The notes beneath the pieces were generated by a model. It saw nothing but the letters and a program-made list of their open reading frames with translations. It did no database searches and was not told the DNA's origin. Source: Candidatus Micrarchaeota archaeon (GTDB lineage Archaea; Micrarchaeota; Micrarchaeia; Anstonellales; Bilamarchaeaceae). From it: a stretch of 55,620 bases of DNA. This document shows, in pieces, positions 1-55,620 of the stretch; position 1 is the first letter of the stretch, and the number at the start of each line of letters is the position of its first letter. The translations under genes and the position numbers were made by a program. The stretch is from positions 1 to 55,620 of the forward strand of contig JAHJBM010000011.1 in assembly GCA_018813505.1 (NCBI GenBank), written 5' to 3'.

Positions 1-1164
1 ATAGCGGAAAAACTATATGATAGAAAAACTGCAATCATAACTGCATTCTTATTCATGAGCACTCCTTCACTTCTGTTTTCATCTTCAATTACAATGCTTG
101 AGGCTCTTGCCATATTTTTTATTACTGCAAGCATCTATATGTATCTAAAGGGAAAGCTTGTTTATGGTGCATTTTTTCTTGGTCTTATTATTCTAACAAA
201 ATGGCTCTATGTAATAGCACCGGTTGTATTTTTGGTACTATACTTCCTTATCCCGAGTCAAGTTAAAAAACTCGACTCGAGCTATTCTCATCCACAGAGT
301 AAATCCTCAGGTTCACAAATCGGAAAAACTTACTTGGATGAGAATAAGAAAAAAGAACTCAAAACAGTTGTGCTAAGTTTTGTTGCAGTGCCATTAGCAT
401 TTTTGCTTTACCTAACGTTATCATATTTTTTCGGTAATTTCGATAATGCAATTCTTAATCTCACACTTGATATGTCTCGTCCAGTTCCATCCTTTGATAT
501 CGGAAGAACTGCCGTATTCTTTTTCATGACTCTAGGGTTTACGTTTCCATTGTCATTATTTTTCATATTCTTTCTTTTGAAAGACATGAAACTCATAACT
601 CAAAACATTCATCTTGTTGGCATGGGCGCACTTGCATTCCTCATGCCATTATCTCAATACTATATATTCTGGTATTCTATTATTGCAGTGCCTGCATTTG
701 CATTATTCATAGGTAGAAAAATCGAAGAAGTAGGGGATATAAGATTCTCATCTATTTTGGTAATTTTCATTATGATTGCGAATATTGTTGTATTCGTCTA
801 TTTTCCCTCTATGGATTACAGGCAGGATGCAAAATGGATTGGAGAATTCAGCCATGGAAAAAATGTTACCCTTTATGATTGTGGCAATTTATACTCACAA
901 TGGAAATCAATAAATGAGAGATATCTTGGTACTAACGAATCATATCTGTTATTAGAGCAAAATTATCCAGGAATTCTTTTCTATCGGTTCAATGATACTA
1001 CTGATTATGAAAATCTACATGCGTTGTTTTTGGCAAATAATGATACTATCGGTTGCGATTCAGAATATCTTATTGTTTCTTGTAATATCTCTGTGCCGAA
1101 TTGTTATGTTTTATACTCAGAAAGAAACTCATATCTGATCCATACACTCAATTCTGATTCTTAG
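1..1164 (+). CDS. Polytopic membrane protein, putative GT-C type (ArnT/PMT-like) glycosyltransferase; 5' end cut by window edge
   Basis: Frame 1 is open from nt 1; IAEKLYDRKTAIITAFLF precedes the first Met at 55. There are many predicted TM helices, then a soluble C-terminal domain of about 130 aa rich in N-x-S/T sequons. The family call rests only on topology and resemblance of the N-terminal loop. Confidence 0.4.
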   Translation: MAEKLYDRKTAIITAFLFMSTPSLLFSSSITMLEALAIFFITASIYMYLKGKLVYGAFFLGLIILTKWLYVIAPVVFLVLYFLIPSQVKKLDSSYSHPQSKSSGSQIGKTYLDENKKKELKTVVLSFVAVPLAFLLYLTLSYFFGNFDNAILNLTLDMSRPVPSFDIGRTAVFFFMTLGFTFPLSLFFIFFLLKDMKLITQNIHLVGMGALAFLMPLSQYYIFWYSIIAVPAFALFIGRKIEEVGDIRFSSILVIFIMIANIVVFVYFPSMDYRQDAKWIGEFSHGKNVTLYDCGNLYSQWKSINERYLGTNESYLLLEQNYPGILFYRFNDTTDYENLHALFLANNDTIGCDSEYLIVSCNISVPNCYVLYSERNSYLIHTLNSDS

Positions 1165-1868
1165 CGAATTAGATACTTGTATAAGAACCTCGCACATCTA
1201 TTTTGTTTTGAGATTATCAGGTAGATTGCTATAAATGCAATAATCAATAATGGATAATAAAAAAATGTCACAAGCATAACCATCAAGAATAATACTATAT
1301 AAACAATTCCCACTCTCCTTTTTATTGTATTAAACGTCGGTATTTTGATATTAGAAATCATGAGGAAGCTCAAAACAATTGCAAAACCTAGGATGATTTC
1401 AAATGTGTGGATCTGGGCAACAACCAGTGCACATAATATTATGCTGGTTATAAAAGTCGGAATACCAATAAAATTTTCCTTATCATTTTGAACATTAAAC
1501 TTTGCCAGTCTTATCTCTGTAGCTATTGGTATCAAAATAAAGAATAAATTGAGCGGGAACATATTAGAAAAAAGATTAAATAATAGGAAGAACACCGCGA
1601 CTCCGCTAACTATAAAATCACCAAAAGAATCCAATTCCTTTCCTATTGCTGATTCACAACCTGTTCTTTTTGCTACGAACCCATCCATGAAATCAAAAAC
1701 AAGTCCAAGAAATATGAATCTGGCCGCCAGATCCCAATTGGTTTCAAAGCTCAAATATATGGAAAGAAGTCCGGCAATCATGGAAAATACTGAAAATAGA
1801 TTAGCTAATAGTTCCCATTTCTTTTTTGAATTCTGCAATGGCCGTTTTTCCTCCTTCAATCCTGTCAC
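1161..1868 (-). CDS. pssA: CDP-alcohol phosphatidyltransferase, archaetidylserine synthase-like
   Basis: DGFVAKRTGCESAIGKELDSFGD fits the D-G-x2-A-R/K-x8-G-x3-D-x3-D signature. The protein is multi-TM. It lies immediately downstream of the psd-like gene and overlaps it by 68 nt. Confidence 0.8.
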   Translation of the reverse strand: MTGLKEEKRPLQNSKKKWELLANLFSVFSMIAGLLSIYLSFETNWDLAARFIFLGLVFDFMDGFVAKRTGCESAIGKELDSFGDFIVSGVAVFFLLFNLFSNMFPLNLFFILIPIATEIRLAKFNVQNDKENFIGIPTFITSIILCALVVAQIHTFEIILGFAIVLSFLMISNIKIPTFNTIKRRVGIVYIVLFLMVMLVTFFYYPLLIIAFIAIYLIISKQNRCARFLYKYLIR

Positions 1869-2280
1869 TTTTTTTCACCAATATTATAAATTTTTCAGGA
1901 ATCTCTATCTCAACTCTAGACCCTAAAACTATGTGTCCTATCTCTTGTTTTTGTTTTATTAAGTCTCCTTTTTTCAGATTATTGATAATTCTTCTAAAAA
2001 AGAAGCCAGTCATTTGTCTTACCCTCATTTCTCCATATTCAGTTTTGATCTGAGTTTCTATCGCATTATTCTTTTTACCTGCATGAAGAAAAGCAGGCAT
2101 GTCTGAACCTTTTATTTTTGTTATATCAACTACTTCACCATCCACTGGTGCATACTGTGTGTGATTATCAAGTGGGCCGAGAAATATGCATATGGTCGTT
2201 CTTTCTTTATCTCGTTCTATATCAACAATCTTTCCGGTAGCAGGACTAATAATCACCATATTCTTTACTTCAGTTTCCAT
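1801..2280 (-). CDS. psd: Archaeal-type phosphatidylserine decarboxylase-like proenzyme
   Basis: Small (159 aa) Psd-related sequence. VLGSRVEIEIP sits where the LGS(T/S) self-cleavage motif lies. It is operonic with pssA. Confidence 0.65.
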   Translation of the reverse strand: METEVKNMVIISPATGKIVDIERDKERTTICIFLGPLDNHTQYAPVDGEVVDITKIKGSDMPAFLHAGKKNNAIETQIKTEYGEMRVRQMTGFFFRRIINNLKKGDLIKQKQEIGHIVLGSRVEIEIPEKFIILVKKSDRIEGGKTAIAEFKKEMGTIS

Positions 2281-2335
2281 CTTTTTTTATTGGTTTACAA
2301 TCTTATTTTAAATATGTGCATACTCATTTTTGCTG

Positions 2336-3280
2336 ATGAAAAAATATCTTCAAATGATTCATGAATCATTGTCTAATCAATGGTTATTACTCCTTATGTG
2401 TGTATTTTTTTGTCTTTTTATGATATTCTTTCTTAGGGAAGGGTTCTTCTTTTCTTTATTTACATATACCTCGCAGTGGTTTCCTTTTTTCTTGGTTTTT
2501 ATCATTCCAGCACTCATAATTAATCATGGTAAATTGGAAATCTCAAAATTGGTTGAATTCTTTTTCTATTTTTCTCCATGGTTTCTCGCAGTACTGATTT
2601 ATGAGAACCTGACGGCTTTAACAATCCACATAAACATGCCGCTTGTGGATCTTCAGCTTTATCAGGCGGATATACTGCTTTTTGGAGAAACCCCATCAGT
2701 ATTTTTGCAGAATTTCATTGACCCAACATTGACATATGTGTTGTTTACGACATATGTATTCGTATATATTCTATCTCCTGTATTTCTTGGCGGTTACATA
2801 TTTTTGAAAAAAGGAAAAGAAAAATTTTCAGAATATTCACATGCAGTTGTATTGACCATGCTTATTGGTTTTGTTGTCTATTTTATTGTTCCGGGTGTAG
2901 GGCCAGAAGTTTACTTTCCAGACAAATATACTATGGATGTCTATGGGGATACCATTATCCCTCCAGATATCATGAGAGATATTCAAAGATACCCTAAGAA
3001 TGCATTTCCAAGTATGCACACAGCTTTAACCACATTGGCGCTGCTTTTTTCATTTAAAAACGATAAAAAAGCATTTTATCTTTTCCTTATCCCCGTTCTA
3101 TTGCTATGGTTTTCAACCATTTACCTGCGTCAACACTATTTTGTTGATCTGCTGGCAGGTTGGGCACTTGCATTATTAGCTTACAAATATGCACCATCGA
3201 TACATCAAAAAGCAAAGAGTCTTTTCATCAATTATTTTCAGAATTTTAATTCATATACTATTATTGGTACAAAGAAATAA
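2336..3280 (+). CDS. PAP2-superfamily integral membrane protein (PAP2_C, sphingomyelin/IPC-synthase-like phosphotransferase or lipid phosphatase)
   Basis: PSMHTA and RQHYFVDLLAG match the PAP2 S-x-H and H-x3-D motifs. At least 6 TM helices. ATG at 2336 is preferred to the TTG at 2330 used by the ORF track. Confidence 0.65.
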   Translation: MKKYLQMIHESLSNQWLLLLMCVFFCLFMIFFLREGFFFSLFTYTSQWFPFFLVFIIPALIINHGKLEISKLVEFFFYFSPWFLAVLIYENLTALTIHINMPLVDLQLYQADILLFGETPSVFLQNFIDPTLTYVLFTTYVFVYILSPVFLGGYIFLKKGKEKFSEYSHAVVLTMLIGFVVYFIVPGVGPEVYFPDKYTMDVYGDTIIPPDIMRDIQRYPKNAFPSMHTALTTLALLFSFKNDKKAFYLFLIPVLLLWFSTIYLRQHYFVDLLAGWALALLAYKYAPSIHQKAKSLFINYFQNFNSYTIIGTKK

Positions 3281-3894
3281 TAGCCTCTAGCAATTATCTT
3301 TCTTTTTATGTTGAGTTTTTCACAATCTTTTTCAAAGTCAGCATATTTTAATTTCATAATTATCGAGGAGGAGATATAAGCGGTGCCTCCATCTTTTAGG
3401 TACATTTTTAATCCACATATGAACTTTTTCATTATCTCTTTTGAACCTACTATATATGGAAAATTCCAAATTATATAATCATATTTTTCATTTACGCTAT
3501 CGAATACATTTGATAGTACTGTCCTAGCAGTTACTTCATTTCTGTTAAAGTTAATCCCTGCATTATCTATGGCTTTTTTATCTATATCAGTACATGTCCA
3601 AGCTATGCCTTTTGAGCCGACAAGTATTGGAAAAACACCTGTTCCGGTTCCAATCTCCAAGACATTCCCATTCAATCTATCTTTCAAATTTTTGTAAAAA
3701 AATACAGTGTCCTCAGTAGGTGGATGACTGCCAGCGTTTAACAATATTTTTCTCCCATGAAAAATTATGTCGATATCTTTGGCAAAAAGTTTATTTTGCA
3801 TTATCTTGATCAAATTTCCCTGGAATTTTTTATTCATGATATAAAATAACACAAGAATCAAAATTACTGCAATCAATACTATCTCTATCAACAT
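3238..3894 (-). CDS. Membrane-anchored class I SAM-dependent methyltransferase with (N/D)PPY-like motif
   Basis: N-terminal TM helix (MLIEIVLIAVILILVLFYI). Motif I is VLEIGTGTGVF. Motif IV-like IIWNFPY is typical of amino-group N-methyltransferases. The tail overlaps the PAP2 gene by 43 nt. Confidence 0.65.
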   Translation of the reverse strand: MLIEIVLIAVILILVLFYIMNKKFQGNLIKIMQNKLFAKDIDIIFHGRKILLNAGSHPPTEDTVFFYKNLKDRLNGNVLEIGTGTGVFPILVGSKGIAWTCTDIDKKAIDNAGINFNRNEVTARTVLSNVFDSVNEKYDYIIWNFPYIVGSKEIMKKFICGLKMYLKDGGTAYISSSIIMKLKYADFEKDCEKLNIKRKIIARGYYFFVPIIVYELKF

Positions 3895-3897
3895 ATT

Positions 3898-4842
3898 TCA
3901 TCCACCTTTATTTACTTTCTTGTGCGTCCGAGCCTCTACAAAATCAATCATTTTCGAAACACCATAGAGCAATCCCAAACTCGCAAAACTCAAAATCAAA
4001 GCTTCAATCCAGCCGAATTGCAATGGTAAACCTTCTTCAGTATAAATTCCGTAGAATGCCATAGGCACTATAAGCACAGCAAACATCAAAACCCAGTATC
4101 TCAGCGGCTTCCTGCCAAGATATTCAAGATACGCTATACCTGGGTAATTGGATTGTATCTGCCTTACAAGATAAAATACAACCAAAGAAACCAGAACCGA
4201 AAGTGCCATAAATCCGGGTTCAACGCTCATCTTGTATGGGGGCGAAACAACAAACAGCAAAATCGTACATACGGTTGCAAACAAAATCAGTTTCTCTATA
4301 TCCCCCAGCCTTTTCGCAGCAACAATCCCGCCAAGCATAACCGGTAAATAAAATATTGCAGCTCGATACCCTCCAAGATAATGAAGGCTAAAATCAGGTA
4401 GTAAACTAAAGTTTTGCAAAACAAAGTAAATCAAAAACACCAGAAGCATAACTGCAAATATCATAATCTCTGAAAACCCGACCAGTAAAATAGAAACTAA
4501 AAACAAAATCGCACTCAGCATCAATTCATCCATTTCAAAAAATCCGCCTCCTGAAAAAACAGAAAGCAAAATCGCTATGCCTGCGAGCATTCCAAATCTT
4601 TCAATAATATCAAGTACGTATTCTTTCTTTCCTCTCTTACCATGCTTCTCGGCAAAAAACACAATTGACATTCCGCTTGCAAAAAGAAACATGGGAAGAA
4701 CAAGATCTCCTGTATGCAATGAATTAGGTATATTGTGAATCAGCGCATCTGGAAGGCTTCTGCTGAGTCTACAGATGATGGAAAAGAACACCATTAGCAC
4801 TATGGTAACTCCTCTGAAAATATCTATTTCTCTTATTCTCAT
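3898..4842 (-). CDS. Polytopic membrane protein, DUF1624 / heparan-alpha-glucosaminide N-acetyltransferase-like acyltransferase
   Basis: The N-terminus REIDIFRGVTIVLMVFF resembles the R-x-x-D-x-x-RG-hydrophobic start of DUF1624 proteins. About 9 TM helices. It ends 3 nt upstream of the methyltransferase. Confidence 0.5.
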   Translation of the reverse strand: MRIREIDIFRGVTIVLMVFFSIICRLSRSLPDALIHNIPNSLHTGDLVLPMFLFASGMSIVFFAEKHGKRGKKEYVLDIIERFGMLAGIAILLSVFSGGGFFEMDELMLSAILFLVSILLVGFSEIMIFAVMLLVFLIYFVLQNFSLLPDFSLHYLGGYRAAIFYLPVMLGGIVAAKRLGDIEKLILFATVCTILLFVVSPPYKMSVEPGFMALSVLVSLVVFYLVRQIQSNYPGIAYLEYLGRKPLRYWVLMFAVLIVPMAFYGIYTEEGLPLQFGWIEALILSFASLGLLYGVSKMIDFVEARTHKKVNKGG

Positions 4843-4924
4843 CTTTTCTACCTAGCTTCGTAAATCATTGTGTTTATCTTGAAGTGAAAGGATTTAAAGC
4901 GTGATAATCTCATAGGTTTATGGT

Positions 4925-5692
4925 ATGAAACTCAAAATCTTCTATAACAAATCAGTGCACGAAAATGCTGCTTACTATTACGAATTGGCAAAACAATCAA
5001 GGGAAAAGGCAGAAGGTGCCAAGATTGCCATTGAGCAGACCAAAAAAGAGATGAAAGAGTCCAGAACAAAACAAGACAAAACTGATATACGAGTAAAAAG
5101 AGATAAAGCATGGTACGAGAAGTTCAATTATTCATTCACCAGTGAAGGCAAATTGATGATAGGTGGAAGAAGTGCACAGCAGAATGATCAGGTTTTTTCA
5201 AGACACATGGAAACCAATGATCTGTTTTTCCATGCAGATATCCAAGGTGGCTCAGCAGTTATCCTCAAGGGCGGTACAACTGCAACAGAACAAGAATTGA
5301 AGGAAACGGCACAATTCACAGCATCATTCTCAAAAGCTTGGGTAAATGCAAATGCTTCAGTGGATGTTTATGCTGTCAAAAAAGATCAGGTGAGCAAGCA
5401 CGCACAAGGTGGTTTCATACCGACAGGTGCCTTTGCCATTTCTGGTCAAAGAACCTGGTTTCGTGCCACTGCACTTTCCCTTCGTATTGGCATTGACAAA
5501 TCCGGCATTCAACTCATTCCTTCAATCTCAAAATCAAAATTGGAAAAAGAGCTCATTCTTATTCCTTCGAAAAAGGGAAAAACAAAAAGCTCGTTGGCAA
5601 AATCGCTTGCAAAACGCTTTGAAGCCCATCCAGATGATTTCCTTCAATTATTACCAAATGGCAAGAGTGAGACCTGTTTAGTTCAAACCTAA
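4925..5692 (+). CDS. Short NFACT-R_1 (DUF814) domain protein, Rqc2/FbpA-related
   Basis: N-terminal coiled coil followed by NDLFFHADIQGGSAVILKGG, a DUF814-type D-x-W/F-x-H-A-x3-GS-x-V motif. It lacks the long NFACT-N region of full-length archaeal homologues. Confidence 0.6.
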   Translation: MKLKIFYNKSVHENAAYYYELAKQSREKAEGAKIAIEQTKKEMKESRTKQDKTDIRVKRDKAWYEKFNYSFTSEGKLMIGGRSAQQNDQVFSRHMETNDLFFHADIQGGSAVILKGGTTATEQELKETAQFTASFSKAWVNANASVDVYAVKKDQVSKHAQGGFIPTGAFAISGQRTWFRATALSLRIGIDKSGIQLIPSISKSKLEKELILIPSKKGKTKSSLAKSLAKRFEAHPDDFLQLLPNGKSETCLVQT

Positions 5693-5837
5693 TGTGATTT
5701 GCTATAACTCCATACTCTTGTTTGTACTACTATTAAGCGGTCTTTTGATCTCAAGTGTTATTTACTGGAAATTTAGGGAGAAGAAATAACACAGGATAAA
5801 TATAAAACGATTAATCACCATATATCTATTGATTCAG

Positions 5838-8738
5838 ATGGTACAACGGGTTGAGATAACACTAAAAGATCATATTCCTGATACAAACGGGTTAAAATTT
5901 GCTGAAAAAATAAGACAAGTATTTGGCATCAATGTAGTTTGCAGGTTTTTTGAGGCATTTAATCTCGAACAGTCCATCACTTCAGAAGAATTCATAAATT
6001 TAGTTGAAAATGTGCTTATTGATCCATTAAGTCAAAGATATTCGTTAGGTGGTTCTTTGTTCAAACCTCTTTGGCGTATTGAAATCACCAAGTTACCTGG
6101 GATCACAGATAATATCGGCAATACTGCTTCATATACAATATCTGATTCAGTTGGTCTTGATATTCCTATTCATTATTCAAAAGTATATTGTCTTGATGGT
6201 GATCAGGTAAACGAAGTTTTATGTGAAAAAGTAGCTGCAATGATCCACAATCCAGTACTGGAAAGATATGTTGTGCATGCTCCTAATTATGATGCATTAC
6301 CTCTAATTCCAGATGTTGCCAAAAAACAGGATCCTACTGTTGAAAGGATAAGTTTGTGTATGAGCAAGCGAAGATTTGAGCGGCTGATGAAAGAACGCTC
6401 AATGTGTTTGAGTGTAGAAGAATTCCTTGCGATAAAACGACATTTCAAGAAAGAACACGTTATCAAACAAAGAAGAAAAGTTGGTCTTGATACAAGAATC
6501 ACTGATGTTGAATTAGAAATGTTTGCTCAGGCCTGGGGTGAGCATTGTAAACATAAAGTATTCAATGCATTAATCACCTACGAAGAAGAAGGTGAAAAAC
6601 ACGCAATCAATTCTCTGTTCAGTACATTTATACAAGGAGCAACAGATCAGATCAAGAAACCATATGTCCTAAGTGCATTTACAGATAATGGCGGTATCAT
6701 AAAGTTTAATCATGCCTATGATCTGGCAATAAAAGTTGAGTCTTACAATTCATCTTCCGTCATTGATCCATATGGGGGTGCACTTACTGGCATTCTAGGC
6801 GTTCAACGCGACGTTCTTGGTACTGGTCTTGGTGCAACTCCGATAGCTAATATGGATGTACTCTGTTTTGGGGTTCCTGATACGAACCTTGGCGATCTTC
6901 CAAAAGGGGTTATACATCCAAAAGCTATGTATAACGGAGTGGTGGATGGTATTGGGCATGGTGGAAACAAAACTGGCATTCCAACTGTGAGTGGTTCTCT
7001 AATATTTGAAAAAGATTATTTGTGTCGGCCTGTTGTTTACTGCGGTAGTATTGGTATTCTTCCTTCAAAAATACAAGATCATCGCTCATTGGAAAAATCA
7101 ATAAAAAAGGGAGATCTCGTTGTAATAATTGGTGGTAGATCTGGTAAATACCGATTACCTAAAGCCACACTTTCTTCTATGGAATTAGATCGTTCGGTGC
7201 CAAAAAATATTGTTCCTATGGGTGATCCGTTAACCCAAAAAAAGATGATTGATTTTATTATCGAATCAAGAGATCAATTACTATATACTGCAATAACTGA
7301 CAATGACATCGGAGGTATTTCTTCCAGCATGGGGGAACTCGTTCATCTCTCAGGGGGTTGTGAAATATATATTGAAAAATATCCTCTTAATCAAGAAGAA
7401 CTTGCACCTTGGCAAATTCTACTTCTAAATATCCAGGAAAGCATGATCCTAGCAGTCTCACCTGAGAAAATACAAGCACTTATTGACTTGGCAAAAATCC
7501 ATGATATTGACGCTACAGTTATTGGTAAATTTACTGGATCAGGTAAATTCCATGCGCTTTATAACGATCAGACTGTCGCATATATTGATATCAAGTTTAT
7601 GCATGAATGCCTACCTCAAATGAAGCTCAAAGCGAACTGGAAAAAACTTCTTTATCACGAACCAGATATTCCAACTCTTGACTATGGCGAAACCTTATTG
7701 AGGCTATTAACCTCTCCGAATATCACTAGCAAGGAAAATACAATCCGCAAATATGATCATGAGGTAAAGGGAATGAGCGTAATAAAACCAGTTATGATTG
7801 GTCCATCAGATGCAGCAGTTATACGTCCATTTCATAACTCTGAAGAAGGTATCATCATCTCACACGGTATCTGTCCAAAATATGTCCATGGTGGTTATGT
7901 AATGGCATCCCTTGCTTTTGATGAGGCTGTGCGCAATGCAATTGCTGTTGGTGCAAGATTTGGTTATCTTGCGTGCCTTAGCAACTTCTCATGGCCTGAT
8001 CCAGTCAGATCTGAAAAAACACCTGATGGGGAGCAAAAGTTAGGTGTGCTTGTACGTTCATGTATTGCACTCTATGACTGTGCTACTGGTTATAATATAC
8101 CTATAATCTCTGGAAAAGACAGTGTCAAAAATGATTTCTACTTCGATGACAAAAAATACTCGATACCACCGACCCTTCTTATTACAATGGTTGGCAAAAT
8201 TGACAACACACACCGTGCGCTTTGTTCTGAATTCAAGAATTCTGGGGATATGATCTATGTGTTAGGTACTACAACAGAAAGTCTCGGAGGAAGCGAGTTT
8301 TATAAATTATTCTCTGCCATTGGCAACTATCCGCCAGAGCTTAATATTGAGGAAAATGTGCGACTTTACAAAGCAATATCAAAAGCCATAGAAGATGGTT
8401 TTGTGGAATCTGCACATGATATTTCAGATGGTGGTCTGGCAGTTGCTTTTGCTGAATGTGCACTTGGACTTGATATGGCAGCAGATCTTGATATAAGTGC
8501 AATATGCGCTGAAACAGATTCTGTTGAATCACTTTTATTTTCAGAAGGGCCAGGGCGTTTCATCGTGAGTGTGAAAGCTGAAAATTCAGCAAAATTCGAA
8601 GCTGTTATGAAAAGTACCATATGCAAGCTCGCTGGACGTGTCAGAGGCGATAGACGTTTCATTATAAGAAAAGGTGAAAATTTACTTATAAATCTACCAA
8701 TTGAGTCGTTGCGTGAAGCCTATGGCAAAGGTATATAA
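5838..8738 (+). CDS. purL: FGAM synthase-like protein: PurS-like N-domain plus large-PurL-type synthetase domain, no glutaminase domain
   Basis: EHCKHKVFNA (compare the lgPurL motif SEHCRHKIFNA), VDGIGHGGNKTGIPTVSG, and PurM-superfamily repeats. The N-terminal VEITLKDHIPDTNGL is PurS-like. ATG at 5838 is preferred to TTG at 5829. The catalytic signature is divergent (see findings). Confidence 0.7.
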   Translation: MVQRVEITLKDHIPDTNGLKFAEKIRQVFGINVVCRFFEAFNLEQSITSEEFINLVENVLIDPLSQRYSLGGSLFKPLWRIEITKLPGITDNIGNTASYTISDSVGLDIPIHYSKVYCLDGDQVNEVLCEKVAAMIHNPVLERYVVHAPNYDALPLIPDVAKKQDPTVERISLCMSKRRFERLMKERSMCLSVEEFLAIKRHFKKEHVIKQRRKVGLDTRITDVELEMFAQAWGEHCKHKVFNALITYEEEGEKHAINSLFSTFIQGATDQIKKPYVLSAFTDNGGIIKFNHAYDLAIKVESYNSSSVIDPYGGALTGILGVQRDVLGTGLGATPIANMDVLCFGVPDTNLGDLPKGVIHPKAMYNGVVDGIGHGGNKTGIPTVSGSLIFEKDYLCRPVVYCGSIGILPSKIQDHRSLEKSIKKGDLVVIIGGRSGKYRLPKATLSSMELDRSVPKNIVPMGDPLTQKKMIDFIIESRDQLLYTAITDNDIGGISSSMGELVHLSGGCEIYIEKYPLNQEELAPWQILLLNIQESMILAVSPEKIQALIDLAKIHDIDATVIGKFTGSGKFHALYNDQTVAYIDIKFMHECLPQMKLKANWKKLLYHEPDIPTLDYGETLLRLLTSPNITSKENTIRKYDHEVKGMSVIKPVMIGPSDAAVIRPFHNSEEGIIISHGICPKYVHGGYVMASLAFDEAVRNAIAVGARFGYLACLSNFSWPDPVRSEKTPDGEQKLGVLVRSCIALYDCATGYNIPIISGKDSVKNDFYFDDKKYSIPPTLLITMVGKIDNTHRALCSEFKNSGDMIYVLGTTTESLGGSEFYKLFSAIGNYPPELNIEENVRLYKAISKAIEDGFVESAHDISDGGLAVAFAECALGLDMAADLDISAICAETDSVESLLFSEGPGRFIVSVKAENSAKFEAVMKSTICKLAGRVRGDRRFIIRKGENLLINLPIESLREAYGKGI

Positions 8739-8856
8739 CTATCATAATACAGTAAAGAAATTAAAGAAACAAACACAATTCAATTAAATTATCAAATATC
8801 AAATAATTCGGTTGTTTAAATTTGTTCCATTATGGGGTAAATCTGGGGTGTTGCAA

Positions 8857-10665
8857 ATGCTTGAAAGAATAAAAGATGAGATGTCCTATCTGCTTGCAGG
8901 GGTTCTTGATATTCCTGCTGATGATATAAGATCAACGATCGAACCTGGAAAGGTTGGTGATTTTTCAAGTAAGATAGCATTTGTGCTTTCAAAAGAAAAA
9001 AAGGAAAATCCAACTAAACTTGCTGCTGAAATTACCTCAAAATTAAAAAAACACCTCTATTTTGAAAAGGTTGAATCAGCAGGACCTTACATAAATTTTT
9101 ATCTCAGCAATAAAGCATATTCACTAATACTTTCAGATATCCTCTCAAAAAAAGACAAATATGGTTCAGGAAAAAACAAAAAACAAAAAATAATTATCGA
9201 ATTTCCTGCTGTAAATCCAAACAAGCCCTGGCACATAGGACATTTGAGAAATGCGGTTCTTGGTAGTTCTGTCGCTCAAATACTCGAATTTGACGGGTAC
9301 GATGTTGAACGTATGGACTATATAGATGATCTCGGGCTTCAGGTTGCACAAAGTCTTTGGGGGTTCCTGAATTACGATTCCAATCCAAAAGGAAAACTGG
9401 ATTTTTGGCTTGGCGAGCAATATGTTGGCATAGCAAAAAAATTTGAGGAAGATAAAACCATCGTTGAAGGGGTGAGGAATGTTCTAAAGGCAATCGAAGA
9501 GGGGGATAATGAAATTGCAGAAGCCGGCAGAAAACTCGCTGAACAATGCGTACTTGCACAGTATGAGACTGCATTTAACTTCGGTGTTTTCCATGATGTC
9601 CTTGTTTTTGAAAGCGATATCATGCGTACAATATTCAAAGATGGTGTCAAGTATCTGCACAACTGCAAATCAGTGGTGGTTGAAAAAGAAGGCAAAAATG
9701 CTGGTTGTCTTGTGGTAAAACTTATAGGCGCGGAATTTAACAATCTGGAAAATCCGGACAAGGTGCTTGTAAGAAGCGATGGCACTGCAGTTTACACGGG
9801 AAAGGATATCATATTTCATCTATGGAAATTTGGCAAGCTAAAATCAAATTTTACCTATGTGCCATTCACAAAACAACCGAATGGAAAAACCGCTTACATG
9901 ACATCACCGAAAGGAAAGCCGATGGATTTTGCAATGACAGATAAAGCGATAAATGTAATCGGTGTCGAACAGAAGTATCCACAACAGGTTATTGTGGAGG
10001 TTTTCAAGAAACTTGGTTTTGCTGATGAAGCATCTAATCTTAGGCATCTTTCATACGAACACGTGGGTCTTCCTGAAGCAAAATTCTCTGGAAGAAAAGG
10101 CACATGGATTGGTTATACTGCTGATAATCTTCTTGAAGAGGCGCAGGAAAAGGTAATCGACAAGATAAAGATCGAGTTCTCAGATAAAGATAAAAAGAAA
10201 ATCGCAAAACTCGTTGGCGTAGCAGCCATCAGATTCTCATTCCTGAGAACCAATGCAGACAAACGCATTACATTCAAATGGGAAGAAGCACTTAATATGG
10301 AAGGGGATTCGGGTCCTTACGCGCAGTATGCATATGTACGTGCAAAAGCCATACTTGCAAAAACAACCAAAGAGCCGGATGCAGTGGAAATAGAATTCAA
10401 TGACAGCGAGAAAAAGGTCATAAAACAACTTGCTATTTTCTCCGACTATATAGGGCGTGCATCACGTGAACTCACACCTCATCATATAACCCAGTATGTG
10501 CTTGATGTTGCTGCTGGCTTCAGTTCTTTTTATGCAAGTTCACCTGTTCTGGCAGCAGAAGATAAAGAAGTAGTCAAAGCAAGATTAGCAATAACTGCTG
10601 CAACTTCGATAGTGCTGAAAAATGCGCTCAGGCTTCTTGTGATCGAATGCCCTGAAAAGATGTAA
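8857..10665 (+). CDS. argS: Arginine--tRNA ligase
   Basis: Class I HIGH motif PWHIGHLRNA. ArgRS N-terminal add-on domain. C-terminal DALR-type anticodon-binding region (GPYAQYAYVRAKAIL). ATG at 8857 is preferred to the upstream TTG. Confidence 0.92.
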   Translation: MLERIKDEMSYLLAGVLDIPADDIRSTIEPGKVGDFSSKIAFVLSKEKKENPTKLAAEITSKLKKHLYFEKVESAGPYINFYLSNKAYSLILSDILSKKDKYGSGKNKKQKIIIEFPAVNPNKPWHIGHLRNAVLGSSVAQILEFDGYDVERMDYIDDLGLQVAQSLWGFLNYDSNPKGKLDFWLGEQYVGIAKKFEEDKTIVEGVRNVLKAIEEGDNEIAEAGRKLAEQCVLAQYETAFNFGVFHDVLVFESDIMRTIFKDGVKYLHNCKSVVVEKEGKNAGCLVVKLIGAEFNNLENPDKVLVRSDGTAVYTGKDIIFHLWKFGKLKSNFTYVPFTKQPNGKTAYMTSPKGKPMDFAMTDKAINVIGVEQKYPQQVIVEVFKKLGFADEASNLRHLSYEHVGLPEAKFSGRKGTWIGYTADNLLEEAQEKVIDKIKIEFSDKDKKKIAKLVGVAAIRFSFLRTNADKRITFKWEEALNMEGDSGPYAQYAYVRAKAILAKTTKEPDAVEIEFNDSEKKVIKQLAIFSDYIGRASRELTPHHITQYVLDVAAGFSSFYASSPVLAAEDKEVVKARLAITAATSIVLKNALRLLVIECPEKM

Positions 10666-10717
10666 GGTATCTAATGTGCTCTCCAGATTCTTCAATATTC
10701 TTTTCTCTTAGTCAAAC

Positions 10718-10865
10718 TCAGCGTCGTCGCTGACACAAATAATTCTTCAATCGCTTCGATAGTAGTTGGGTATTTTTCTAAGGAGTACATATTCTCTTTT
10801 CCCAGCTAGACTTGTATTAGAAATTCTTTGAATTTCTAAACAGAACAAATGTTACAATTTGTTCT
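10718..10865. terminator. Three perfect hairpins in the convergent argS/ade intergenic region
   Basis: TCAGCG-tcgt-CGCTGA (10718-10733), AGAAATTC-ttt-GAATTTCT (10819-10837) and AGAACAAAT-gttaca-ATTTGTTCT (10842-10865). A terminator role is inference; archaeal termination usually relies on T-tracts. Confidence 0.3.
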
Positions 10866-10925
10866 TCGAGTCGTTGCTGAAGTTCTGTCACTCCCTGCCG
10901 TTCCGACAGCAGACAAATAGCAACC

Positions 10926-12629
10926 TTATAAAATTCTGAAATTTTTCACATCTACCAATCCTTTGTCAGTTATCTTAAGTTCAGGTATGACTTCCAAAGC
11001 CATGAATGAAAGTGTACCGAAAGGTTCTCTCATTTTACAACCTATCGCTTTAGCTTTTTTCTTCAGGTCTTCAAGTATTTTCCCAACTTTTTTATAATCA
11101 TCCTGGGTCATGATCCCTGCAATCGGAAGTTTCAACAACCCCAGCCCGGTCGTTCTACTATAAATCGCAAGTCCGCCACCATTTCTTATCAGTTCGTTTG
11201 CAACTTTGACAATCTCATCATCTGAAGTACCGACAACTATTATATTATGGCAATCATGGGCAACAGTAGAACCAATTGCACCATTTTTTATTCCAAAACC
11301 GGTTATCTGACCAGTTGATATGTTGCCATTTTTTCTGTATCTTTCTATGACTATTATTTTCAGTATACCTTTTTTCACGTCATATTCTTCAGTTATCTTC
11401 AGTTTTTTCCATCCGGTATGAAGGCTTCCGTCTTTTGCCACTATAATATTGCCAAGATGTTTTGTTGGGATTGCAATATCTTTTTTGTTTATCGGCTCGT
11501 GTTTTACCGTACTTTTTGCGTAAGCCGGATAGGTAAATTTTCCTCTGTTTGATACATGGCCTTTTGGGTAAACTTCTATTCCATTTACAAATACTATGTT
11601 CGGTTTGATTTTCTTTAGCGATTTACTCAGGAAAAAATTCGCTTTTAGACCTTGCTTTATGTTACCTATATCATCTAACCCGTAATATCCAGCACAGCTG
11701 TGTGTGGCACACCTTATTGTTATCAAAGGGTCATACCCAAGAGCAATAGCCTTGTTTACATTGAATAATATCGACCCATATCTATCAATATCAACAACGC
11801 TCTTGTCATCAGAACAGAAACAAATATGATCCGGATACGCGTCGATTATTCTGTATTGTTCTTTTCCAGAAACTTCGGCAGATCCTTCTCGTAAGAACAG
11901 CATTACGCCATATTCTGCTTTCTCTACCATCTCAGAGTATTCAAGTGATTCATGATCATCCATAATTCCGGCATCATAATATTTGTTCATCAGTTTTCCG
12001 CGTAATCCTGGCGCGTGTCCATTCACTACTTTTTTTCCGGCTGCGTTTATCTTTTCCATGATTCGTTTATTTCTTTTTATCACTGCAGGGAAGTCCATGA
12101 CCTCGCCAAGTCCGACTATTCTCTTGTTTTTCATCATCTTTTTTATTTCTTCTGCAGTAACTGTTGCTCCTGATGTGCCAAGGTCTGTTGCAGGTACGCA
12201 TGATGGTACGACAAAATAGAATTCAAGTGGCAAATTTTCACTCTCATTAAGAAACAGTTCAAGGCCTTTTATTCCAAGTATGTTGCATATCTCATGACTA
12301 TCAGCTATTACTGTTGTGGTGCCATGTTTTAGCACTGCTTTTGAAAACTCGGTTGGCGTCAGAAGTGAACTTTCAATATGAACATGCGCATCTATAAATC
12401 CAGGTATGAGGTACATTCCACGTGCATCTATTGTTTTTTCTGCTTTTTTATCAATTTTTTTACCTACTCTTTTAATTATTCCATTACTAATTATTATTTC
12501 TCCAGAAACTACGTTCATACTTTGTGTATCAACTATCTTAGCATTCACTATCTTTATTGTATTGTAAATTGCATCACTTCGTTTGCATTTACAATGCTGT
12601 AAAATTTTCATAAAATTTTCCATGCTCAT
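10926..12629 (-). CDS. ade: Adenine deaminase
   Basis: The amidohydrolase metal motif GFIDAHVHIESS, the length (567 aa) and the overall pattern are typical of Ade. Its start overlaps the RIO kinase stop by 4 nt (ATGA). Confidence 0.85.
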   Translation of the reverse strand: MSMENFMKILQHCKCKRSDAIYNTIKIVNAKIVDTQSMNVVSGEIIISNGIIKRVGKKIDKKAEKTIDARGMYLIPGFIDAHVHIESSLLTPTEFSKAVLKHGTTTVIADSHEICNILGIKGLELFLNESENLPLEFYFVVPSCVPATDLGTSGATVTAEEIKKMMKNKRIVGLGEVMDFPAVIKRNKRIMEKINAAGKKVVNGHAPGLRGKLMNKYYDAGIMDDHESLEYSEMVEKAEYGVMLFLREGSAEVSGKEQYRIIDAYPDHICFCSDDKSVVDIDRYGSILFNVNKAIALGYDPLITIRCATHSCAGYYGLDDIGNIKQGLKANFFLSKSLKKIKPNIVFVNGIEVYPKGHVSNRGKFTYPAYAKSTVKHEPINKKDIAIPTKHLGNIIVAKDGSLHTGWKKLKITEEYDVKKGILKIIVIERYRKNGNISTGQITGFGIKNGAIGSTVAHDCHNIIVVGTSDDEIVKVANELIRNGGGLAIYSRTTGLGLLKLPIAGIMTQDDYKKVGKILEDLKKKAKAIGCKMREPFGTLSFMALEVIPELKITDKGLVDVKNFRIL

Positions 12630-13360
12630 TTTTTACCTCTGATCCAGTCAATGACTTTATCATAATCCCGTTTTATGCCGTGCTTCCCAAAATATTTGAC
12701 AATATTCCTTACATCCCTTTCAAGAAATTGTTCTGCGTGCGGATGGCCTTTTACAACTCCCTGGCCAAAATCTATGAGGTATGGTATTTTTCCCATCATA
12801 ATGTTGTATTCACTCATATCGGTATGTACAAGGCCCGCATCATACATTCCTTTAATATCTTTCAATATAGATTCAAGATCTTTCTCTCCGTGCAATGGTC
12901 CAACCATATTCATTGTAGGATATGGTAGTTCTCCCTCTCCGAGAAATTCCATTACTATCATATTATCAATCAGGTAATACACTTGCGGGGCGTGGATTTT
13001 TTTCTTTTCACATATCTGGAGATTTTTAAATTCCTTTCTTGCAAATGCCTTCACTATCTCTTTTTCCGTATGTTTTATCCTATCAAATCTTGGGTCGCCA
13101 TCAAGATAAAGGTCTCTTCTGAAAAATTTTGCAGTTTCTACCTTATAAATTTTGATTGCTACGTATGTACCATCAGTTGTCGTGGCACGAAATACATTGG
13201 CTTCTTTTCCTGTTGATATCGGGTAGTCAACAGTGGCAATAATATCCTTTTTCATCAATTTTGAAAGATCTAGAAGTGTTTTACGGTCAAAAACCTCGCT
13301 TTCTATTTTAATCCGTTCTTTGAGCTGATGAATCTCTCGTAAGGGTTTTTTTCTTGCCAT
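12626..13360 (-). CDS. rio1: RIO-type serine protein kinase (Rio1-like)
   Basis: ISTGKEANVF (RIO P-loop STGKEA), catalytic HTDMSEYNIM, and metal-binding IDFGQ. Confidence 0.88.
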   Translation of the reverse strand: MARKKPLREIHQLKERIKIESEVFDRKTLLDLSKLMKKDIIATVDYPISTGKEANVFRATTTDGTYVAIKIYKVETAKFFRRDLYLDGDPRFDRIKHTEKEIVKAFARKEFKNLQICEKKKIHAPQVYYLIDNMIVMEFLGEGELPYPTMNMVGPLHGEKDLESILKDIKGMYDAGLVHTDMSEYNIMMGKIPYLIDFGQGVVKGHPHAEQFLERDVRNIVKYFGKHGIKRDYDKVIDWIRGKK

Positions 13361-13440
13361 ACTTGAGATAGGTAGCTATTTTTTATAAAGTCAGAGTATA
13401 AGTCACAAGTCTTGGGATAATGTACAAATATCGTTTTTGT

Positions 13441-14064
13441 TTATGTTTCCTTCAAACGTCCAAGAAGGCACCAGTGATTTCCGTTATCTCTGCAAATACT
13501 CAAAATCTTAAAATTTTTGAAATCTTTTTTCATCAGTGTTTTTGTGTATATAAAATGAGGTACTCCTTTTTCTTTGCCATCCAATGGGGTATAAGTTCGT
13601 GGTTCCGACATCATAAATGCTGTTGCTCCTTGTTTGCGTTTATTTGCAGCGACTGTGATAAAAATAAGCCCACCTGGTTTCAGAACTCTTTCAATTTCTG
13701 AAATACAAAATTTTACTTTTTCGTGAAAATTATGGTGGATGACTTGTGTAGAAATAATCGCATCAAAGCGTTTATCCTTGAACGGAAATTTTTCATAACA
13801 AGAATGTTCTTTTAGTTTGGCGCAAAGATTTTTTTCTTTAAGCCATTTTCTAGTCATTTTCAAACCTGTTTTTGATATATCTGTTGCATAGACATCAAAA
13901 CCTTGCTTTGCAAATAATACTGTATGCCTGCCCGAACCACACCCCAAATCAAGAATCTTTCTTACCTTTTCTTTTTTGAGAAGTTTGATTATTTTTTCCA
14001 TGTCCTCTTGAGCAGTCAAGAAAACCTTCCCATCTTTTTTAAATATGGATTCCCAATCTCCCAT
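13441..14064 (-). CDS. Class I SAM-dependent methyltransferase
   Basis: Motif I ILDLGCGSGRHT and post-I/II pattern, plus LKPGGLIFI. No substrate can be assigned. Confidence 0.75.
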   Translation of the reverse strand: MGDWESIFKKDGKVFLTAQEDMEKIIKLLKKEKVRKILDLGCGSGRHTVLFAKQGFDVYATDISKTGLKMTRKWLKEKNLCAKLKEHSCYEKFPFKDKRFDAIISTQVIHHNFHEKVKFCISEIERVLKPGGLIFITVAANKRKQGATAFMMSEPRTYTPLDGKEKGVPHFIYTKTLMKKDFKNFKILSICRDNGNHWCLLGRLKET

Positions 14065-14159
14065 AGAACTATTGATTTATATGACGATTAATAAATGTTT
14101 GGAAATATACATTCTGCTTCAAGATTTCGGATTTATAAAATATGATAAAAAAATTAGAA

Positions 14160-14516
14160 TTATACGTGTCCTTCTTCTTTGAGTATCCTAGCTTGTACTG
14201 GCCAGTATCTCCAGATGACATCTCCTTTCTTCTCGCCTTCTATTTCCCAAGGCTTTACTATAACTACGTCTCCTTCTCTCACCCAGACTCTGTTCCTTAG
14301 CTTTCCTGGGATTCTGCACATTCTTTCTTTACCATCTTTGCATGCAACTTTCATGCGTGAGCCACCCATAAGTCCCAGAACAACTCCCATGACTTCTCCG
14401 TCTTTTGGGTATCTCATTCTTCTTCTTTCTTCTTCCATGCTTACAGGGTCACGAGGTGTTTTCTTTTTACCGCCGCCTCTGTTACCCCCACGTTGCATTC
14501 CTCTATATCCACCCAA
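14160..14516 (-). CDS. eif1a: Translation initiation factor aIF-1A
   Basis: S1/OB core CRIPGKLRNRVWVREGDVVIVKPWE. It carries an unusual Gly/Arg-rich N-terminal tail. Confidence 0.9.
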   Translation of the reverse strand: MGGYRGMQRGGNRGGGKKKTPRDPVSMEEERRRMRYPKDGEVMGVVLGLMGGSRMKVACKDGKERMCRIPGKLRNRVWVREGDVVIVKPWEIEGEKKGDVIWRYWPVQARILKEEGHV

Positions 14517-14520
14517 TATA

Positions 14521-14931
14521 TCACCTTATGGCTGCCCGAGCCCCGCAACTTTCGCATATTATATTGCGTATTCTTCCAGACTCTTCTATGTGCGTGTCTG
14601 GTCGTTTGCATTCTTTGCACATTACATATTTAAGTACTAGTTCTTCAAGTTTTTTATTCAGTATGTCTCCTGTAAGTCTTCTTTGAAGTATTAGTCTCTC
14701 AGTCTTTATCTCGACAGGTACTGCCAATTCTTTTGATAAATATTTTGATATAAATTGCGGGTCTCTTCTTATCTTTTCTGCAACTGCTTTAAAATTTTTG
14801 ATTATTGTTTTATTTCCCTCAGTAAAATACTCGAATTTTGGCATTTCAAATCGTTCACCGCTCATTGCACGTTTTGGAAGATTAGAATAAACATCATCCA
14901 GTAACTGTTCATAATTTTTATCAGAACTCAT
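14521..14931 (-). CDS. eif2b: Translation initiation factor aIF-2 beta subunit
   Basis: C-terminal zinc ribbon CKECKRPDT...CESCGA and the conserved central helix-turn-helix region. ATG at 14931 (MSSDKNY) is preferred to 14946. Confidence 0.88.
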   Translation of the reverse strand: MSSDKNYEQLLDDVYSNLPKRAMSGERFEMPKFEYFTEGNKTIIKNFKAVAEKIRRDPQFISKYLSKELAVPVEIKTERLILQRRLTGDILNKKLEELVLKYVMCKECKRPDTHIEESGRIRNIICESCGARAAIR

Positions 14932-15043
14932 AGAGAGAAATAACAAAGGGAATAGTTTAAAAATGGAGGTTTGATACGATCAATAGTAACCACATCAGTG
15001 TCAACACACATATTTTAATGGTTGTGGTCGATATTATCTCTTC

Positions 15044-15703
15044 ATGAAAGCAGAGATATCCTTACCTCCAAAGTGCAGTGAATTTTGTCTGAAAGTAGAT
15101 CCTTCAGATCGTGCTAAATTCTGTAGATTTCTTCAGAGAACGTCATGGGTTCCCGAGACTATAGAGAGACTTGGGAAAAGAGCCAGAAAACCTGGCGCAA
15201 CAAAGATCAATACTGTCGGTCTGGAAGCAGTCACATCTCATTTCGTTCAACTCGTTCCATTGGAAGAGGAGTGTCTCAGATACATTCCTCCACCTCCAAA
15301 AGTATCGGTTGAAGAAGTACCAATAGCCTCTTCAAACGTATCAGTTGATTCTTCTTTTTGGGCACTCAAATTCCGTGCGCACGAAGATTGGTGGACTTCA
15401 AGTGGTGACGAGATATTAAAGAATGGCATTCTCGGGAAAAAGCCTATCGCAGATATATTTCTAGAATTACGTGAAAGCATAAAAAAATTTTTTCAGGGCA
15501 TTGGCCTTGGAAGTAATAGGGATTTTGCTGAAGAAGTTCGATTCCGTGTTGTCTATCTTGGCCTCACAACTCAATACCTGGAACTTGCAAAACCATCATT
15601 AGTTGGGAAGCCTGAGGCAGTAGTTGGATCGAGAGGTTCAAACAATCCAGATCCAGTGCCTCCTCGCTCACGTAATACGAAACCAAAAAAGAACAGATCA
15701 TAA
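15044..15703 (+). CDS. Hypothetical protein (orphan), Pro/Lys/Arg-rich C-terminal tail
   Basis: Long clean ORF on the strand opposite to its housekeeping neighbours. No motif recognised. Tail NPDPVPPRSRNTKPKKNRS. Confidence 0.55.
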   Translation: MKAEISLPPKCSEFCLKVDPSDRAKFCRFLQRTSWVPETIERLGKRARKPGATKINTVGLEAVTSHFVQLVPLEEECLRYIPPPPKVSVEEVPIASSNVSVDSSFWALKFRAHEDWWTSSGDEILKNGILGKKPIADIFLELRESIKKFFQGIGLGSNRDFAEEVRFRVVYLGLTTQYLELAKPSLVGKPEAVVGSRGSNNPDPVPPRSRNTKPKKNRS

Positions 15704-15793
15704 AAATGATCAATATCATCATTTTTTACATTATTCTTGCTTGGGGTAGAGTGTCAAAAGGTATTTTAATATGTATACTTAAATATCATCGTA

Positions 15794-17275
15794 ATGATAG
15801 CAAAAAAAGACCTCACTCCTGGGAATCCTAATCCTACTCATGCCAATGGTGTTAAGAAGCCGAAAATACCAAATCCTCCATTACTATCTGGTCCTGATGA
15901 TTTTTCTGATCTTCGAGGTCTTGCCAGGTCTCATATCCATCATGGTTCTAGAACTGAACAAAGAATATTTTTGGCAGTATGTTCCGGTAAAACAAATAGC
16001 GAACTTGGGAAAATTTGTGGCAGGTCTGCCTCATCAATGGCATTTTTTTTGTGTATTCGTAGGGAGGCTCTAATTGAATTTGCAGAACTGCATGATCATG
16101 TTGTTGGTAAACCGCGTGCTTTTCTAAAACGAATCTATGGTTATCGGCCAATACCAGATCGTTATGCGGCAACTATCCCGGTGTTTACAACGTCAGATCA
16201 AGCAAATAAACCCGGGAAAAATCCTCATAAATCTAATGCTGTAAAACGACCACCTCTAAATCATACTTATCAAAAGGTCGAATCTGCTGAACCTGCAGTT
16301 GTAAGAAGAGAACCTGGATCAATGGAAATTCTGGTTGATTCCAATCCGACAAAACAAAAGCCCGTAGAAAAACTGCCTGAAATTCCCACTGGGGTAGATG
16401 GTTACCGGTGGTTGAGGGGAAAAATTAATTTTGTGCAGACATTGCTTGAACGCTCTGACTGGGACTCGAGTGACGCTGCATGCGAAGCTATCAGAGAGCG
16501 TTTAGCACGCAGATTTTCTGATGGCAATCCAACAATCTCGGAGGTACGTACTCAGATCAAAGCTCTCAGCACTTTAGCTGCAAAGAATGATGGGCCATAT
16601 ATATGGACAGAAGTATCAAACATTGCGTTTGTCCAGATCCTTTCAGCTCATACGGACGCATCTGATTCTGAACTCGCACAGTTATTGAATTCAAGAGTTG
16701 GGTGTTATGTCCCATATCCCGCAACTGCGGATGATGTCAAAAGAAAACGAGAATATCTGGAAGGAGTCGTTAAAAAACGGCGTCCAAAAGAGCTATTTGT
16801 AGAATCTGCGATTGGGAGTAACTCTGGTTGTGATAGTATCGATAGTTCTAATGATAGAGAATTTATTATGTGGGATGAGCTACGGACATTTGCAATCTCA
16901 TTAATGAACCAACTAACTTCAGATGGGGTCAGTGTAAATCCGCGTATCTTGTTGAAGGAATTATCTATAAGATATTCGAAGATAAAACATGTGCAAAATC
17001 TCGGCGATCTTGAAAGAAATAGTCTAGCCTGGTTTCTGTCATGGAATGCATCAACCAAACCAATCGAAAGAAAAAAAGACGCCCCTCCAAGATCAAAACC
17101 CATGATAAAACCAACTGGGGTTTTGAATGAAGAAATTGTGGCCGAGATAAAAAGATTGTCTGAATTTGGCAGTTCAGATGCACACGTTCTAAATCAGCTT
17201 GTTTTGAAATATCGAGGATTAAGCGGTAAGCTAACCCCGGGAGATATAGCAAAAATTCGTTCCAACAAACAATAA
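15794..17275 (+). CDS. Hypothetical protein (orphan) with several HTH-like segments
   Basis: 493-aa ORF. Segments such as TNSELGKICGRSASS, SDSELAQLLNSR and LTPGDIAKIR look like helix-turn-helix cores. No catalytic motif recognised. Confidence 0.55.
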   Translation: MIAKKDLTPGNPNPTHANGVKKPKIPNPPLLSGPDDFSDLRGLARSHIHHGSRTEQRIFLAVCSGKTNSELGKICGRSASSMAFFLCIRREALIEFAELHDHVVGKPRAFLKRIYGYRPIPDRYAATIPVFTTSDQANKPGKNPHKSNAVKRPPLNHTYQKVESAEPAVVRREPGSMEILVDSNPTKQKPVEKLPEIPTGVDGYRWLRGKINFVQTLLERSDWDSSDAACEAIRERLARRFSDGNPTISEVRTQIKALSTLAAKNDGPYIWTEVSNIAFVQILSAHTDASDSELAQLLNSRVGCYVPYPATADDVKRKREYLEGVVKKRRPKELFVESAIGSNSGCDSIDSSNDREFIMWDELRTFAISLMNQLTSDGVSVNPRILLKELSIRYSKIKHVQNLGDLERNSLAWFLSWNASTKPIERKKDAPPRSKPMIKPTGVLNEEIVAEIKRLSEFGSSDAHVLNQLVLKYRGLSGKLTPGDIAKIRSNKQ

Positions 17276-17291
17276 AATTAGAAATAAAAAA

Positions 17292-18545
17292 TTAAGTTCC
17301 TTCTTCCCAGCTTCCAAGATATTTTTTCTGTTCCTCTGTCAGTTCGTCTTTTTTGACTCCCATAACTTCGAGCTGAAGCTCTGCAATGTGATTGTCTATC
17401 TCTTCAGGTAGTGTGATCACTTTTGATCCGAGTTTTCCCTTGTGTTTCACAAGATATTCGCATGCAAATGCCTGACCTGCAAAAGATGTTGCCATGACCT
17501 CTGACGGGTGTCCTTCGGCTGCACCAAGATTAACAAGTCTTCCTTCAGCCGCAACAAATATTTTCTTCCCATCAATTTCATATTCATCAAGGAACGGTCT
17601 TATCTTTCTTTTTTTGGCTGCGTTTTCCAGGCCCGCAACATCTATCTCGTTGTCGAAATGCCCTGAGTTTGCAAGTATGGTTCCATTCTTCATTGCTTTC
17701 ATATGCTCAAGTCGTATCACGTGTTTGTCTCCAGTGACAGTGAGAAATATTTCTCCGATTTTTACAGCTTCTGCCATCGGCATCACTCTATAGCCGTCAA
17801 GCACCGCCTTCATTGCCCTGAATGCATCGACCTCGGTTACGATTACATTCGCTCCCATGCCGCTTGCACGCATTGCGACTCCTTTTCCACAGTCGCCATA
17901 GCCGCACACTACAAATATTTTTCCTGCAATCAGTATGTTGCTCGCCCTGAGCAGTCCGTCTATGGATGACTGCCCGGTTCCATAATAGTTATCCAGAAGA
18001 TGTTTGGTTTTGTTATCATTCACTGCAATCATTGGGCATTTAAGTACATTGTCCCTTTCCATTGCCTTCAATCTGATAATGCCGGTGGTCGTTTCTTCGC
18101 AACCGCCAATTATCTTTGGGATCATATGCTGGTGCTTTGTGTGTATGGCAGTTACAAGATCGCATCCATCATCTATAGTAATATCTGGGTTGTGTGAAAT
18201 CACCTTTTCAATATACTTGTAATAATCCTCTTTGTTCTCCCCTTTATACGCATAGACATGCACCCCTTGTTCTGCAAGTGCAGCAGCCACATCATCTTGT
18301 GTACTTAATGGATTACAACTTGCAAGAGCTACCTTTGCTCCGCCGGCAATAAGCGTTTTCACAAGCACTGCGGTTTCCTTTGTAACATGCAATGCAAGTG
18401 CTATTGTTAGTCCTTCGAATGGTTTTTCTTTTTCAAAGCGTTTTCTTATTTTTTGCATTATAGCCATGTGCATTTCTGCAAATTCTATATTCAGATGTCC
18501 TTGTTTTGCAAGACTTATGTCTTTTACTTCATAGTCATTATCCAT
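17292..18545 (-). CDS. ahcY: Adenosylhomocysteinase
   Basis: Full-length match to the SAH hydrolase pattern (SCNPLSTQDDVAAAL, the NAD-binding GYGDCGKG, HFDNEID). Confidence 0.93.
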   Translation of the reverse strand: MDNDYEVKDISLAKQGHLNIEFAEMHMAIMQKIRKRFEKEKPFEGLTIALALHVTKETAVLVKTLIAGGAKVALASCNPLSTQDDVAAALAEQGVHVYAYKGENKEDYYKYIEKVISHNPDITIDDGCDLVTAIHTKHQHMIPKIIGGCEETTTGIIRLKAMERDNVLKCPMIAVNDNKTKHLLDNYYGTGQSSIDGLLRASNILIAGKIFVVCGYGDCGKGVAMRASGMGANVIVTEVDAFRAMKAVLDGYRVMPMAEAVKIGEIFLTVTGDKHVIRLEHMKAMKNGTILANSGHFDNEIDVAGLENAAKKRKIRPFLDEYEIDGKKIFVAAEGRLVNLGAAEGHPSEVMATSFAGQAFACEYLVKHKGKLGSKVITLPEEIDNHIAELQLEVMGVKKDELTEEQKKYLGSWEEGT

Positions 18546-18723
18546 TCAAATCACCAAAACCAAAATAAGTTAATGATATTAATCATAATGTATAAATGTT
18601 AATATTAAAAAGATAGTCATTAGGAAAACAGTGTCCATTATCCACAGGTCCTTTGCATAATTACATACCAATTTAAATATATCTACTTTCATATATATCT
18701 AAAATTGTTATATCCCAAAATTG

Positions 18724-19083
18724 ATGTTTATGCATTGTGAACTAAAACTAAAGAAGGGTATCGAAAAGAAAGTTATGCATGCTGCTTTTCGCGCATTTGT
18801 ACTTTGGCTTATATCAACCGATGATATGCACGGTTACGAGATAATTAAGAAACTCAGAGTTGATAGTGGAATGCCAAACATAGGTGCAAGCCGCATATAT
18901 CCGTTGCTTTCAAAATTAACAAATGATGGAATGATAACACAAAAAAAGAAGATGGATGGTAAACGGATCAAAAAAGTTTATGCCATAACAAAAAAAGGCA
19001 TACTGGTGCTCAAAGCAGCCAGATCACATCTTCATTCAAGTCCATTAAGATTACAGTATCTTAGATACCTTGTGGAGTGTTAA
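18724..19083 (+). CDS. PadR-family transcriptional regulator
   Basis: MHGYEIIKKL...IYPLLSKLTNDGMI...KKVYAITKKG is the PadR winged-helix signature. It is the first gene of the ABC operon. Confidence 0.8.
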   Translation: MFMHCELKLKKGIEKKVMHAAFRAFVLWLISTDDMHGYEIIKKLRVDSGMPNIGASRIYPLLSKLTNDGMITQKKKMDGKRIKKVYAITKKGILVLKAARSHLHSSPLRLQYLRYLVEC

Positions 19084-19087
19084 TATT

Positions 19088-19774
19088 ATGCCCGAAAATT
19101 ATACTAAAGACATTCTGAAGCTTGAAAATATCACCAAGTCATATCAAATGGGTGATGACGTAGAGGTTACTGCATTATCAAATCTGAATCTTACGATAAA
19201 ACAAAACGATTTTATATCAATTCTTGGTCCAAGTGGTTCAGGTAAATCAACCCTTTTGCATATGATGGGTCTGCTGGATACTCCAACAAGCGGGAAGAGG
19301 TATGTTGATGAGATAGACACCACAACTATGAGTGAGGATGATATGGCACGCATTCGAGGGAAAAAGATCGGTTTTGTGTTCCAAACATTTAATCTTATAT
19401 CCTCTTTGACAGCATTGGAAAATGTTGAACTTCCGATGCTTCTTTGTGATCAAAATTCAGATCAAAGGAAAGAAAAAGCAATGGAGCTCATGGGTCTGGT
19501 AGGGCTCTCAGATCGTCTTGATCATCTCCCTGGTCAGCTTTCAGGTGGCCAAAGGCAAAGGGTTGCTATTGCACGTGCGCTTGCCAATGATCCGGAAATT
19601 ATACTTGCCGATGAGCCGACAGGTAATTTAGATTCAAAAACTGGTTCTGAGGTTCTTGGAATATTCAGATCACTACATAAGAAAGGAAAGACTATCATTG
19701 TGATTACGCATGATCAAAGCATTGCAAAGATGACTGATAGGATTGTGAGGTTAAAAGATGGAAAAATTATTTGA
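19088..19774 (+). CDS. ABC transporter ATP-binding protein (MacB/LolD-type)
   Basis: Walker [10 protein letters not shown], signature [15 protein letters not shown], Walker [13 protein letters not shown]-loop ITHD. ATG at 19088 is preferred to TTG at 19070. Confidence 0.92.
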
Positions 19775-19790
19775 TATTAATGTGGGTGTT

Positions 19791-21305
19791 ATGATGAAAA
19801 CAAAATTTGTACTGTTAATACTGGCTTTATTAGGACTTAGTTTTGCGTCGCTTTCAATATCTGACTGGAGTGTCTCATCTGATAGTTTCAATCCTGGCGC
19901 AAGTGGTATCCTTACTATAGAAATTTCGAATCCATGCACCTCATCTGGTGCCGTGGTTTCGTGTTCAGGTATCGTTTCAGTAAACTCTGTTACTGTGGAT
20001 GTAAATGCCCCCTCTCAGATAGTTATGACTGGAAGGCAGAATGTGGGTGATCTGGAAGCAGGCGGCTCTACAACTATCTCATTACCTTTCAAAGTATCGT
20101 CTTCTGCCAACAGTGCCATTTATCAGGTTGAAATTGTGTTAAGTGGTTTCTCAAGCAGCAGTAGTACTGGTGGGGGGTATGATTCATTTTCAAGGCGCCT
20201 GACGGTTCCAATAACTGTTGCAAAACACCCTGTACTTGACATTTCAATTGACAAACAGGTTATCGGCGGGGTTGACGATGTGGTTGTCACCATAACAAAC
20301 CAGGGTGGCAATGCAAGTGATGTTTATCTTAGCATTGACAGCGAATCTGATGTAGCGTTTTATGGTTCTGACAAGGTTTATGTACCCAATGCAGGTCAGT
20401 CTGTCTCAGTAGATGTAACTATCGATTCACGTGATGCCTTTGACGGTCCGACAAACATTCCATTTATAATAGATTACAGGGACGAACTTGGTATTTCTCA
20501 TCAGGATGAATTGAGTATGAGAATTACTGTGAGAAATAAAAAACTGGATCTTGATTTCCTGCAACAGAGCGATATAATTACCAGGCACGAAGGCACATTG
20601 ACACTGCGGGTTCGAAATGACGGTGAAGAAACATTGAAGGATGTCAGGTTGACATTTTCTGATTCGTCCCTGAGGTTCGTTGACACCAACGAGTTCAAAT
20701 TTGGTGATGTGGCTCCTGGAGAATTTAAATCAGCATCAGTTATTGTTTTTCCTGATCTTACACCTGGCGTTAATATTATGGAAGCGACAGTAACTTGGAT
20801 CGAAAAAGAAGTGCAAAAAGATGAAAAAAGAAACGTGCCTGTGACTGTAACTTCTGATGCGGATGTCGGTGTATATCTTGAGGCAAAACCACTTCCTCTT
20901 ACTGTTGGGTCAGAGCACACAATTTCAGTTCTCGTATCAAATCTCGGTTCTTACTCGATCGAGAATGTGGAAGTGTCTCTATCCTCTCCTGTACTTTCCT
21001 TGCTTGACATATCAGATCGACAATATATTGGTGGCCTGCAACAGGATGATTTTTCAACCGTTCAATTCCTGATGAAAGTAAATGCAACAGAAGCTGGTAC
21101 ATATCCAGCAACCGTGATAGTGAACTATCGTGATCAGTCTGGAGAATGGAAGCAGAAGGTTATTGAAAAAAACATAATGGTCTCGCAGTCTGCACAGTCT
21201 GATGTAAATCCATTGCCACTGCTTGCGGTTCTGGGTGTCATCGCCGTTGGCATATGGTATTTCAAATTCAGGAAAAAACCTGCCAAACCAAACGGATCAA
21301 GATGA
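19791..21305 (+). CDS. Secreted, C-terminally anchored surface protein with repeated CARDB/NEW3-like (COG1361-type) beta-sandwich domains
   Basis: Signal peptide MMKTKFVLLILALLGLSFA. There are 4-5 repeats of about 100 aa with alternating beta pattern (ITNQGG..., VRNDGE..., VSNLGS...). C-terminal TM plus basic tail. It is embedded between the ABC ATPase and the permeases. Confidence 0.55.
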   Translation: MMKTKFVLLILALLGLSFASLSISDWSVSSDSFNPGASGILTIEISNPCTSSGAVVSCSGIVSVNSVTVDVNAPSQIVMTGRQNVGDLEAGGSTTISLPFKVSSSANSAIYQVEIVLSGFSSSSSTGGGYDSFSRRLTVPITVAKHPVLDISIDKQVIGGVDDVVVTITNQGGNASDVYLSIDSESDVAFYGSDKVYVPNAGQSVSVDVTIDSRDAFDGPTNIPFIIDYRDELGISHQDELSMRITVRNKKLDLDFLQQSDIITRHEGTLTLRVRNDGEETLKDVRLTFSDSSLRFVDTNEFKFGDVAPGEFKSASVIVFPDLTPGVNIMEATVTWIEKEVQKDEKRNVPVTVTSDADVGVYLEAKPLPLTVGSEHTISVLVSNLGSYSIENVEVSLSSPVLSLLDISDRQYIGGLQQDDFSTVQFLMKVNATEAGTYPATVIVNYRDQSGEWKQKVIEKNIMVSQSAQSDVNPLPLLAVLGVIAVGIWYFKFRKKPAKPNGSR

Positions 21306-21367
21306 ATCTCAAGACGGCCATTAAGATGAACGAATTGGTACGTCTTGTTGGTCAGGAGATGAAATAA

Positions 21368-22579
21368 ATGAACATTGAGCAGATGTTTAATTTCAGCCTT
21401 AGATTCCTTATGCACCAAAGGTTGCGTTCATTCCTTACTGTGCTAGGCATAATAGTTGGCATTTCATCAATTGTCCTTCTGGTCGGATTGGTGCAGGGTC
21501 TTAAACAGGATATACTTGTGCAACTTGAGGACTTTGGTCCAAGAACCATAATCATCTCCCCGGTAAATATGCAGGGTGGTGGGTCAATAGGTCCTGGTTC
21601 TTCTTTTACCCCGACTTCTGGCAAGCTTTTTGAAAAAGATTATGAACGAATAAAGCGAATGCCAGAGATCAAGACTATCACAAAAGTTATCACTGGTCAG
21701 ATCACAGTCGAATTCAAGGATCAATCAATAAGCAGTCAGGTCTATGGTATAGAAGCGGATGTTTTCATGGATACGCTTTCTGTTGAAGTGGACTCTGGTC
21801 GCTTTCTGAGTGCAAGTGATGGTGCTGTTGCCGTACTTGGATCAAAAGTTGCAGAGAGTTTTGATGAGGATGTTCATACTCAGTCCAATATAAATCTCGG
21901 GGGAAAGACATTCAAGATTATCGGAATCCTCAAATCAACTGGAAATTCGTTTGCACCTATTGATAATACAATTATGATCCCGTTTGATCAAGCAAAGGAT
22001 CTTTTTTCCGAAAGGCTGCTTGATGATGAGATATCTGCAATACGTTTGACTCTTGACGAGGGTACTGATGTTGATGCCGCTGCCATTGAAGTTGAGGATA
22101 TAATGATGGCATCTCATCGCGTTACTGAGGATGAAAAAGATTTTGGGGTTATAAGTCCCACGTTCATAAATCAGCAGTTCAGCAGCATACTTGACCTTCT
22201 TGCAGTTTTTCTTGGGGCAATAGCTTCAATATCACTGATTGTCGGTGGCATAGGTATATCGAACACCATGTTCATGAGTGTAATGGAACGCAGGACAGAA
22301 ATCGGTACTATGAAAGCCGTTGGCGCGACCCAAAATCAGATCAGGAATATCTTTCTGGTTGAAAGCAGTATTATCGGCCTTTTGGGTGGATTGCTAGGTC
22401 TCTTGCTGGCTGCAGTTCTTGGTTTTATTATATCTCTTTTGGGAGTAACATTCATTTTTGATATTTACGTAACAATCGGCGCGCTTTTGTTTTCAGTACT
22501 TGTAGGCATTATATCAGGTACATTTCCGGCAACAGAAGCTGCAAAAGTTGATCCGATAGTTGCATTGAGGTATGAGTGA
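21368..22579 (+). CDS. ABC transporter permease, FtsX/MacB-type
   Basis: N-terminal TM, an extracytoplasmic MacB_PCD-like domain of about 220 aa, and three C-terminal TMs with the GGIGISNTM...ERRTEIGTMKAVGAT motif. Confidence 0.88.
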   Translation: MNIEQMFNFSLRFLMHQRLRSFLTVLGIIVGISSIVLLVGLVQGLKQDILVQLEDFGPRTIIISPVNMQGGGSIGPGSSFTPTSGKLFEKDYERIKRMPEIKTITKVITGQITVEFKDQSISSQVYGIEADVFMDTLSVEVDSGRFLSASDGAVAVLGSKVAESFDEDVHTQSNINLGGKTFKIIGILKSTGNSFAPIDNTIMIPFDQAKDLFSERLLDDEISAIRLTLDEGTDVDAAAIEVEDIMMASHRVTEDEKDFGVISPTFINQQFSSILDLLAVFLGAIASISLIVGGIGISNTMFMSVMERRTEIGTMKAVGATQNQIRNIFLVESSIIGLLGGLLGLLLAAVLGFIISLLGVTFIFDIYVTIGALLFSVLVGIISGTFPATEAAKVDPIVALRYE

Positions 22580-23802
22580 TGAAATCCAATGACATCCTGA
22601 TGTATGCGGTGAAGAACATTACGAAAAGACAGTTACGCAGCTGGCTTACTATCATCGGTATGGTCATTGGCGTAATCGCAATTGTTGTCATACTGTCAAT
22701 AAGTGAGGGATTTAACCAAGATATACTTACTCAACTTAGTGCTTTTGGCGCGGATCAGATCATAGTTATGCCTGTTTCATCTTTGGAAGGTTCTTTTGGT
22801 GGTTCTGGTGTGGGGAGTGCACCTACGAGCGGAAAAATATTGGAAGAGGATGTGGATGATATTCGGAGCATTCCGGGAGTGAAAACCGTTGTCCGCACTC
22901 TTTACGGGAGGGCAAGTCTTTCATTCAAGGGAAAAGACATAACTGCGACGATATATCCGACGGATGTTGCAATGTTTGATATGTATGAAGGATATATGGA
23001 ACTGGAATCCGGTCGCATGTATAAGGAAGGCGAGCGCAATGTTGCTGTGTTTGCTGCTGACGCATCAACCGAGTTGTTTGGCAAGGATAAAGTGAGTGTG
23101 GGCAGCGTGGTTCAATTAAACGAAAAGAATTATCGTGTTGTGGGTGTCCTGAAAAAAATAGGCACCAGCCTTTCACAGACTGATGATAAGGCGATCTATG
23201 TACCATTTGAAGATGGTAAGGATCTTTTCAAAGGGCAGTTCCTGGATGATGAAATTGGATATGCAATGGTGCAGATCAATGAAGGTTTTGAAGCAAACCA
23301 GATCAAGGATGCAATAGAGCAAAAACTAATCGCAAATCATCATGTGCGGGAAGATGAAAAGGATTTCTCGGTAATCACATCAGATCAGATAATGGAAATG
23401 GTCAGTAGCGTGCTTTTGACTTCCCAGATCGTGCTTGGTGCCATAACCCTGATCTCTTCTGTTGTCGGGGCAATAGGTATTTCAAATACGATGTTCATGA
23501 ACGTTCTCGAGCGCGTTAAGGAAATAGGTATTCTGAAATCTGTTGGCGCAACAAGAAAGGATATCCTGTCACTATTCTTGACCGAAAGTGCAATAATCGG
23601 GCTTATCGGTGGTTCAATCGGCCTGATGCTTGGTTATGGTCTTCTTGAACTTCTTGTGAGCATTTTTGATGTGCCTGCGTTGCTTACTGTCAATATAATA
23701 GCATTTGTTTTCCTGTTTTCGGTTGGCACTGGTCTTGTTGCCGGTTTCCTTCCTGCATACAGGGCCGCAAAACTTGATCCTGTTGAAGCTCTGAGATTGT
23801 GA
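22579..23802 (+). CDS. ABC transporter permease, FtsX/MacB-type (paralogue)
   Basis: Same architecture as the preceding permease (GAIGISNTM...ERVKEIGILKSVGAT). The ATG overlaps the preceding TGA (TGATG). Confidence 0.88.
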   Translation: MKSNDILMYAVKNITKRQLRSWLTIIGMVIGVIAIVVILSISEGFNQDILTQLSAFGADQIIVMPVSSLEGSFGGSGVGSAPTSGKILEEDVDDIRSIPGVKTVVRTLYGRASLSFKGKDITATIYPTDVAMFDMYEGYMELESGRMYKEGERNVAVFAADASTELFGKDKVSVGSVVQLNEKNYRVVGVLKKIGTSLSQTDDKAIYVPFEDGKDLFKGQFLDDEIGYAMVQINEGFEANQIKDAIEQKLIANHHVREDEKDFSVITSDQIMEMVSSVLLTSQIVLGAITLISSVVGAIGISNTMFMNVLERVKEIGILKSVGATRKDILSLFLTESAIIGLIGGSIGLMLGYGLLELLVSIFDVPALLTVNIIAFVFLFSVGTGLVAGFLPAYRAAKLDPVEALRL

Positions 23803-23883
23803 GTTTCGTTGGTTTTGATGTCATGGATTTTTGATTTATGACAAAGTTCTGTTTTTTATTTATTACCAATATGAATACCATTT

Positions 23884-25041
23884 ATGTCTACTGATCATGA
23901 TTACAATAAAGAATCCCTAGAGATCCACAGGAAAATCAAAGGTAAGCTTTCCATCTCAGCAAAAACGCCGATAAAAAATATGCATGATATGTCAGTGCTG
24001 TATACTCCTGGTGTTGCAGAACCCTGCCGTCATATCGCAAAAGACAAGGTGCTTGCATATGATCTGACAATGAAGCACAACACCGTCGCTATCGTAAGCG
24101 ATGGTACTCGTGTTTTAGGTTTGGGGGATATTGGTCCAGAAGCAGCATTGCCGGTGATGGAAGGGAAGGCGCTGATCATGCAACAATTTGCAGGTATAGA
24201 TGCGTTCCCAGTTTGTCTCGATGAAAAAGACTCAGATAAAATTGTCGAAATAGTAAAAGCGATTGCTCCTAATTTTGGTGCAATAAATCTTGAAGATATT
24301 TCGACTCCAAAAGTATTTCATATCGAGGCGCGGCTTATCAAAGAACTTGACATTCCGGTATTTCATGATGATCAGCACGGTACTGCGGTGGTTGTCTTAG
24401 CTGGCTTGATCAATGCAATGAAACTGACCAAAAAAACAAAAATCGAAAGCGTGCAAGTCGGCATCATTGGTTCAGGCGCAGCAGGTTACGGCATAGCACG
24501 TCTTCTCCATGCGTACGGCTTCAGAAATGTCGTTGTCTTTGACAGCAAAGGTGCGTTACACAATGGCAGAACCGATCTGGTCGATTATAAAAAAGATCTT
24601 GTAATATTCACAAATCCATCTGATTTCAAAGGGAAAATATCAGAGTTCAAGGATGCAGAAATCATAATCTCAGCCGCATCTCCAGGTGCACTTCCAATAG
24701 AAACCATACGCGCCATGAAAAAGCCGAATATTGTTTTCGCTCTTGCAAATCCGGTTTCAGAAATTTCGTTAGAACAAGCAAAAGAACTCGGAATTGATAT
24801 TTTTGGCACAGGTAGAAGCGATTGTCCGAACCAAATAAACAATTCATTGTGTTTTCCTGGATTTCTTCGTGCTCTTCTAGATTTGCGTATCACCAAGATT
24901 ACAGATAAAATGAAGATTGCCGCAGCCAAAGGGATTGCTGCAAGTTTGCCAGAATCCCAGTTGTCAAAAGATAGAATAGTTCCTGATCCATTTGAACCGT
25001 CTCTGGCTGAAAACATAAAAAAAGCAATCTCGGGTCTATAA
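23884..25041 (+). CDS. NAD(P)-dependent malic enzyme (short form)
   Basis: VAIVSDGTRVLGLGDIGPEAALPVMEGKA, HDDQHGTAVV, and the Rossmann motif GSGAAG. Confidence 0.88.
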   Translation: MSTDHDYNKESLEIHRKIKGKLSISAKTPIKNMHDMSVLYTPGVAEPCRHIAKDKVLAYDLTMKHNTVAIVSDGTRVLGLGDIGPEAALPVMEGKALIMQQFAGIDAFPVCLDEKDSDKIVEIVKAIAPNFGAINLEDISTPKVFHIEARLIKELDIPVFHDDQHGTAVVVLAGLINAMKLTKKTKIESVQVGIIGSGAAGYGIARLLHAYGFRNVVVFDSKGALHNGRTDLVDYKKDLVIFTNPSDFKGKISEFKDAEIIISAASPGALPIETIRAMKKPNIVFALANPVSEISLEQAKELGIDIFGTGRSDCPNQINNSLCFPGFLRALLDLRITKITDKMKIAAAKGIAASLPESQLSKDRIVPDPFEPSLAENIKKAISGL

Positions 25042-25282
25042 TTGGAATTTTTTTGTTTTGTGCCTATTGATTTATTATGTCTTATACATTATCTTGTGGA
25101 TTCCAACTCCTACATGGCACATCTCAAAATACTATATGATGATGCTTCTAACTTGACTTCGTCACTTAACTTCTTCAGGTATTTCATCGCTTCTATCCAG
25201 GATTCTTATCTGACACAGTAATCCAGTATTCAGTTGTCTGTTTCTGGTTTTGCATTGACTGAACACAGGACACTGAACACTC

Positions 25283-25335
25283 TATGCTGTGTCGGCAGTA
25301 TGTGTTTTCTCAAGTGTAACTGGCGAACTTAAGTT
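25283..25335. repeat. Copy A of a bipartite element: 30-mer TATGCTGTGTCGGCAGTATGTGTTTTCTCA + 4 nt + 19-mer TAACTGGCGAACTTAAGTT
   Basis: Both halves recur perfectly, in inverted orientation, at 55420-55615. The 19-mer contains the perfect palindrome AACTTAAGTT. It lies 107 nt upstream of the 25442 start of the 1357-aa surface protein gene and is preceded by two ACTGAACAC direct repeats (25258-25266, 25272-25280). Confidence 0.9.
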
Positions 25336-25441
25336 CTAATCTGGGTTGTAATTTTACCCACATCTCCACAATTATGTTACCTATATAAATGTTGTCCGAT
25401 CATTTTTATCAACCAGTTATGTTTATTGGAAATTTGTTTAT

Positions 25442-28400
25442 ATGGTGCAATCCTCGGTGAACCACATGAGATTCATAAGACCTATCTGTTATCTGGTTGT
25501 TTTGTTACTAATATTATTTACATTTCCAGTTGCACATGCTCAGGATGCTGTATATGACGGCGTACTTGGTGCTCCTAAATGTTCTGGCAGTAGTTCGCCA
25601 TGTATTGCTGCTTCTGCATTACTTATATCTAGAGATAGTATGGGGGGTACGCAAGAACCAAACCAACCAAACACTCTGGATGGGTGTACTGATGGTGGTA
25701 CTGGGAATTATGGTTCTGAGGAATCAGTGGAAAATATAACTATTACTGATCTTGATACTTCTAATTTTGCAGGTGGGGATAATGTAAGGGTGACTGTGGG
25801 TTACCATGCTTTTGAATCTTCTGGGGTTGGTGATTATGTCTCTGTGTGGTATACTAATTCTACCTCTTCCATAACTTGGCAATTTATCGGTACGTTTGCT
25901 CTTTCAGATGGTAGTTATGCTACTCATGATTTTGACTTTGTTTTGGATGATGTTGTTGGAGAGCACGCCGTGAGAGCACAAATAAGGTATAACGGGGCTG
26001 ATAGTTCATGTTTACTTGGGGCATATGACGACAATGATGATCTTGTATTCCAGGTGGATGCAGGAGAAGTTATACCAGATACAAGAATAAATATCACTGG
26101 TTGTACTGAAATTTCTTCGAATGGTTCATACAAACTCAATCAAATTCTTTCTGGTGCGAATATATCAGCTACACCCTACTCTGATCTTGCCTGCCTTAAG
26201 ATTACTACCTCCAATGTTGCAATAAGTTGTGAGGGGTACAATATTTCAAATAACGGAACTACTGGTACTACATTTGGTATTCTTATCAACGGTACTGTGG
26301 ATATGCAATATAACAACATAACCATTGAGAATTGTCCAAATATTTCAGTATATACATACGGTGTTTATTCTTCATTTGCAAATGTTACTCTCTCGAATTC
26401 AACTATATTCAACAATACCTATAACATGTATCTTAATGCTTCAAATACTTCTGCATCCTCATACACTTTGTATAATGCGGATCTATTCGATCTCATAATA
26501 AATAATTCTGGAGGATCAGATCAAATAGTAAATATCAGTAGCATGATATTTGATAATTCTGCCGGAGGGCTCGTAGACTACACAACCATTTCCCTGAATG
26601 ATACTGTGTCTTCAGGTTCAGCATATTCTTTGAATTGGTCAGCCATTCCATTCACTCTACCAACAAACTACAATTCGTTTGAAAACAAATATTTGAATTT
26701 ATCTACTATTTCAGGCACAGTTTCCATAGAACAAATATTATGGCATTGGACGAATGCAGAAACTATAGGATATACAGAATCGCAACTTCAACTTTATGGT
26801 TATAGTGCATCAATATGGGATCAGCTTAATGATAGTCCAGATACCACTGAACATACATTAGGTTTAACTGATTTGGTTCCAGGTACTGTTTACGGTATCC
26901 TGGAATCTCCGACTCCATCCGGTTGTCAGCTCATAGATGCTCCTGGAATATACACTCTAAATATCGATGCCACTGGAGCTCCAACTGATTATGACATATT
27001 TACTGCTAGTGCATGTATTGTAATTGATAGTTCTGATGTTGAACTTAATTGTGATGGTCATAGTATAACTGGTGATGATACTGGTACTTATCAGACAAAA
27101 GTTGGAATATTCGCTGGGGATTTAGCATCATTGCAAAACATTACCATAAGAAATTGCCCTAACATATCATCTTATACTGTAGGTTTGTATACTTATTCAA
27201 TCAATGAAAGTTCATTTAGCAATATAACTATCTACAATACCACAGGTATAGTTACTTATGGTGCCTATCTTTCCGTATTTTCATACAGCGATGTTAGTAA
27301 TCTAACTGTCTATAACACAACTGGAAACGGAATAGATATTTACGGATCAAACGTTACTTTTTCTGATACTTTAGTGTATGATTCTGATGCTTATGGTATC
27401 TATGTCAATGGGTTTGCATCTAATCATACCTTTAGTAATGCCACTGTTCATAGTTCGGTTGCAGGTATACACACTGCATCATATCTGACAAACATTAGTG
27501 TTGCGCACTTATATAACAACACTGTTGATTTGGAATTATATGGTGGTACTGCAGATGTAATTATTTACCTTGATAATGTTGTATTTGATTCTGCATCTGG
27601 AACTTATGTTAATTACACTAACCTATCTATGTCAGATACTCTCCCAGAAGATATGATGTATGGTGGCGAGAGATACACAATAACCCACACGACTAATTCA
27701 TCTACACTTCCAACTGATTATTCGAGTTTTGCGCAGAAATTCATAAATATCACAAATACTTCGAGACCTGTTTCTATTGATTCCATAAGTTGGACTTGGT
27801 TGGAATCTGAACTTACTGGCTACACTGAAGCCGATTTTGAACTTTGGAAATACGATGCTTCTGGTTGGACTTTGCTAAATGACACTCCAGATACAACTAA
27901 CAATATAATTACCCTTTCTGCTTTGGTACCTTCAGGTGAATATGCTATTCTTCTGAACGACACTGCCTCAGATAGCACCTATCCAACAATATCATTAGAA
28001 TACCCAGAAAACACAACCTACAGTACAAATGAAAGCTTACCCTTGAATTATACTGTAGCAGATGAAACTGCAATTGATTCATGTTGGTATTCTCTTGATG
28101 ATGGAGCTTCAGTTTCATTAGCTGGTTGTACTAACACAACCTTCAATGTTGTTGCAGGTGATGGATGGCATAACATAACTGTCTATGTCAATGATTCAGC
28201 AAACAACACAAATTCAACAATTCAATATTTCTCAATAGATAGCACCTATCCAACAATATCATTAGAATACCCAGAAAACACAACCTACAGTACAAATTCT
28301 ATAGCATTACAATATCTCGTATCAGACAGCAATTTAGATTCTTGTTGGTATAATCTTAACGGAGAATCAAACACAACTTTGGCAGGTTGTGGAAATACAA

Positions 28401-29515
28401 CACTGACATTAGCAAATGGTGGCTATAGTCTAACTATTTATGCGAACGACAGTGCAAACAATACTAATTCATCATCGATTCACTTTACTGTGAATTATTC
28501 ACCAACCGTGGATGGTCAAATTGAAACATCTGATGAATCATCTTCAAAGCCAGAGGCATCATTAAGCTGGGAAAATATTTGTCCAGATAATGAATTAGAA
28601 GTCACTATAAAAAGAGGTTCTGCTATTTCAGGTGCAACAATAAAACTTATTTTGGTGGATCCATATGCTGGCATCATAGATACAAAACTAACTGACGGTA
28701 CTGGAAAAACATTATTCGCATTAGAACGATCAGGGACCTATAGATTAATTGTATCACATTCGAGTTATACGTTTGATAATCCATATGAATTTGATTATGC
28801 GATGTGCCGGGAGTGCATTGTTGATTCAGAATGTGATGCTGGCTTTGAATGTGTTGAGGGTGCATGCAGTGGGACACTAATTCCTGATACTGTTGAATGT
28901 ATTTTGGATTCAGATTGTCTTTCTACTGAAACCTGTACTAATTCAGTATGTTTACCTGTTCAACTGGGCCAATGCGGTTATATTGCAAATCACAGCTGGT
29001 ATGATTATGAATGTTGCACAAACTCGCAATGCAATGACGGGTATAAGTGCGTTGGTCACACTTGCATTCCATTAGAAATGGAGAATATGACAGTAAAAAT
29101 CTCATTTCCGACAGTACTGGAGCTTAATACTTCTCTTGAACAAATACTACCTGCAGGAACTGAAAACATCACTGTCAGAATATGGATCGATTCAGAAATA
29201 TGTAGTGAATGTGTCGTTGGAATACTGACTCTCAATGGCCGAGAATTCTCGGGAATTACTGATACTGATGGTTTCATTTCATTTCATTTTGCTGGTGATG
29301 GAATTTACAAATTCATATTGGTGGATACTGAAGGTGGATCTACGCGGGAATCATTCTTGAACATCTCAGTAGAATCAATACCATTGGTTAATCCTCCAAC
29401 CTTAGAAGATGAGCCAAAGACCTGGATTACGATATCCTCATATCTTGGCCTAGGTTTTATCCTTATCATTCTGATTATACTCTTGATCTATTGGAAGAAT
29501 AAGAAGAAAAAATAA
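25442..29515 (+). CDS. Giant secreted surface glycoprotein: duplicated right-handed beta-helix (PbH1/NosD-like) modules, two Ig-like domains, Cys-rich modules, C-terminal TM anchor
   Basis: Signal peptide MRFIRPICYLVVLLLILFTFPVAHA (the start may be 25466). There are two large paralogous modules (NITIENCPNISVYTYGVY / NITIRNCPNISSYTVGLY). N-x-S/T sequon density is very high. Three C-x-D-S-x-C...C modules are present. The tail is LGFILIILIILLIYWKNKKKK. Confidence 0.7.
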   Translation: MVQSSVNHMRFIRPICYLVVLLLILFTFPVAHAQDAVYDGVLGAPKCSGSSSPCIAASALLISRDSMGGTQEPNQPNTLDGCTDGGTGNYGSEESVENITITDLDTSNFAGGDNVRVTVGYHAFESSGVGDYVSVWYTNSTSSITWQFIGTFALSDGSYATHDFDFVLDDVVGEHAVRAQIRYNGADSSCLLGAYDDNDDLVFQVDAGEVIPDTRINITGCTEISSNGSYKLNQILSGANISATPYSDLACLKITTSNVAISCEGYNISNNGTTGTTFGILINGTVDMQYNNITIENCPNISVYTYGVYSSFANVTLSNSTIFNNTYNMYLNASNTSASSYTLYNADLFDLIINNSGGSDQIVNISSMIFDNSAGGLVDYTTISLNDTVSSGSAYSLNWSAIPFTLPTNYNSFENKYLNLSTISGTVSIEQILWHWTNAETIGYTESQLQLYGYSASIWDQLNDSPDTTEHTLGLTDLVPGTVYGILESPTPSGCQLIDAPGIYTLNIDATGAPTDYDIFTASACIVIDSSDVELNCDGHSITGDDTGTYQTKVGIFAGDLASLQNITIRNCPNISSYTVGLYTYSINESSFSNITIYNTTGIVTYGAYLSVFSYSDVSNLTVYNTTGNGIDIYGSNVTFSDTLVYDSDAYGIYVNGFASNHTFSNATVHSSVAGIHTASYLTNISVAHLYNNTVDLELYGGTADVIIYLDNVVFDSASGTYVNYTNLSMSDTLPEDMMYGGERYTITHTTNSSTLPTDYSSFAQKFINITNTSRPVSIDSISWTWLESELTGYTEADFELWKYDASGWTLLNDTPDTTNNIITLSALVPSGEYAILLNDTASDSTYPTISLEYPENTTYSTNESLPLNYTVADETAIDSCWYSLDDGASVSLAGCTNTTFNVVAGDGWHNITVYVNDSANNTNSTIQYFSIDSTYPTISLEYPENTTYSTNSIALQYLVSDSNLDSCWYNLNGESNTTLAGCGNTTLTLANGGYSLTIYANDSANNTNSSSIHFTVNYSPTVDGQIETSDESSSKPEASLSWENICPDNELEVTIKRGSAISGATIKLILVDPYAGIIDTKLTDGTGKTLFALERSGTYRLIVSHSSYTFDNPYEFDYAMCRECIVDSECDAGFECVEGACSGTLIPDTVECILDSDCLSTETCTNSVCLPVQLGQCGYIANHSWYDYECCTNSQCNDGYKCVGHTCIPLEMENMTVKISFPTVLELNTSLEQILPAGTENITVRIWIDSEICSECVVGILTLNGREFSGITDTDGFISFHFAGDGIYKFILVDTEGGSTRESFLNISVESIPLVNPPTLEDEPKTWITISSYLGLGFILIILIILLIYWKNKKKK
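27971..28297. repeat. Intragenic tandem domain duplication (267-nt period) with a 60-nt perfectly identical core
   Basis: GATAGCACCTATCCAACAATATCATTAGAATACCCAGAAAACACAACCTACAGTACAAAT occurs at 27971-28030 and again at 28238-28297 (protein DSTYPTISLEYPENTTYSTN twice). The remainder of the two 89-aa domains has diverged. Confidence 0.9.
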
Positions 29516-29540
29516 TAATCAGAAAAATCATCATTAATGT

Positions 29541-30980
29541 TTATGGACAATGATTTTCATCTTCCAGAGTTTCAGTATCAAATCCAAAATTACCTACAAA
29601 ATATTCTGTAAGGTCTGATCCATACACATCCGACATCGTGGTTTTTATGAAATATCCGCTTTCTCTGTTACAATTAGTATTATCATCTTCCATTGTTTGC
29701 AAAAGTTCTTGAAAAAATCCTGGCTGTTCCTGCTCAAGCATATGGAATGCGCATGCCGCACTGTCATATGCCGGCATATTCTCTCCATGCAAATCTACGA
29801 TAGAAACAAACTCCTCGCTGCAGTCTATCTCATCATTTATCGTTTTTGTTGTGTATTGTGCTATTCCTTCCTCTGCCCAGTATGGTTTTTTCAAATAGAG
29901 TTGCACATGATGTGCCATTTCATGCGGTATTGCAGTATTCCACATATCTGCTATCTGTGGATTATCTATATTATCAGTCCAAGGGTAGCATACTGTCCAG
30001 ATTCCATTTGAACTGCCTAACCAATCGCCATATCCTTGTTCAAGGATTGTATTGAATGTAAAATCTGTTGTATCTGAATATGGTTCAACCTCAAGTATTT
30101 CCATTACCTGTGGGTAATACTCCTGCATGCTGTCCATTGCAATTTCTGCACATTCTTCATCTCCATCGTAATATTTGACTGTGAATCTTCCTTCACTCAT
30201 TTCATTTCGTGTTCCTAAATCTGATAGTGTAATCTTCCCAACATTCCATTCTCCAGATGATAATTCTTTTGGTGTTTCATCATAATCATAGATAAATTCG
30301 TCTATGTATCCTTCTTTGTAAATCGTCAAGAAAAAATAGTATGGTGGTTCTCCTAATCTATAGCCTAATTCTCCTTCTGTTATATCTGAATCTGAAAAAT
30401 AGAAACTTCCATCTGCCGTTGTTTTTTCATCAAGAATATACATTCTATAAATTTTTCCGTTACTTACGCTTTGGCTAGTCAACTGGACTGTGGCTCCGGA
30501 AATTCCAGAACCAGTTGAATCAACTACTTCTCCTTTTATTGAAATTGAACCAGATTCTGAAGGTTCTAAGATGCAATAGTTGTTTATACACTCATATCCT
30601 TCATCACATTTTGGATTTGCATACTGACATCCTTTTTTCAAAACACAATCATTATTTATGCAATTATACTCAGAGTCGCATCTTGGATTATTATACTGAC
30701 AACCTTTCTTCAAAATACATTCGTTGCCAATACAATTATAATCGTGATCACATGCAGGATTATCATAGTCACAACCTTGTTTTAGAATACAAGAATTGCT
30801 GATGCAATCATACTTAGCGTCACATACCGGATCACAACCTTCTTCTATAATCGAAGTATTGTTATCATCTACTACTGAATTTGTCGTTGTATTTTGTTCT
30901 GGACCGTGTGTATCGTCTGAGATACAACCAAATAAAAAAAGCAAAATCACGAAACAAGATAGATACTTTATTGAGTTCAT
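29541..30980 (-). CDS. Secreted (lipobox-like) Cys-rich protein with putative HExxH metallopeptidase domain
   Basis: Signal plus LFGC. Four tandem Cys modules (GCDYDNPACDHDYNCIGNECIL and similar). A carboxypeptidase-regulatory-like segment GISGATVQLTS. IPHEMAHHVQ gives an HExxH motif. Confidence 0.6.
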   Translation of the reverse strand: MNSIKYLSCFVILLFLFGCISDDTHGPEQNTTTNSVVDDNNTSIIEEGCDPVCDAKYDCISNSCILKQGCDYDNPACDHDYNCIGNECILKKGCQYNNPRCDSEYNCINNDCVLKKGCQYANPKCDEGYECINNYCILEPSESGSISIKGEVVDSTGSGISGATVQLTSQSVSNGKIYRMYILDEKTTADGSFYFSDSDITEGELGYRLGEPPYYFFLTIYKEGYIDEFIYDYDETPKELSSGEWNVGKITLSDLGTRNEMSEGRFTVKYYDGDEECAEIAMDSMQEYYPQVMEILEVEPYSDTTDFTFNTILEQGYGDWLGSSNGIWTVCYPWTDNIDNPQIADMWNTAIPHEMAHHVQLYLKKPYWAEEGIAQYTTKTINDEIDCSEEFVSIVDLHGENMPAYDSAACAFHMLEQEQPGFFQELLQTMEDDNTNCNRESGYFIKTTMSDVYGSDLTEYFVGNFGFDTETLEDENHCP

Positions 30981-31079
30981 AACTTAGGTTTGCTCCTTTT
31001 ATTAATAAAACCTATGCAGTTAGTTTGCAATCCCATATTATCTTGGATTTTTAATTGTATTCTGACATATTGGTAAATC

Positions 31080-32501
31080 ATGAAAGAGGTTAATCATAAT
31101 TCTGGACCCCACTATACATGGCATCACACTTGGTCTAGAAATTATGGTGTGCAATATGGAGAGTTACTGCTTACTTCAATGACTACAAAATGCAATGGTG
31201 CAGCTTCAATACTAAAACATCATCTTCTATATCCGGATAATAAAAACATAGGACATTTTATTCGTGGCGATGACTGGGACAAATTTGTTGTTGCTATGGA
31301 AATCATATTATCCGATGAGGTTCTAATCGACAAGGAAATTTCATTATGCAAATCCTCTGCCAAAGATTATATTGATTTTGGAAAGATGCTCAGCAAAGTC
31401 GATCTCAAAAACTGTAGCAACCTGGAACTTCTTACGCATTACAATAGCTTACTGGAAAAATGGACGCGCTACACCGTATATCTCTGGTCATTCTTTATCC
31501 TAAATGAAATTCTTTGCCCAAAATCAGAGCGTTTTCTCCAAGAAAAACGAATCCAGTTCGATTCTGAAGAAAAGTTCGATGATTTTGTCAAATATTTTAC
31601 AAGTCCAATAGAAAAATCATCCATTCTCAAGCTTAATCACGAGTTGCGGGAAGTAAAAAATAGTTTTTCTGAGACAAAACTCAAGGCCATTTGCAAAAGA
31701 TATCTTTGGGTTCCCTGCCTTGACATCCATCTTCTGCCATGGGATGAAAATCATCTGATGGAGTATTTTGAAACACATGATTTTGCCGAAGTATCAACTC
31801 CTGATAGTTCAATACTTGATAAATTAAATCTGACTGATAAAGAACTCAAATTCATTTCGATCAACAGAAAAATGACCTATATGAAAGATCTAAGGGATGA
31901 ATATCGCCGCAAGGGAGTTTACTATTCGCAAAAGCTGTTCTTGGAACTGGCAACAAGAATGGGCATTGATCTAACCGACACGTCATTTCTTACAATCAAA
32001 GAAATCACCGATTTCCTGACAAAAAACACGCCTCCCGATAAAACTCTCATCGCTGAAAGAAGATCAAATGGCTTCATGATATTTGAAAAAAACGATCAGA
32101 TCTGCTGCGTTTGCGGTTCTGATGAAATAGCTTTATCCTGCAAGGAATTCGGTTTCACAAAATCAAATCGAGCCATGACAACTCAAGAGATATCTGGCAT
32201 AATCGGGTCAAAAGGAAAAGCCACTGGAACCGTAAAAATCATTGTCACCGAAGACGATCTTCACAAGATTTCAAAAGGGGATGTTATTGTAGCGCTTACT
32301 ACAAACCCTGCTTACACCCCTGCAATGGCAAAGGCCGTTGCATTCGTAACTGATCAGGGCGGCATTACGTGCCATGCAGCAATAGTCGCAAGGGAAATGA
32401 AAAAACCGTGTATCATAGGTACGCAAAATGCAACATCGATTTTGAAAGACGGCGATCTGGTCGAAGTGGATGCAGATAATGGAAAAGTAAGAAAGTTATG
32501 A
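31080..32501 (+). CDS. PEP-utilising enzyme mobile (swivel phosphohistidine) domain protein with uncharacterised N-terminal region
   Basis: The C-terminal 100 aa (GKATGTVKII...VALTTNPAYTPAMAKAVAFVTDQGGITCHAAIVAREMKKPCIIG) is the PEP_mobile signature including the phospho-His. I saw no ATP-grasp or PEP/pyruvate TIM-barrel motifs in the first roughly 370 aa. Confidence 0.7.
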   Translation: MKEVNHNSGPHYTWHHTWSRNYGVQYGELLLTSMTTKCNGAASILKHHLLYPDNKNIGHFIRGDDWDKFVVAMEIILSDEVLIDKEISLCKSSAKDYIDFGKMLSKVDLKNCSNLELLTHYNSLLEKWTRYTVYLWSFFILNEILCPKSERFLQEKRIQFDSEEKFDDFVKYFTSPIEKSSILKLNHELREVKNSFSETKLKAICKRYLWVPCLDIHLLPWDENHLMEYFETHDFAEVSTPDSSILDKLNLTDKELKFISINRKMTYMKDLRDEYRRKGVYYSQKLFLELATRMGIDLTDTSFLTIKEITDFLTKNTPPDKTLIAERRSNGFMIFEKNDQICCVCGSDEIALSCKEFGFTKSNRAMTTQEISGIIGSKGKATGTVKIIVTEDDLHKISKGDVIVALTTNPAYTPAMAKAVAFVTDQGGITCHAAIVAREMKKPCIIGTQNATSILKDGDLVEVDADNGKVRKL

Positions 32502-32521
32502 ATATTATAAAATACCAGTCA

Positions 32522-33964
32522 TTACTTTTGTTTTCTCACACGCTCAAGTATTTTACTGTCAGTAATCGCAGGTCCAGAAACAGAAAGTACTTTTTCCAGA
32601 TCATTTTTTTCCATGAGCCTTTTCTGCAACACCAATTCCTTTATCGGAATGCCATTTTTTTGCGATTCTGTGACCAGCTTTGATACGAGCGAATATCCAA
32701 GATATGGATTAAGAGCAGTTGCCTGTGCAAATGTCCCTTCAAGCAATGATTTAGTTCTCTCTTCATCCACTTCCATTCCTTCAATACATTCCTCTCTAAA
32801 CAAGCGTGTGCCATTGGTAAGAAGCACAAGCGACTGGAGCAGATTGTGTGCTATTATAGGTGCGCCAAAGTTCAGTTCAAGTTGTCCAGACTGTGCCGCG
32901 AGTTCTATTGTTCTGTCATTGCCACAAACCTGCCAGCATATCATATTCACTGCTTCGGGAATTGACGGATTTACTTTTCCTGGCATTATTGAAGAACCTG
33001 GTTCAATCGCTGGTAGTTTTATCTCTGTAATTCCAGCATTTGGTCCTGATCCAAGCAATCTCAAATCATTCGCAATTCGATTCAGTGTGCTTGCATAATT
33101 TCTCATAACACCGCTTACAAAAAGCAAATCATTCATGCTCTGTGTTTTTTCTACCGGATCTTTTGCAGGAACATACCATTCGCCTTCAATGCCAGTATCA
33201 TTATTATTTTCGATTTTATTTATCTCAGCGACAATTGTTTTGCGAAATTCCGGGTGTGCAGTTATTCCTGTACCTGTTGCAGTACCGCCAATTCCAAGTT
33301 CACGTGCCTTTTCAAGCGAGCGCTCAAGATTTGTTGTTTCAGAATCTATCGCTTCTGCATAAGCGCCAAACATCTGCCCATATGTCATTGGTACAGCATC
33401 CATCAAATGCGTTCTACCACATTTCATTGTTTTTGAATATCTGTCAGCTTTTTTTCTGAATTCATTTTCTAATAGTTCCATTTCGATTGCAAGTTTTTTG
33501 GACAGCTTTACACATGCAATTCTTACTGCACTTGGCATCACATTGTTCGAGCTTTGGGACATGTTCACATGATTATTTGGATGAACTTTGTCATATTTTC
33601 CTTTTTCTCCGTCTAAAATCTCGTTTGCCCTGTTGGCAAGCACTTCATTCACGTTCATATGTGTCGGCGTGCCTGCACCTGCCTGGAATGCATCGATTAT
33701 AAACTGGTTATCGTATTTTCCTGCAAGGGCTTCATCAGCAGCCTTTGTTATGGCATCTGCTTTTCCGGCTTCCAGCATTCCGAGTTTTTTATTTGCAAGT
33801 GCGGCAGCCTTCTTAATCACAATAACTGCCCGAACGAATTCTGGATTTGCCATCTGTCCACTTAATTTGAATGTGGAACTTGCCCGTACAGTAAATATTC
33901 CATAATAAGCATCTTCAGGAACTTCCATCTCTCCCAAGAAGTCAGATTCTTTTCGTGTTTTCAT
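32522..33964 (-). CDS. aspA: Aspartate ammonia-lyase (fumarase/aspartase class II family)
   Basis: GSSIMPGKVNPSIPEAVN has the aspartase-type xxPE rather than the fumarase TQCE. QAGAGT and DAYYGIFTVRA are also aspartase-like. ATG at 33964 is preferred to TTG at 33976. Confidence 0.78.
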   Translation of the reverse strand: MKTRKESDFLGEMEVPEDAYYGIFTVRASSTFKLSGQMANPEFVRAVIVIKKAAALANKKLGMLEAGKADAITKAADEALAGKYDNQFIIDAFQAGAGTPTHMNVNEVLANRANEILDGEKGKYDKVHPNNHVNMSQSSNNVMPSAVRIACVKLSKKLAIEMELLENEFRKKADRYSKTMKCGRTHLMDAVPMTYGQMFGAYAEAIDSETTNLERSLEKARELGIGGTATGTGITAHPEFRKTIVAEINKIENNNDTGIEGEWYVPAKDPVEKTQSMNDLLFVSGVMRNYASTLNRIANDLRLLGSGPNAGITEIKLPAIEPGSSIMPGKVNPSIPEAVNMICWQVCGNDRTIELAAQSGQLELNFGAPIIAHNLLQSLVLLTNGTRLFREECIEGMEVDEERTKSLLEGTFAQATALNPYLGYSLVSKLVTESQKNGIPIKELVLQKRLMEKNDLEKVLSVSGPAITDSKILERVRKQK

Positions 33965-34073
33965 AAACAGCACCAATACTCTCGTTTGTTTATCTTATAT
34001 TATAAATTTATCAGAAATAATGTTTTTAGGGGTGAGCAAGAAATACTTATCTGCTAACTCTTTTCTTAATTCT

Positions 34074-34484
34074 CTATTCCACAATTTTTATATATTCATT
34101 TGCAATTTTTAAATTCTCATTTGCTTCAAACTCCGAGATCATGCCCTCTTCATCATATATCACTTCGTGTCGTTTTCTTCTAACTCTATCGAACATTTCA
34201 ATAAAATCGTCATATTTTCCTTCAAATGTTGCTTTTACGAATTCAACAACTATCTTATGTTGCTCTTCTTCTTGAGCACGATACCCATAAGAAAACATTA
34301 GTGCTCTGGAAATCTGTAGCATTGCATTATAAGAAACAATAAAAGATCAATCCAAATTTTCAGTGATTAATGTTTTGGCTACATTTAGATCTCTTTTAGC
34401 AAGTTCAATCAGGTTCTTGATTTGTTTTTTATCTATTGGTATCTCTCTAATTCTTCCTTTTTTCTTCAGTTCGTTCAAGTTCAT
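34074..34484 (-). pseudogene. HEPN-domain toxin gene interrupted by an in-frame TGA (opal) at 34347-34349
   Basis: ATG at 34484 opens MNLNELKKKGRIREIPIDKKQIKNLIELAKRDLNVAKTLITENLD, then TGA, and the same frame continues SFIVSYNAMLQISRALM...RVRRKRHEVIY (R-x(4-6)-H HEPN motif). The total of 136 codons is a normal HEPN length. The 5' end overlaps the MNT gene by 38 nt. Confidence 0.65.
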
Positions 34485-35034
34485 ACTCATTCCCCAAAAT
34501 GAATATTTTTTTCTTGTTCATTATGTTTTTTATAAATCCATGCCTTTTTTTCTCAAACTCATCCACAGTATAAATACTATATTGTATCTCTCTGCACAGT
34601 TTTCTTTCTATTTTTGATATTGTTTTGTTGATTATCCTAACGTTCGGATACCCTATTATCATCAAATCAATATCACTTTTTGGGCCAAACTTTTCTTCTG
34701 CATAAGACCCGAAGATGAATGCATATTCTATCCCATAAATACTCTTGAGCTGTTCTTGAAGTATTGATTCAATTCCCTCACTTTTCATTATTATGTTTTT
34801 GAATTCTTTGTAAAGCGTGAAATCTTTGTCAAGTTTATACTGGTGGATATTTGCTATTTTATTTTTTTTAAGAACTCCGATATCTCTTAATTTTTCAAGT
34901 TCGTTTCGTGCCTGATTTATGTTAATATTTAAAAGTCGTGAAACTTCTCTAATATGGTAACCATCATTCTCATTCAAATAAAACAATCTCAATATCGATG
35001 TCCTTGCTTTTGATCCGATAATTCTTTCAAGCAT
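34447..35034 (-). CDS. wHTH-fused minimal nucleotidyltransferase (MNT antitoxin-type)
   Basis: N-terminal winged helix (ILRLFYLNENDGYHIREVSRLLNININQARNELEKLRDIGVL). NTase core FIFGSYAEEKFGPKSDIDLMIIG (G-S ... D-x-D). Confidence 0.8.
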   Translation of the reverse strand: MLERIIGSKARTSILRLFYLNENDGYHIREVSRLLNININQARNELEKLRDIGVLKKNKIANIHQYKLDKDFTLYKEFKNIIMKSEGIESILQEQLKSIYGIEYAFIFGSYAEEKFGPKSDIDLMIIGYPNVRIINKTISKIERKLCREIQYSIYTVDEFEKKRHGFIKNIMNKKKIFILGNEYELERTEEKRKN

Positions 35035-35265
35035 GTATACTTATTATATACAATTGTTTAATAAATATAGTCAGCAACACTTTCGTTTTTTCTCGCGCGT
35101 ATGTCCATCACTATTTTTATTTCCAGCAACTATGGGGTATTTATATGTTCTACATGTAACTCAGAACCAGATTTTATCAGGAGTCTGGACATTTTTGGCT
35201 CTATATATACATAACTACCAAGGGCAATTTAAGAGAGCAAATCTAAAAATAAGTTGGTTGAGCAT

Positions 35266-37305
35266 ATGGAACTCATAGTTGCAGAAAAGCCAAGCGTTGC
35301 TGAAAAAATAGCGAATGCGATCGGGGACAATGTGAAAAAACAGCATCATAATGGTGTAGCATATTATGAAGCTACATGTGACGGCAATGAAGTTGTGATA
35401 GCACCTGCTGTTGGTCACATATATACATTAGTAGAACGGGAGAAATCTAGGTCATATCCAGCGTTTGATATAGAATGGGTGCCTGCCTATCAAGTTTCCA
35501 AAGCCGCCGAGTATACAAAAGGTTATGTTGAAACACTCCAAAAACTTGGAAAGAAAGCAGATATGTTTGTCTCTGCGTGTGATTATGATCTTGAAGGGTC
35601 TACTATTGCATATAATATCTTTAGGTATGCAACAACCATAAGAGAAGGACAAAGGATGAAATTTTCAGCACTTACAAAGACTGATCTTGTTGAAGCTTAT
35701 CACAATCGCGGTGATTTTGATTACAATAATGCATATGCGGGTGAAACCAGACATGTGGTCGATTGGTATTATGGTATAAATCTAAGTCGTGCTCTGATGT
35801 CTGCTCTTAACCGGGCACATAAATATCGTGTTCTTTCCATTGGACGGGTACAAGGGCCAGCATTATCTATTCTATCTGATCTTGAGCTTAAGATAAAGGC
35901 GTTTGTTCCTACTCCCTATTGGGAAGTCTCTACAAACATCAAAAATACTGAGTTCATGCATTCAAAGGGCAGGTTTTTGAAAGAGGGGGATGCAAAAAAA
36001 GCCATTGACAATACGTCTGATAGTGGTGAAATAACAAAAATCGAAAGAAAAGAACAGGAAATCCAACCTGGCCCGTGTTTTGATCTCACGAGTTTACAAG
36101 TCGAGGCATATAAACTTTTCAAATTCATACCCTCAAAAACACTTCAGCTTTCGCAGTCGTTGTACGAAGCAACCATGATCACATACCCTAGAACATCATC
36201 GCAAAAAATTCCATCGACAATAAAGATCACACCTATCGTCTCTGCTTTGGCGTCAATGGAAGAATACAAATCACTGGCAGAGAAGCTTATAGAGAACAAA
36301 TGGCTAAAGCCTATCCAGGGAAAGAAAGATGATCCGGCACACCCTGCAATTCATCCGACTGGTGTGGGTGGAAATCCCAGGGCAGATGAAAAAAAACTCT
36401 ATGATCTTATTGTAAGGCGATTCCTTTCATCATGTGCTCAACCTGCAATGCGGGAGCAGAATCGTGTCGAGGTCGATTCAAACGGGGAGTCATATTCAGT
36501 TTCAGGTAGTAGGATTATCGAAAAAGGGTGGACCGAATTTTATGGCAAATATTATACTACGGAAGATAAAGAGCTCCCGAAATTTGAGAAGGGGGAAGAA
36601 GTTGATATCAAGGACAAACAGAATATCAAGAAAGAGACCAAGCCGCCAAAAAGATACACTCAGGCATCAATAGTTTCAGAACTTGAAAAGCGCCATCTTG
36701 GTACAAAAGCCACAAGATCTGTGATTATCGAAACATTGTTCAAACGCGGTTATGTTGATGGCAAATCTATAGATGTTACTGACTTTGGTTTGAAAGTAAA
36801 GGACATTCTGATCAAATATGCGCCGGAAATTCTTGATGAGAATCTTACAAAAAAAATGGAAGATGACATCGAACTTGTGCAAGGTGGCAAAATAGAAAAG
36901 GATCAGGTAATCAAAGAAAGCAAAGAAATCCTGACACAAATACTTGATAAATGGAAATCAAACGAAGTGAAAATAGGTAAAGAACTTGCAGATGCATTAA
37001 TGGTTACCATACAACAGGAGAATATACTTGGTCCATGTGATAAATGTGACAATCAATTAAGGATGATAAAGATGAAAGCAGGTCGTCAATTTATCGGTTG
37101 TACTGGTTATCCTAAGTGTACTAACACCTATCCACTTCCGACGGGTGCATTGGTAAAAAAGGTTGAAAAACCCTGTTCTCAGTGTAACAAGCCAATGGTA
37201 AGCGTTATAAAAGGTAAAAGGAAATATTATACAATGTGCATTGATCCAAATTGCCCATCAAAAGCTAGCTGGAAGAAAAGTGATCCCAATGCGAAAAATA
37301 GCTGA
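35266..37305 (+). CDS. topA: DNA topoisomerase I (type IA, archaeal TopA)
   Basis: TOPRIM LIVAEKPSVAEKIA and CDYDLEGS, active-site Tyr context ITYPRTSSQ, and two C-terminal zinc ribbons (CDKCDN...CTGYPKC, CSQCNK...CIDPNC). Confidence 0.92.
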   Translation: MELIVAEKPSVAEKIANAIGDNVKKQHHNGVAYYEATCDGNEVVIAPAVGHIYTLVEREKSRSYPAFDIEWVPAYQVSKAAEYTKGYVETLQKLGKKADMFVSACDYDLEGSTIAYNIFRYATTIREGQRMKFSALTKTDLVEAYHNRGDFDYNNAYAGETRHVVDWYYGINLSRALMSALNRAHKYRVLSIGRVQGPALSILSDLELKIKAFVPTPYWEVSTNIKNTEFMHSKGRFLKEGDAKKAIDNTSDSGEITKIERKEQEIQPGPCFDLTSLQVEAYKLFKFIPSKTLQLSQSLYEATMITYPRTSSQKIPSTIKITPIVSALASMEEYKSLAEKLIENKWLKPIQGKKDDPAHPAIHPTGVGGNPRADEKKLYDLIVRRFLSSCAQPAMREQNRVEVDSNGESYSVSGSRIIEKGWTEFYGKYYTTEDKELPKFEKGEEVDIKDKQNIKKETKPPKRYTQASIVSELEKRHLGTKATRSVIIETLFKRGYVDGKSIDVTDFGLKVKDILIKYAPEILDENLTKKMEDDIELVQGGKIEKDQVIKESKEILTQILDKWKSNEVKIGKELADALMVTIQQENILGPCDKCDNQLRMIKMKAGRQFIGCTGYPKCTNTYPLPTGALVKKVEKPCSQCNKPMVSVIKGKRKYYTMCIDPNCPSKASWKKSDPNAKNS

Positions 37306-38527
37306 TTATGACGTTTCAGGCAAGAAAGTTCTTGTTAGGGTTGATTTTAATTGTCCTGTTGAAAATGGAATGATCTCCGGTGATACCCGTATACGGGCAC
37401 ATGCAAAAACAATCAAAGAACTGAGCGATCGCGGGGCGAAAGTCATTGTCCTTTCGCATCAGGGCAGAGTTGGGCGAGATGATTTTTTAAATTTGGAACA
37501 ACATGCCAAAGCATTACACCGTGTCCTTGGGAAAGATGTTCTATTTGTTGATGATATTGTTGGCAACAATGCCCAACATGCAATTTCGAAATTGAAAAAT
37601 GGGGAAATACTTGTTCTTGACAATGTTCGTTTGCTCAAGTGCGAAATCGAACATCCTGACGGTGATGGCGAAATCGTATATCATCTTTCAAAGATAACTG
37701 ACTATTTTGTACTTGATGCTCTTTCTGTTGCACACCGGAACCATTCAAGTGTGGTTGGTTTTTGCAGAAAAATGCCCTGTTTTGTCGGTGATATCATGGC
37801 TGCTGAGATAGATGCCGTTGACAAAGTGCGTCATGGTACTGATGTGACATTCATTCTTGGCGGTTCAAAAGTTGATGATTCATTCAAGATAATGAGTACC
37901 TGGCTTTCCAATGGTAAGGCCAAAGAGGTTCTTGTTGGTGGTGCACTTGCAGTATTGTTATTGCGTGCAAACGGATACAATGTTGGAGAATCGGAAAACT
38001 ATTTAAAAAATTCAAATCTTTCGGATAAAATACCAAAAGCAAAGGAACTGCTCGACAAATTCGATGGTAAGATCGTTCTTCCGATTGATGTTGGTCTTTC
38101 TATACGGACAGAAAATCCTACAGATGGGAGCTCAATTATCACAAGGGAAGATGTTCTAATTTCAAACATAAACAAAGGGCAGATATGGGATGTGGGTGAT
38201 GCCACAATCAAAAAATGCCATGATATAATAAACAACTCACATTACATTGTTATGAATGGGCCACTTGGCGTATATGAGATCGATGATTTTGCAAGAGGGA
38301 CAAAAAAGATTCTCGAATCAATAGCAAACTGCGATGCATTTTCCTTGATTGGTGGCGGGCATACAATAACTGCTATTGATAAGTTCGGTATAAATTCGAA
38401 TCATTTTAGTTATGTGAGTCTCTCGGGTAAAGCGCTTATAAAATATATATGTGGCGAAGAACTTTGTGGTATCACGGCTCTTGAAGAAAACGAAAAGAAG
38501 TTTCCTATCTACAAATCAAATAAGTAA
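37289..38527 (+). CDS. pgk: Phosphoglycerate kinase
   Basis: VLVRVDFNCPV, LSHQGR, and the C-terminal GGGHT motif. ATG at 37289 (MRKIADYD) overlaps the topA 3' end by 17 nt. Confidence 0.92.
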   Translation: MRKIADYDVSGKKVLVRVDFNCPVENGMISGDTRIRAHAKTIKELSDRGAKVIVLSHQGRVGRDDFLNLEQHAKALHRVLGKDVLFVDDIVGNNAQHAISKLKNGEILVLDNVRLLKCEIEHPDGDGEIVYHLSKITDYFVLDALSVAHRNHSSVVGFCRKMPCFVGDIMAAEIDAVDKVRHGTDVTFILGGSKVDDSFKIMSTWLSNGKAKEVLVGGALAVLLLRANGYNVGESENYLKNSNLSDKIPKAKELLDKFDGKIVLPIDVGLSIRTENPTDGSSIITREDVLISNINKGQIWDVGDATIKKCHDIINNSHYIVMNGPLGVYEIDDFARGTKKILESIANCDAFSLIGGGHTITAIDKFGINSNHFSYVSLSGKALIKYICGEELCGITALEENEKKFPIYKSNK

Positions 38528-38632
38528 TGAAATTATCCCTACTACATCTTTTTCTTCGAGGTTGAGTGTGGAACATTTATATATGCTCATGTGTTACACT
38601 CTTAAGTTTTCATTAATGTACTGGTGATTCTC

Positions 38633-39745
38633 ATGTCTCTTGACAAATCTCTTGTTGATAATCTAAGAAAGACCAATGGTTCTGGCAAAGTCATACTATC
38701 ACTGGAACAAAAAGGTTTTTGCGTTTCACTATTTGGGGATGGTACTACTACTGAAAGAGAGTTTCGTGATCCGGAAGAGCTTCTCAGTCTCATAAAACCT
38801 TCCTCGGTTTCATGGATAGATTACATTGTCGATGACCTAGCAAGGGATGCTCCGAATGTGGTTGCTTCATTGGGATTTGGCCCTCAAATCGCAGAAAGCC
38901 TGCTCAAAGGCCAGTCTCAGAGTGGTTACGAAGATTTTGACATTGAGATGGGCCTTCTTGTGCCTGTCATATACGCAAAAGGTTTTGAGGTTACCATTCA
39001 GCATCTTCTTGTACTTCTCAAGCGCGATGTCGTAGTTACAATCCATACCACTGAAGCTACTCGTTTCTTTAGGCTAAGGCGTTACGGAAAAATATTCATG
39101 AAGAAAATATCACGCAAAAAAACAAAGCGTGATAAGATAACTCATATTCTAATTCGGCTTCTTGATGAAAATAACAGCAGAAACTTTGACTCACTGCGTG
39201 GTATAGAGAAATGTGCTGATGTTGTGAGCGAGAAACTATCTAATTCAGAAACCCCACGAGATGAAATAGGGAAAGAAATTCATGCAATGAAACACGCACT
39301 TATGGTTTATCTTAATGGATTATGGCAGACTATTGATGTGCTGAACACATTGCGTTATGGCGATCCGGAATTGCTCAGCGATAACAGGAGGCTTCTTGAG
39401 CGCATAGGTTCGCTTGTAATAGAAACAAATTATCAGGTGGAGCTTGCAGAGCACATGAGTCAGGTGCTTGCCAGCGGGCTTGAAGTGATGCAGAGTATCT
39501 ACAATAACCAACTCCAGATCCTGAACAATAAGCTTGCGCTTATAGTTACCTATCTTACGGTGCTTGGTACTGCGGTTCTGGTTCCAAATACCATTGCCAC
39601 TATTTTTGGCGTGCCATTTTGGTCTTTTGGTCCAGAATTTGTCAATACCTATCTGGTAATTATCGTTGCTTCTACAATACTCTCAATTGTCATTTCATAT
39701 GGCTGGGTAAAAAGTACTGGACTACTGCCAAAAAGGGCAGATTGA
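38633..39745 (+). CDS. CorA-like divalent cation transporter with GVP in place of the GMN signature
   Basis: The cytoplasmic alpha/beta plus long-helix domain and two C-terminal TM helices follow the CorA pattern. The loop motif reads IFGVPFW (GVP at 39608-39616) where CorA has YGMNF. Confidence 0.65.
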   Translation: MSLDKSLVDNLRKTNGSGKVILSLEQKGFCVSLFGDGTTTEREFRDPEELLSLIKPSSVSWIDYIVDDLARDAPNVVASLGFGPQIAESLLKGQSQSGYEDFDIEMGLLVPVIYAKGFEVTIQHLLVLLKRDVVVTIHTTEATRFFRLRRYGKIFMKKISRKKTKRDKITHILIRLLDENNSRNFDSLRGIEKCADVVSEKLSNSETPRDEIGKEIHAMKHALMVYLNGLWQTIDVLNTLRYGDPELLSDNRRLLERIGSLVIETNYQVELAEHMSQVLASGLEVMQSIYNNQLQILNNKLALIVTYLTVLGTAVLVPNTIATIFGVPFWSFGPEFVNTYLVIIVASTILSIVISYGWVKSTGLLPKRAD

Positions 39746-39763
39746 TTTTATTTTGGGATCTCA

Positions 39764-41032
39764 ATGTCAATTCTAATAAAAGATGCAACTATCATTACAC
39801 AAAATAATTCTCGTGATCAACTTCAGGCAGACATATTCATAGATGGCAATATAATTTCCAAAATCGGAAAAAATCTCAATGACAAATCAGATGAGACAAT
39901 TGATGCGGGTGGAAAGATTGCAATTCCCGGACTTGTCAACACTCATGCCCATGTTGCGATGACCTTATTTCGCAGTTATGCGGATGATCTACCACTTAAT
40001 CAATGGCTTGAACAGAAAATTTGGCCTGCAGAAGCAAAACAAACCAGCAAAGATGTTGAAATCTCATCAAAACTGGCATTTTGCGAGATGATACGTGGTG
40101 GTACAACTTCATTTGTTGAAATGTGCATACATGATACGAAACCAATATTCAAGGCTGCCAATGAAATCGGCATGCGTGGCATCATTGCCCAGGCTGCTCT
40201 TGATTTTGGTGATCATTCAAAGTCAAAAGATGTCATGAACAAGATAAAACCAACTGCTGATTATGCAGTTGGAAACATAAACGCCTCAATTGCTGCCCAT
40301 GCGCCTAACACCTGTTCAGAAGAACTTTTAATAAAGACAAAAGAACTGGCAGATCAGAAACACTTGCTTTATCAGATCCACGTAAGTGAAACGCGGCAGG
40401 AGGTTTTTGACATACTAAAAACCAAAGGTAAATACCCGGTCGAATATCTGGACTCAATAGGCATTGCTGATAAAAATTCTATTTTTATCCATTGTGGTTG
40501 GCTTACTAAGCACGAGATCTCTCTTCTTGGAAATAATTCAGTAACTGTTTCATCATGTCCTGTAAGTAATCTCAAGCTTGCCACTGGTGGAATCGCGCAG
40601 CTTACTGAATTGGACAAATCTGGTGCTTTGGTTACTTTAGGTACTGACAGTGCGGCTAGCAACAATTCTTTGAGTATGTTTGAATCAATGAAGTTTGCCG
40701 GGTTATTACAAAGGCACCATTATTGGAAGTCTGATGTTATTACAGCTCAGAAAATTTTTGATTTTGCTACTATCAATGGGGCAAAGGCACTTGGAATAAA
40801 TGGCGGTTCCATAGAAGCTGGAAAACTTGCAGATATTGTTCTTCTTGAACCTGGGTCGAATCTGCGTCCCAGAAATGACCTATTGGCACATCTGGTATAT
40901 TCCGGAGGCCCTCAAAATGTTTCTGATGTTATTATCGACGGTAAAATTGTCCTTAGGAATCGGAAAATGCAGACAATTGATGAAGAAAAGCTTTATTCTG
41001 AAGTTGAATCAATGGTATCACTTAAGGAGTAG
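39764..41032 (+). CDS. mtaD: 5'-methylthioadenosine/S-adenosylhomocysteine deaminase-type amidohydrolase
   Basis: IPGLVNTHAHVAMTLFRSYADDLPLNQWL, HVSET, and GTDSAASNN are typical of the MtaD/DadD/guanine-deaminase-like subgroup. Confidence 0.82.
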   Translation: MSILIKDATIITQNNSRDQLQADIFIDGNIISKIGKNLNDKSDETIDAGGKIAIPGLVNTHAHVAMTLFRSYADDLPLNQWLEQKIWPAEAKQTSKDVEISSKLAFCEMIRGGTTSFVEMCIHDTKPIFKAANEIGMRGIIAQAALDFGDHSKSKDVMNKIKPTADYAVGNINASIAAHAPNTCSEELLIKTKELADQKHLLYQIHVSETRQEVFDILKTKGKYPVEYLDSIGIADKNSIFIHCGWLTKHEISLLGNNSVTVSSCPVSNLKLATGGIAQLTELDKSGALVTLGTDSAASNNSLSMFESMKFAGLLQRHHYWKSDVITAQKIFDFATINGAKALGINGGSIEAGKLADIVLLEPGSNLRPRNDLLAHLVYSGGPQNVSDVIIDGKIVLRNRKMQTIDEEKLYSEVESMVSLKE

Positions 41033-41047
41033 TGTTTGATTCCATCT

Positions 41048-42085
41048 TCAGTAAATGGTTGCAAATTCTGAACATATCATATCGTTAGCAAGTACCTCTT
41101 CCAATGCCCGTCTCATCTCACCTGCCGTTTGGAACCTATCTTTTGGGTCTAGTTGAGTCGCTTGTATGACTATATTTCTGACTTCTTTCGGGGTTTGTCC
41201 GCTACGGATAATATGATGCATACTCTTAGGTTCCGGGTTTCCGGTTGGTTGCTGTCTTCTGGTAAGTGCCTCGAACAAAACCACACCAAGCGAATAGATA
41301 TCTACTCTGTGATCACACCATGGCATATGCCTTATATTCTCCTTTAATGTTTCTGGTGCGTTGTACCAATGTGTTGTAGGTCCCACATTCCTAAAATCGA
41401 GCTCGCCTGGAGATAATATTATGCTCCTGTCAAAATCAAAAAGTACTGCACGTATATGATCTTCATTTATTGGTTGCAATAGCATAATATTTCTTGTTTT
41501 TACATCACGATGCACAATCCCTGATCTGTGGATGGCTGCAATTGCATCACATATCTGTGTAACTGCTTTAATTTTAGCGAGTTTTGATATCAATCTATTC
41601 TCTATAGTCGCGTGAAATGTCTCTCCTTCAAGGTACTGAAGAACTAAGAATTGGCGGGTTCTGTTAACCAACTCCCCGCGTTTATTTTCTATTTCTACTG
41701 TATATCCTCCTGAATCCATGAGGGGTATAATGTGCCGATGGGGTGATTGTCCAACTGTCGTAAGAGCATTGCGTTCAAGTTCCACATAATCAAAATCACA
41801 TATCCAAGGATTGCCTAATTTTAATACTACTGGGTTACCACTTTCATCTGCACCAAGAAAAATGTGGCACGCGTGGTCTTCATTAGCGATAATTTTAGCC
41901 AGTGGATAATATCTTATGCTGTTGTTGGAAGTTAAGTAGTCTGGGAAAGAATGATATACAAATGCACCTTCTTTTCTAGCCTCTTCTAGAAGCGGCATCA
42001 TTATTTCTGATATTGGTAGTTCCTTTCTTTTCAATATATGGAGCCACGGCATTAGTCGTTGTTTATACATACCACATATATTCAT
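41048..42085 (-). CDS. Eukaryotic-like Ser/Thr protein kinase
   Basis: Catalytic loop HRDVKTRNIML, DFD (a DFG variant), and APE. An N-terminal extension of about 80 aa is of unknown function. Confidence 0.8.
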   Translation of the reverse strand: MNICGMYKQRLMPWLHILKRKELPISEIMMPLLEEARKEGAFVYHSFPDYLTSNNSIRYYPLAKIIANEDHACHIFLGADESGNPVVLKLGNPWICDFDYVELERNALTTVGQSPHRHIIPLMDSGGYTVEIENKRGELVNRTRQFLVLQYLEGETFHATIENRLISKLAKIKAVTQICDAIAAIHRSGIVHRDVKTRNIMLLQPINEDHIRAVLFDFDRSIILSPGELDFRNVGPTTHWYNAPETLKENIRHMPWCDHRVDIYSLGVVLFEALTRRQQPTGNPEPKSMHHIIRSGQTPKEVRNIVIQATQLDPKDRFQTAGEMRRALEEVLANDMICSEFATIY

Positions 42086-42135
42086 ATATCACTACAAATT
42101 AAAACATATCGTTTTATATCGTAAAGATAGAAAAG

Positions 42136-42143
42136 TTTATAAA
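42136..42143 (+). promoter_or_regulatory. Candidate TATA box (TTTATAAA) with purine-rich BRE upstream of tfb
   Basis: AAAAGTTTATAAATCC lies 64-71 nt upstream of the ATG, and a GGGAGAG Shine-Dalgarno-like element lies 7-13 nt before the ATG. Position only; there are no transcript data. Confidence 0.3.
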
Positions 42144-42206
42144 TCCCAACTATCATAAAATTATAGTAATTCTTAAAAACTTTACTATAATGCGGGAGAG
42201 ATTTTA

Positions 42207-43121
42207 ATGGGAGCTACAACTACAAAATGTCCAGAATGTGGAAGCAAACGAATTATTCGTGATTATGAAAAGGGCGAGTTGCTCTGTGGTAGCTGCGGTC
42301 TGGTAATCGCAGATAACATTCATGATATGGGTCCTGAATGGCGTGCATTTGATGCAGAACAAAAAGAAAAGAAAGCCCGTGGTGGTGCGCCAATCAAGTA
42401 TATGAGGCCGAACAAAGGACTTGTAACCGAGATCGATCAATATAATCGTGATATTCGTGGCGGTAAGATCAGTCCAAAAAAGCAGGCACAACTCTATAGG
42501 ATGAGGAAATGGCACAAGCGGGTTTCCATTGCAACTTCTATGGAGCGTAATCTAGTTATTGCACTTGCAGAGCTTGATCGTGTGGCATCTGCACTTGGTC
42601 TTCCGGAAAACATCAAGGAAAGTGCTGCGCTTCTTTATAGGAGGGCAGTAAAAGAAGAGCTTATTCGTGGAAGGCTTATTGAAAGCGTAGTTGCTGCGGT
42701 TATTTATGCTATTTGCAGATTACAGGGAATTCCAAGAACTCTTGATGAGATTGCAAGGTCATCTGGAATTGAGAAGAAGGAAATTGGCAGGGCATACAGA
42801 TTCTTGAAATGCGAACTCAAAATCGATGTTCCTCTTACTGATCCAGCACAATATGTGCCTAAATTCGCAACTGCACTTAAACTCGGTGTTGAAGTGCAGG
42901 ATGAGGCAGTAAAGCTTATCAAGAAAGCTTTGAGAAAAGGTTTGATTTCAGGAAGAGGTCCGACTGGTGTTGCTGCAGCTGCACTTTATATTGCGAGTGC
43001 GATGCATGGCGAAAAGAAAACACAGAAGGAAGTCGCTGATGTTGCCGGTGTGACTGAAGTCACTATCAGAAACAGATACCGGGAATTGAAAAAAGAGCTT
43101 GGGCTTAAGGTCAATCTCTAG
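42207..43121 (+). CDS. tfb: Transcription initiation factor IIB (TFB)
   Basis: N-terminal zinc ribbon CPECGS...CGSCG, B-reader/linker, and two cyclin-fold repeats (RGRLIESVVAAVIYAICR, GRGPTGVAAAALYIAS). Confidence 0.95.
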   Translation: MGATTTKCPECGSKRIIRDYEKGELLCGSCGLVIADNIHDMGPEWRAFDAEQKEKKARGGAPIKYMRPNKGLVTEIDQYNRDIRGGKISPKKQAQLYRMRKWHKRVSIATSMERNLVIALAELDRVASALGLPENIKESAALLYRRAVKEELIRGRLIESVVAAVIYAICRLQGIPRTLDEIARSSGIEKKEIGRAYRFLKCELKIDVPLTDPAQYVPKFATALKLGVEVQDEAVKLIKKALRKGLISGRGPTGVAAAALYIASAMHGEKKTQKEVADVAGVTEVTIRNRYRELKKELGLKVNL

Positions 43122-43142
43122 ATTTTTCTCTTTTATTTCTTA

Positions 43143-44723
43143 TCAATTTTTGAAATCATCTTCAGAAACACCCAAAGAAATCAATGCCCCTCTCGCTTCT
43201 TTGTGCCCAGTTTTATTTTTGACAATAGCACCCACTAATTCTCGCAGTGCGTGTTCACTCGTTTCATCATATATCTCAGGATCGCTTGCTACCAGGGCAA
43301 GTTGCGTTGCCCCTTCCTTTCTTGTCGATATTGACTTTTCATCATCACCACGGCTATTAAGCATTTTAACCACCGCTCTTATCCTCCTTTTATCAGTCAA
43401 CCCTTTTTCAGTTGCAACTATTTTAAGCCGTTCTATATCATTCGTAACAAGGCTCAAAGTATCAGTTTGATACGGTCTGGAAGCTCCTGTTAGCAGTGGT
43501 TCTCCATTCTGTTGCAATAATTCAAGAAGTCCTTCCCGATTTTGTCTTCTTAATCTCAAGCAGCTATTATTATCATCATATATATGCGGTCTTAATTCAT
43601 TGCATGTTCGTTTAATTTTTCCAACATGTGTCTTGATCCAAGCATGTATTTCGCTAAAATTATGAATATATAATATCGGTACTATTGTTGCTCCCCATCC
43701 TTTATTTTTCTTTATATTCAATACTCCTATCTGTACTCCAATTGGTGATTCTGGTTCATTTCCGTCTCCTAAATCTGTGTAATTAATAATGCCTATTGAA
43801 ATCCCCTTTATTGATGCAAATAAATTAAATGGCGCTACTGCAATTCCTTCCATAGTACCAGCAATATTCAAAAGTGCTGAAATTGAAAGACCTGCGAGTT
43901 TTTTAGATATGTTTCCGAGTATCCCAATTGCTATTCCAGTTATCCTATTTGCTACATAGTTTCCCAATCCACCTATAAAAACTCCCTTCCCGTGGCCATC
44001 ACTGATCCAGTTTCCGATGCCACCTATAAAAATTCCATTGCCATCTCCTTCAATTGCGTTTTCCCCACAGGTAATTGCAGCTCCATTTATCTTCCCTAAA
44101 GAATTCCAAATGCCAGAAACTGCAATGCCATTAAATTGATCTGTAGTTCTATTGGTTATTCCTGCAATTGAGATGGCATTTGTGGTCTCTGCAACATTTG
44201 TTATACCAGCTATCTGAATTCCTGCAGTTGAGTTATTAACATTGCAAACACCAGCTAACGAGAGACTGAATGCAGTACTTGCAACATTTGTTATACCTGA
44301 TATACTGATTCCATATGCAGATTCATTAACATTGCAAACACCAGCTAAAGAGAGGCCGCGTGTAGTATCTATCACATTTACGATACCTCCTATTGATACG
44401 CCTGCAGCTTCTTTGCACGAATTAGCAATTGCAGCAGTTGATACGCCTGTCACATCATATTTGTTGGAAATCATAGTTACTCCAAATCTTATTTTTGCTT
44501 CCTTCGGTGGAAAAAATCCGAATGAAACTGGGGGGATGTCCATTGCGGTAGTTACTATTGAGGTAGTCGGAGGTAATAACCAACACATAGTCTTCGTTTC
44601 TTTCAAATGTCTAAATAAACGCGTTTTGCGTGTTCCAAGTCGATTCTGTGCATCATCGGTTCTTTCTATAGCGGTTTGTTGTAATTTAGCTGATCTCATA
44701 TACCCACCAAATATAAAAATCAT
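43143..44723 (-). CDS. Repeat protein: about 15 tandem G-x-x-(I/L)-x-G-(I/V)-x-N units (predicted beta-solenoid) plus helical C-terminal domain
   Basis: Units such as GISISGITNVAS, GIQIAGITNVAE, AISIAGITNRTT, GIFIGGIGNWIS, GVFIGGLGNYVA and GVQIGVLNIKKN recur with a 16-19-aa period. The last roughly 170 aa are helical. The start is uncertain (44723 or 44699). Confidence 0.6.
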   Translation of the reverse strand: MIFIFGGYMRSAKLQQTAIERTDDAQNRLGTRKTRLFRHLKETKTMCWLLPPTTSIVTTAMDIPPVSFGFFPPKEAKIRFGVTMISNKYDVTGVSTAAIANSCKEAAGVSIGGIVNVIDTTRGLSLAGVCNVNESAYGISISGITNVASTAFSLSLAGVCNVNNSTAGIQIAGITNVAETTNAISIAGITNRTTDQFNGIAVSGIWNSLGKINGAAITCGENAIEGDGNGIFIGGIGNWISDGHGKGVFIGGLGNYVANRITGIAIGILGNISKKLAGLSISALLNIAGTMEGIAVAPFNLFASIKGISIGIINYTDLGDGNEPESPIGVQIGVLNIKKNKGWGATIVPILYIHNFSEIHAWIKTHVGKIKRTCNELRPHIYDDNNSCLRLRRQNREGLLELLQQNGEPLLTGASRPYQTDTLSLVTNDIERLKIVATEKGLTDKRRIRAVVKMLNSRGDDEKSISTRKEGATQLALVASDPEIYDETSEHALRELVGAIVKNKTGHKEARGALISLGVSEDDFKN

Positions 44724-44946
44724 ATTAGTGGTATTGATTTATAAAACGTGTTAATCTCTGTCTTAAAACGGTTTGTTAATTTTTATCTTTTTTTTCCAAT
44801 CTAAATTTTCACCACATCCTCATCGTGGGTGATTTTACTCGGTGCAATATTAGTAACTTGGTTAACTATTTATCAAATGTTTGGACTACTTATCATACCG
44901 TGATGAATGTTCGACAGACTGAGGACTAGTTGTAATGACCTGTTCT

Positions 44947-45133
44947 ATGATGACAAAAACACATCTGACACTTACAAAAGAAAACCTCAGGAAGTTTCCT
45001 GAAGGTTTAACATCGGAATTGCTGGCTGAAAGCTTCATGATGACAAAAACACATCTGACACTTACAAAAGAAAACCTCAGGAAGTTTCCTGAAGGTTTAA
45101 CATCGGAATTGCTGGCTGAAAGCTTCATGATGA
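44947..45133. repeat. Perfect 90-bp tandem direct repeat, 2.08 copies
   Basis: Unit ATGATGACAAAAACACATCTGACACTTACAAAAGAAAACCTCAGGAAGTTTCCTGAAGGTTTAACATCGGAATTGCTGGCTGAAAGCTTC occupies 44947-45036 and 45037-45126, followed by 7 nt of a third copy. Each unit carries the dyad TCAGGAA-gt-TTCCTGA (44987-45002, 45077-45092). Confidence 0.95.
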
Positions 45134-45185
45134 TAATTCTAATGGAGCATTTCCAATTTTCTCGAGTTTTTTCCAACTTTGTTTT

Positions 45186-45360
45186 CAGTACTCAAAATCT
45201 ACTTGAACTATCGTTCAAGTCTTCCGAGTTCTTCCTTACTTCATTAGTCAGTACTCAAGATCTTCATCATTGAAGCTTTTAGGAAAAGCTTCACCAAAAC
45301 TAGTTTTTGATGACCAATTGAAGCGAGCTTCAATGGTGCGTTGAACTTTAAACAGTTCAA
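45186..45360. repeat. Cluster of short hairpins/palindromes built on TTGAA(G/C)/(G/C)TTCAA words
   Basis: ACTTGAAC-tatc-GTTCAAGT (45201-45220), CTTCA-tcat-TGAAG (45262-45275), GAAGCTTTT-agg-AAAAGCTTC (45272-45292), TTGAAGC-ga-GCTTCAA (45318-45333) and TTGAAC-n8-GTTCAA (45341-45360). CAGTACTCAA occurs twice (45186, 45249). Confidence 0.8.
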
Positions 45361-45523
45361 TCGCAAACTTTTTCCCAAAAGTTTCTCAGAGGTATTGCAT
45401 TATCATCACAGTTATACCTAACATAAGTAAGTGCTTAAATATTTGCCTAGGGAAACCATTTTTGAAGTAAATTACATCACGCGCTTGCGAAAGCTTATTA
45501 TTCATTATCATCGTTCTATCATT

Positions 45524-45988
45524 ATGCCTCCCAAGCATAAGAATGCGAACAGCCAGTCAAAACTAAAAAAAGTGCGTGATTCAGCATCAGCTAGCGATCT
45601 AAGATATACACAAGGTCGTATGAAAACAAAAGGGAGTTGGTTTAGCATTATTTTCTGCTCATTTTTAGCAATCTTTTTCCTATGGATGCAAATGGGTATG
45701 ACATTTGGTCATTATTTATCGTGGTTATTCAGATCACCCAGTATCTTTTCATATATGGGCCTTGCTATCATAATTGCCCATGCAACGGCATTTCTAGCTA
45801 CTTTAATTGCAGGGTTTGTTTTCAATGTACTATCAAAAGCAGCTGGTTCATATAAAGAGAATTCAACCCTTCTAAAAATTGATATTTTCGTAGATCAGTT
45901 GCTTTGGTGGGTAATCCCATTCTTTCTGTTTACCTGGTTTCTTATACACATAATTTTTGTTGATTGTGTATCCCAAAGTTGTATATAA
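45524..45988 (+). CDS. Small integral membrane protein (hypothetical)
   Basis: Basic N-terminus (MPPKHKNANSQSKLKK) followed by 3-4 TM helices. ATG at 45524 is preferred to the GTG at 45431, which lies inside the repeat-rich non-coding region. Confidence 0.5.
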   Translation: MPPKHKNANSQSKLKKVRDSASASDLRYTQGRMKTKGSWFSIIFCSFLAIFFLWMQMGMTFGHYLSWLFRSPSIFSYMGLAIIIAHATAFLATLIAGFVFNVLSKAAGSYKENSTLLKIDIFVDQLLWWVIPFFLFTWFLIHIIFVDCVSQSCI

Positions 45989-46084
45989 AATGAAAAAGAA
46001 CCAGAAATTCAAGATTGAAAACTGGCAACTCGAAACCCACAAGTTAACCAGTAAGATTTAATACATTAGTTCCCAATACTGATC

Positions 46085-46603
46085 ATGCGTAGGGGGATCG
46101 CATGTTTGTGTCTCGGACTGGTTTTGGGGTTTGCGTTTTGTTATCTTATTCTTAATTTTATCTCTACCCCATCAATTGAACCTGTTTTTTCTCCTGACAG
46201 TGGCAATAAGATAATCTCTTTGATAGATTCCGCACAATCCTCAATAGATATCGAAATGTATGTATTTACCTCGCGTGATGTGGTTGAAGCATTATGGCGT
46301 GCAAAGAGCAGAGGTGTCAAAACAAGAATAATAATAGAGCGCAATACCATGGGTGGTGAAAACAGTGCCATACACAATGAACTTGCTGCCAAGGGGTTCA
46401 ATATAAGATATGCAAGCACACAATACAAATTAACTCATGCAAAAATCATGATAATAGACGGCAAATTCGTGTTAGTTGGTTCGCACAATTTCAGCAATTC
46501 CGCACTCTATGAAAATCGTGAGGCATCTGTGATAATCTCAGATGACATAATAATCAGACAATTCTTAGACGTCTTTGAAACAGATTGGCAAATTGCAAAC
46601 TAA
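46085..46603 (+). CDS. Secreted or membrane-anchored phospholipase D-family nuclease (Nuc-like, single HKD)
   Basis: N-terminal hydrophobic signal or anchor. The HKD motif is HAKIMIIDGKFVLVGSHNFS (H-x-K-x4-D-x6-G-S-x-N). The 172-aa size matches Nuc-type endonucleases. Confidence 0.8.
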   Translation: MRRGIACLCLGLVLGFAFCYLILNFISTPSIEPVFSPDSGNKIISLIDSAQSSIDIEMYVFTSRDVVEALWRAKSRGVKTRIIIERNTMGGENSAIHNELAAKGFNIRYASTQYKLTHAKIMIIDGKFVLVGSHNFSNSALYENREASVIISDDIIIRQFLDVFETDWQIAN

Positions 46604-46624
46604 TCTCCAAAAAGCTTTAGGCAT

Positions 46625-47629
46625 TCAGTCCATTCGGAGCACATATTTTCCGTATAATTTTGCAAATATCTTGTATTTCCCACGTTCGATCTTCACAATA
46701 TATCCTTTTTCGAGAAGTCTTTTTGTGAGTGCGGTTATCTGGCCTATGGGTTTTTTGTTTATTACAGCTATCTCAGATACTCTCATGCCTTCCGGGTTCT
46801 TTGCAAGGATTTTCATTATTTTTCTTTCTGCATCTGGTGTCTTTTGATAAATTTCACCAAACCATTCTCTTGAAAACATGTTCATTATATGCGGCAGATA
46901 AGCGAGATAATGTCCTTTTGTCAATATCTTTTCATCATCCCTTATTTTATCATAAATATGTCTACACACACCTCTTATTATTCGTGGATTTCCATCACTG
47001 TCATTCAATATTACATTCACGAATTCTTCACCTGGTTTCAGGGATTTTTCACTAAGTGTTTTTGAAAGAAATTCCTTGAAATCATGTTCGTTAAATCCTC
47101 TGAGTCGCACGTTGTTTGCGTATTCTGGTACTGGTTTAAAATCAGCTGTGGCACCAATAACAAATCCTATTTTTTTATTCTTCAACTTGCCTGAACTCAC
47201 CAAAAGTTCTATCTTTTTGACAATTTCATCCGGATTCTTTGAAACATCTATATCATCTATAAAAATCACTGTTCCGAATTCTCCCAGATACCCTATCTTC
47301 TCTACAAATTCGTTGAAACTTCTTGCATCAAGTCTGATTTGATGCAGCATGCCAAATTCTTTGCCCATCCTTTCCAAAATCTTTTTATTGTCCTCTCCTT
47401 TTTGTATTTTCACATACAATGCAACTATCCTGTTCTTCTCTGCAAGATGGGCAAACATATGCATGAGCCTTGTTTTTCCTACTCCTGGAACTCCACTAAC
47501 CAGTATTATCCTTGGTTGCCCTGAAGATATATTATTTAGGAAGGCATCAAATATTCTAAGTTCCTCTTTTCTTCCATATGTCTTTTCAATATCATCGTCA
47601 GATACTATGAACGGATTTGGTCCTATCAT
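46625..47629 (-). CDS. AAA+ ATPase (archaeal ATPase / Orc1-Cdc6-related) with C-terminal winged helix
   Basis: Walker A GVPGVGKT, Walker B VIFIDDID, GNPR sensor-like segment, C-terminal wHTH MRVSEIAVINKKPIGQITALTKRLLEKGYIV. A GGAGG Shine-Dalgarno element lies 6-10 nt upstream of the ATG at 47629. Confidence 0.75.
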   Translation of the reverse strand: MIGPNPFIVSDDDIEKTYGRKEELRIFDAFLNNISSGQPRIILVSGVPGVGKTRLMHMFAHLAEKNRIVALYVKIQKGEDNKKILERMGKEFGMLHQIRLDARSFNEFVEKIGYLGEFGTVIFIDDIDVSKNPDEIVKKIELLVSSGKLKNKKIGFVIGATADFKPVPEYANNVRLRGFNEHDFKEFLSKTLSEKSLKPGEEFVNVILNDSDGNPRIIRGVCRHIYDKIRDDEKILTKGHYLAYLPHIMNMFSREWFGEIYQKTPDAERKIMKILAKNPEGMRVSEIAVINKKPIGQITALTKRLLEKGYIVKIERGKYKIFAKLYGKYVLRMD

Positions 47630-47673
47630 GCTAAAACCTCCTCGAGATAGTCTTTATGTGTATGCTCAAATAT

Positions 47674-47706
47674 AAAAACTACTTCTCTTGTAGTTTTTGT
47701 AGTTTT
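47674..47706. promoter_or_regulatory. Palindrome plus direct repeat of AAAACTAC in the divergent promoter region
   Basis: AAAAACTAC-ttctctt-GTAGTTTTT (47674-47698) is followed immediately by a second GTAGTTTT (47699-47706). It sits between the ATPase/wHTH gene and the giant gene. An operator role is inferred. Confidence 0.4.
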
Positions 47707-47729
47707 CATTTATCTATTGACCATAAACA

Positions 47730-47737
47730 TTTATAAA
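47730..47737 (+). promoter_or_regulatory. Candidate TATA box (TTTATAAA) for the giant gene; spacing implies a leaderless or near-leaderless mRNA
   Basis: The centre lies about 27 nt upstream of the ATG at 47761. No Shine-Dalgarno-like sequence lies in between. Confidence 0.4.
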
Positions 47738-47760
47738 GAAAACAACGCCCGTATATACTT

Positions 47761-50700
47761 ATGTCGGCTATAAAGTGGTTGTCTGGATTGTTTATACTAT
47801 TCATTGTCGCACTGTCCAGTGCTTACAATTATGGTGATCCGGGATTACAGGATAGCCAAGTGGTAATAGTGCCGAACGAAGATGGTACTATTCTCGAGAT
47901 AAGTGTGTTGACATTTGCATCTGGTCATACTGATACCGGAACGACAATCAGCCAGGAGATGCGTGCTATTATCGAAAGTTGCCGGGATTCACCGAATTTC
48001 AGGCAATGTATATACAGTGAAGGAAACAGTTTTACTGCAGGTACTGATTTTAATCTTGAAATGCGGTCTGTCCAAGATGCAAGAATTACTGTTACTTATT
48101 ACAATGCCCTGACTGGTTCAGATACAGATGTACCTGAATGTACTGGTCTGGTTACCAACACAGAAGGAATCGCATATACCCCTTCAGAAACAGGTGTGCC
48201 AGATGAGATTCCATATTACACTACAACCTGTGATATTTCAGAAATTGTAGAAGGACAAAGGACAACTACCATAATGGTAATCTATAGTCCTGATCTTGAA
48301 GATGGTATTTCTGCCAGTACTGCACCATACACATATACAAATGCTCATGTCACTGCTTCAAGTGCAATTACCCGCCAAATCAATGATCTTATCTTAGGTT
48401 TGTCATCAGCTCAGGGAACTGACATTCCGATTCCGCTAGCATCACCATTACCATGTGTTGGCATATTTCTTATCTTGGGATTATTATTATCATCACTATA
48501 TTTTGCAGGAAAATCGCCAATTTCATTACTTGATATCGCTGCCCCTCGTTTGCCAACACCCAAGGGTGTTGCTGCCGGTGGCCAGATTCTTACTCCATTC
48601 GGTTATGGTGAATTAGGGCGAACTACAAATGCAAAACTCAAAGCTTCGGTTGCAGCCCTTGAACTCATATCCAGACGGTTAAGAGAAAACCGGCTTGGTG
48701 GCGATATGGCTACAAACAGGCTCATGGGCAGGATTGATTCAAGAGGCGGTACAAATGAGCAGAGGCAGGTGGCAAGATCTATCGTAACTGCTGGTCGGGC
48801 TCTTGGAATAAATGCGCATGAATTGAACGGACTTGCAGATCTCCCATCAAACTATAGGGAAGCACATTACCAACAGATAGCAAACATATTTGAACGTCTC
48901 AGAAATGGTGAGCTTGGGGGAGCAGGGAGACACCTTGCTACTACTACCCAGGACGCACTCCATGCCTTCAGGGTAAATAAAACACTATCAGTTCTTGGTG
49001 GTCATCCTGATATGGAAACACAAAGCAAGGCACTCACATGGGTTACAAAGAAAATGGACGTTGCTTTTGGTTCCAATCGGTATGCCGTTATTGGTCCAAC
49101 AATTGCTGCAACAAGAGGTTCAATAGTCAGGTCAAGCAGACTGACTGGTAGGCTTGCAAAAGCAATATTTACTGAAGCTCCAAGTCTTGTTAGGGGTGCC
49201 ACAAAAACAACCATGGAAATGATCGGTGGTTCTGATGCATTAAGAAGGCTTGAAGCAAAGGGCAAAACTTCAAGATCTGCAGGATGGTTGTTTAATCAGC
49301 TTACGAAACATCCTAGCAACATTGAAATCGGTCACATGTTTCCGATTGTAGATAAAATGGGGTATATGTATGATTCAATGCGCAAGGAAGCACTTAGGGA
49401 CTCAATGAGGTATGTGCTCAGGCAATTTTACAGATCAAAAGGCGTAAACTTCAGTATAACTGAGGAAGAACTTTCACAAATGGGGCACAAAGATATTAAT
49501 ATCCTTCAGAAATCAGGTTATCTTACTGCAATTCAACACATGAGTGCAGATGAACGGGCATCATTTCATAATGCAGAAAAAGAATTCATGACCATCCTTG
49601 GAAACAAAGATCTGAGTTCATATGAAAAGCTCCAGAAACTTATTGACCTAGCAAGAACGCATACAAGTAACACTATACATATAGATTCAAGTCTTCAGAT
49701 GTTCACCGACAAAATCAACAATATTCATCAAAGTACAGAGCCTGACTATGTAAAGATGATCCAGTTGCAGGAACAATTTGAAAAGCAAAATGCAGTACGA
49801 GCAGCTGGTGATACTGGTGGTGTGCTAAGGGATGATTTATACGTCTGCCATGTGGGCGGAGGTACACTCAGGCATGAAAAAATCTGGGAAACAATGGTCC
49901 TTCGTACCATGATATGGGATGCAGAAAACGGCTATATGAAATCGATAGGCCAAAGCGAGCACCTTGATGAACAGGCTGGTGTAAAAGAAGCACTTCTATC
50001 AGCAAGGCTTAATGTTGCGAACAGGCTTGCAACCCTTGATCCAACTACTGGAATGGATAAATTACCAGAACATATGCGAAATATGTCAGATCTTGAAGCG
50101 GTAAGAGATAGAAATAAATCTGACATGATGCAGTTGTTCTCAAAGGAAGGGCTTGAACTGTTCGAGCAGACTACCAATAAGAAAATGGGCCAGGCATCTA
50201 TACAAGACATAGTATTATTCATGTATGGGGCCAACATGCCAAAGTCTGGTCATACTGATCCAAAAACCGGAAAAATGGTCTACTGGGGCTGCGATCAGGA
50301 ACTTACACTTAAAAAATCTGAAGTCCGTGCAGATGTCAAAAGGCACTGGATTACCAAGCTGGACGACCGTGAGAACTTTGCATTAGGTCAATGGACAGAA
50401 TCAAAATTCACAAGAAGCTATGTTCCTGCGTTCAAGGCTTCCATAGAAGCACAACTCAAGAATATGCCCGGTTATAACACGTGGAGTGTTGAAGAACACC
50501 AAACCCATGCAAAGCAATTGTGGGTTTCAGATCTGCTGATAAAAGACATGGAACAGAGATTCAACTCACACTTTGGTCAGAATACTTACGGGACTACGCA
50601 CGAATCAATGCGCTTCTATGGAGGCATAGCGGTAGGTTTCCTTGAAAAAGCGCTTGAAGACAAGCTTCCTGCTGATCACGCCACGTTGGAGTTCCTGAAA

Positions 50701-52548
50701 AATATAGACATGAACAATGTAAACCATCTAAGGGAACTAGGGACTCTTCTAAGTGCACACAGACAGGACTTTGAGAAGATAATCCATGATCCTGTTACTT
50801 ACGAACAAATGGCAACAGGGAAAAAGCCAATGGTAATGCTTCATGAAGGTGGTTTTGCATACTATCATAAAGGCATGGCACTTAGTGACATGGATCGTCT
50901 CGTGAATGCAGAAGTTGCACTAAAAGATAATAATGGGGTGTCACGGGTATTCATAGCAGAAGAAGTTTCAATCAATCTTAATGACAAATTAATACAGGAG
51001 TTTTACAAGCTAAAAAATTCAAGGAGTGCGGGTAATCCTGAGGAATGGTCAAATCTTATTGAGAATGCTCGGGCTTGGGCAAGTGAGGGGAGATACAATT
51101 ACGAGCGTGAAAAGCAATTCGCTGCACTTGTCTGGGAATATTCAAATGCAACAAATGATTTCCATAGCTTCTACAACAAGACCAAGGTATTTGTTGATTC
51201 AAGAAGAGAAGTTACCCCTGCAGCTCCAATGATGCTGCGATTCTTTGGAATTGAAGGTAGCACAGCTGCAGATGCATGGAAGCATGCAAAGAAATATGGG
51301 TTCAATGTACTTGACTACATCACAAAGGTGTCACTGCTAACTGGCGGGCCTGTTCATGATGCGTCATACGATATCACGCCAGTATCAGAGCAATTCAGAA
51401 GACATTCGATGTACATGGCATCAAACATAATGGCTAATGTTGATATGAAAGATATGACTGCAGAAGAACGTGCAGCATTAAGGAATGCAGCAATGCAACA
51501 TGCCGCACTTCATCAGGTTTGGGATTATGCGATTGACAGGCACCCTGGCAGAACTTCTGCAGGTTATGGTACTCATGCTTCATGGGCATCAGGTTTCCAC
51601 TTTGGTCCTGCACAGAACTTTTCAGTAAAAGACAACCTGGGTTCTTACATGTCAAAAGGTGAGTACCTAAACTTCATGGTCATGTACGGTTTCTCACTGG
51701 ATCTTGCCAGTAAGATGCTTGCCCCATATACAAACATAATCCGCGGCGTTCAGATGTCTATGCAGGGTTATTCAAACAGGTGGGGTATTACAGAGAATCC
51801 ATTGAAAATGTACGATTACACTACTCCAAGAATGCAAGAAGCAATGCAGGCAGCCAATCCATTTTCTTTCAGATGGTTTGAAGGAAAGACCTTTGAGAGG
51901 ATTGCAAAGCTCAATGTATTCGGTGGCAGTCTTGAACATCATCAACTTGCAGGTCCTGATTTCTTCCTTGGTCTAAGGCAGGCACCTCAGGATTTATTCC
52001 TTACAAGAAAAGGTGTCTATGCAGTTCTCAGAACCGGTGAGGCAAATCCTGGACTTACTCACTACGACTATCGACACACTCTCAGGCTTGATCAGGCAAT
52101 GGGCGAATATCTTATGAGAAACCGGGATGTTGCCTATATGTATGATGAAGAGGTAAAACATTCGGCATTCACTAACACTGTAAGGCGTACGGTTGCTGCA
52201 GAAGCACTTGGTATAAGAAGGCGCCAGGAACTTAACAATTTCGGGGCTCTTCAAAACCCACTCTATGGTTGGGCAAATCCAATTGCTTTCCTATGGCATC
52301 TTCCACCTCCTGGTGTTCCTGATGGTCTTGCGCCGAGGGATCTTGTTACAAGATGGGTAGGTATATCCAAGCGCGGTCATGATCCGCAAGGCGGTTTCTT
52401 GAACCAATTCAAGCGCGCAGCATCCTCATTTGGCAATACTGCGAAATCATTTAGCCGTCCTGATCTGACAAGCAGGCAGGTTCACTGTAACTGTGGTCGT
52501 ACGGGTATACGTGGTACTAGGTGTCAAAACTGCGGTATATGTCTATGA
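47761..52548 (+). CDS. Orphan giant protein (1595 aa): signal peptide, Cys-containing ectodomain of about 200 aa, one TM, cytoplasmic region of about 1340 aa, C-terminal zinc ribbon
   Basis: Signal MSAIKWLSGLFILFIVALSSA. TM PCVGIFLILGLLLSSLYFAG (about nt 48440-48510). The remainder is largely helical by composition, with no P-loop, HExxH or other catalytic motif recognised. The C-terminus is CNCGRTGIRGTRCQNCGICL (52486-52545). Confidence 0.75.
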   Translation: MSAIKWLSGLFILFIVALSSAYNYGDPGLQDSQVVIVPNEDGTILEISVLTFASGHTDTGTTISQEMRAIIESCRDSPNFRQCIYSEGNSFTAGTDFNLEMRSVQDARITVTYYNALTGSDTDVPECTGLVTNTEGIAYTPSETGVPDEIPYYTTTCDISEIVEGQRTTTIMVIYSPDLEDGISASTAPYTYTNAHVTASSAITRQINDLILGLSSAQGTDIPIPLASPLPCVGIFLILGLLLSSLYFAGKSPISLLDIAAPRLPTPKGVAAGGQILTPFGYGELGRTTNAKLKASVAALELISRRLRENRLGGDMATNRLMGRIDSRGGTNEQRQVARSIVTAGRALGINAHELNGLADLPSNYREAHYQQIANIFERLRNGELGGAGRHLATTTQDALHAFRVNKTLSVLGGHPDMETQSKALTWVTKKMDVAFGSNRYAVIGPTIAATRGSIVRSSRLTGRLAKAIFTEAPSLVRGATKTTMEMIGGSDALRRLEAKGKTSRSAGWLFNQLTKHPSNIEIGHMFPIVDKMGYMYDSMRKEALRDSMRYVLRQFYRSKGVNFSITEEELSQMGHKDINILQKSGYLTAIQHMSADERASFHNAEKEFMTILGNKDLSSYEKLQKLIDLARTHTSNTIHIDSSLQMFTDKINNIHQSTEPDYVKMIQLQEQFEKQNAVRAAGDTGGVLRDDLYVCHVGGGTLRHEKIWETMVLRTMIWDAENGYMKSIGQSEHLDEQAGVKEALLSARLNVANRLATLDPTTGMDKLPEHMRNMSDLEAVRDRNKSDMMQLFSKEGLELFEQTTNKKMGQASIQDIVLFMYGANMPKSGHTDPKTGKMVYWGCDQELTLKKSEVRADVKRHWITKLDDRENFALGQWTESKFTRSYVPAFKASIEAQLKNMPGYNTWSVEEHQTHAKQLWVSDLLIKDMEQRFNSHFGQNTYGTTHESMRFYGGIAVGFLEKALEDKLPADHATLEFLKNIDMNNVNHLRELGTLLSAHRQDFEKIIHDPVTYEQMATGKKPMVMLHEGGFAYYHKGMALSDMDRLVNAEVALKDNNGVSRVFIAEEVSINLNDKLIQEFYKLKNSRSAGNPEEWSNLIENARAWASEGRYNYEREKQFAALVWEYSNATNDFHSFYNKTKVFVDSRREVTPAAPMMLRFFGIEGSTAADAWKHAKKYGFNVLDYITKVSLLTGGPVHDASYDITPVSEQFRRHSMYMASNIMANVDMKDMTAEERAALRNAAMQHAALHQVWDYAIDRHPGRTSAGYGTHASWASGFHFGPAQNFSVKDNLGSYMSKGEYLNFMVMYGFSLDLASKMLAPYTNIIRGVQMSMQGYSNRWGITENPLKMYDYTTPRMQEAMQAANPFSFRWFEGKTFERIAKLNVFGGSLEHHQLAGPDFFLGLRQAPQDLFLTRKGVYAVLRTGEANPGLTHYDYRHTLRLDQAMGEYLMRNRDVAYMYDEEVKHSAFTNTVRRTVAAEALGIRRRQELNNFGALQNPLYGWANPIAFLWHLPPPGVPDGLAPRDLVTRWVGISKRGHDPQGGFLNQFKRAASSFGNTAKSFSRPDLTSRQVHCNCGRTGIRGTRCQNCGICL

Positions 52549-52646
52549 AGAGTAGTCCGGCTATTGGTGTTTAGACTCTCGAACCAAAAAAATTCGGTTC
52601 TGGGAGTTGTCATTTCTTTTTATTTATTTCCATTCATTTTCTATGC

Positions 52647-55283
52647 ATGCAATTTGCTGGAAAAACTTTCTTTGTGCCACTAATAGGCATTATCGGAATA
52701 CTCATCTTTTTTTACGGTTGTTTGGGTAGCGTTGGATCTGACCAATTCGGAGAAAATTACATTGCTGGGCTGGAACGTGTTTCTGCTCCTAGTCCTGAAG
52801 CCTGTCCTATAGGTAATTGCTGGTGTATGGTCTGTGAGAATACCCAATTCGAATATCTTTTTGGCCCTGCAAGAAATCTTATTGGTGGCAGCTGCCATTT
52901 TAACACAGAATGTACGCCTGAAGTATTCACTGATCTTGCAAGTGATGATACTACTCCCACATTAAGTATACGCCAATTCATGTTAGGCCAGGGGGCATCA
53001 TTTGCTGATTTTGCAGAAGCAAATCCATACTGTGCTGATAAACTTACTATGGCTGTTCAGTGGCTCACAGGTGATGAAAATACTGAATATCCTGTTCCTG
53101 ATGCACCCCGTACAATGTGCTTTTTAAGCAAGGATGTGCTTCCAGTTTTTGTTCTTTATAGCAATGGTGAGAATATAGATGCTGATCGTGCAGAAGATAT
53201 TGGAGAAGTACTTGGCACCCAAGGCGATGATTTTTTTGCCGGTCGATTATCAACCGGTCCAGTCGGTCCTGTGATTGTTGTTACTGAAATAGATTTCGAT
53301 AGGGAAGATATTCCTTTGATTGCAGAACAGGTTCGCGCAGTAAATCGCGGTTGTAGAAATGACCGGGCGAGTGATGAAATAAATTGTATGATCGCAGTAG
53401 CACCAAAGATGGGTGATACAGAAACACTTGATATGATAATGGAAGAAGTCGGTGATGAGGTCGATCTTATCGCATTTGGTGTTAATGGTAGGGACACTGA
53501 ATCATGCGATGGTGCGCGCATTGTTTATGATGTAGAAGAATATGCAGCACATGCACTTTATCACTGGAATAAACCAACCATAATTCCGTATATCATGTTT
53601 GACAGCAGCGGTACAAATGCAGATGGTTCATGTACCTGGACAGAGAATCGTATGATAGCAGCATACTCATCATTTTTTCCTACAAATATAATATCACTTC
53701 AACAAAGGGGCGTCATTGGTATAGCTCCATATTCGTTCAATTCAAACAATAATCGTTTGTCCAATCCGCTTGAGTGCACCAGCTGCGGTCTTGGTGCAAA
53801 TGAACAAAGAACTCAATCGTGGTATAGTTGGTGTCAACGATTTAATACAATTACAGAACTATCTCCAACTGGAGATTCAATCAGACAATCAGGTTCAATT
53901 CCAATAGCATTTTCTGATGAGGCTGGCGGGAGCTGCAATTCTAACAATGGTCAGCTCGCCTATCTTGTAAGAGAGATAAGTTTCTCTGATTCATTATCCA
54001 CACGGGACATAATGAGTCCAAACATGCCAGAGCTTGCTGATCCCACAGATAATATCTTCACATGCGATGCATGCGTTGTTTATAATCATCCGGAAAATCC
54101 CGATGCGCCAATCACTCCTGCATTTAGCGGCATTCATGCTGCTGACCTTGGTGAGCCTGTAGGGCAATGTGATATTTATCCAGAAATAGATCGTTGGGCA
54201 AGTCAGCGTAATCTTGATCCAATGTTAGTAAGGGCATTCATAATCAGTGAAAGCGGTTTTAGTTTGCCTGAAGGTTTTGATGTGTGCGAAGTCGCAGAGG
54301 TACACGAAGTTGGTACTGGTGGTTTGAGGACTTCGAGCGGTGCTGACGAATGTTATGAAAAAGGCTACAATTTCATTACTGATCCAACTGGCGAATGTGA
54401 TGAGTTGCCTTCTGCACCAACAGTTGCGCCTGGTGCAGATACTGAAATGCGTTATTGTGGTCTTGGCATGATGCAGATACTTGAACCACCGATAGAATTC
54501 TGGCCAGCAACATATCGTCAGGATGGGGTTGACGGGGTATATGTGGATTATTATACTGATGTGGTTTCTAGAGGCATGAATCCAAACCTTGAATTCGCAC
54601 AGTCATGCAATCCAGTGAATTTCAATCCATTCAATATCGATGATGCACTTTGCGTTGGTACTGCAAAAATAGAAGCATCATTGAATTATGCAAGGCAATG
54701 GATAAGCACCCATAGATCTGAACTTGGCTGGGGAGCAGAACAATATGAAAAAGATAATGTGCTTGCAGCATATATCGCAGGACATGATTATGTAGGTTTC
54801 TGGCGTGCGCATAGTAGCACTAATCGCGATTGTATAAGACGAGGTATTCAAAGTCATGCTATAAATAATGGTGATTGTTGGGTAGCAAATTTCAATGAGC
54901 GCAGTACCTCTCTAGATGCCTCAACAGTGTGTGTGAGGGATGATGATGGTAATCTACCGGCACAATGCAGCGGAGTAGGCGAACTTGATCGCGATAATTG
55001 TTATGGTTATACTGATTTTGTTGAATATGTGCGAGCTTGCGAGATAATCTACCTTCCAAGGGAAGCAGATCCTGGTGCAAACAAGCTTAGTATTTACTAT
55101 TGGCTGATAAATCATTGTGATAATAGTTTCTGTCCTGAAGGAAGGAGGATGCTATCCACATTTTGTGAACCTGATGAAAACGGATACGTAAATCCACAAT
55201 TCTGTGATACTACAACCGGGTTTCCGTTATATCCAGACAGTCATAATCCATATATGCCAGATTTGGCCCCGTCCGGGCCATAA
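52647..55283 (+). CDS. Secreted or lipobox-anchored Cys-rich protein with C-terminal lytic transglycosylase (SLT, goose-lysozyme-like) domain
   Basis: N-terminal TM/signal ending FFYGC. The SLT signature is in the correct order: LDPMLVRAFIISESGF (catalytic E at 54249-54251), YCGLGMMQI, NPFNIDDALCVGTAKIEASL, VLAAYIAGHDYV. The N-terminal roughly 500 aa are unassigned. Confidence 0.75.
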   Translation: MQFAGKTFFVPLIGIIGILIFFYGCLGSVGSDQFGENYIAGLERVSAPSPEACPIGNCWCMVCENTQFEYLFGPARNLIGGSCHFNTECTPEVFTDLASDDTTPTLSIRQFMLGQGASFADFAEANPYCADKLTMAVQWLTGDENTEYPVPDAPRTMCFLSKDVLPVFVLYSNGENIDADRAEDIGEVLGTQGDDFFAGRLSTGPVGPVIVVTEIDFDREDIPLIAEQVRAVNRGCRNDRASDEINCMIAVAPKMGDTETLDMIMEEVGDEVDLIAFGVNGRDTESCDGARIVYDVEEYAAHALYHWNKPTIIPYIMFDSSGTNADGSCTWTENRMIAAYSSFFPTNIISLQQRGVIGIAPYSFNSNNNRLSNPLECTSCGLGANEQRTQSWYSWCQRFNTITELSPTGDSIRQSGSIPIAFSDEAGGSCNSNNGQLAYLVREISFSDSLSTRDIMSPNMPELADPTDNIFTCDACVVYNHPENPDAPITPAFSGIHAADLGEPVGQCDIYPEIDRWASQRNLDPMLVRAFIISESGFSLPEGFDVCEVAEVHEVGTGGLRTSSGADECYEKGYNFITDPTGECDELPSAPTVAPGADTEMRYCGLGMMQILEPPIEFWPATYRQDGVDGVYVDYYTDVVSRGMNPNLEFAQSCNPVNFNPFNIDDALCVGTAKIEASLNYARQWISTHRSELGWGAEQYEKDNVLAAYIAGHDYVGFWRAHSSTNRDCIRRGIQSHAINNGDCWVANFNERSTSLDASTVCVRDDDGNLPAQCSGVGELDRDNCYGYTDFVEYVRACEIIYLPREADPGANKLSIYYWLINHCDNSFCPEGRRMLSTFCEPDENGYVNPQFCDTTTGFPLYPDSHNPYMPDLAPSGP

Positions 55284-55419
55284 GTCGTACTGGTTTTCTG
55301 TCTTGGGTTTCCAGTTTTGGGGTTGATACTAAACAACGGTCCAGAACATAGGACATAATACACATGTTATCTATGGCATCAATCATATTCCAAATCCAAG
55401 ACACTAAGTTCAAGACATT

Positions 55420-55615
55420 AACTTAAGTTCGCCAGTTATCCCGATCCAACAAAAAAGTTCCAGAGAATTTTATTCTCTATCTCTTCAAAAGCTTCGCTTT
55501 ATGAAGACGGATCGATCTATTCTCAACCACTGAGATAAACTCAAAAAACAAAAATCTGAAAGACTTATTTGGTTGAGAATACTCCTGAGAAAACACATAC
55601 TGCCGACACAGCATA
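55420..55615. repeat. Copy B (inverted) of the bipartite element, with a structured 147-nt insert between the two halves
   Basis: 55586-55615 is the reverse complement of the 30-mer at 25283-25312, and 55420-55438 is the reverse complement of the 19-mer at 25317-25335. The insert (55439-55585) contains a 12-bp stem TATTCTCAACCA/TGGTTGAGAATA (55518-55529 / 55570-55581) and the hairpin AGAGAAT-ttt-ATTCTCT (55462-55478). The window ends 5 nt after the element. Confidence 0.9.
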
Positions 55616-55620
55616 TAGAA

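Follow-up and report, generated by a model that had tools for sequence, protein, structure and literature searches.

Among bacterial lytic transglycosylases, MltC and EmtA of E. coli are lipobox-anchored lipoproteins. A central open question about the DPANN archaea is how they latch on to their partners, open them and feed from them; very few of the molecular parts involved are known. Large extracellular proteins with a murein-transglycosylase domain (fam00969, up to 3000 aa) have been described in Pacearchaeota and Woesearchaeota (Castelle et al. 2021, PMC8204110), and a lytic murein transglycosylase has been reported in three Micrarchaeota genomes (Chen et al. 2018, PMC5864196). A cultured Micrarchaeon possesses a pseudoperiplasm of 20-25 nm under its S-layer (bioRxiv 10.1101/2021.04.28.441871). 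Here we describe a gene pair, widespread in the phylum, that is a concrete candidate for DPANN partner interaction. Its first member represents a new family of ~1600-aa membrane proteins without detectable relative in characterised families or solved structures; nearly always linked with it is a predicted lipid-anchored enzyme with two predicted glycan-cutting domains, one of a type normally deemed bacterial.

The pair, Gene 1 (G1) and Gene 2 (G2), lies in a window of 55,620 nucleotides, the whole stretch of DNA that was analysed, from a Candidatus Micrarchaeota archaeon (contig JAHJBM010000011.1). The features of the pair and its associated neighbours are as follows.

46085 to 46603, plus strand: associated neighbour, PLD-family (NucT/Nuc-like) protein of 172 aa with an N-terminal hydrophobic segment
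46625 to 47629, minus strand: associated neighbour divergent from G1, AAA+ ATPase of 334 aa with a C-terminal winged helix
47730 to 47737, plus strand: TATA-box-like TTTATAAA, read from the sequence
47761 to 52548, plus strand: G1, 1595 aa, predicted giant type I membrane protein of a family known only in Micrarchaeota
47761 to 47823, plus strand: G1 signal peptide (residues ~1-21), with predicted cleavage
47824 to 48435, plus strand: G1 ectodomain (residues ~22-225)
48436 to 48630, plus strand: G1 transmembrane helix and juxtamembrane motif (residues ~226-290)
48631 to 52455, plus strand: predicted cytoplasmic body of G1 (residues ~291-1565, ~1300 aa), mixed alpha/beta, without recognisable family
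52486 to 52545, plus strand: G1 zinc ribbon CxC...CxxC (residues 1576-1595)
52549 to 52646, plus strand: T-rich intergenic spacer of 98 nt
52647 to 55283, plus strand: G2, 878 aa, Cys-rich two-domain glycanase-like protein with a predicted lipobox anchor
52647 to 52721, plus strand: G2 signal peptide and lipobox, ending F-Y-G-C25
52944 to 53996, plus strand: G2 (beta/alpha)8 barrel of glycoside-hydrolase type (residues ~100-450), from AF2 and Foldseek
54159 to 54866, plus strand: divergent SLT/GH23-like lysozyme-fold domain of G2 (residues ~505-740), from motifs and profile comparison
54867 to 55280, plus strand: Cys-rich C-terminal tail of G2 (residues ~741-878), with conserved Cys 762, 774, 785, 798, 824 and 829

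A sequence-only reading of this DNA had reported two co-oriented open reading frames 98 nt apart behind a TATA box at leaderless spacing, and each of these was found as reported. TTTATAAA stands ~27 nt 5' of the G1 ATG, which fits leaderless transcription when read against the usual TATA position in archaea, and a TATA-like box occurs at the same distance from the G1 start in 5 of 8 homologous loci inspected (L001, L008, L009 and L013 among them). The spacer carries TTTTTATTTATTT ~20-35 nt 5' of the G2 ATG, which from its sequence could be an internal promoter for G2 or an oligo-T terminator. In one strain variant (L007) an integrase/MCM/ParB element is found a few kb upstream; it lies outside the conserved block and is missing from sister assemblies.

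Homologues of G1 include 25 full-length proteins at 35-51% identity, and the family comprises 122 representative clusters, almost all of which are giants of 1500-2000 aa or their fragments. Scanning with the transmembrane/juxtamembrane motif of G1 (...LPCVGxFLILGLLLSSLYFAGKSPISLLDIxxPRLPxPKGVxAGGQ...) as the pattern recovered 51 species loci, and full-length homologues are present in at least 51 species genomes. The description of G1 as an orphan is thus superseded and an assembly chimera is excluded: G1 and G2 are genuine, full-length, conserved genes. The motif belongs to the most conserved stretch of G1, with a mean column identity of 0.88-0.92 over residues 241-280, and is retained in the distant clade.

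The membrane topology proposed for G1 by the sequence-only reading agrees with the family data. Only two hydrophobic segments were found, at residues 1-22 and 221-252, corresponding to a signal peptide and a single transmembrane helix; the small ectodomain has four invariant cysteines (C74, C83, C127 and C157), whereas the ~1300-aa body has merely 0-5 Cys. The terminal zinc ribbon consists of two Cys pairs with conserved spacing, all four cysteines (C1576, C1578, C1588 and C1591) being invariant and the distant clade having the version CPxCG...CPxC; the Pfam model zf-tcix matches 6 of 26 family members (best E-value 6.7e-5) and Zn_ribbon_3 matches one. The sequence features fit a type I protein with the small ectodomain outside and the giant body and zinc ribbon inside.

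No recognisable motif had been seen in the body, and comparison of G1 with Pfam, NCBIfam, PHROGs, PADLOC and the PDB likewise gave no match by sequence or fold, the zinc ribbon aside, so that no characterised family such as tape-measure or TraG/VirB6 proteins claims it; the best Foldseek match in the PDB reached only E=0.019 with TM≤0.1. By Pfam, G1 has no nucleic-acid-binding or NTPase domain except for the terminal zinc ribbon. A TraE match in a single family member (E=0.0094) is noise. In the AF2 model of residues 396-1595, the region ~526-1145 is mostly confident, and ~1145-1595 has pLDDT below 50 although it is strongly conserved. The model contains helices of at most 37 residues and a beta-rich subdomain, and the family is conserved along its whole length with few indels, at odds with the earlier picture of a very long helical protein.

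G2 has 71 homologues at 28-46% identity, a single hydrophobic segment at its N-terminus and 36 Cys. The earlier description of an exported and very Cys-rich protein therefore stands, though the protein appears to be more than merely secreted. Applying the lipobox pattern [LVI][ASTVI][GAS]-C to the end of the signal peptide revealed A, S or F at position -2 in most sequences and hydrophobic residues from -3 to -6, and since Cys25 is present in 70/70 and Gly24 in 67/70 aligned sequences, G2 is a predicted lipoprotein. Its AF2 model has a mean pLDDT of 88.0 and a pTM of 0.89, with the C-terminal tail at pLDDT ~90. No match to G2 was found in Pfam (E≤1), NCBIfam or PADLOC, no sequence match in the PDB and no significant match in PHROGs.

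Residues 90-400 of G2, modelled at pLDDT ~95, belong to a TIM barrel that the sequence-only reading had overlooked. Foldseek with the whole G2 model returned 39 matches in the PDB at E≤1e-3; every one of the best 50, which extend to E=1.3e-3, is a TIM-barrel glycosidase, among them endo-mannanase 4qp0 (4.2e-5), beta-1,3-xylanase 2ddx, PslG 5bx9 and GH53 galactanases, with target-normalised TM-scores of 0.4-0.54 at E 4e-5 to 1e-3. The viral Foldseek library returned the same fold class, together with a few weak 'lysozyme' rows (E 0.16-0.29) assignable to neither domain. In the predicted model the fold is a (beta/alpha)8 barrel, as in clan GH-A. E214, following predicted strand 209-212, is present in 72/72 sequences; position 319, following predicted strand 311-313, is D in 66/72 and E in 6/72. 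Clan GH-A enzymes carry two catalytic Glu, at the ends of strands 4 and 7; at the second of these positions G2 mostly has Asp, a placement made from predicted strands only and numbered by DSSP order rather than superposition. Pfam and NCBIfam assign the barrel to no GH family, nor does it have a PDB sequence match. The model thus describes the barrel as clan-GH-A-like and of glycosidase type.

The second domain had been credited with a convincing SLT signature, which rests on conserved motifs and a profile-profile match; the PF01464/GH23 sequence models of Pfam leave G2 unmatched even at E≤1, and NCBIfam gives no match. Motif I retains E535 in 72/72 and S536 in 65/72 sequences, motif II G607 in 72/72, M609 in 62/72 and Q610 in 70/72, and P661 and G671 are found in 72/72 and 71/72. 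Both motifs, with the catalytic Glu-Ser and the G-L-M-Q, align to those of E. coli SLT enzymes, and between them (E535-S536 and G607-x-M-Q610) G2 has a Cys-containing insertion of ~50-60 residues. Comparison of the domain with E. coli Slt70/EmtA/MltC by hhalign gave P=1.8e-4 unspliced and P=1e-6 (Prob 91%) after removal of residues 546-595, a splice picked by hand and with only 43 columns aligning at default stringency; reversed-sequence controls gave P=0.09-0.2, so the similarity of the G2 and SLT profiles exceeds chance. The stretch F-N-P-F-N...C-x-G-T-x-K was aligned by hhalign to dPe-NI-GT-YL of the SLT helix motif D-P-x-x-N-I-x-x-G-x-x-Y-L, and A-A-Y-I-A...Y715-x-G717 resembles AYNAG of the A-Y-N-x-G motif, although hhalign did not align the two. 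The best PDB profile match of G2, the T3SS transglycosylase EtgA, was not significant (E=0.71), and among the PDB matches listed by Foldseek for the whole model none was assignable to the SLT-like domain, all being of barrel type. Judged from its sequence, these data support the presence of a divergent lytic-transglycosylase-like domain with a catalytic-type E535 in G2. Transglycosylase-like domains may be under-counted in Micrarchaeota because standard domain models miss such domains.

The adjacency of the two genes, which the sequence-only reading had proposed to check in relatives, holds widely: in 44 of the 46 Micrarchaeota species loci that could be evaluated, G1 is followed directly, on its own strand, by G2, and at two loci, L042 and L063, G1 has no G2 downstream. 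The pair is kept where G1 identity has dropped to ~21-27% (L061, L062, L064 and L065), the genes of the most remote G2 homologues inspected each directly follow one for a giant of ~1600-1850 aa (L008, L009 and L069), and L013, reached via a distant G1 homologue, has a recognisable G2 homologue directly downstream. Both families share the same narrow range, only Micrarchaeota (DPANN) among the homologues found; source names, where given, are all Micrarchaeota, Micrarchaeia, Bilamarchaeum or 'ainarchaeum'. The G1-G2 locus is core chromosome.

We propose, tentatively and with confidence a little short of even, that G1-G2 is a vertically inherited two-gene envelope glycan-cutting module, so far confined to Micrarchaeota and probably an operon. 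G2 would be exported and, if lipidated, held by its lipobox Cys on the outside of the cytoplasmic membrane, under the S-layer, with many disulfides stabilising it. Two domains of G2 may cleave glycans: the clan-GH-A-like TIM barrel, in which predicted strand 4 ends at E214 and predicted strand 7 at acidic 319, and the goose-lysozyme/SLT-type domain with E535. The presumably disulfide-bonded ectodomain of G1 would share the compartment of G2, with the body and zinc ribbon inside the cell, and G1, if coupled to G2, would most probably position or control it, leading to local cutting of a cell-surface glycan polymer. The target could be the envelope of a partner or host, for contact or feeding, or the cell's own glycan layer, for growth or division; the latter would suggest a glycan layer not yet recognised in Micrarchaeota. 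The hosts of the known cultured Micrarchaeota are wall-less Thermoplasmatales, without murein to cut (bioRxiv 10.1101/2021.04.28.441871), which would count against this reading wherever such lineages carry the pair.

That the pair serves to breach a host envelope or to attach to one, as first suggested, is a plausible inference. Going further, G1-G2 might be the membrane-spanning core of a hitherto undescribed, Micrarchaeota-specific cell-contact machine, in which G2 would cut a window in the partner's or its own glycan layer and the G1 body would form the part of a bridge or feeding pore that lies inside the cell, and might handle DNA or nucleotides with the NucT-like nuclease and the Orc-like AAA+ protein; this extension we consider unlikely. 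Residues E535, E214 and D319, the interaction of the G1 ectodomain with G2, and profile models for cultured strains offer testable features.

It is fairly unlikely that the two genes are functionally unrelated and adjacent only through general gene-order conservation in this part of the chromosome. Genes for TFB, CorA, PGK and topoisomerase VI A/B recur as housekeeping flanks across species, as does a KH-domain gene near many loci, so adjacency by itself is weaker evidence than it appears; the two loci without G2 and the possible separate G2 promoter in the spacer of the window also fit unrelated genes. However, the link between G1 and G2 outlasts the AAA+ and PLD neighbours at the most divergent loci (L061-L065 and L008), and both genes lie on one strand with very little DNA between them, the spacer ranging across loci from a 4-nt overlap (L069) through 4 nt (L013) and 32, 33, 52 and 68 nt to the 98 nt seen here. 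A tandem G2 duplicate is retained in place at L033, and the two families are equally narrow in taxonomic range.

It is likewise fairly improbable that G2 is mainly structural or glycan-binding, a pseudoperiplasmic anchor for a glycosylated S-layer or adhesin with G1 as its membrane stalk. Such a role would suit the G2 of L013, which has lost the E-S/GLMQ core and kept the barrel, the lipobox and the pairing with G1, so that the pair does not need transglycosylase catalysis in every lineage; the barrel also lacks the canonical second Glu, the architecture is rigid, confidently modelled and very rich in Cys, and a second membrane-anchored S-layer tether has been speculated upon (bioRxiv 10.1101/2021.04.28.441871). 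Yet all 72 sequences, at 28-46% identity, have E535, E214 and an acidic residue at 319, as is typical where catalysis is retained, and G2 is not the S-layer protein, which carries a Pfam S-layer domain and has hardly any sulfur-containing residues (bioRxiv 10.1101/2021.04.28.441871).

The flanking genes raise another possibility, that G1 belongs with the NucT-like PLD nuclease, the Orc1/Cdc6-like AAA+/winged-helix protein and topoisomerase VI to a DNA-related block for DNA or nucleotide uptake or for chromosome tethering or segregation, with G2 opening the envelope. The PLD gene is found upstream of G1 in 32/51 loci; its product matches Pfam PLDc_2 (2.8e-31) and the NCBIfam NucT (~5e-16) and DrmC (3.5e-17) models, the NCBIfam scores all under the curated cut-offs, and NucT of Helicobacter is tied to natural transformation. 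The AAA+ gene is immediately upstream and divergent in 44/51 loci; its product matches Pfam AAA_16 (1.5e-12), AAA_22 and, at residues 268-311, HTH_24, and by sequence it is Orc1/Cdc6-like but under the family cut-off (TIGR02928, 1.8e-7, 30 bits against 181). Top6A/B usually adjoin the pair, even after local inversions (L025, L040 and L051) and at the most distant loci. We nevertheless regard this block as distinctly improbable: the zinc ribbon is the only part of G1 with a possible nucleic-acid-binding character, and zinc ribbons can mediate protein contacts too; the PLD and AAA+ genes are missing at the most divergent loci, where the pair is kept; and topoisomerase VI is a housekeeping enzyme encoded on the opposite strand.

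We give next to no credence to the pair being the remnant or cargo of a mobile element, whether of a phage (tape-measure protein and lysin) or of a conjugation/T4SS system (VirB1-type hydrolase and a partner like VirB6/TraG). A large protein is indeed combined with a transglycosylase-like enzyme, EtgA is the (non-significant) best PDB profile match of G2 and L007 has its element upstream. Yet that element is not part of the conserved block, the best PHROG match is to a family of unknown function (E=0.013 over 40 residues) with Pfam and PADLOC silent for both proteins, capsid, portal, terminase, VirB4 and VirD4 genes are absent from all loci examined, the housekeeping flanks recur across species, the GC content is ordinary, and G1 has a fixed length and a mixed alpha/beta model instead of a repetitive coiled coil. 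The sequence-only reading had noted the lack of phage and T4SS genes nearby, and this holds in all loci examined (51 species loci and 9 annotated loci), leaving its own tape-measure/lysin and VirB1/T4SS analogies without family match or neighbouring gene. As identities for the proteins themselves, a tape-measure protein was rejected for G1 (no PHROG or Pfam TMP match, housekeeping neighbours, helices of at most 37 residues), as was a T4SS or conjugation system (ATPases and channel components absent from the 51 species and 9 annotated loci) and an anti-phage defence system (PADLOC silent for G1 and G2, with only the generic PLD neighbour matching DrmC-type models).

Among known systems, clan GH-A enzymes (GH5/GH26 mannanases, GH53 galactanases and GH39 PslG) share the fold class of G2 residues ~100-450, in which an invariant Glu stands at the end of predicted strand 4, whereas G2 has no sequence-level family match, an Asp at the expected nucleophile position and many disulfides. 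Family-1 lytic transglycosylases (MltC, EmtA/MltE and Slt70; GH23, PF01464) have the same motif order as the second domain of G2, namely E-S at a helix end, G-L-M-Q on a strand and a possible N-P/D-P...G-T helix, and the lipobox anchor of MltC and EmtA/MltE recurs in G2; in contrast to these enzymes, G2 is Pfam-silent, has its core split by the Cys-containing insertion, is fused to a TIM barrel and a Cys-rich tail, belongs to an archaeon without known murein, and has a predicted activity only. Phage tape-measure and tail-lysin pairs also place a long protein before a muralytic-type enzyme, but G1 is predicted to be membrane-anchored with a cytoplasmic body and has neither extended coiled coil nor phage neighbours.

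Within the DPANN, fam00969 and the proteins of Chen et al., the latter compared by description only, are like G2 exported proteins with SLT-type domains, for which partner cell walls are the proposed targets. Members of fam00969 are recognised by standard domain models and come from other phyla, whereas members of the G2 family go undetected by Pfam and are about 800-950 aa long, lipobox-anchored by prediction, equipped with an additional TIM barrel and paired with G1. VirB1 of T4SS, EtgA of T3SS and FlgJ share with the reading proposed for G2 the idea of a glycan-cutting enzyme genetically tied to a large membrane assembly, although ATPases, secretins and VirB6/8/10 are absent near the pair, G1 matches none of their components and the locus is chromosomal core. 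The arrangement proposed for G1 and G2 would be akin to that of bacterial membrane-bound or machine-associated lytic transglycosylases, which are tethered to trans-envelope assemblies.

The two reading frames proposed by the sequence-only reading are exact in coordinates, strand and the 98-nt gap. G1, the gene of a giant membrane protein, and G2, encoding a Cys-rich lipobox protein, are arranged with their 5′ neighbours as follows.

46085-46603, + strand: NucT/Nuc-like PLD protein with an N-terminal hydrophobic segment; 5′ in 32/51 loci
46625-47629, − strand: Orc1/Cdc6-like AAA+/winged helix protein (below family cut-off); divergent from G1 in 44/51 loci
47730-47737: TATA-like box TTTATAAA, ~27 nt 5′ of the G1 ATG
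47761-52548, + strand: G1, ORF of 1595 aa
52549-52646: G1-G2 spacer, 98 nt, T-rich
52647-55283, + strand: G2, ORF of 878 aa

Judged by the usual position of archaeal TATA boxes relative to the start, the spacing of TTTATAAA fits a leaderless G1 transcript, as had been read from the sequence, and a similar box stands at equal distance from the G1 start in five of eight homologous loci inspected. In the spacer, a 5-bp hairpin (GAACC...GGTTC) precedes TTTCTTTTTATTTATTT, which stands ~20-35 nt ahead of the G2 start and may serve as an oligo-T terminator, as an internal TATA box or as both; a T-rich element resembling it is also present in the homologous loci L001 and L002.

Exact motif patterns, scanned against one genome per GTDB species, returned 51 loci, and HMMs of G1 and G2 were run on their six-frame ORFs. 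Five loci in which the contig stops at or inside G1 were left out, and in 44 of the remaining 46 G2 comes next after G1 on the same strand (L042 and L063 have G1 without a downstream G2), so that homologues of the two genes stay adjacent in nearly all evaluable loci. The pair is kept at a G1 identity of just 21-27% to the window protein (L061, L062, L064 and L065), among the G2 homologues inspected, the three most distant (L008, L009 and L069) each have a giant of 1600-1850 aa directly 5′, and L013, found via a distant G1 homologue, has a G2 homologue directly 3′. Spacers measure 98, 68, 52, 33, 32 and 4 nt, with a 4-nt overlap in L069, and ~1.4 kb separates the genes in L032 and L033 (~12700-14050). 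The insertion in L033, the one inspected, is low-complexity and Pro/Ala/Ser-rich, and the same locus holds a tandem G2 duplication (14070-19251).

The AAA+ and PLD neighbours, observed in the window and loci L015-L059, are both missing from the most divergent loci that retain G1-G2, and G1-G2 is therefore the stable unit. The 5′ flank encodes topoisomerase I, PGK, CorA and TFB, and the 3′ flank topoisomerase VI A/B and a KH protein; Top6A lies within 8 kb in 33 of the 51 loci. Topoisomerase VI A/B adjoin G2 phylum-wide (3′ of G2 in L015-L062), the most distant loci included (L013, 15600-18201; L069, 12101-14738), and still do so where they are inverted (L025, L040 and L051) or relocated upstream (L050). 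Because such housekeeping neighbours are also syntenic, adjacency is strong evidence for a coupling of G1 with G2, not proof. Given these surroundings, with a conserved NucT-like nuclease, an Orc-like AAA+/wHTH protein and topoisomerase VI, a DNA-related role of the block keeps a low probability.

The locus is not mobile. Phage, conjugation and defence models (Pfam, PHROGs, PADLOC) gave no match to G1 or G2, the GC content (0.42) is within the window's range and the flanks are housekeeping genes, so that the phage tape-measure and T4SS analogies drawn earlier were discarded. In L007 (1-7179), a strain-level variant of the window locus, an integrase, an MCM helicase, ParB and a DDE transposase lie just 5′ of the PLD gene, a position taken by TFB, a kinase and CorA in the sister assemblies L004-L006; from this difference, an integrated element appears to have inserted beside the conserved block. 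Elsewhere in the window, a cluster at ~19070-23800 encodes a PadR regulator, an ABC ATPase, a 515-aa protein with faint CARDB-like matches and two MacB/FtsX-type permeases; ~2-6 kb downstream, beyond a malic enzyme gene, lies a 1357-aa protein (25442-29515) with a Pfam Beta_helix match, probably at the cell surface. For the 969-aa protein of the window, a look-up gave no record.

Although G1 had been called an orphan, it has 25 full-length homologues (35-51% identity, 96-100% coverage) in independent assemblies; 71 homologues were found for G2 (28-46% identity). Searching 1.84 billion representative proteins with a profile built on G1 residues 396-1595 yielded 122 proteins, 68 of them at E<=1e-30; nearly all are giants of 1500-2000 aa or fragments of such giants, and a few are stand-alone proteins of ~130 aa related to a single subdomain. 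A homologue search with the distant-clade alignment A5 returned the query alone. All sources of G1 and G2 homologues that name an organism are Micrarchaeota, Micrarchaeia, Bilamarchaeum or 'ainarchaeum'; 48 of the 51 scan loci are titled likewise or Bilamarchaeaceae, the other three just 'archaeon' or 'uncultured archaeon'. An assembly chimera was rejected on the grounds of full-length, collinear G1 homologues from many independent assemblies.

G1 contains only two hydrophobic segments (residues 1-22 and 221-252). Four cysteines (C74, C83, C127 and C157) are invariant in its ~200-residue N-terminal domain, only 0-5 occur across the ~1300 residues that follow, and C1576-x-C1578...C1588-x-x-C1591 at the C-terminus is again invariant, the Pfam zinc-finger model zf-tcix matching 6 of 26 family members (best E-value 6.7e-5). 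This pattern supports the topology proposed from the sequence: a signal peptide, a small disulfide-bonded ectodomain, one TM helix, a giant cytoplasmic body and a terminal zinc ribbon. Conservation is high over the full length (mean column identity 52%), with very few indels after residue ~740, and is greatest in the TM helix and the next ~35 residues (mean identity 0.88-0.92), whose motif ...LILGLLLSSLYFAGKSPISLLDIxxPRLPxPKGVxAGGQ is kept even in the distant clade, a hint of a conserved partner, or of a conserved processing step, at the membrane. The 'SLYFAGKS' at the end of this helix was considered as a Walker A motif and rejected, in our own judgement of the sequence, for its membrane boundary, the Pro that comes next and the lack of a flanking strand and helix.

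The AlphaFold2 model of G1 residues 396-1595 has a mean pLDDT of 65 and is mostly confident at ~526-1145, a mixed alpha/beta region in which no helix exceeds 37 residues and a subdomain around 1011-1063 is rich in beta structure. Residues ~1145-1595 (window 51196-52545), rich in Met, Gln and aromatics, are among the family's best conserved, yet have pLDDT <50, which may reflect an alignment of little depth, a fold out of the ordinary, or a dependence on partners or oligomerisation. No match to G1 was found in Pfam, PHROGs, NCBIfam or PADLOC, nor in PDB with single sequence or profile, and Foldseek of the model against PDB gave nothing usable (best E=0.019), the top rows being karyopherins and ABC transporters at TM<=0.1. 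The terminal zinc ribbon excepted, G1 thus falls outside every family against which it was tested. Small stand-alone proteins (~110-160 aa; P0179-P0216) match G1 sub-domains at HMM positions 1020-1122 and 772-828 in non-collinear order (L067, 5118-5603 and 5603-5947; L068, 660-1058); they lie in runs of small unannotated genes and are Micrarchaeota wherever the source is identifiable. These relatives suggest that G1 was assembled from modules that also exist separately.

G2 had been described as exported and Cys-rich, and it does possess one N-terminal hydrophobic segment and 36 Cys; its signal peptide, with hydrophobic residues leading to Gly24 (67 sequences) and Cys25 (70/70 aligned sequences), ends in a conserved lipobox, which makes G2 a predicted lipoprotein. 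The AlphaFold2 model of G2 (72-sequence alignment) reached a mean pLDDT of 88.0 and a pTM of 0.89, and Foldseek against PDB gave 39 matches at E<=1e-3. Every one of the 50 rows listed (E up to 1.3e-3) is a (beta/alpha)8 glycoside hydrolase; the matches include endo-mannanase 4qp0 (4.2e-5), beta-1,3-xylanase 2ddx, PslG 5bx9 and GH53 galactanases, and target-normalised TM-scores for the barrel are 0.4-0.54 over ~300-370 columns. A viral library yielded mainly TIM barrels of the same fold class, plus weak 'lysozyme' rows not assignable to either domain. The fourth predicted strand is followed by the invariant E214 and the seventh by residue 319, which is acidic throughout (D in 66 sequences and E in 6), the strands being putatively numbered from DSSP order; in clan GH-A the strand-4 and strand-7 positions are the acid/base and the nucleophile.

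The claim of a convincing SLT signature in G2 is supported by motifs and profile comparison, and not by Pfam, in which the domain had no match even at E<=1; a PDB profile search returned EtgA alone (E=0.71). Among 72 G2 sequences, motif I comprises E535 (72) and S536 (65) and motif II G607 (72), M609 (62) and Q610 (70), followed by N660 (68), P661 (72), G671 (71), T672 (64), Y715 (66) and G717 (71). Compared by hhalign with the aligned E. coli proteins Slt70 (C-domain), EmtA and MltC, G2 gave a P-value of 1.8e-4 (Prob 49%) for the unspliced C-terminal half and 1e-6 (Prob 91%) after removal of residues 546-595, a Cys-containing insertion between motifs I and II, compared with 0.09 for the reversed template and 0.2 for the reversed query. 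From these motifs and scores we conclude that G2 carries a divergent, insertion-bearing core of probable GH23/SLT type, that is, of family-1 lytic transglycosylases. In L013, the divergent 601-aa homologue (13798-15603; hhalign E=2.9e-35) has lost the E-S and GLMQ motifs, with lipobox and barrel still in place. G2 was also considered as a Micrarchaeota S-layer protein and rejected, as the published one contains an S-layer domain recognised by Pfam and hardly any residues with sulfur (bioRxiv 10.1101/2021.04.28.441871).

Genetically, an extracytoplasmic, disulfide-rich lipobox protein with two glycosidase-type domains is thus tied firmly to a giant type I membrane protein whose ectodomain lies in the same compartment. 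G1 might dock or regulate G2, and local glycan cleavage by G2 would then be linked via G1 to a cytoplasmic assembly, comparable to bacterial lipoprotein and machine-associated transglycosylases beside trans-envelope complexes. G2 may act on the envelope of a partner cell or on a glycan layer belonging to the cell itself; the hosts of cultured Micrarchaeota are Thermoplasmatales, which lack a wall (bioRxiv 10.1101/2021.04.28.441871). With the phage and T4SS analogies removed, the sequence-only interpretation of G1-G2 as an envelope module is plausible, its function being inferred. Being widely conserved, the pair is a candidate for the little-known cell-surface biology of a DPANN phylum, with the caveat that lineage-specific hypothetical families are common in these organisms and that a tie of this one to host interaction is hypothetical.

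Neither G1 nor the unit G1-G2 corresponds to any known kind of system, and the papers searched hold no description of the G2 architecture (lipobox, GH-type barrel, split SLT core and Cys-rich tail) with its obligate partner G1. A lytic murein transglycosylase has been reported in three Micrarchaeota genomes (PMC5864196), and large SLT-domain proteins in Pacearchaeota and Woesearchaeota (PMC8204110); the latter are detectable by Pfam, whereas the SLT domain of G2 is Pfam-silent. The folds of G2 are known ones, of which it is a new version.
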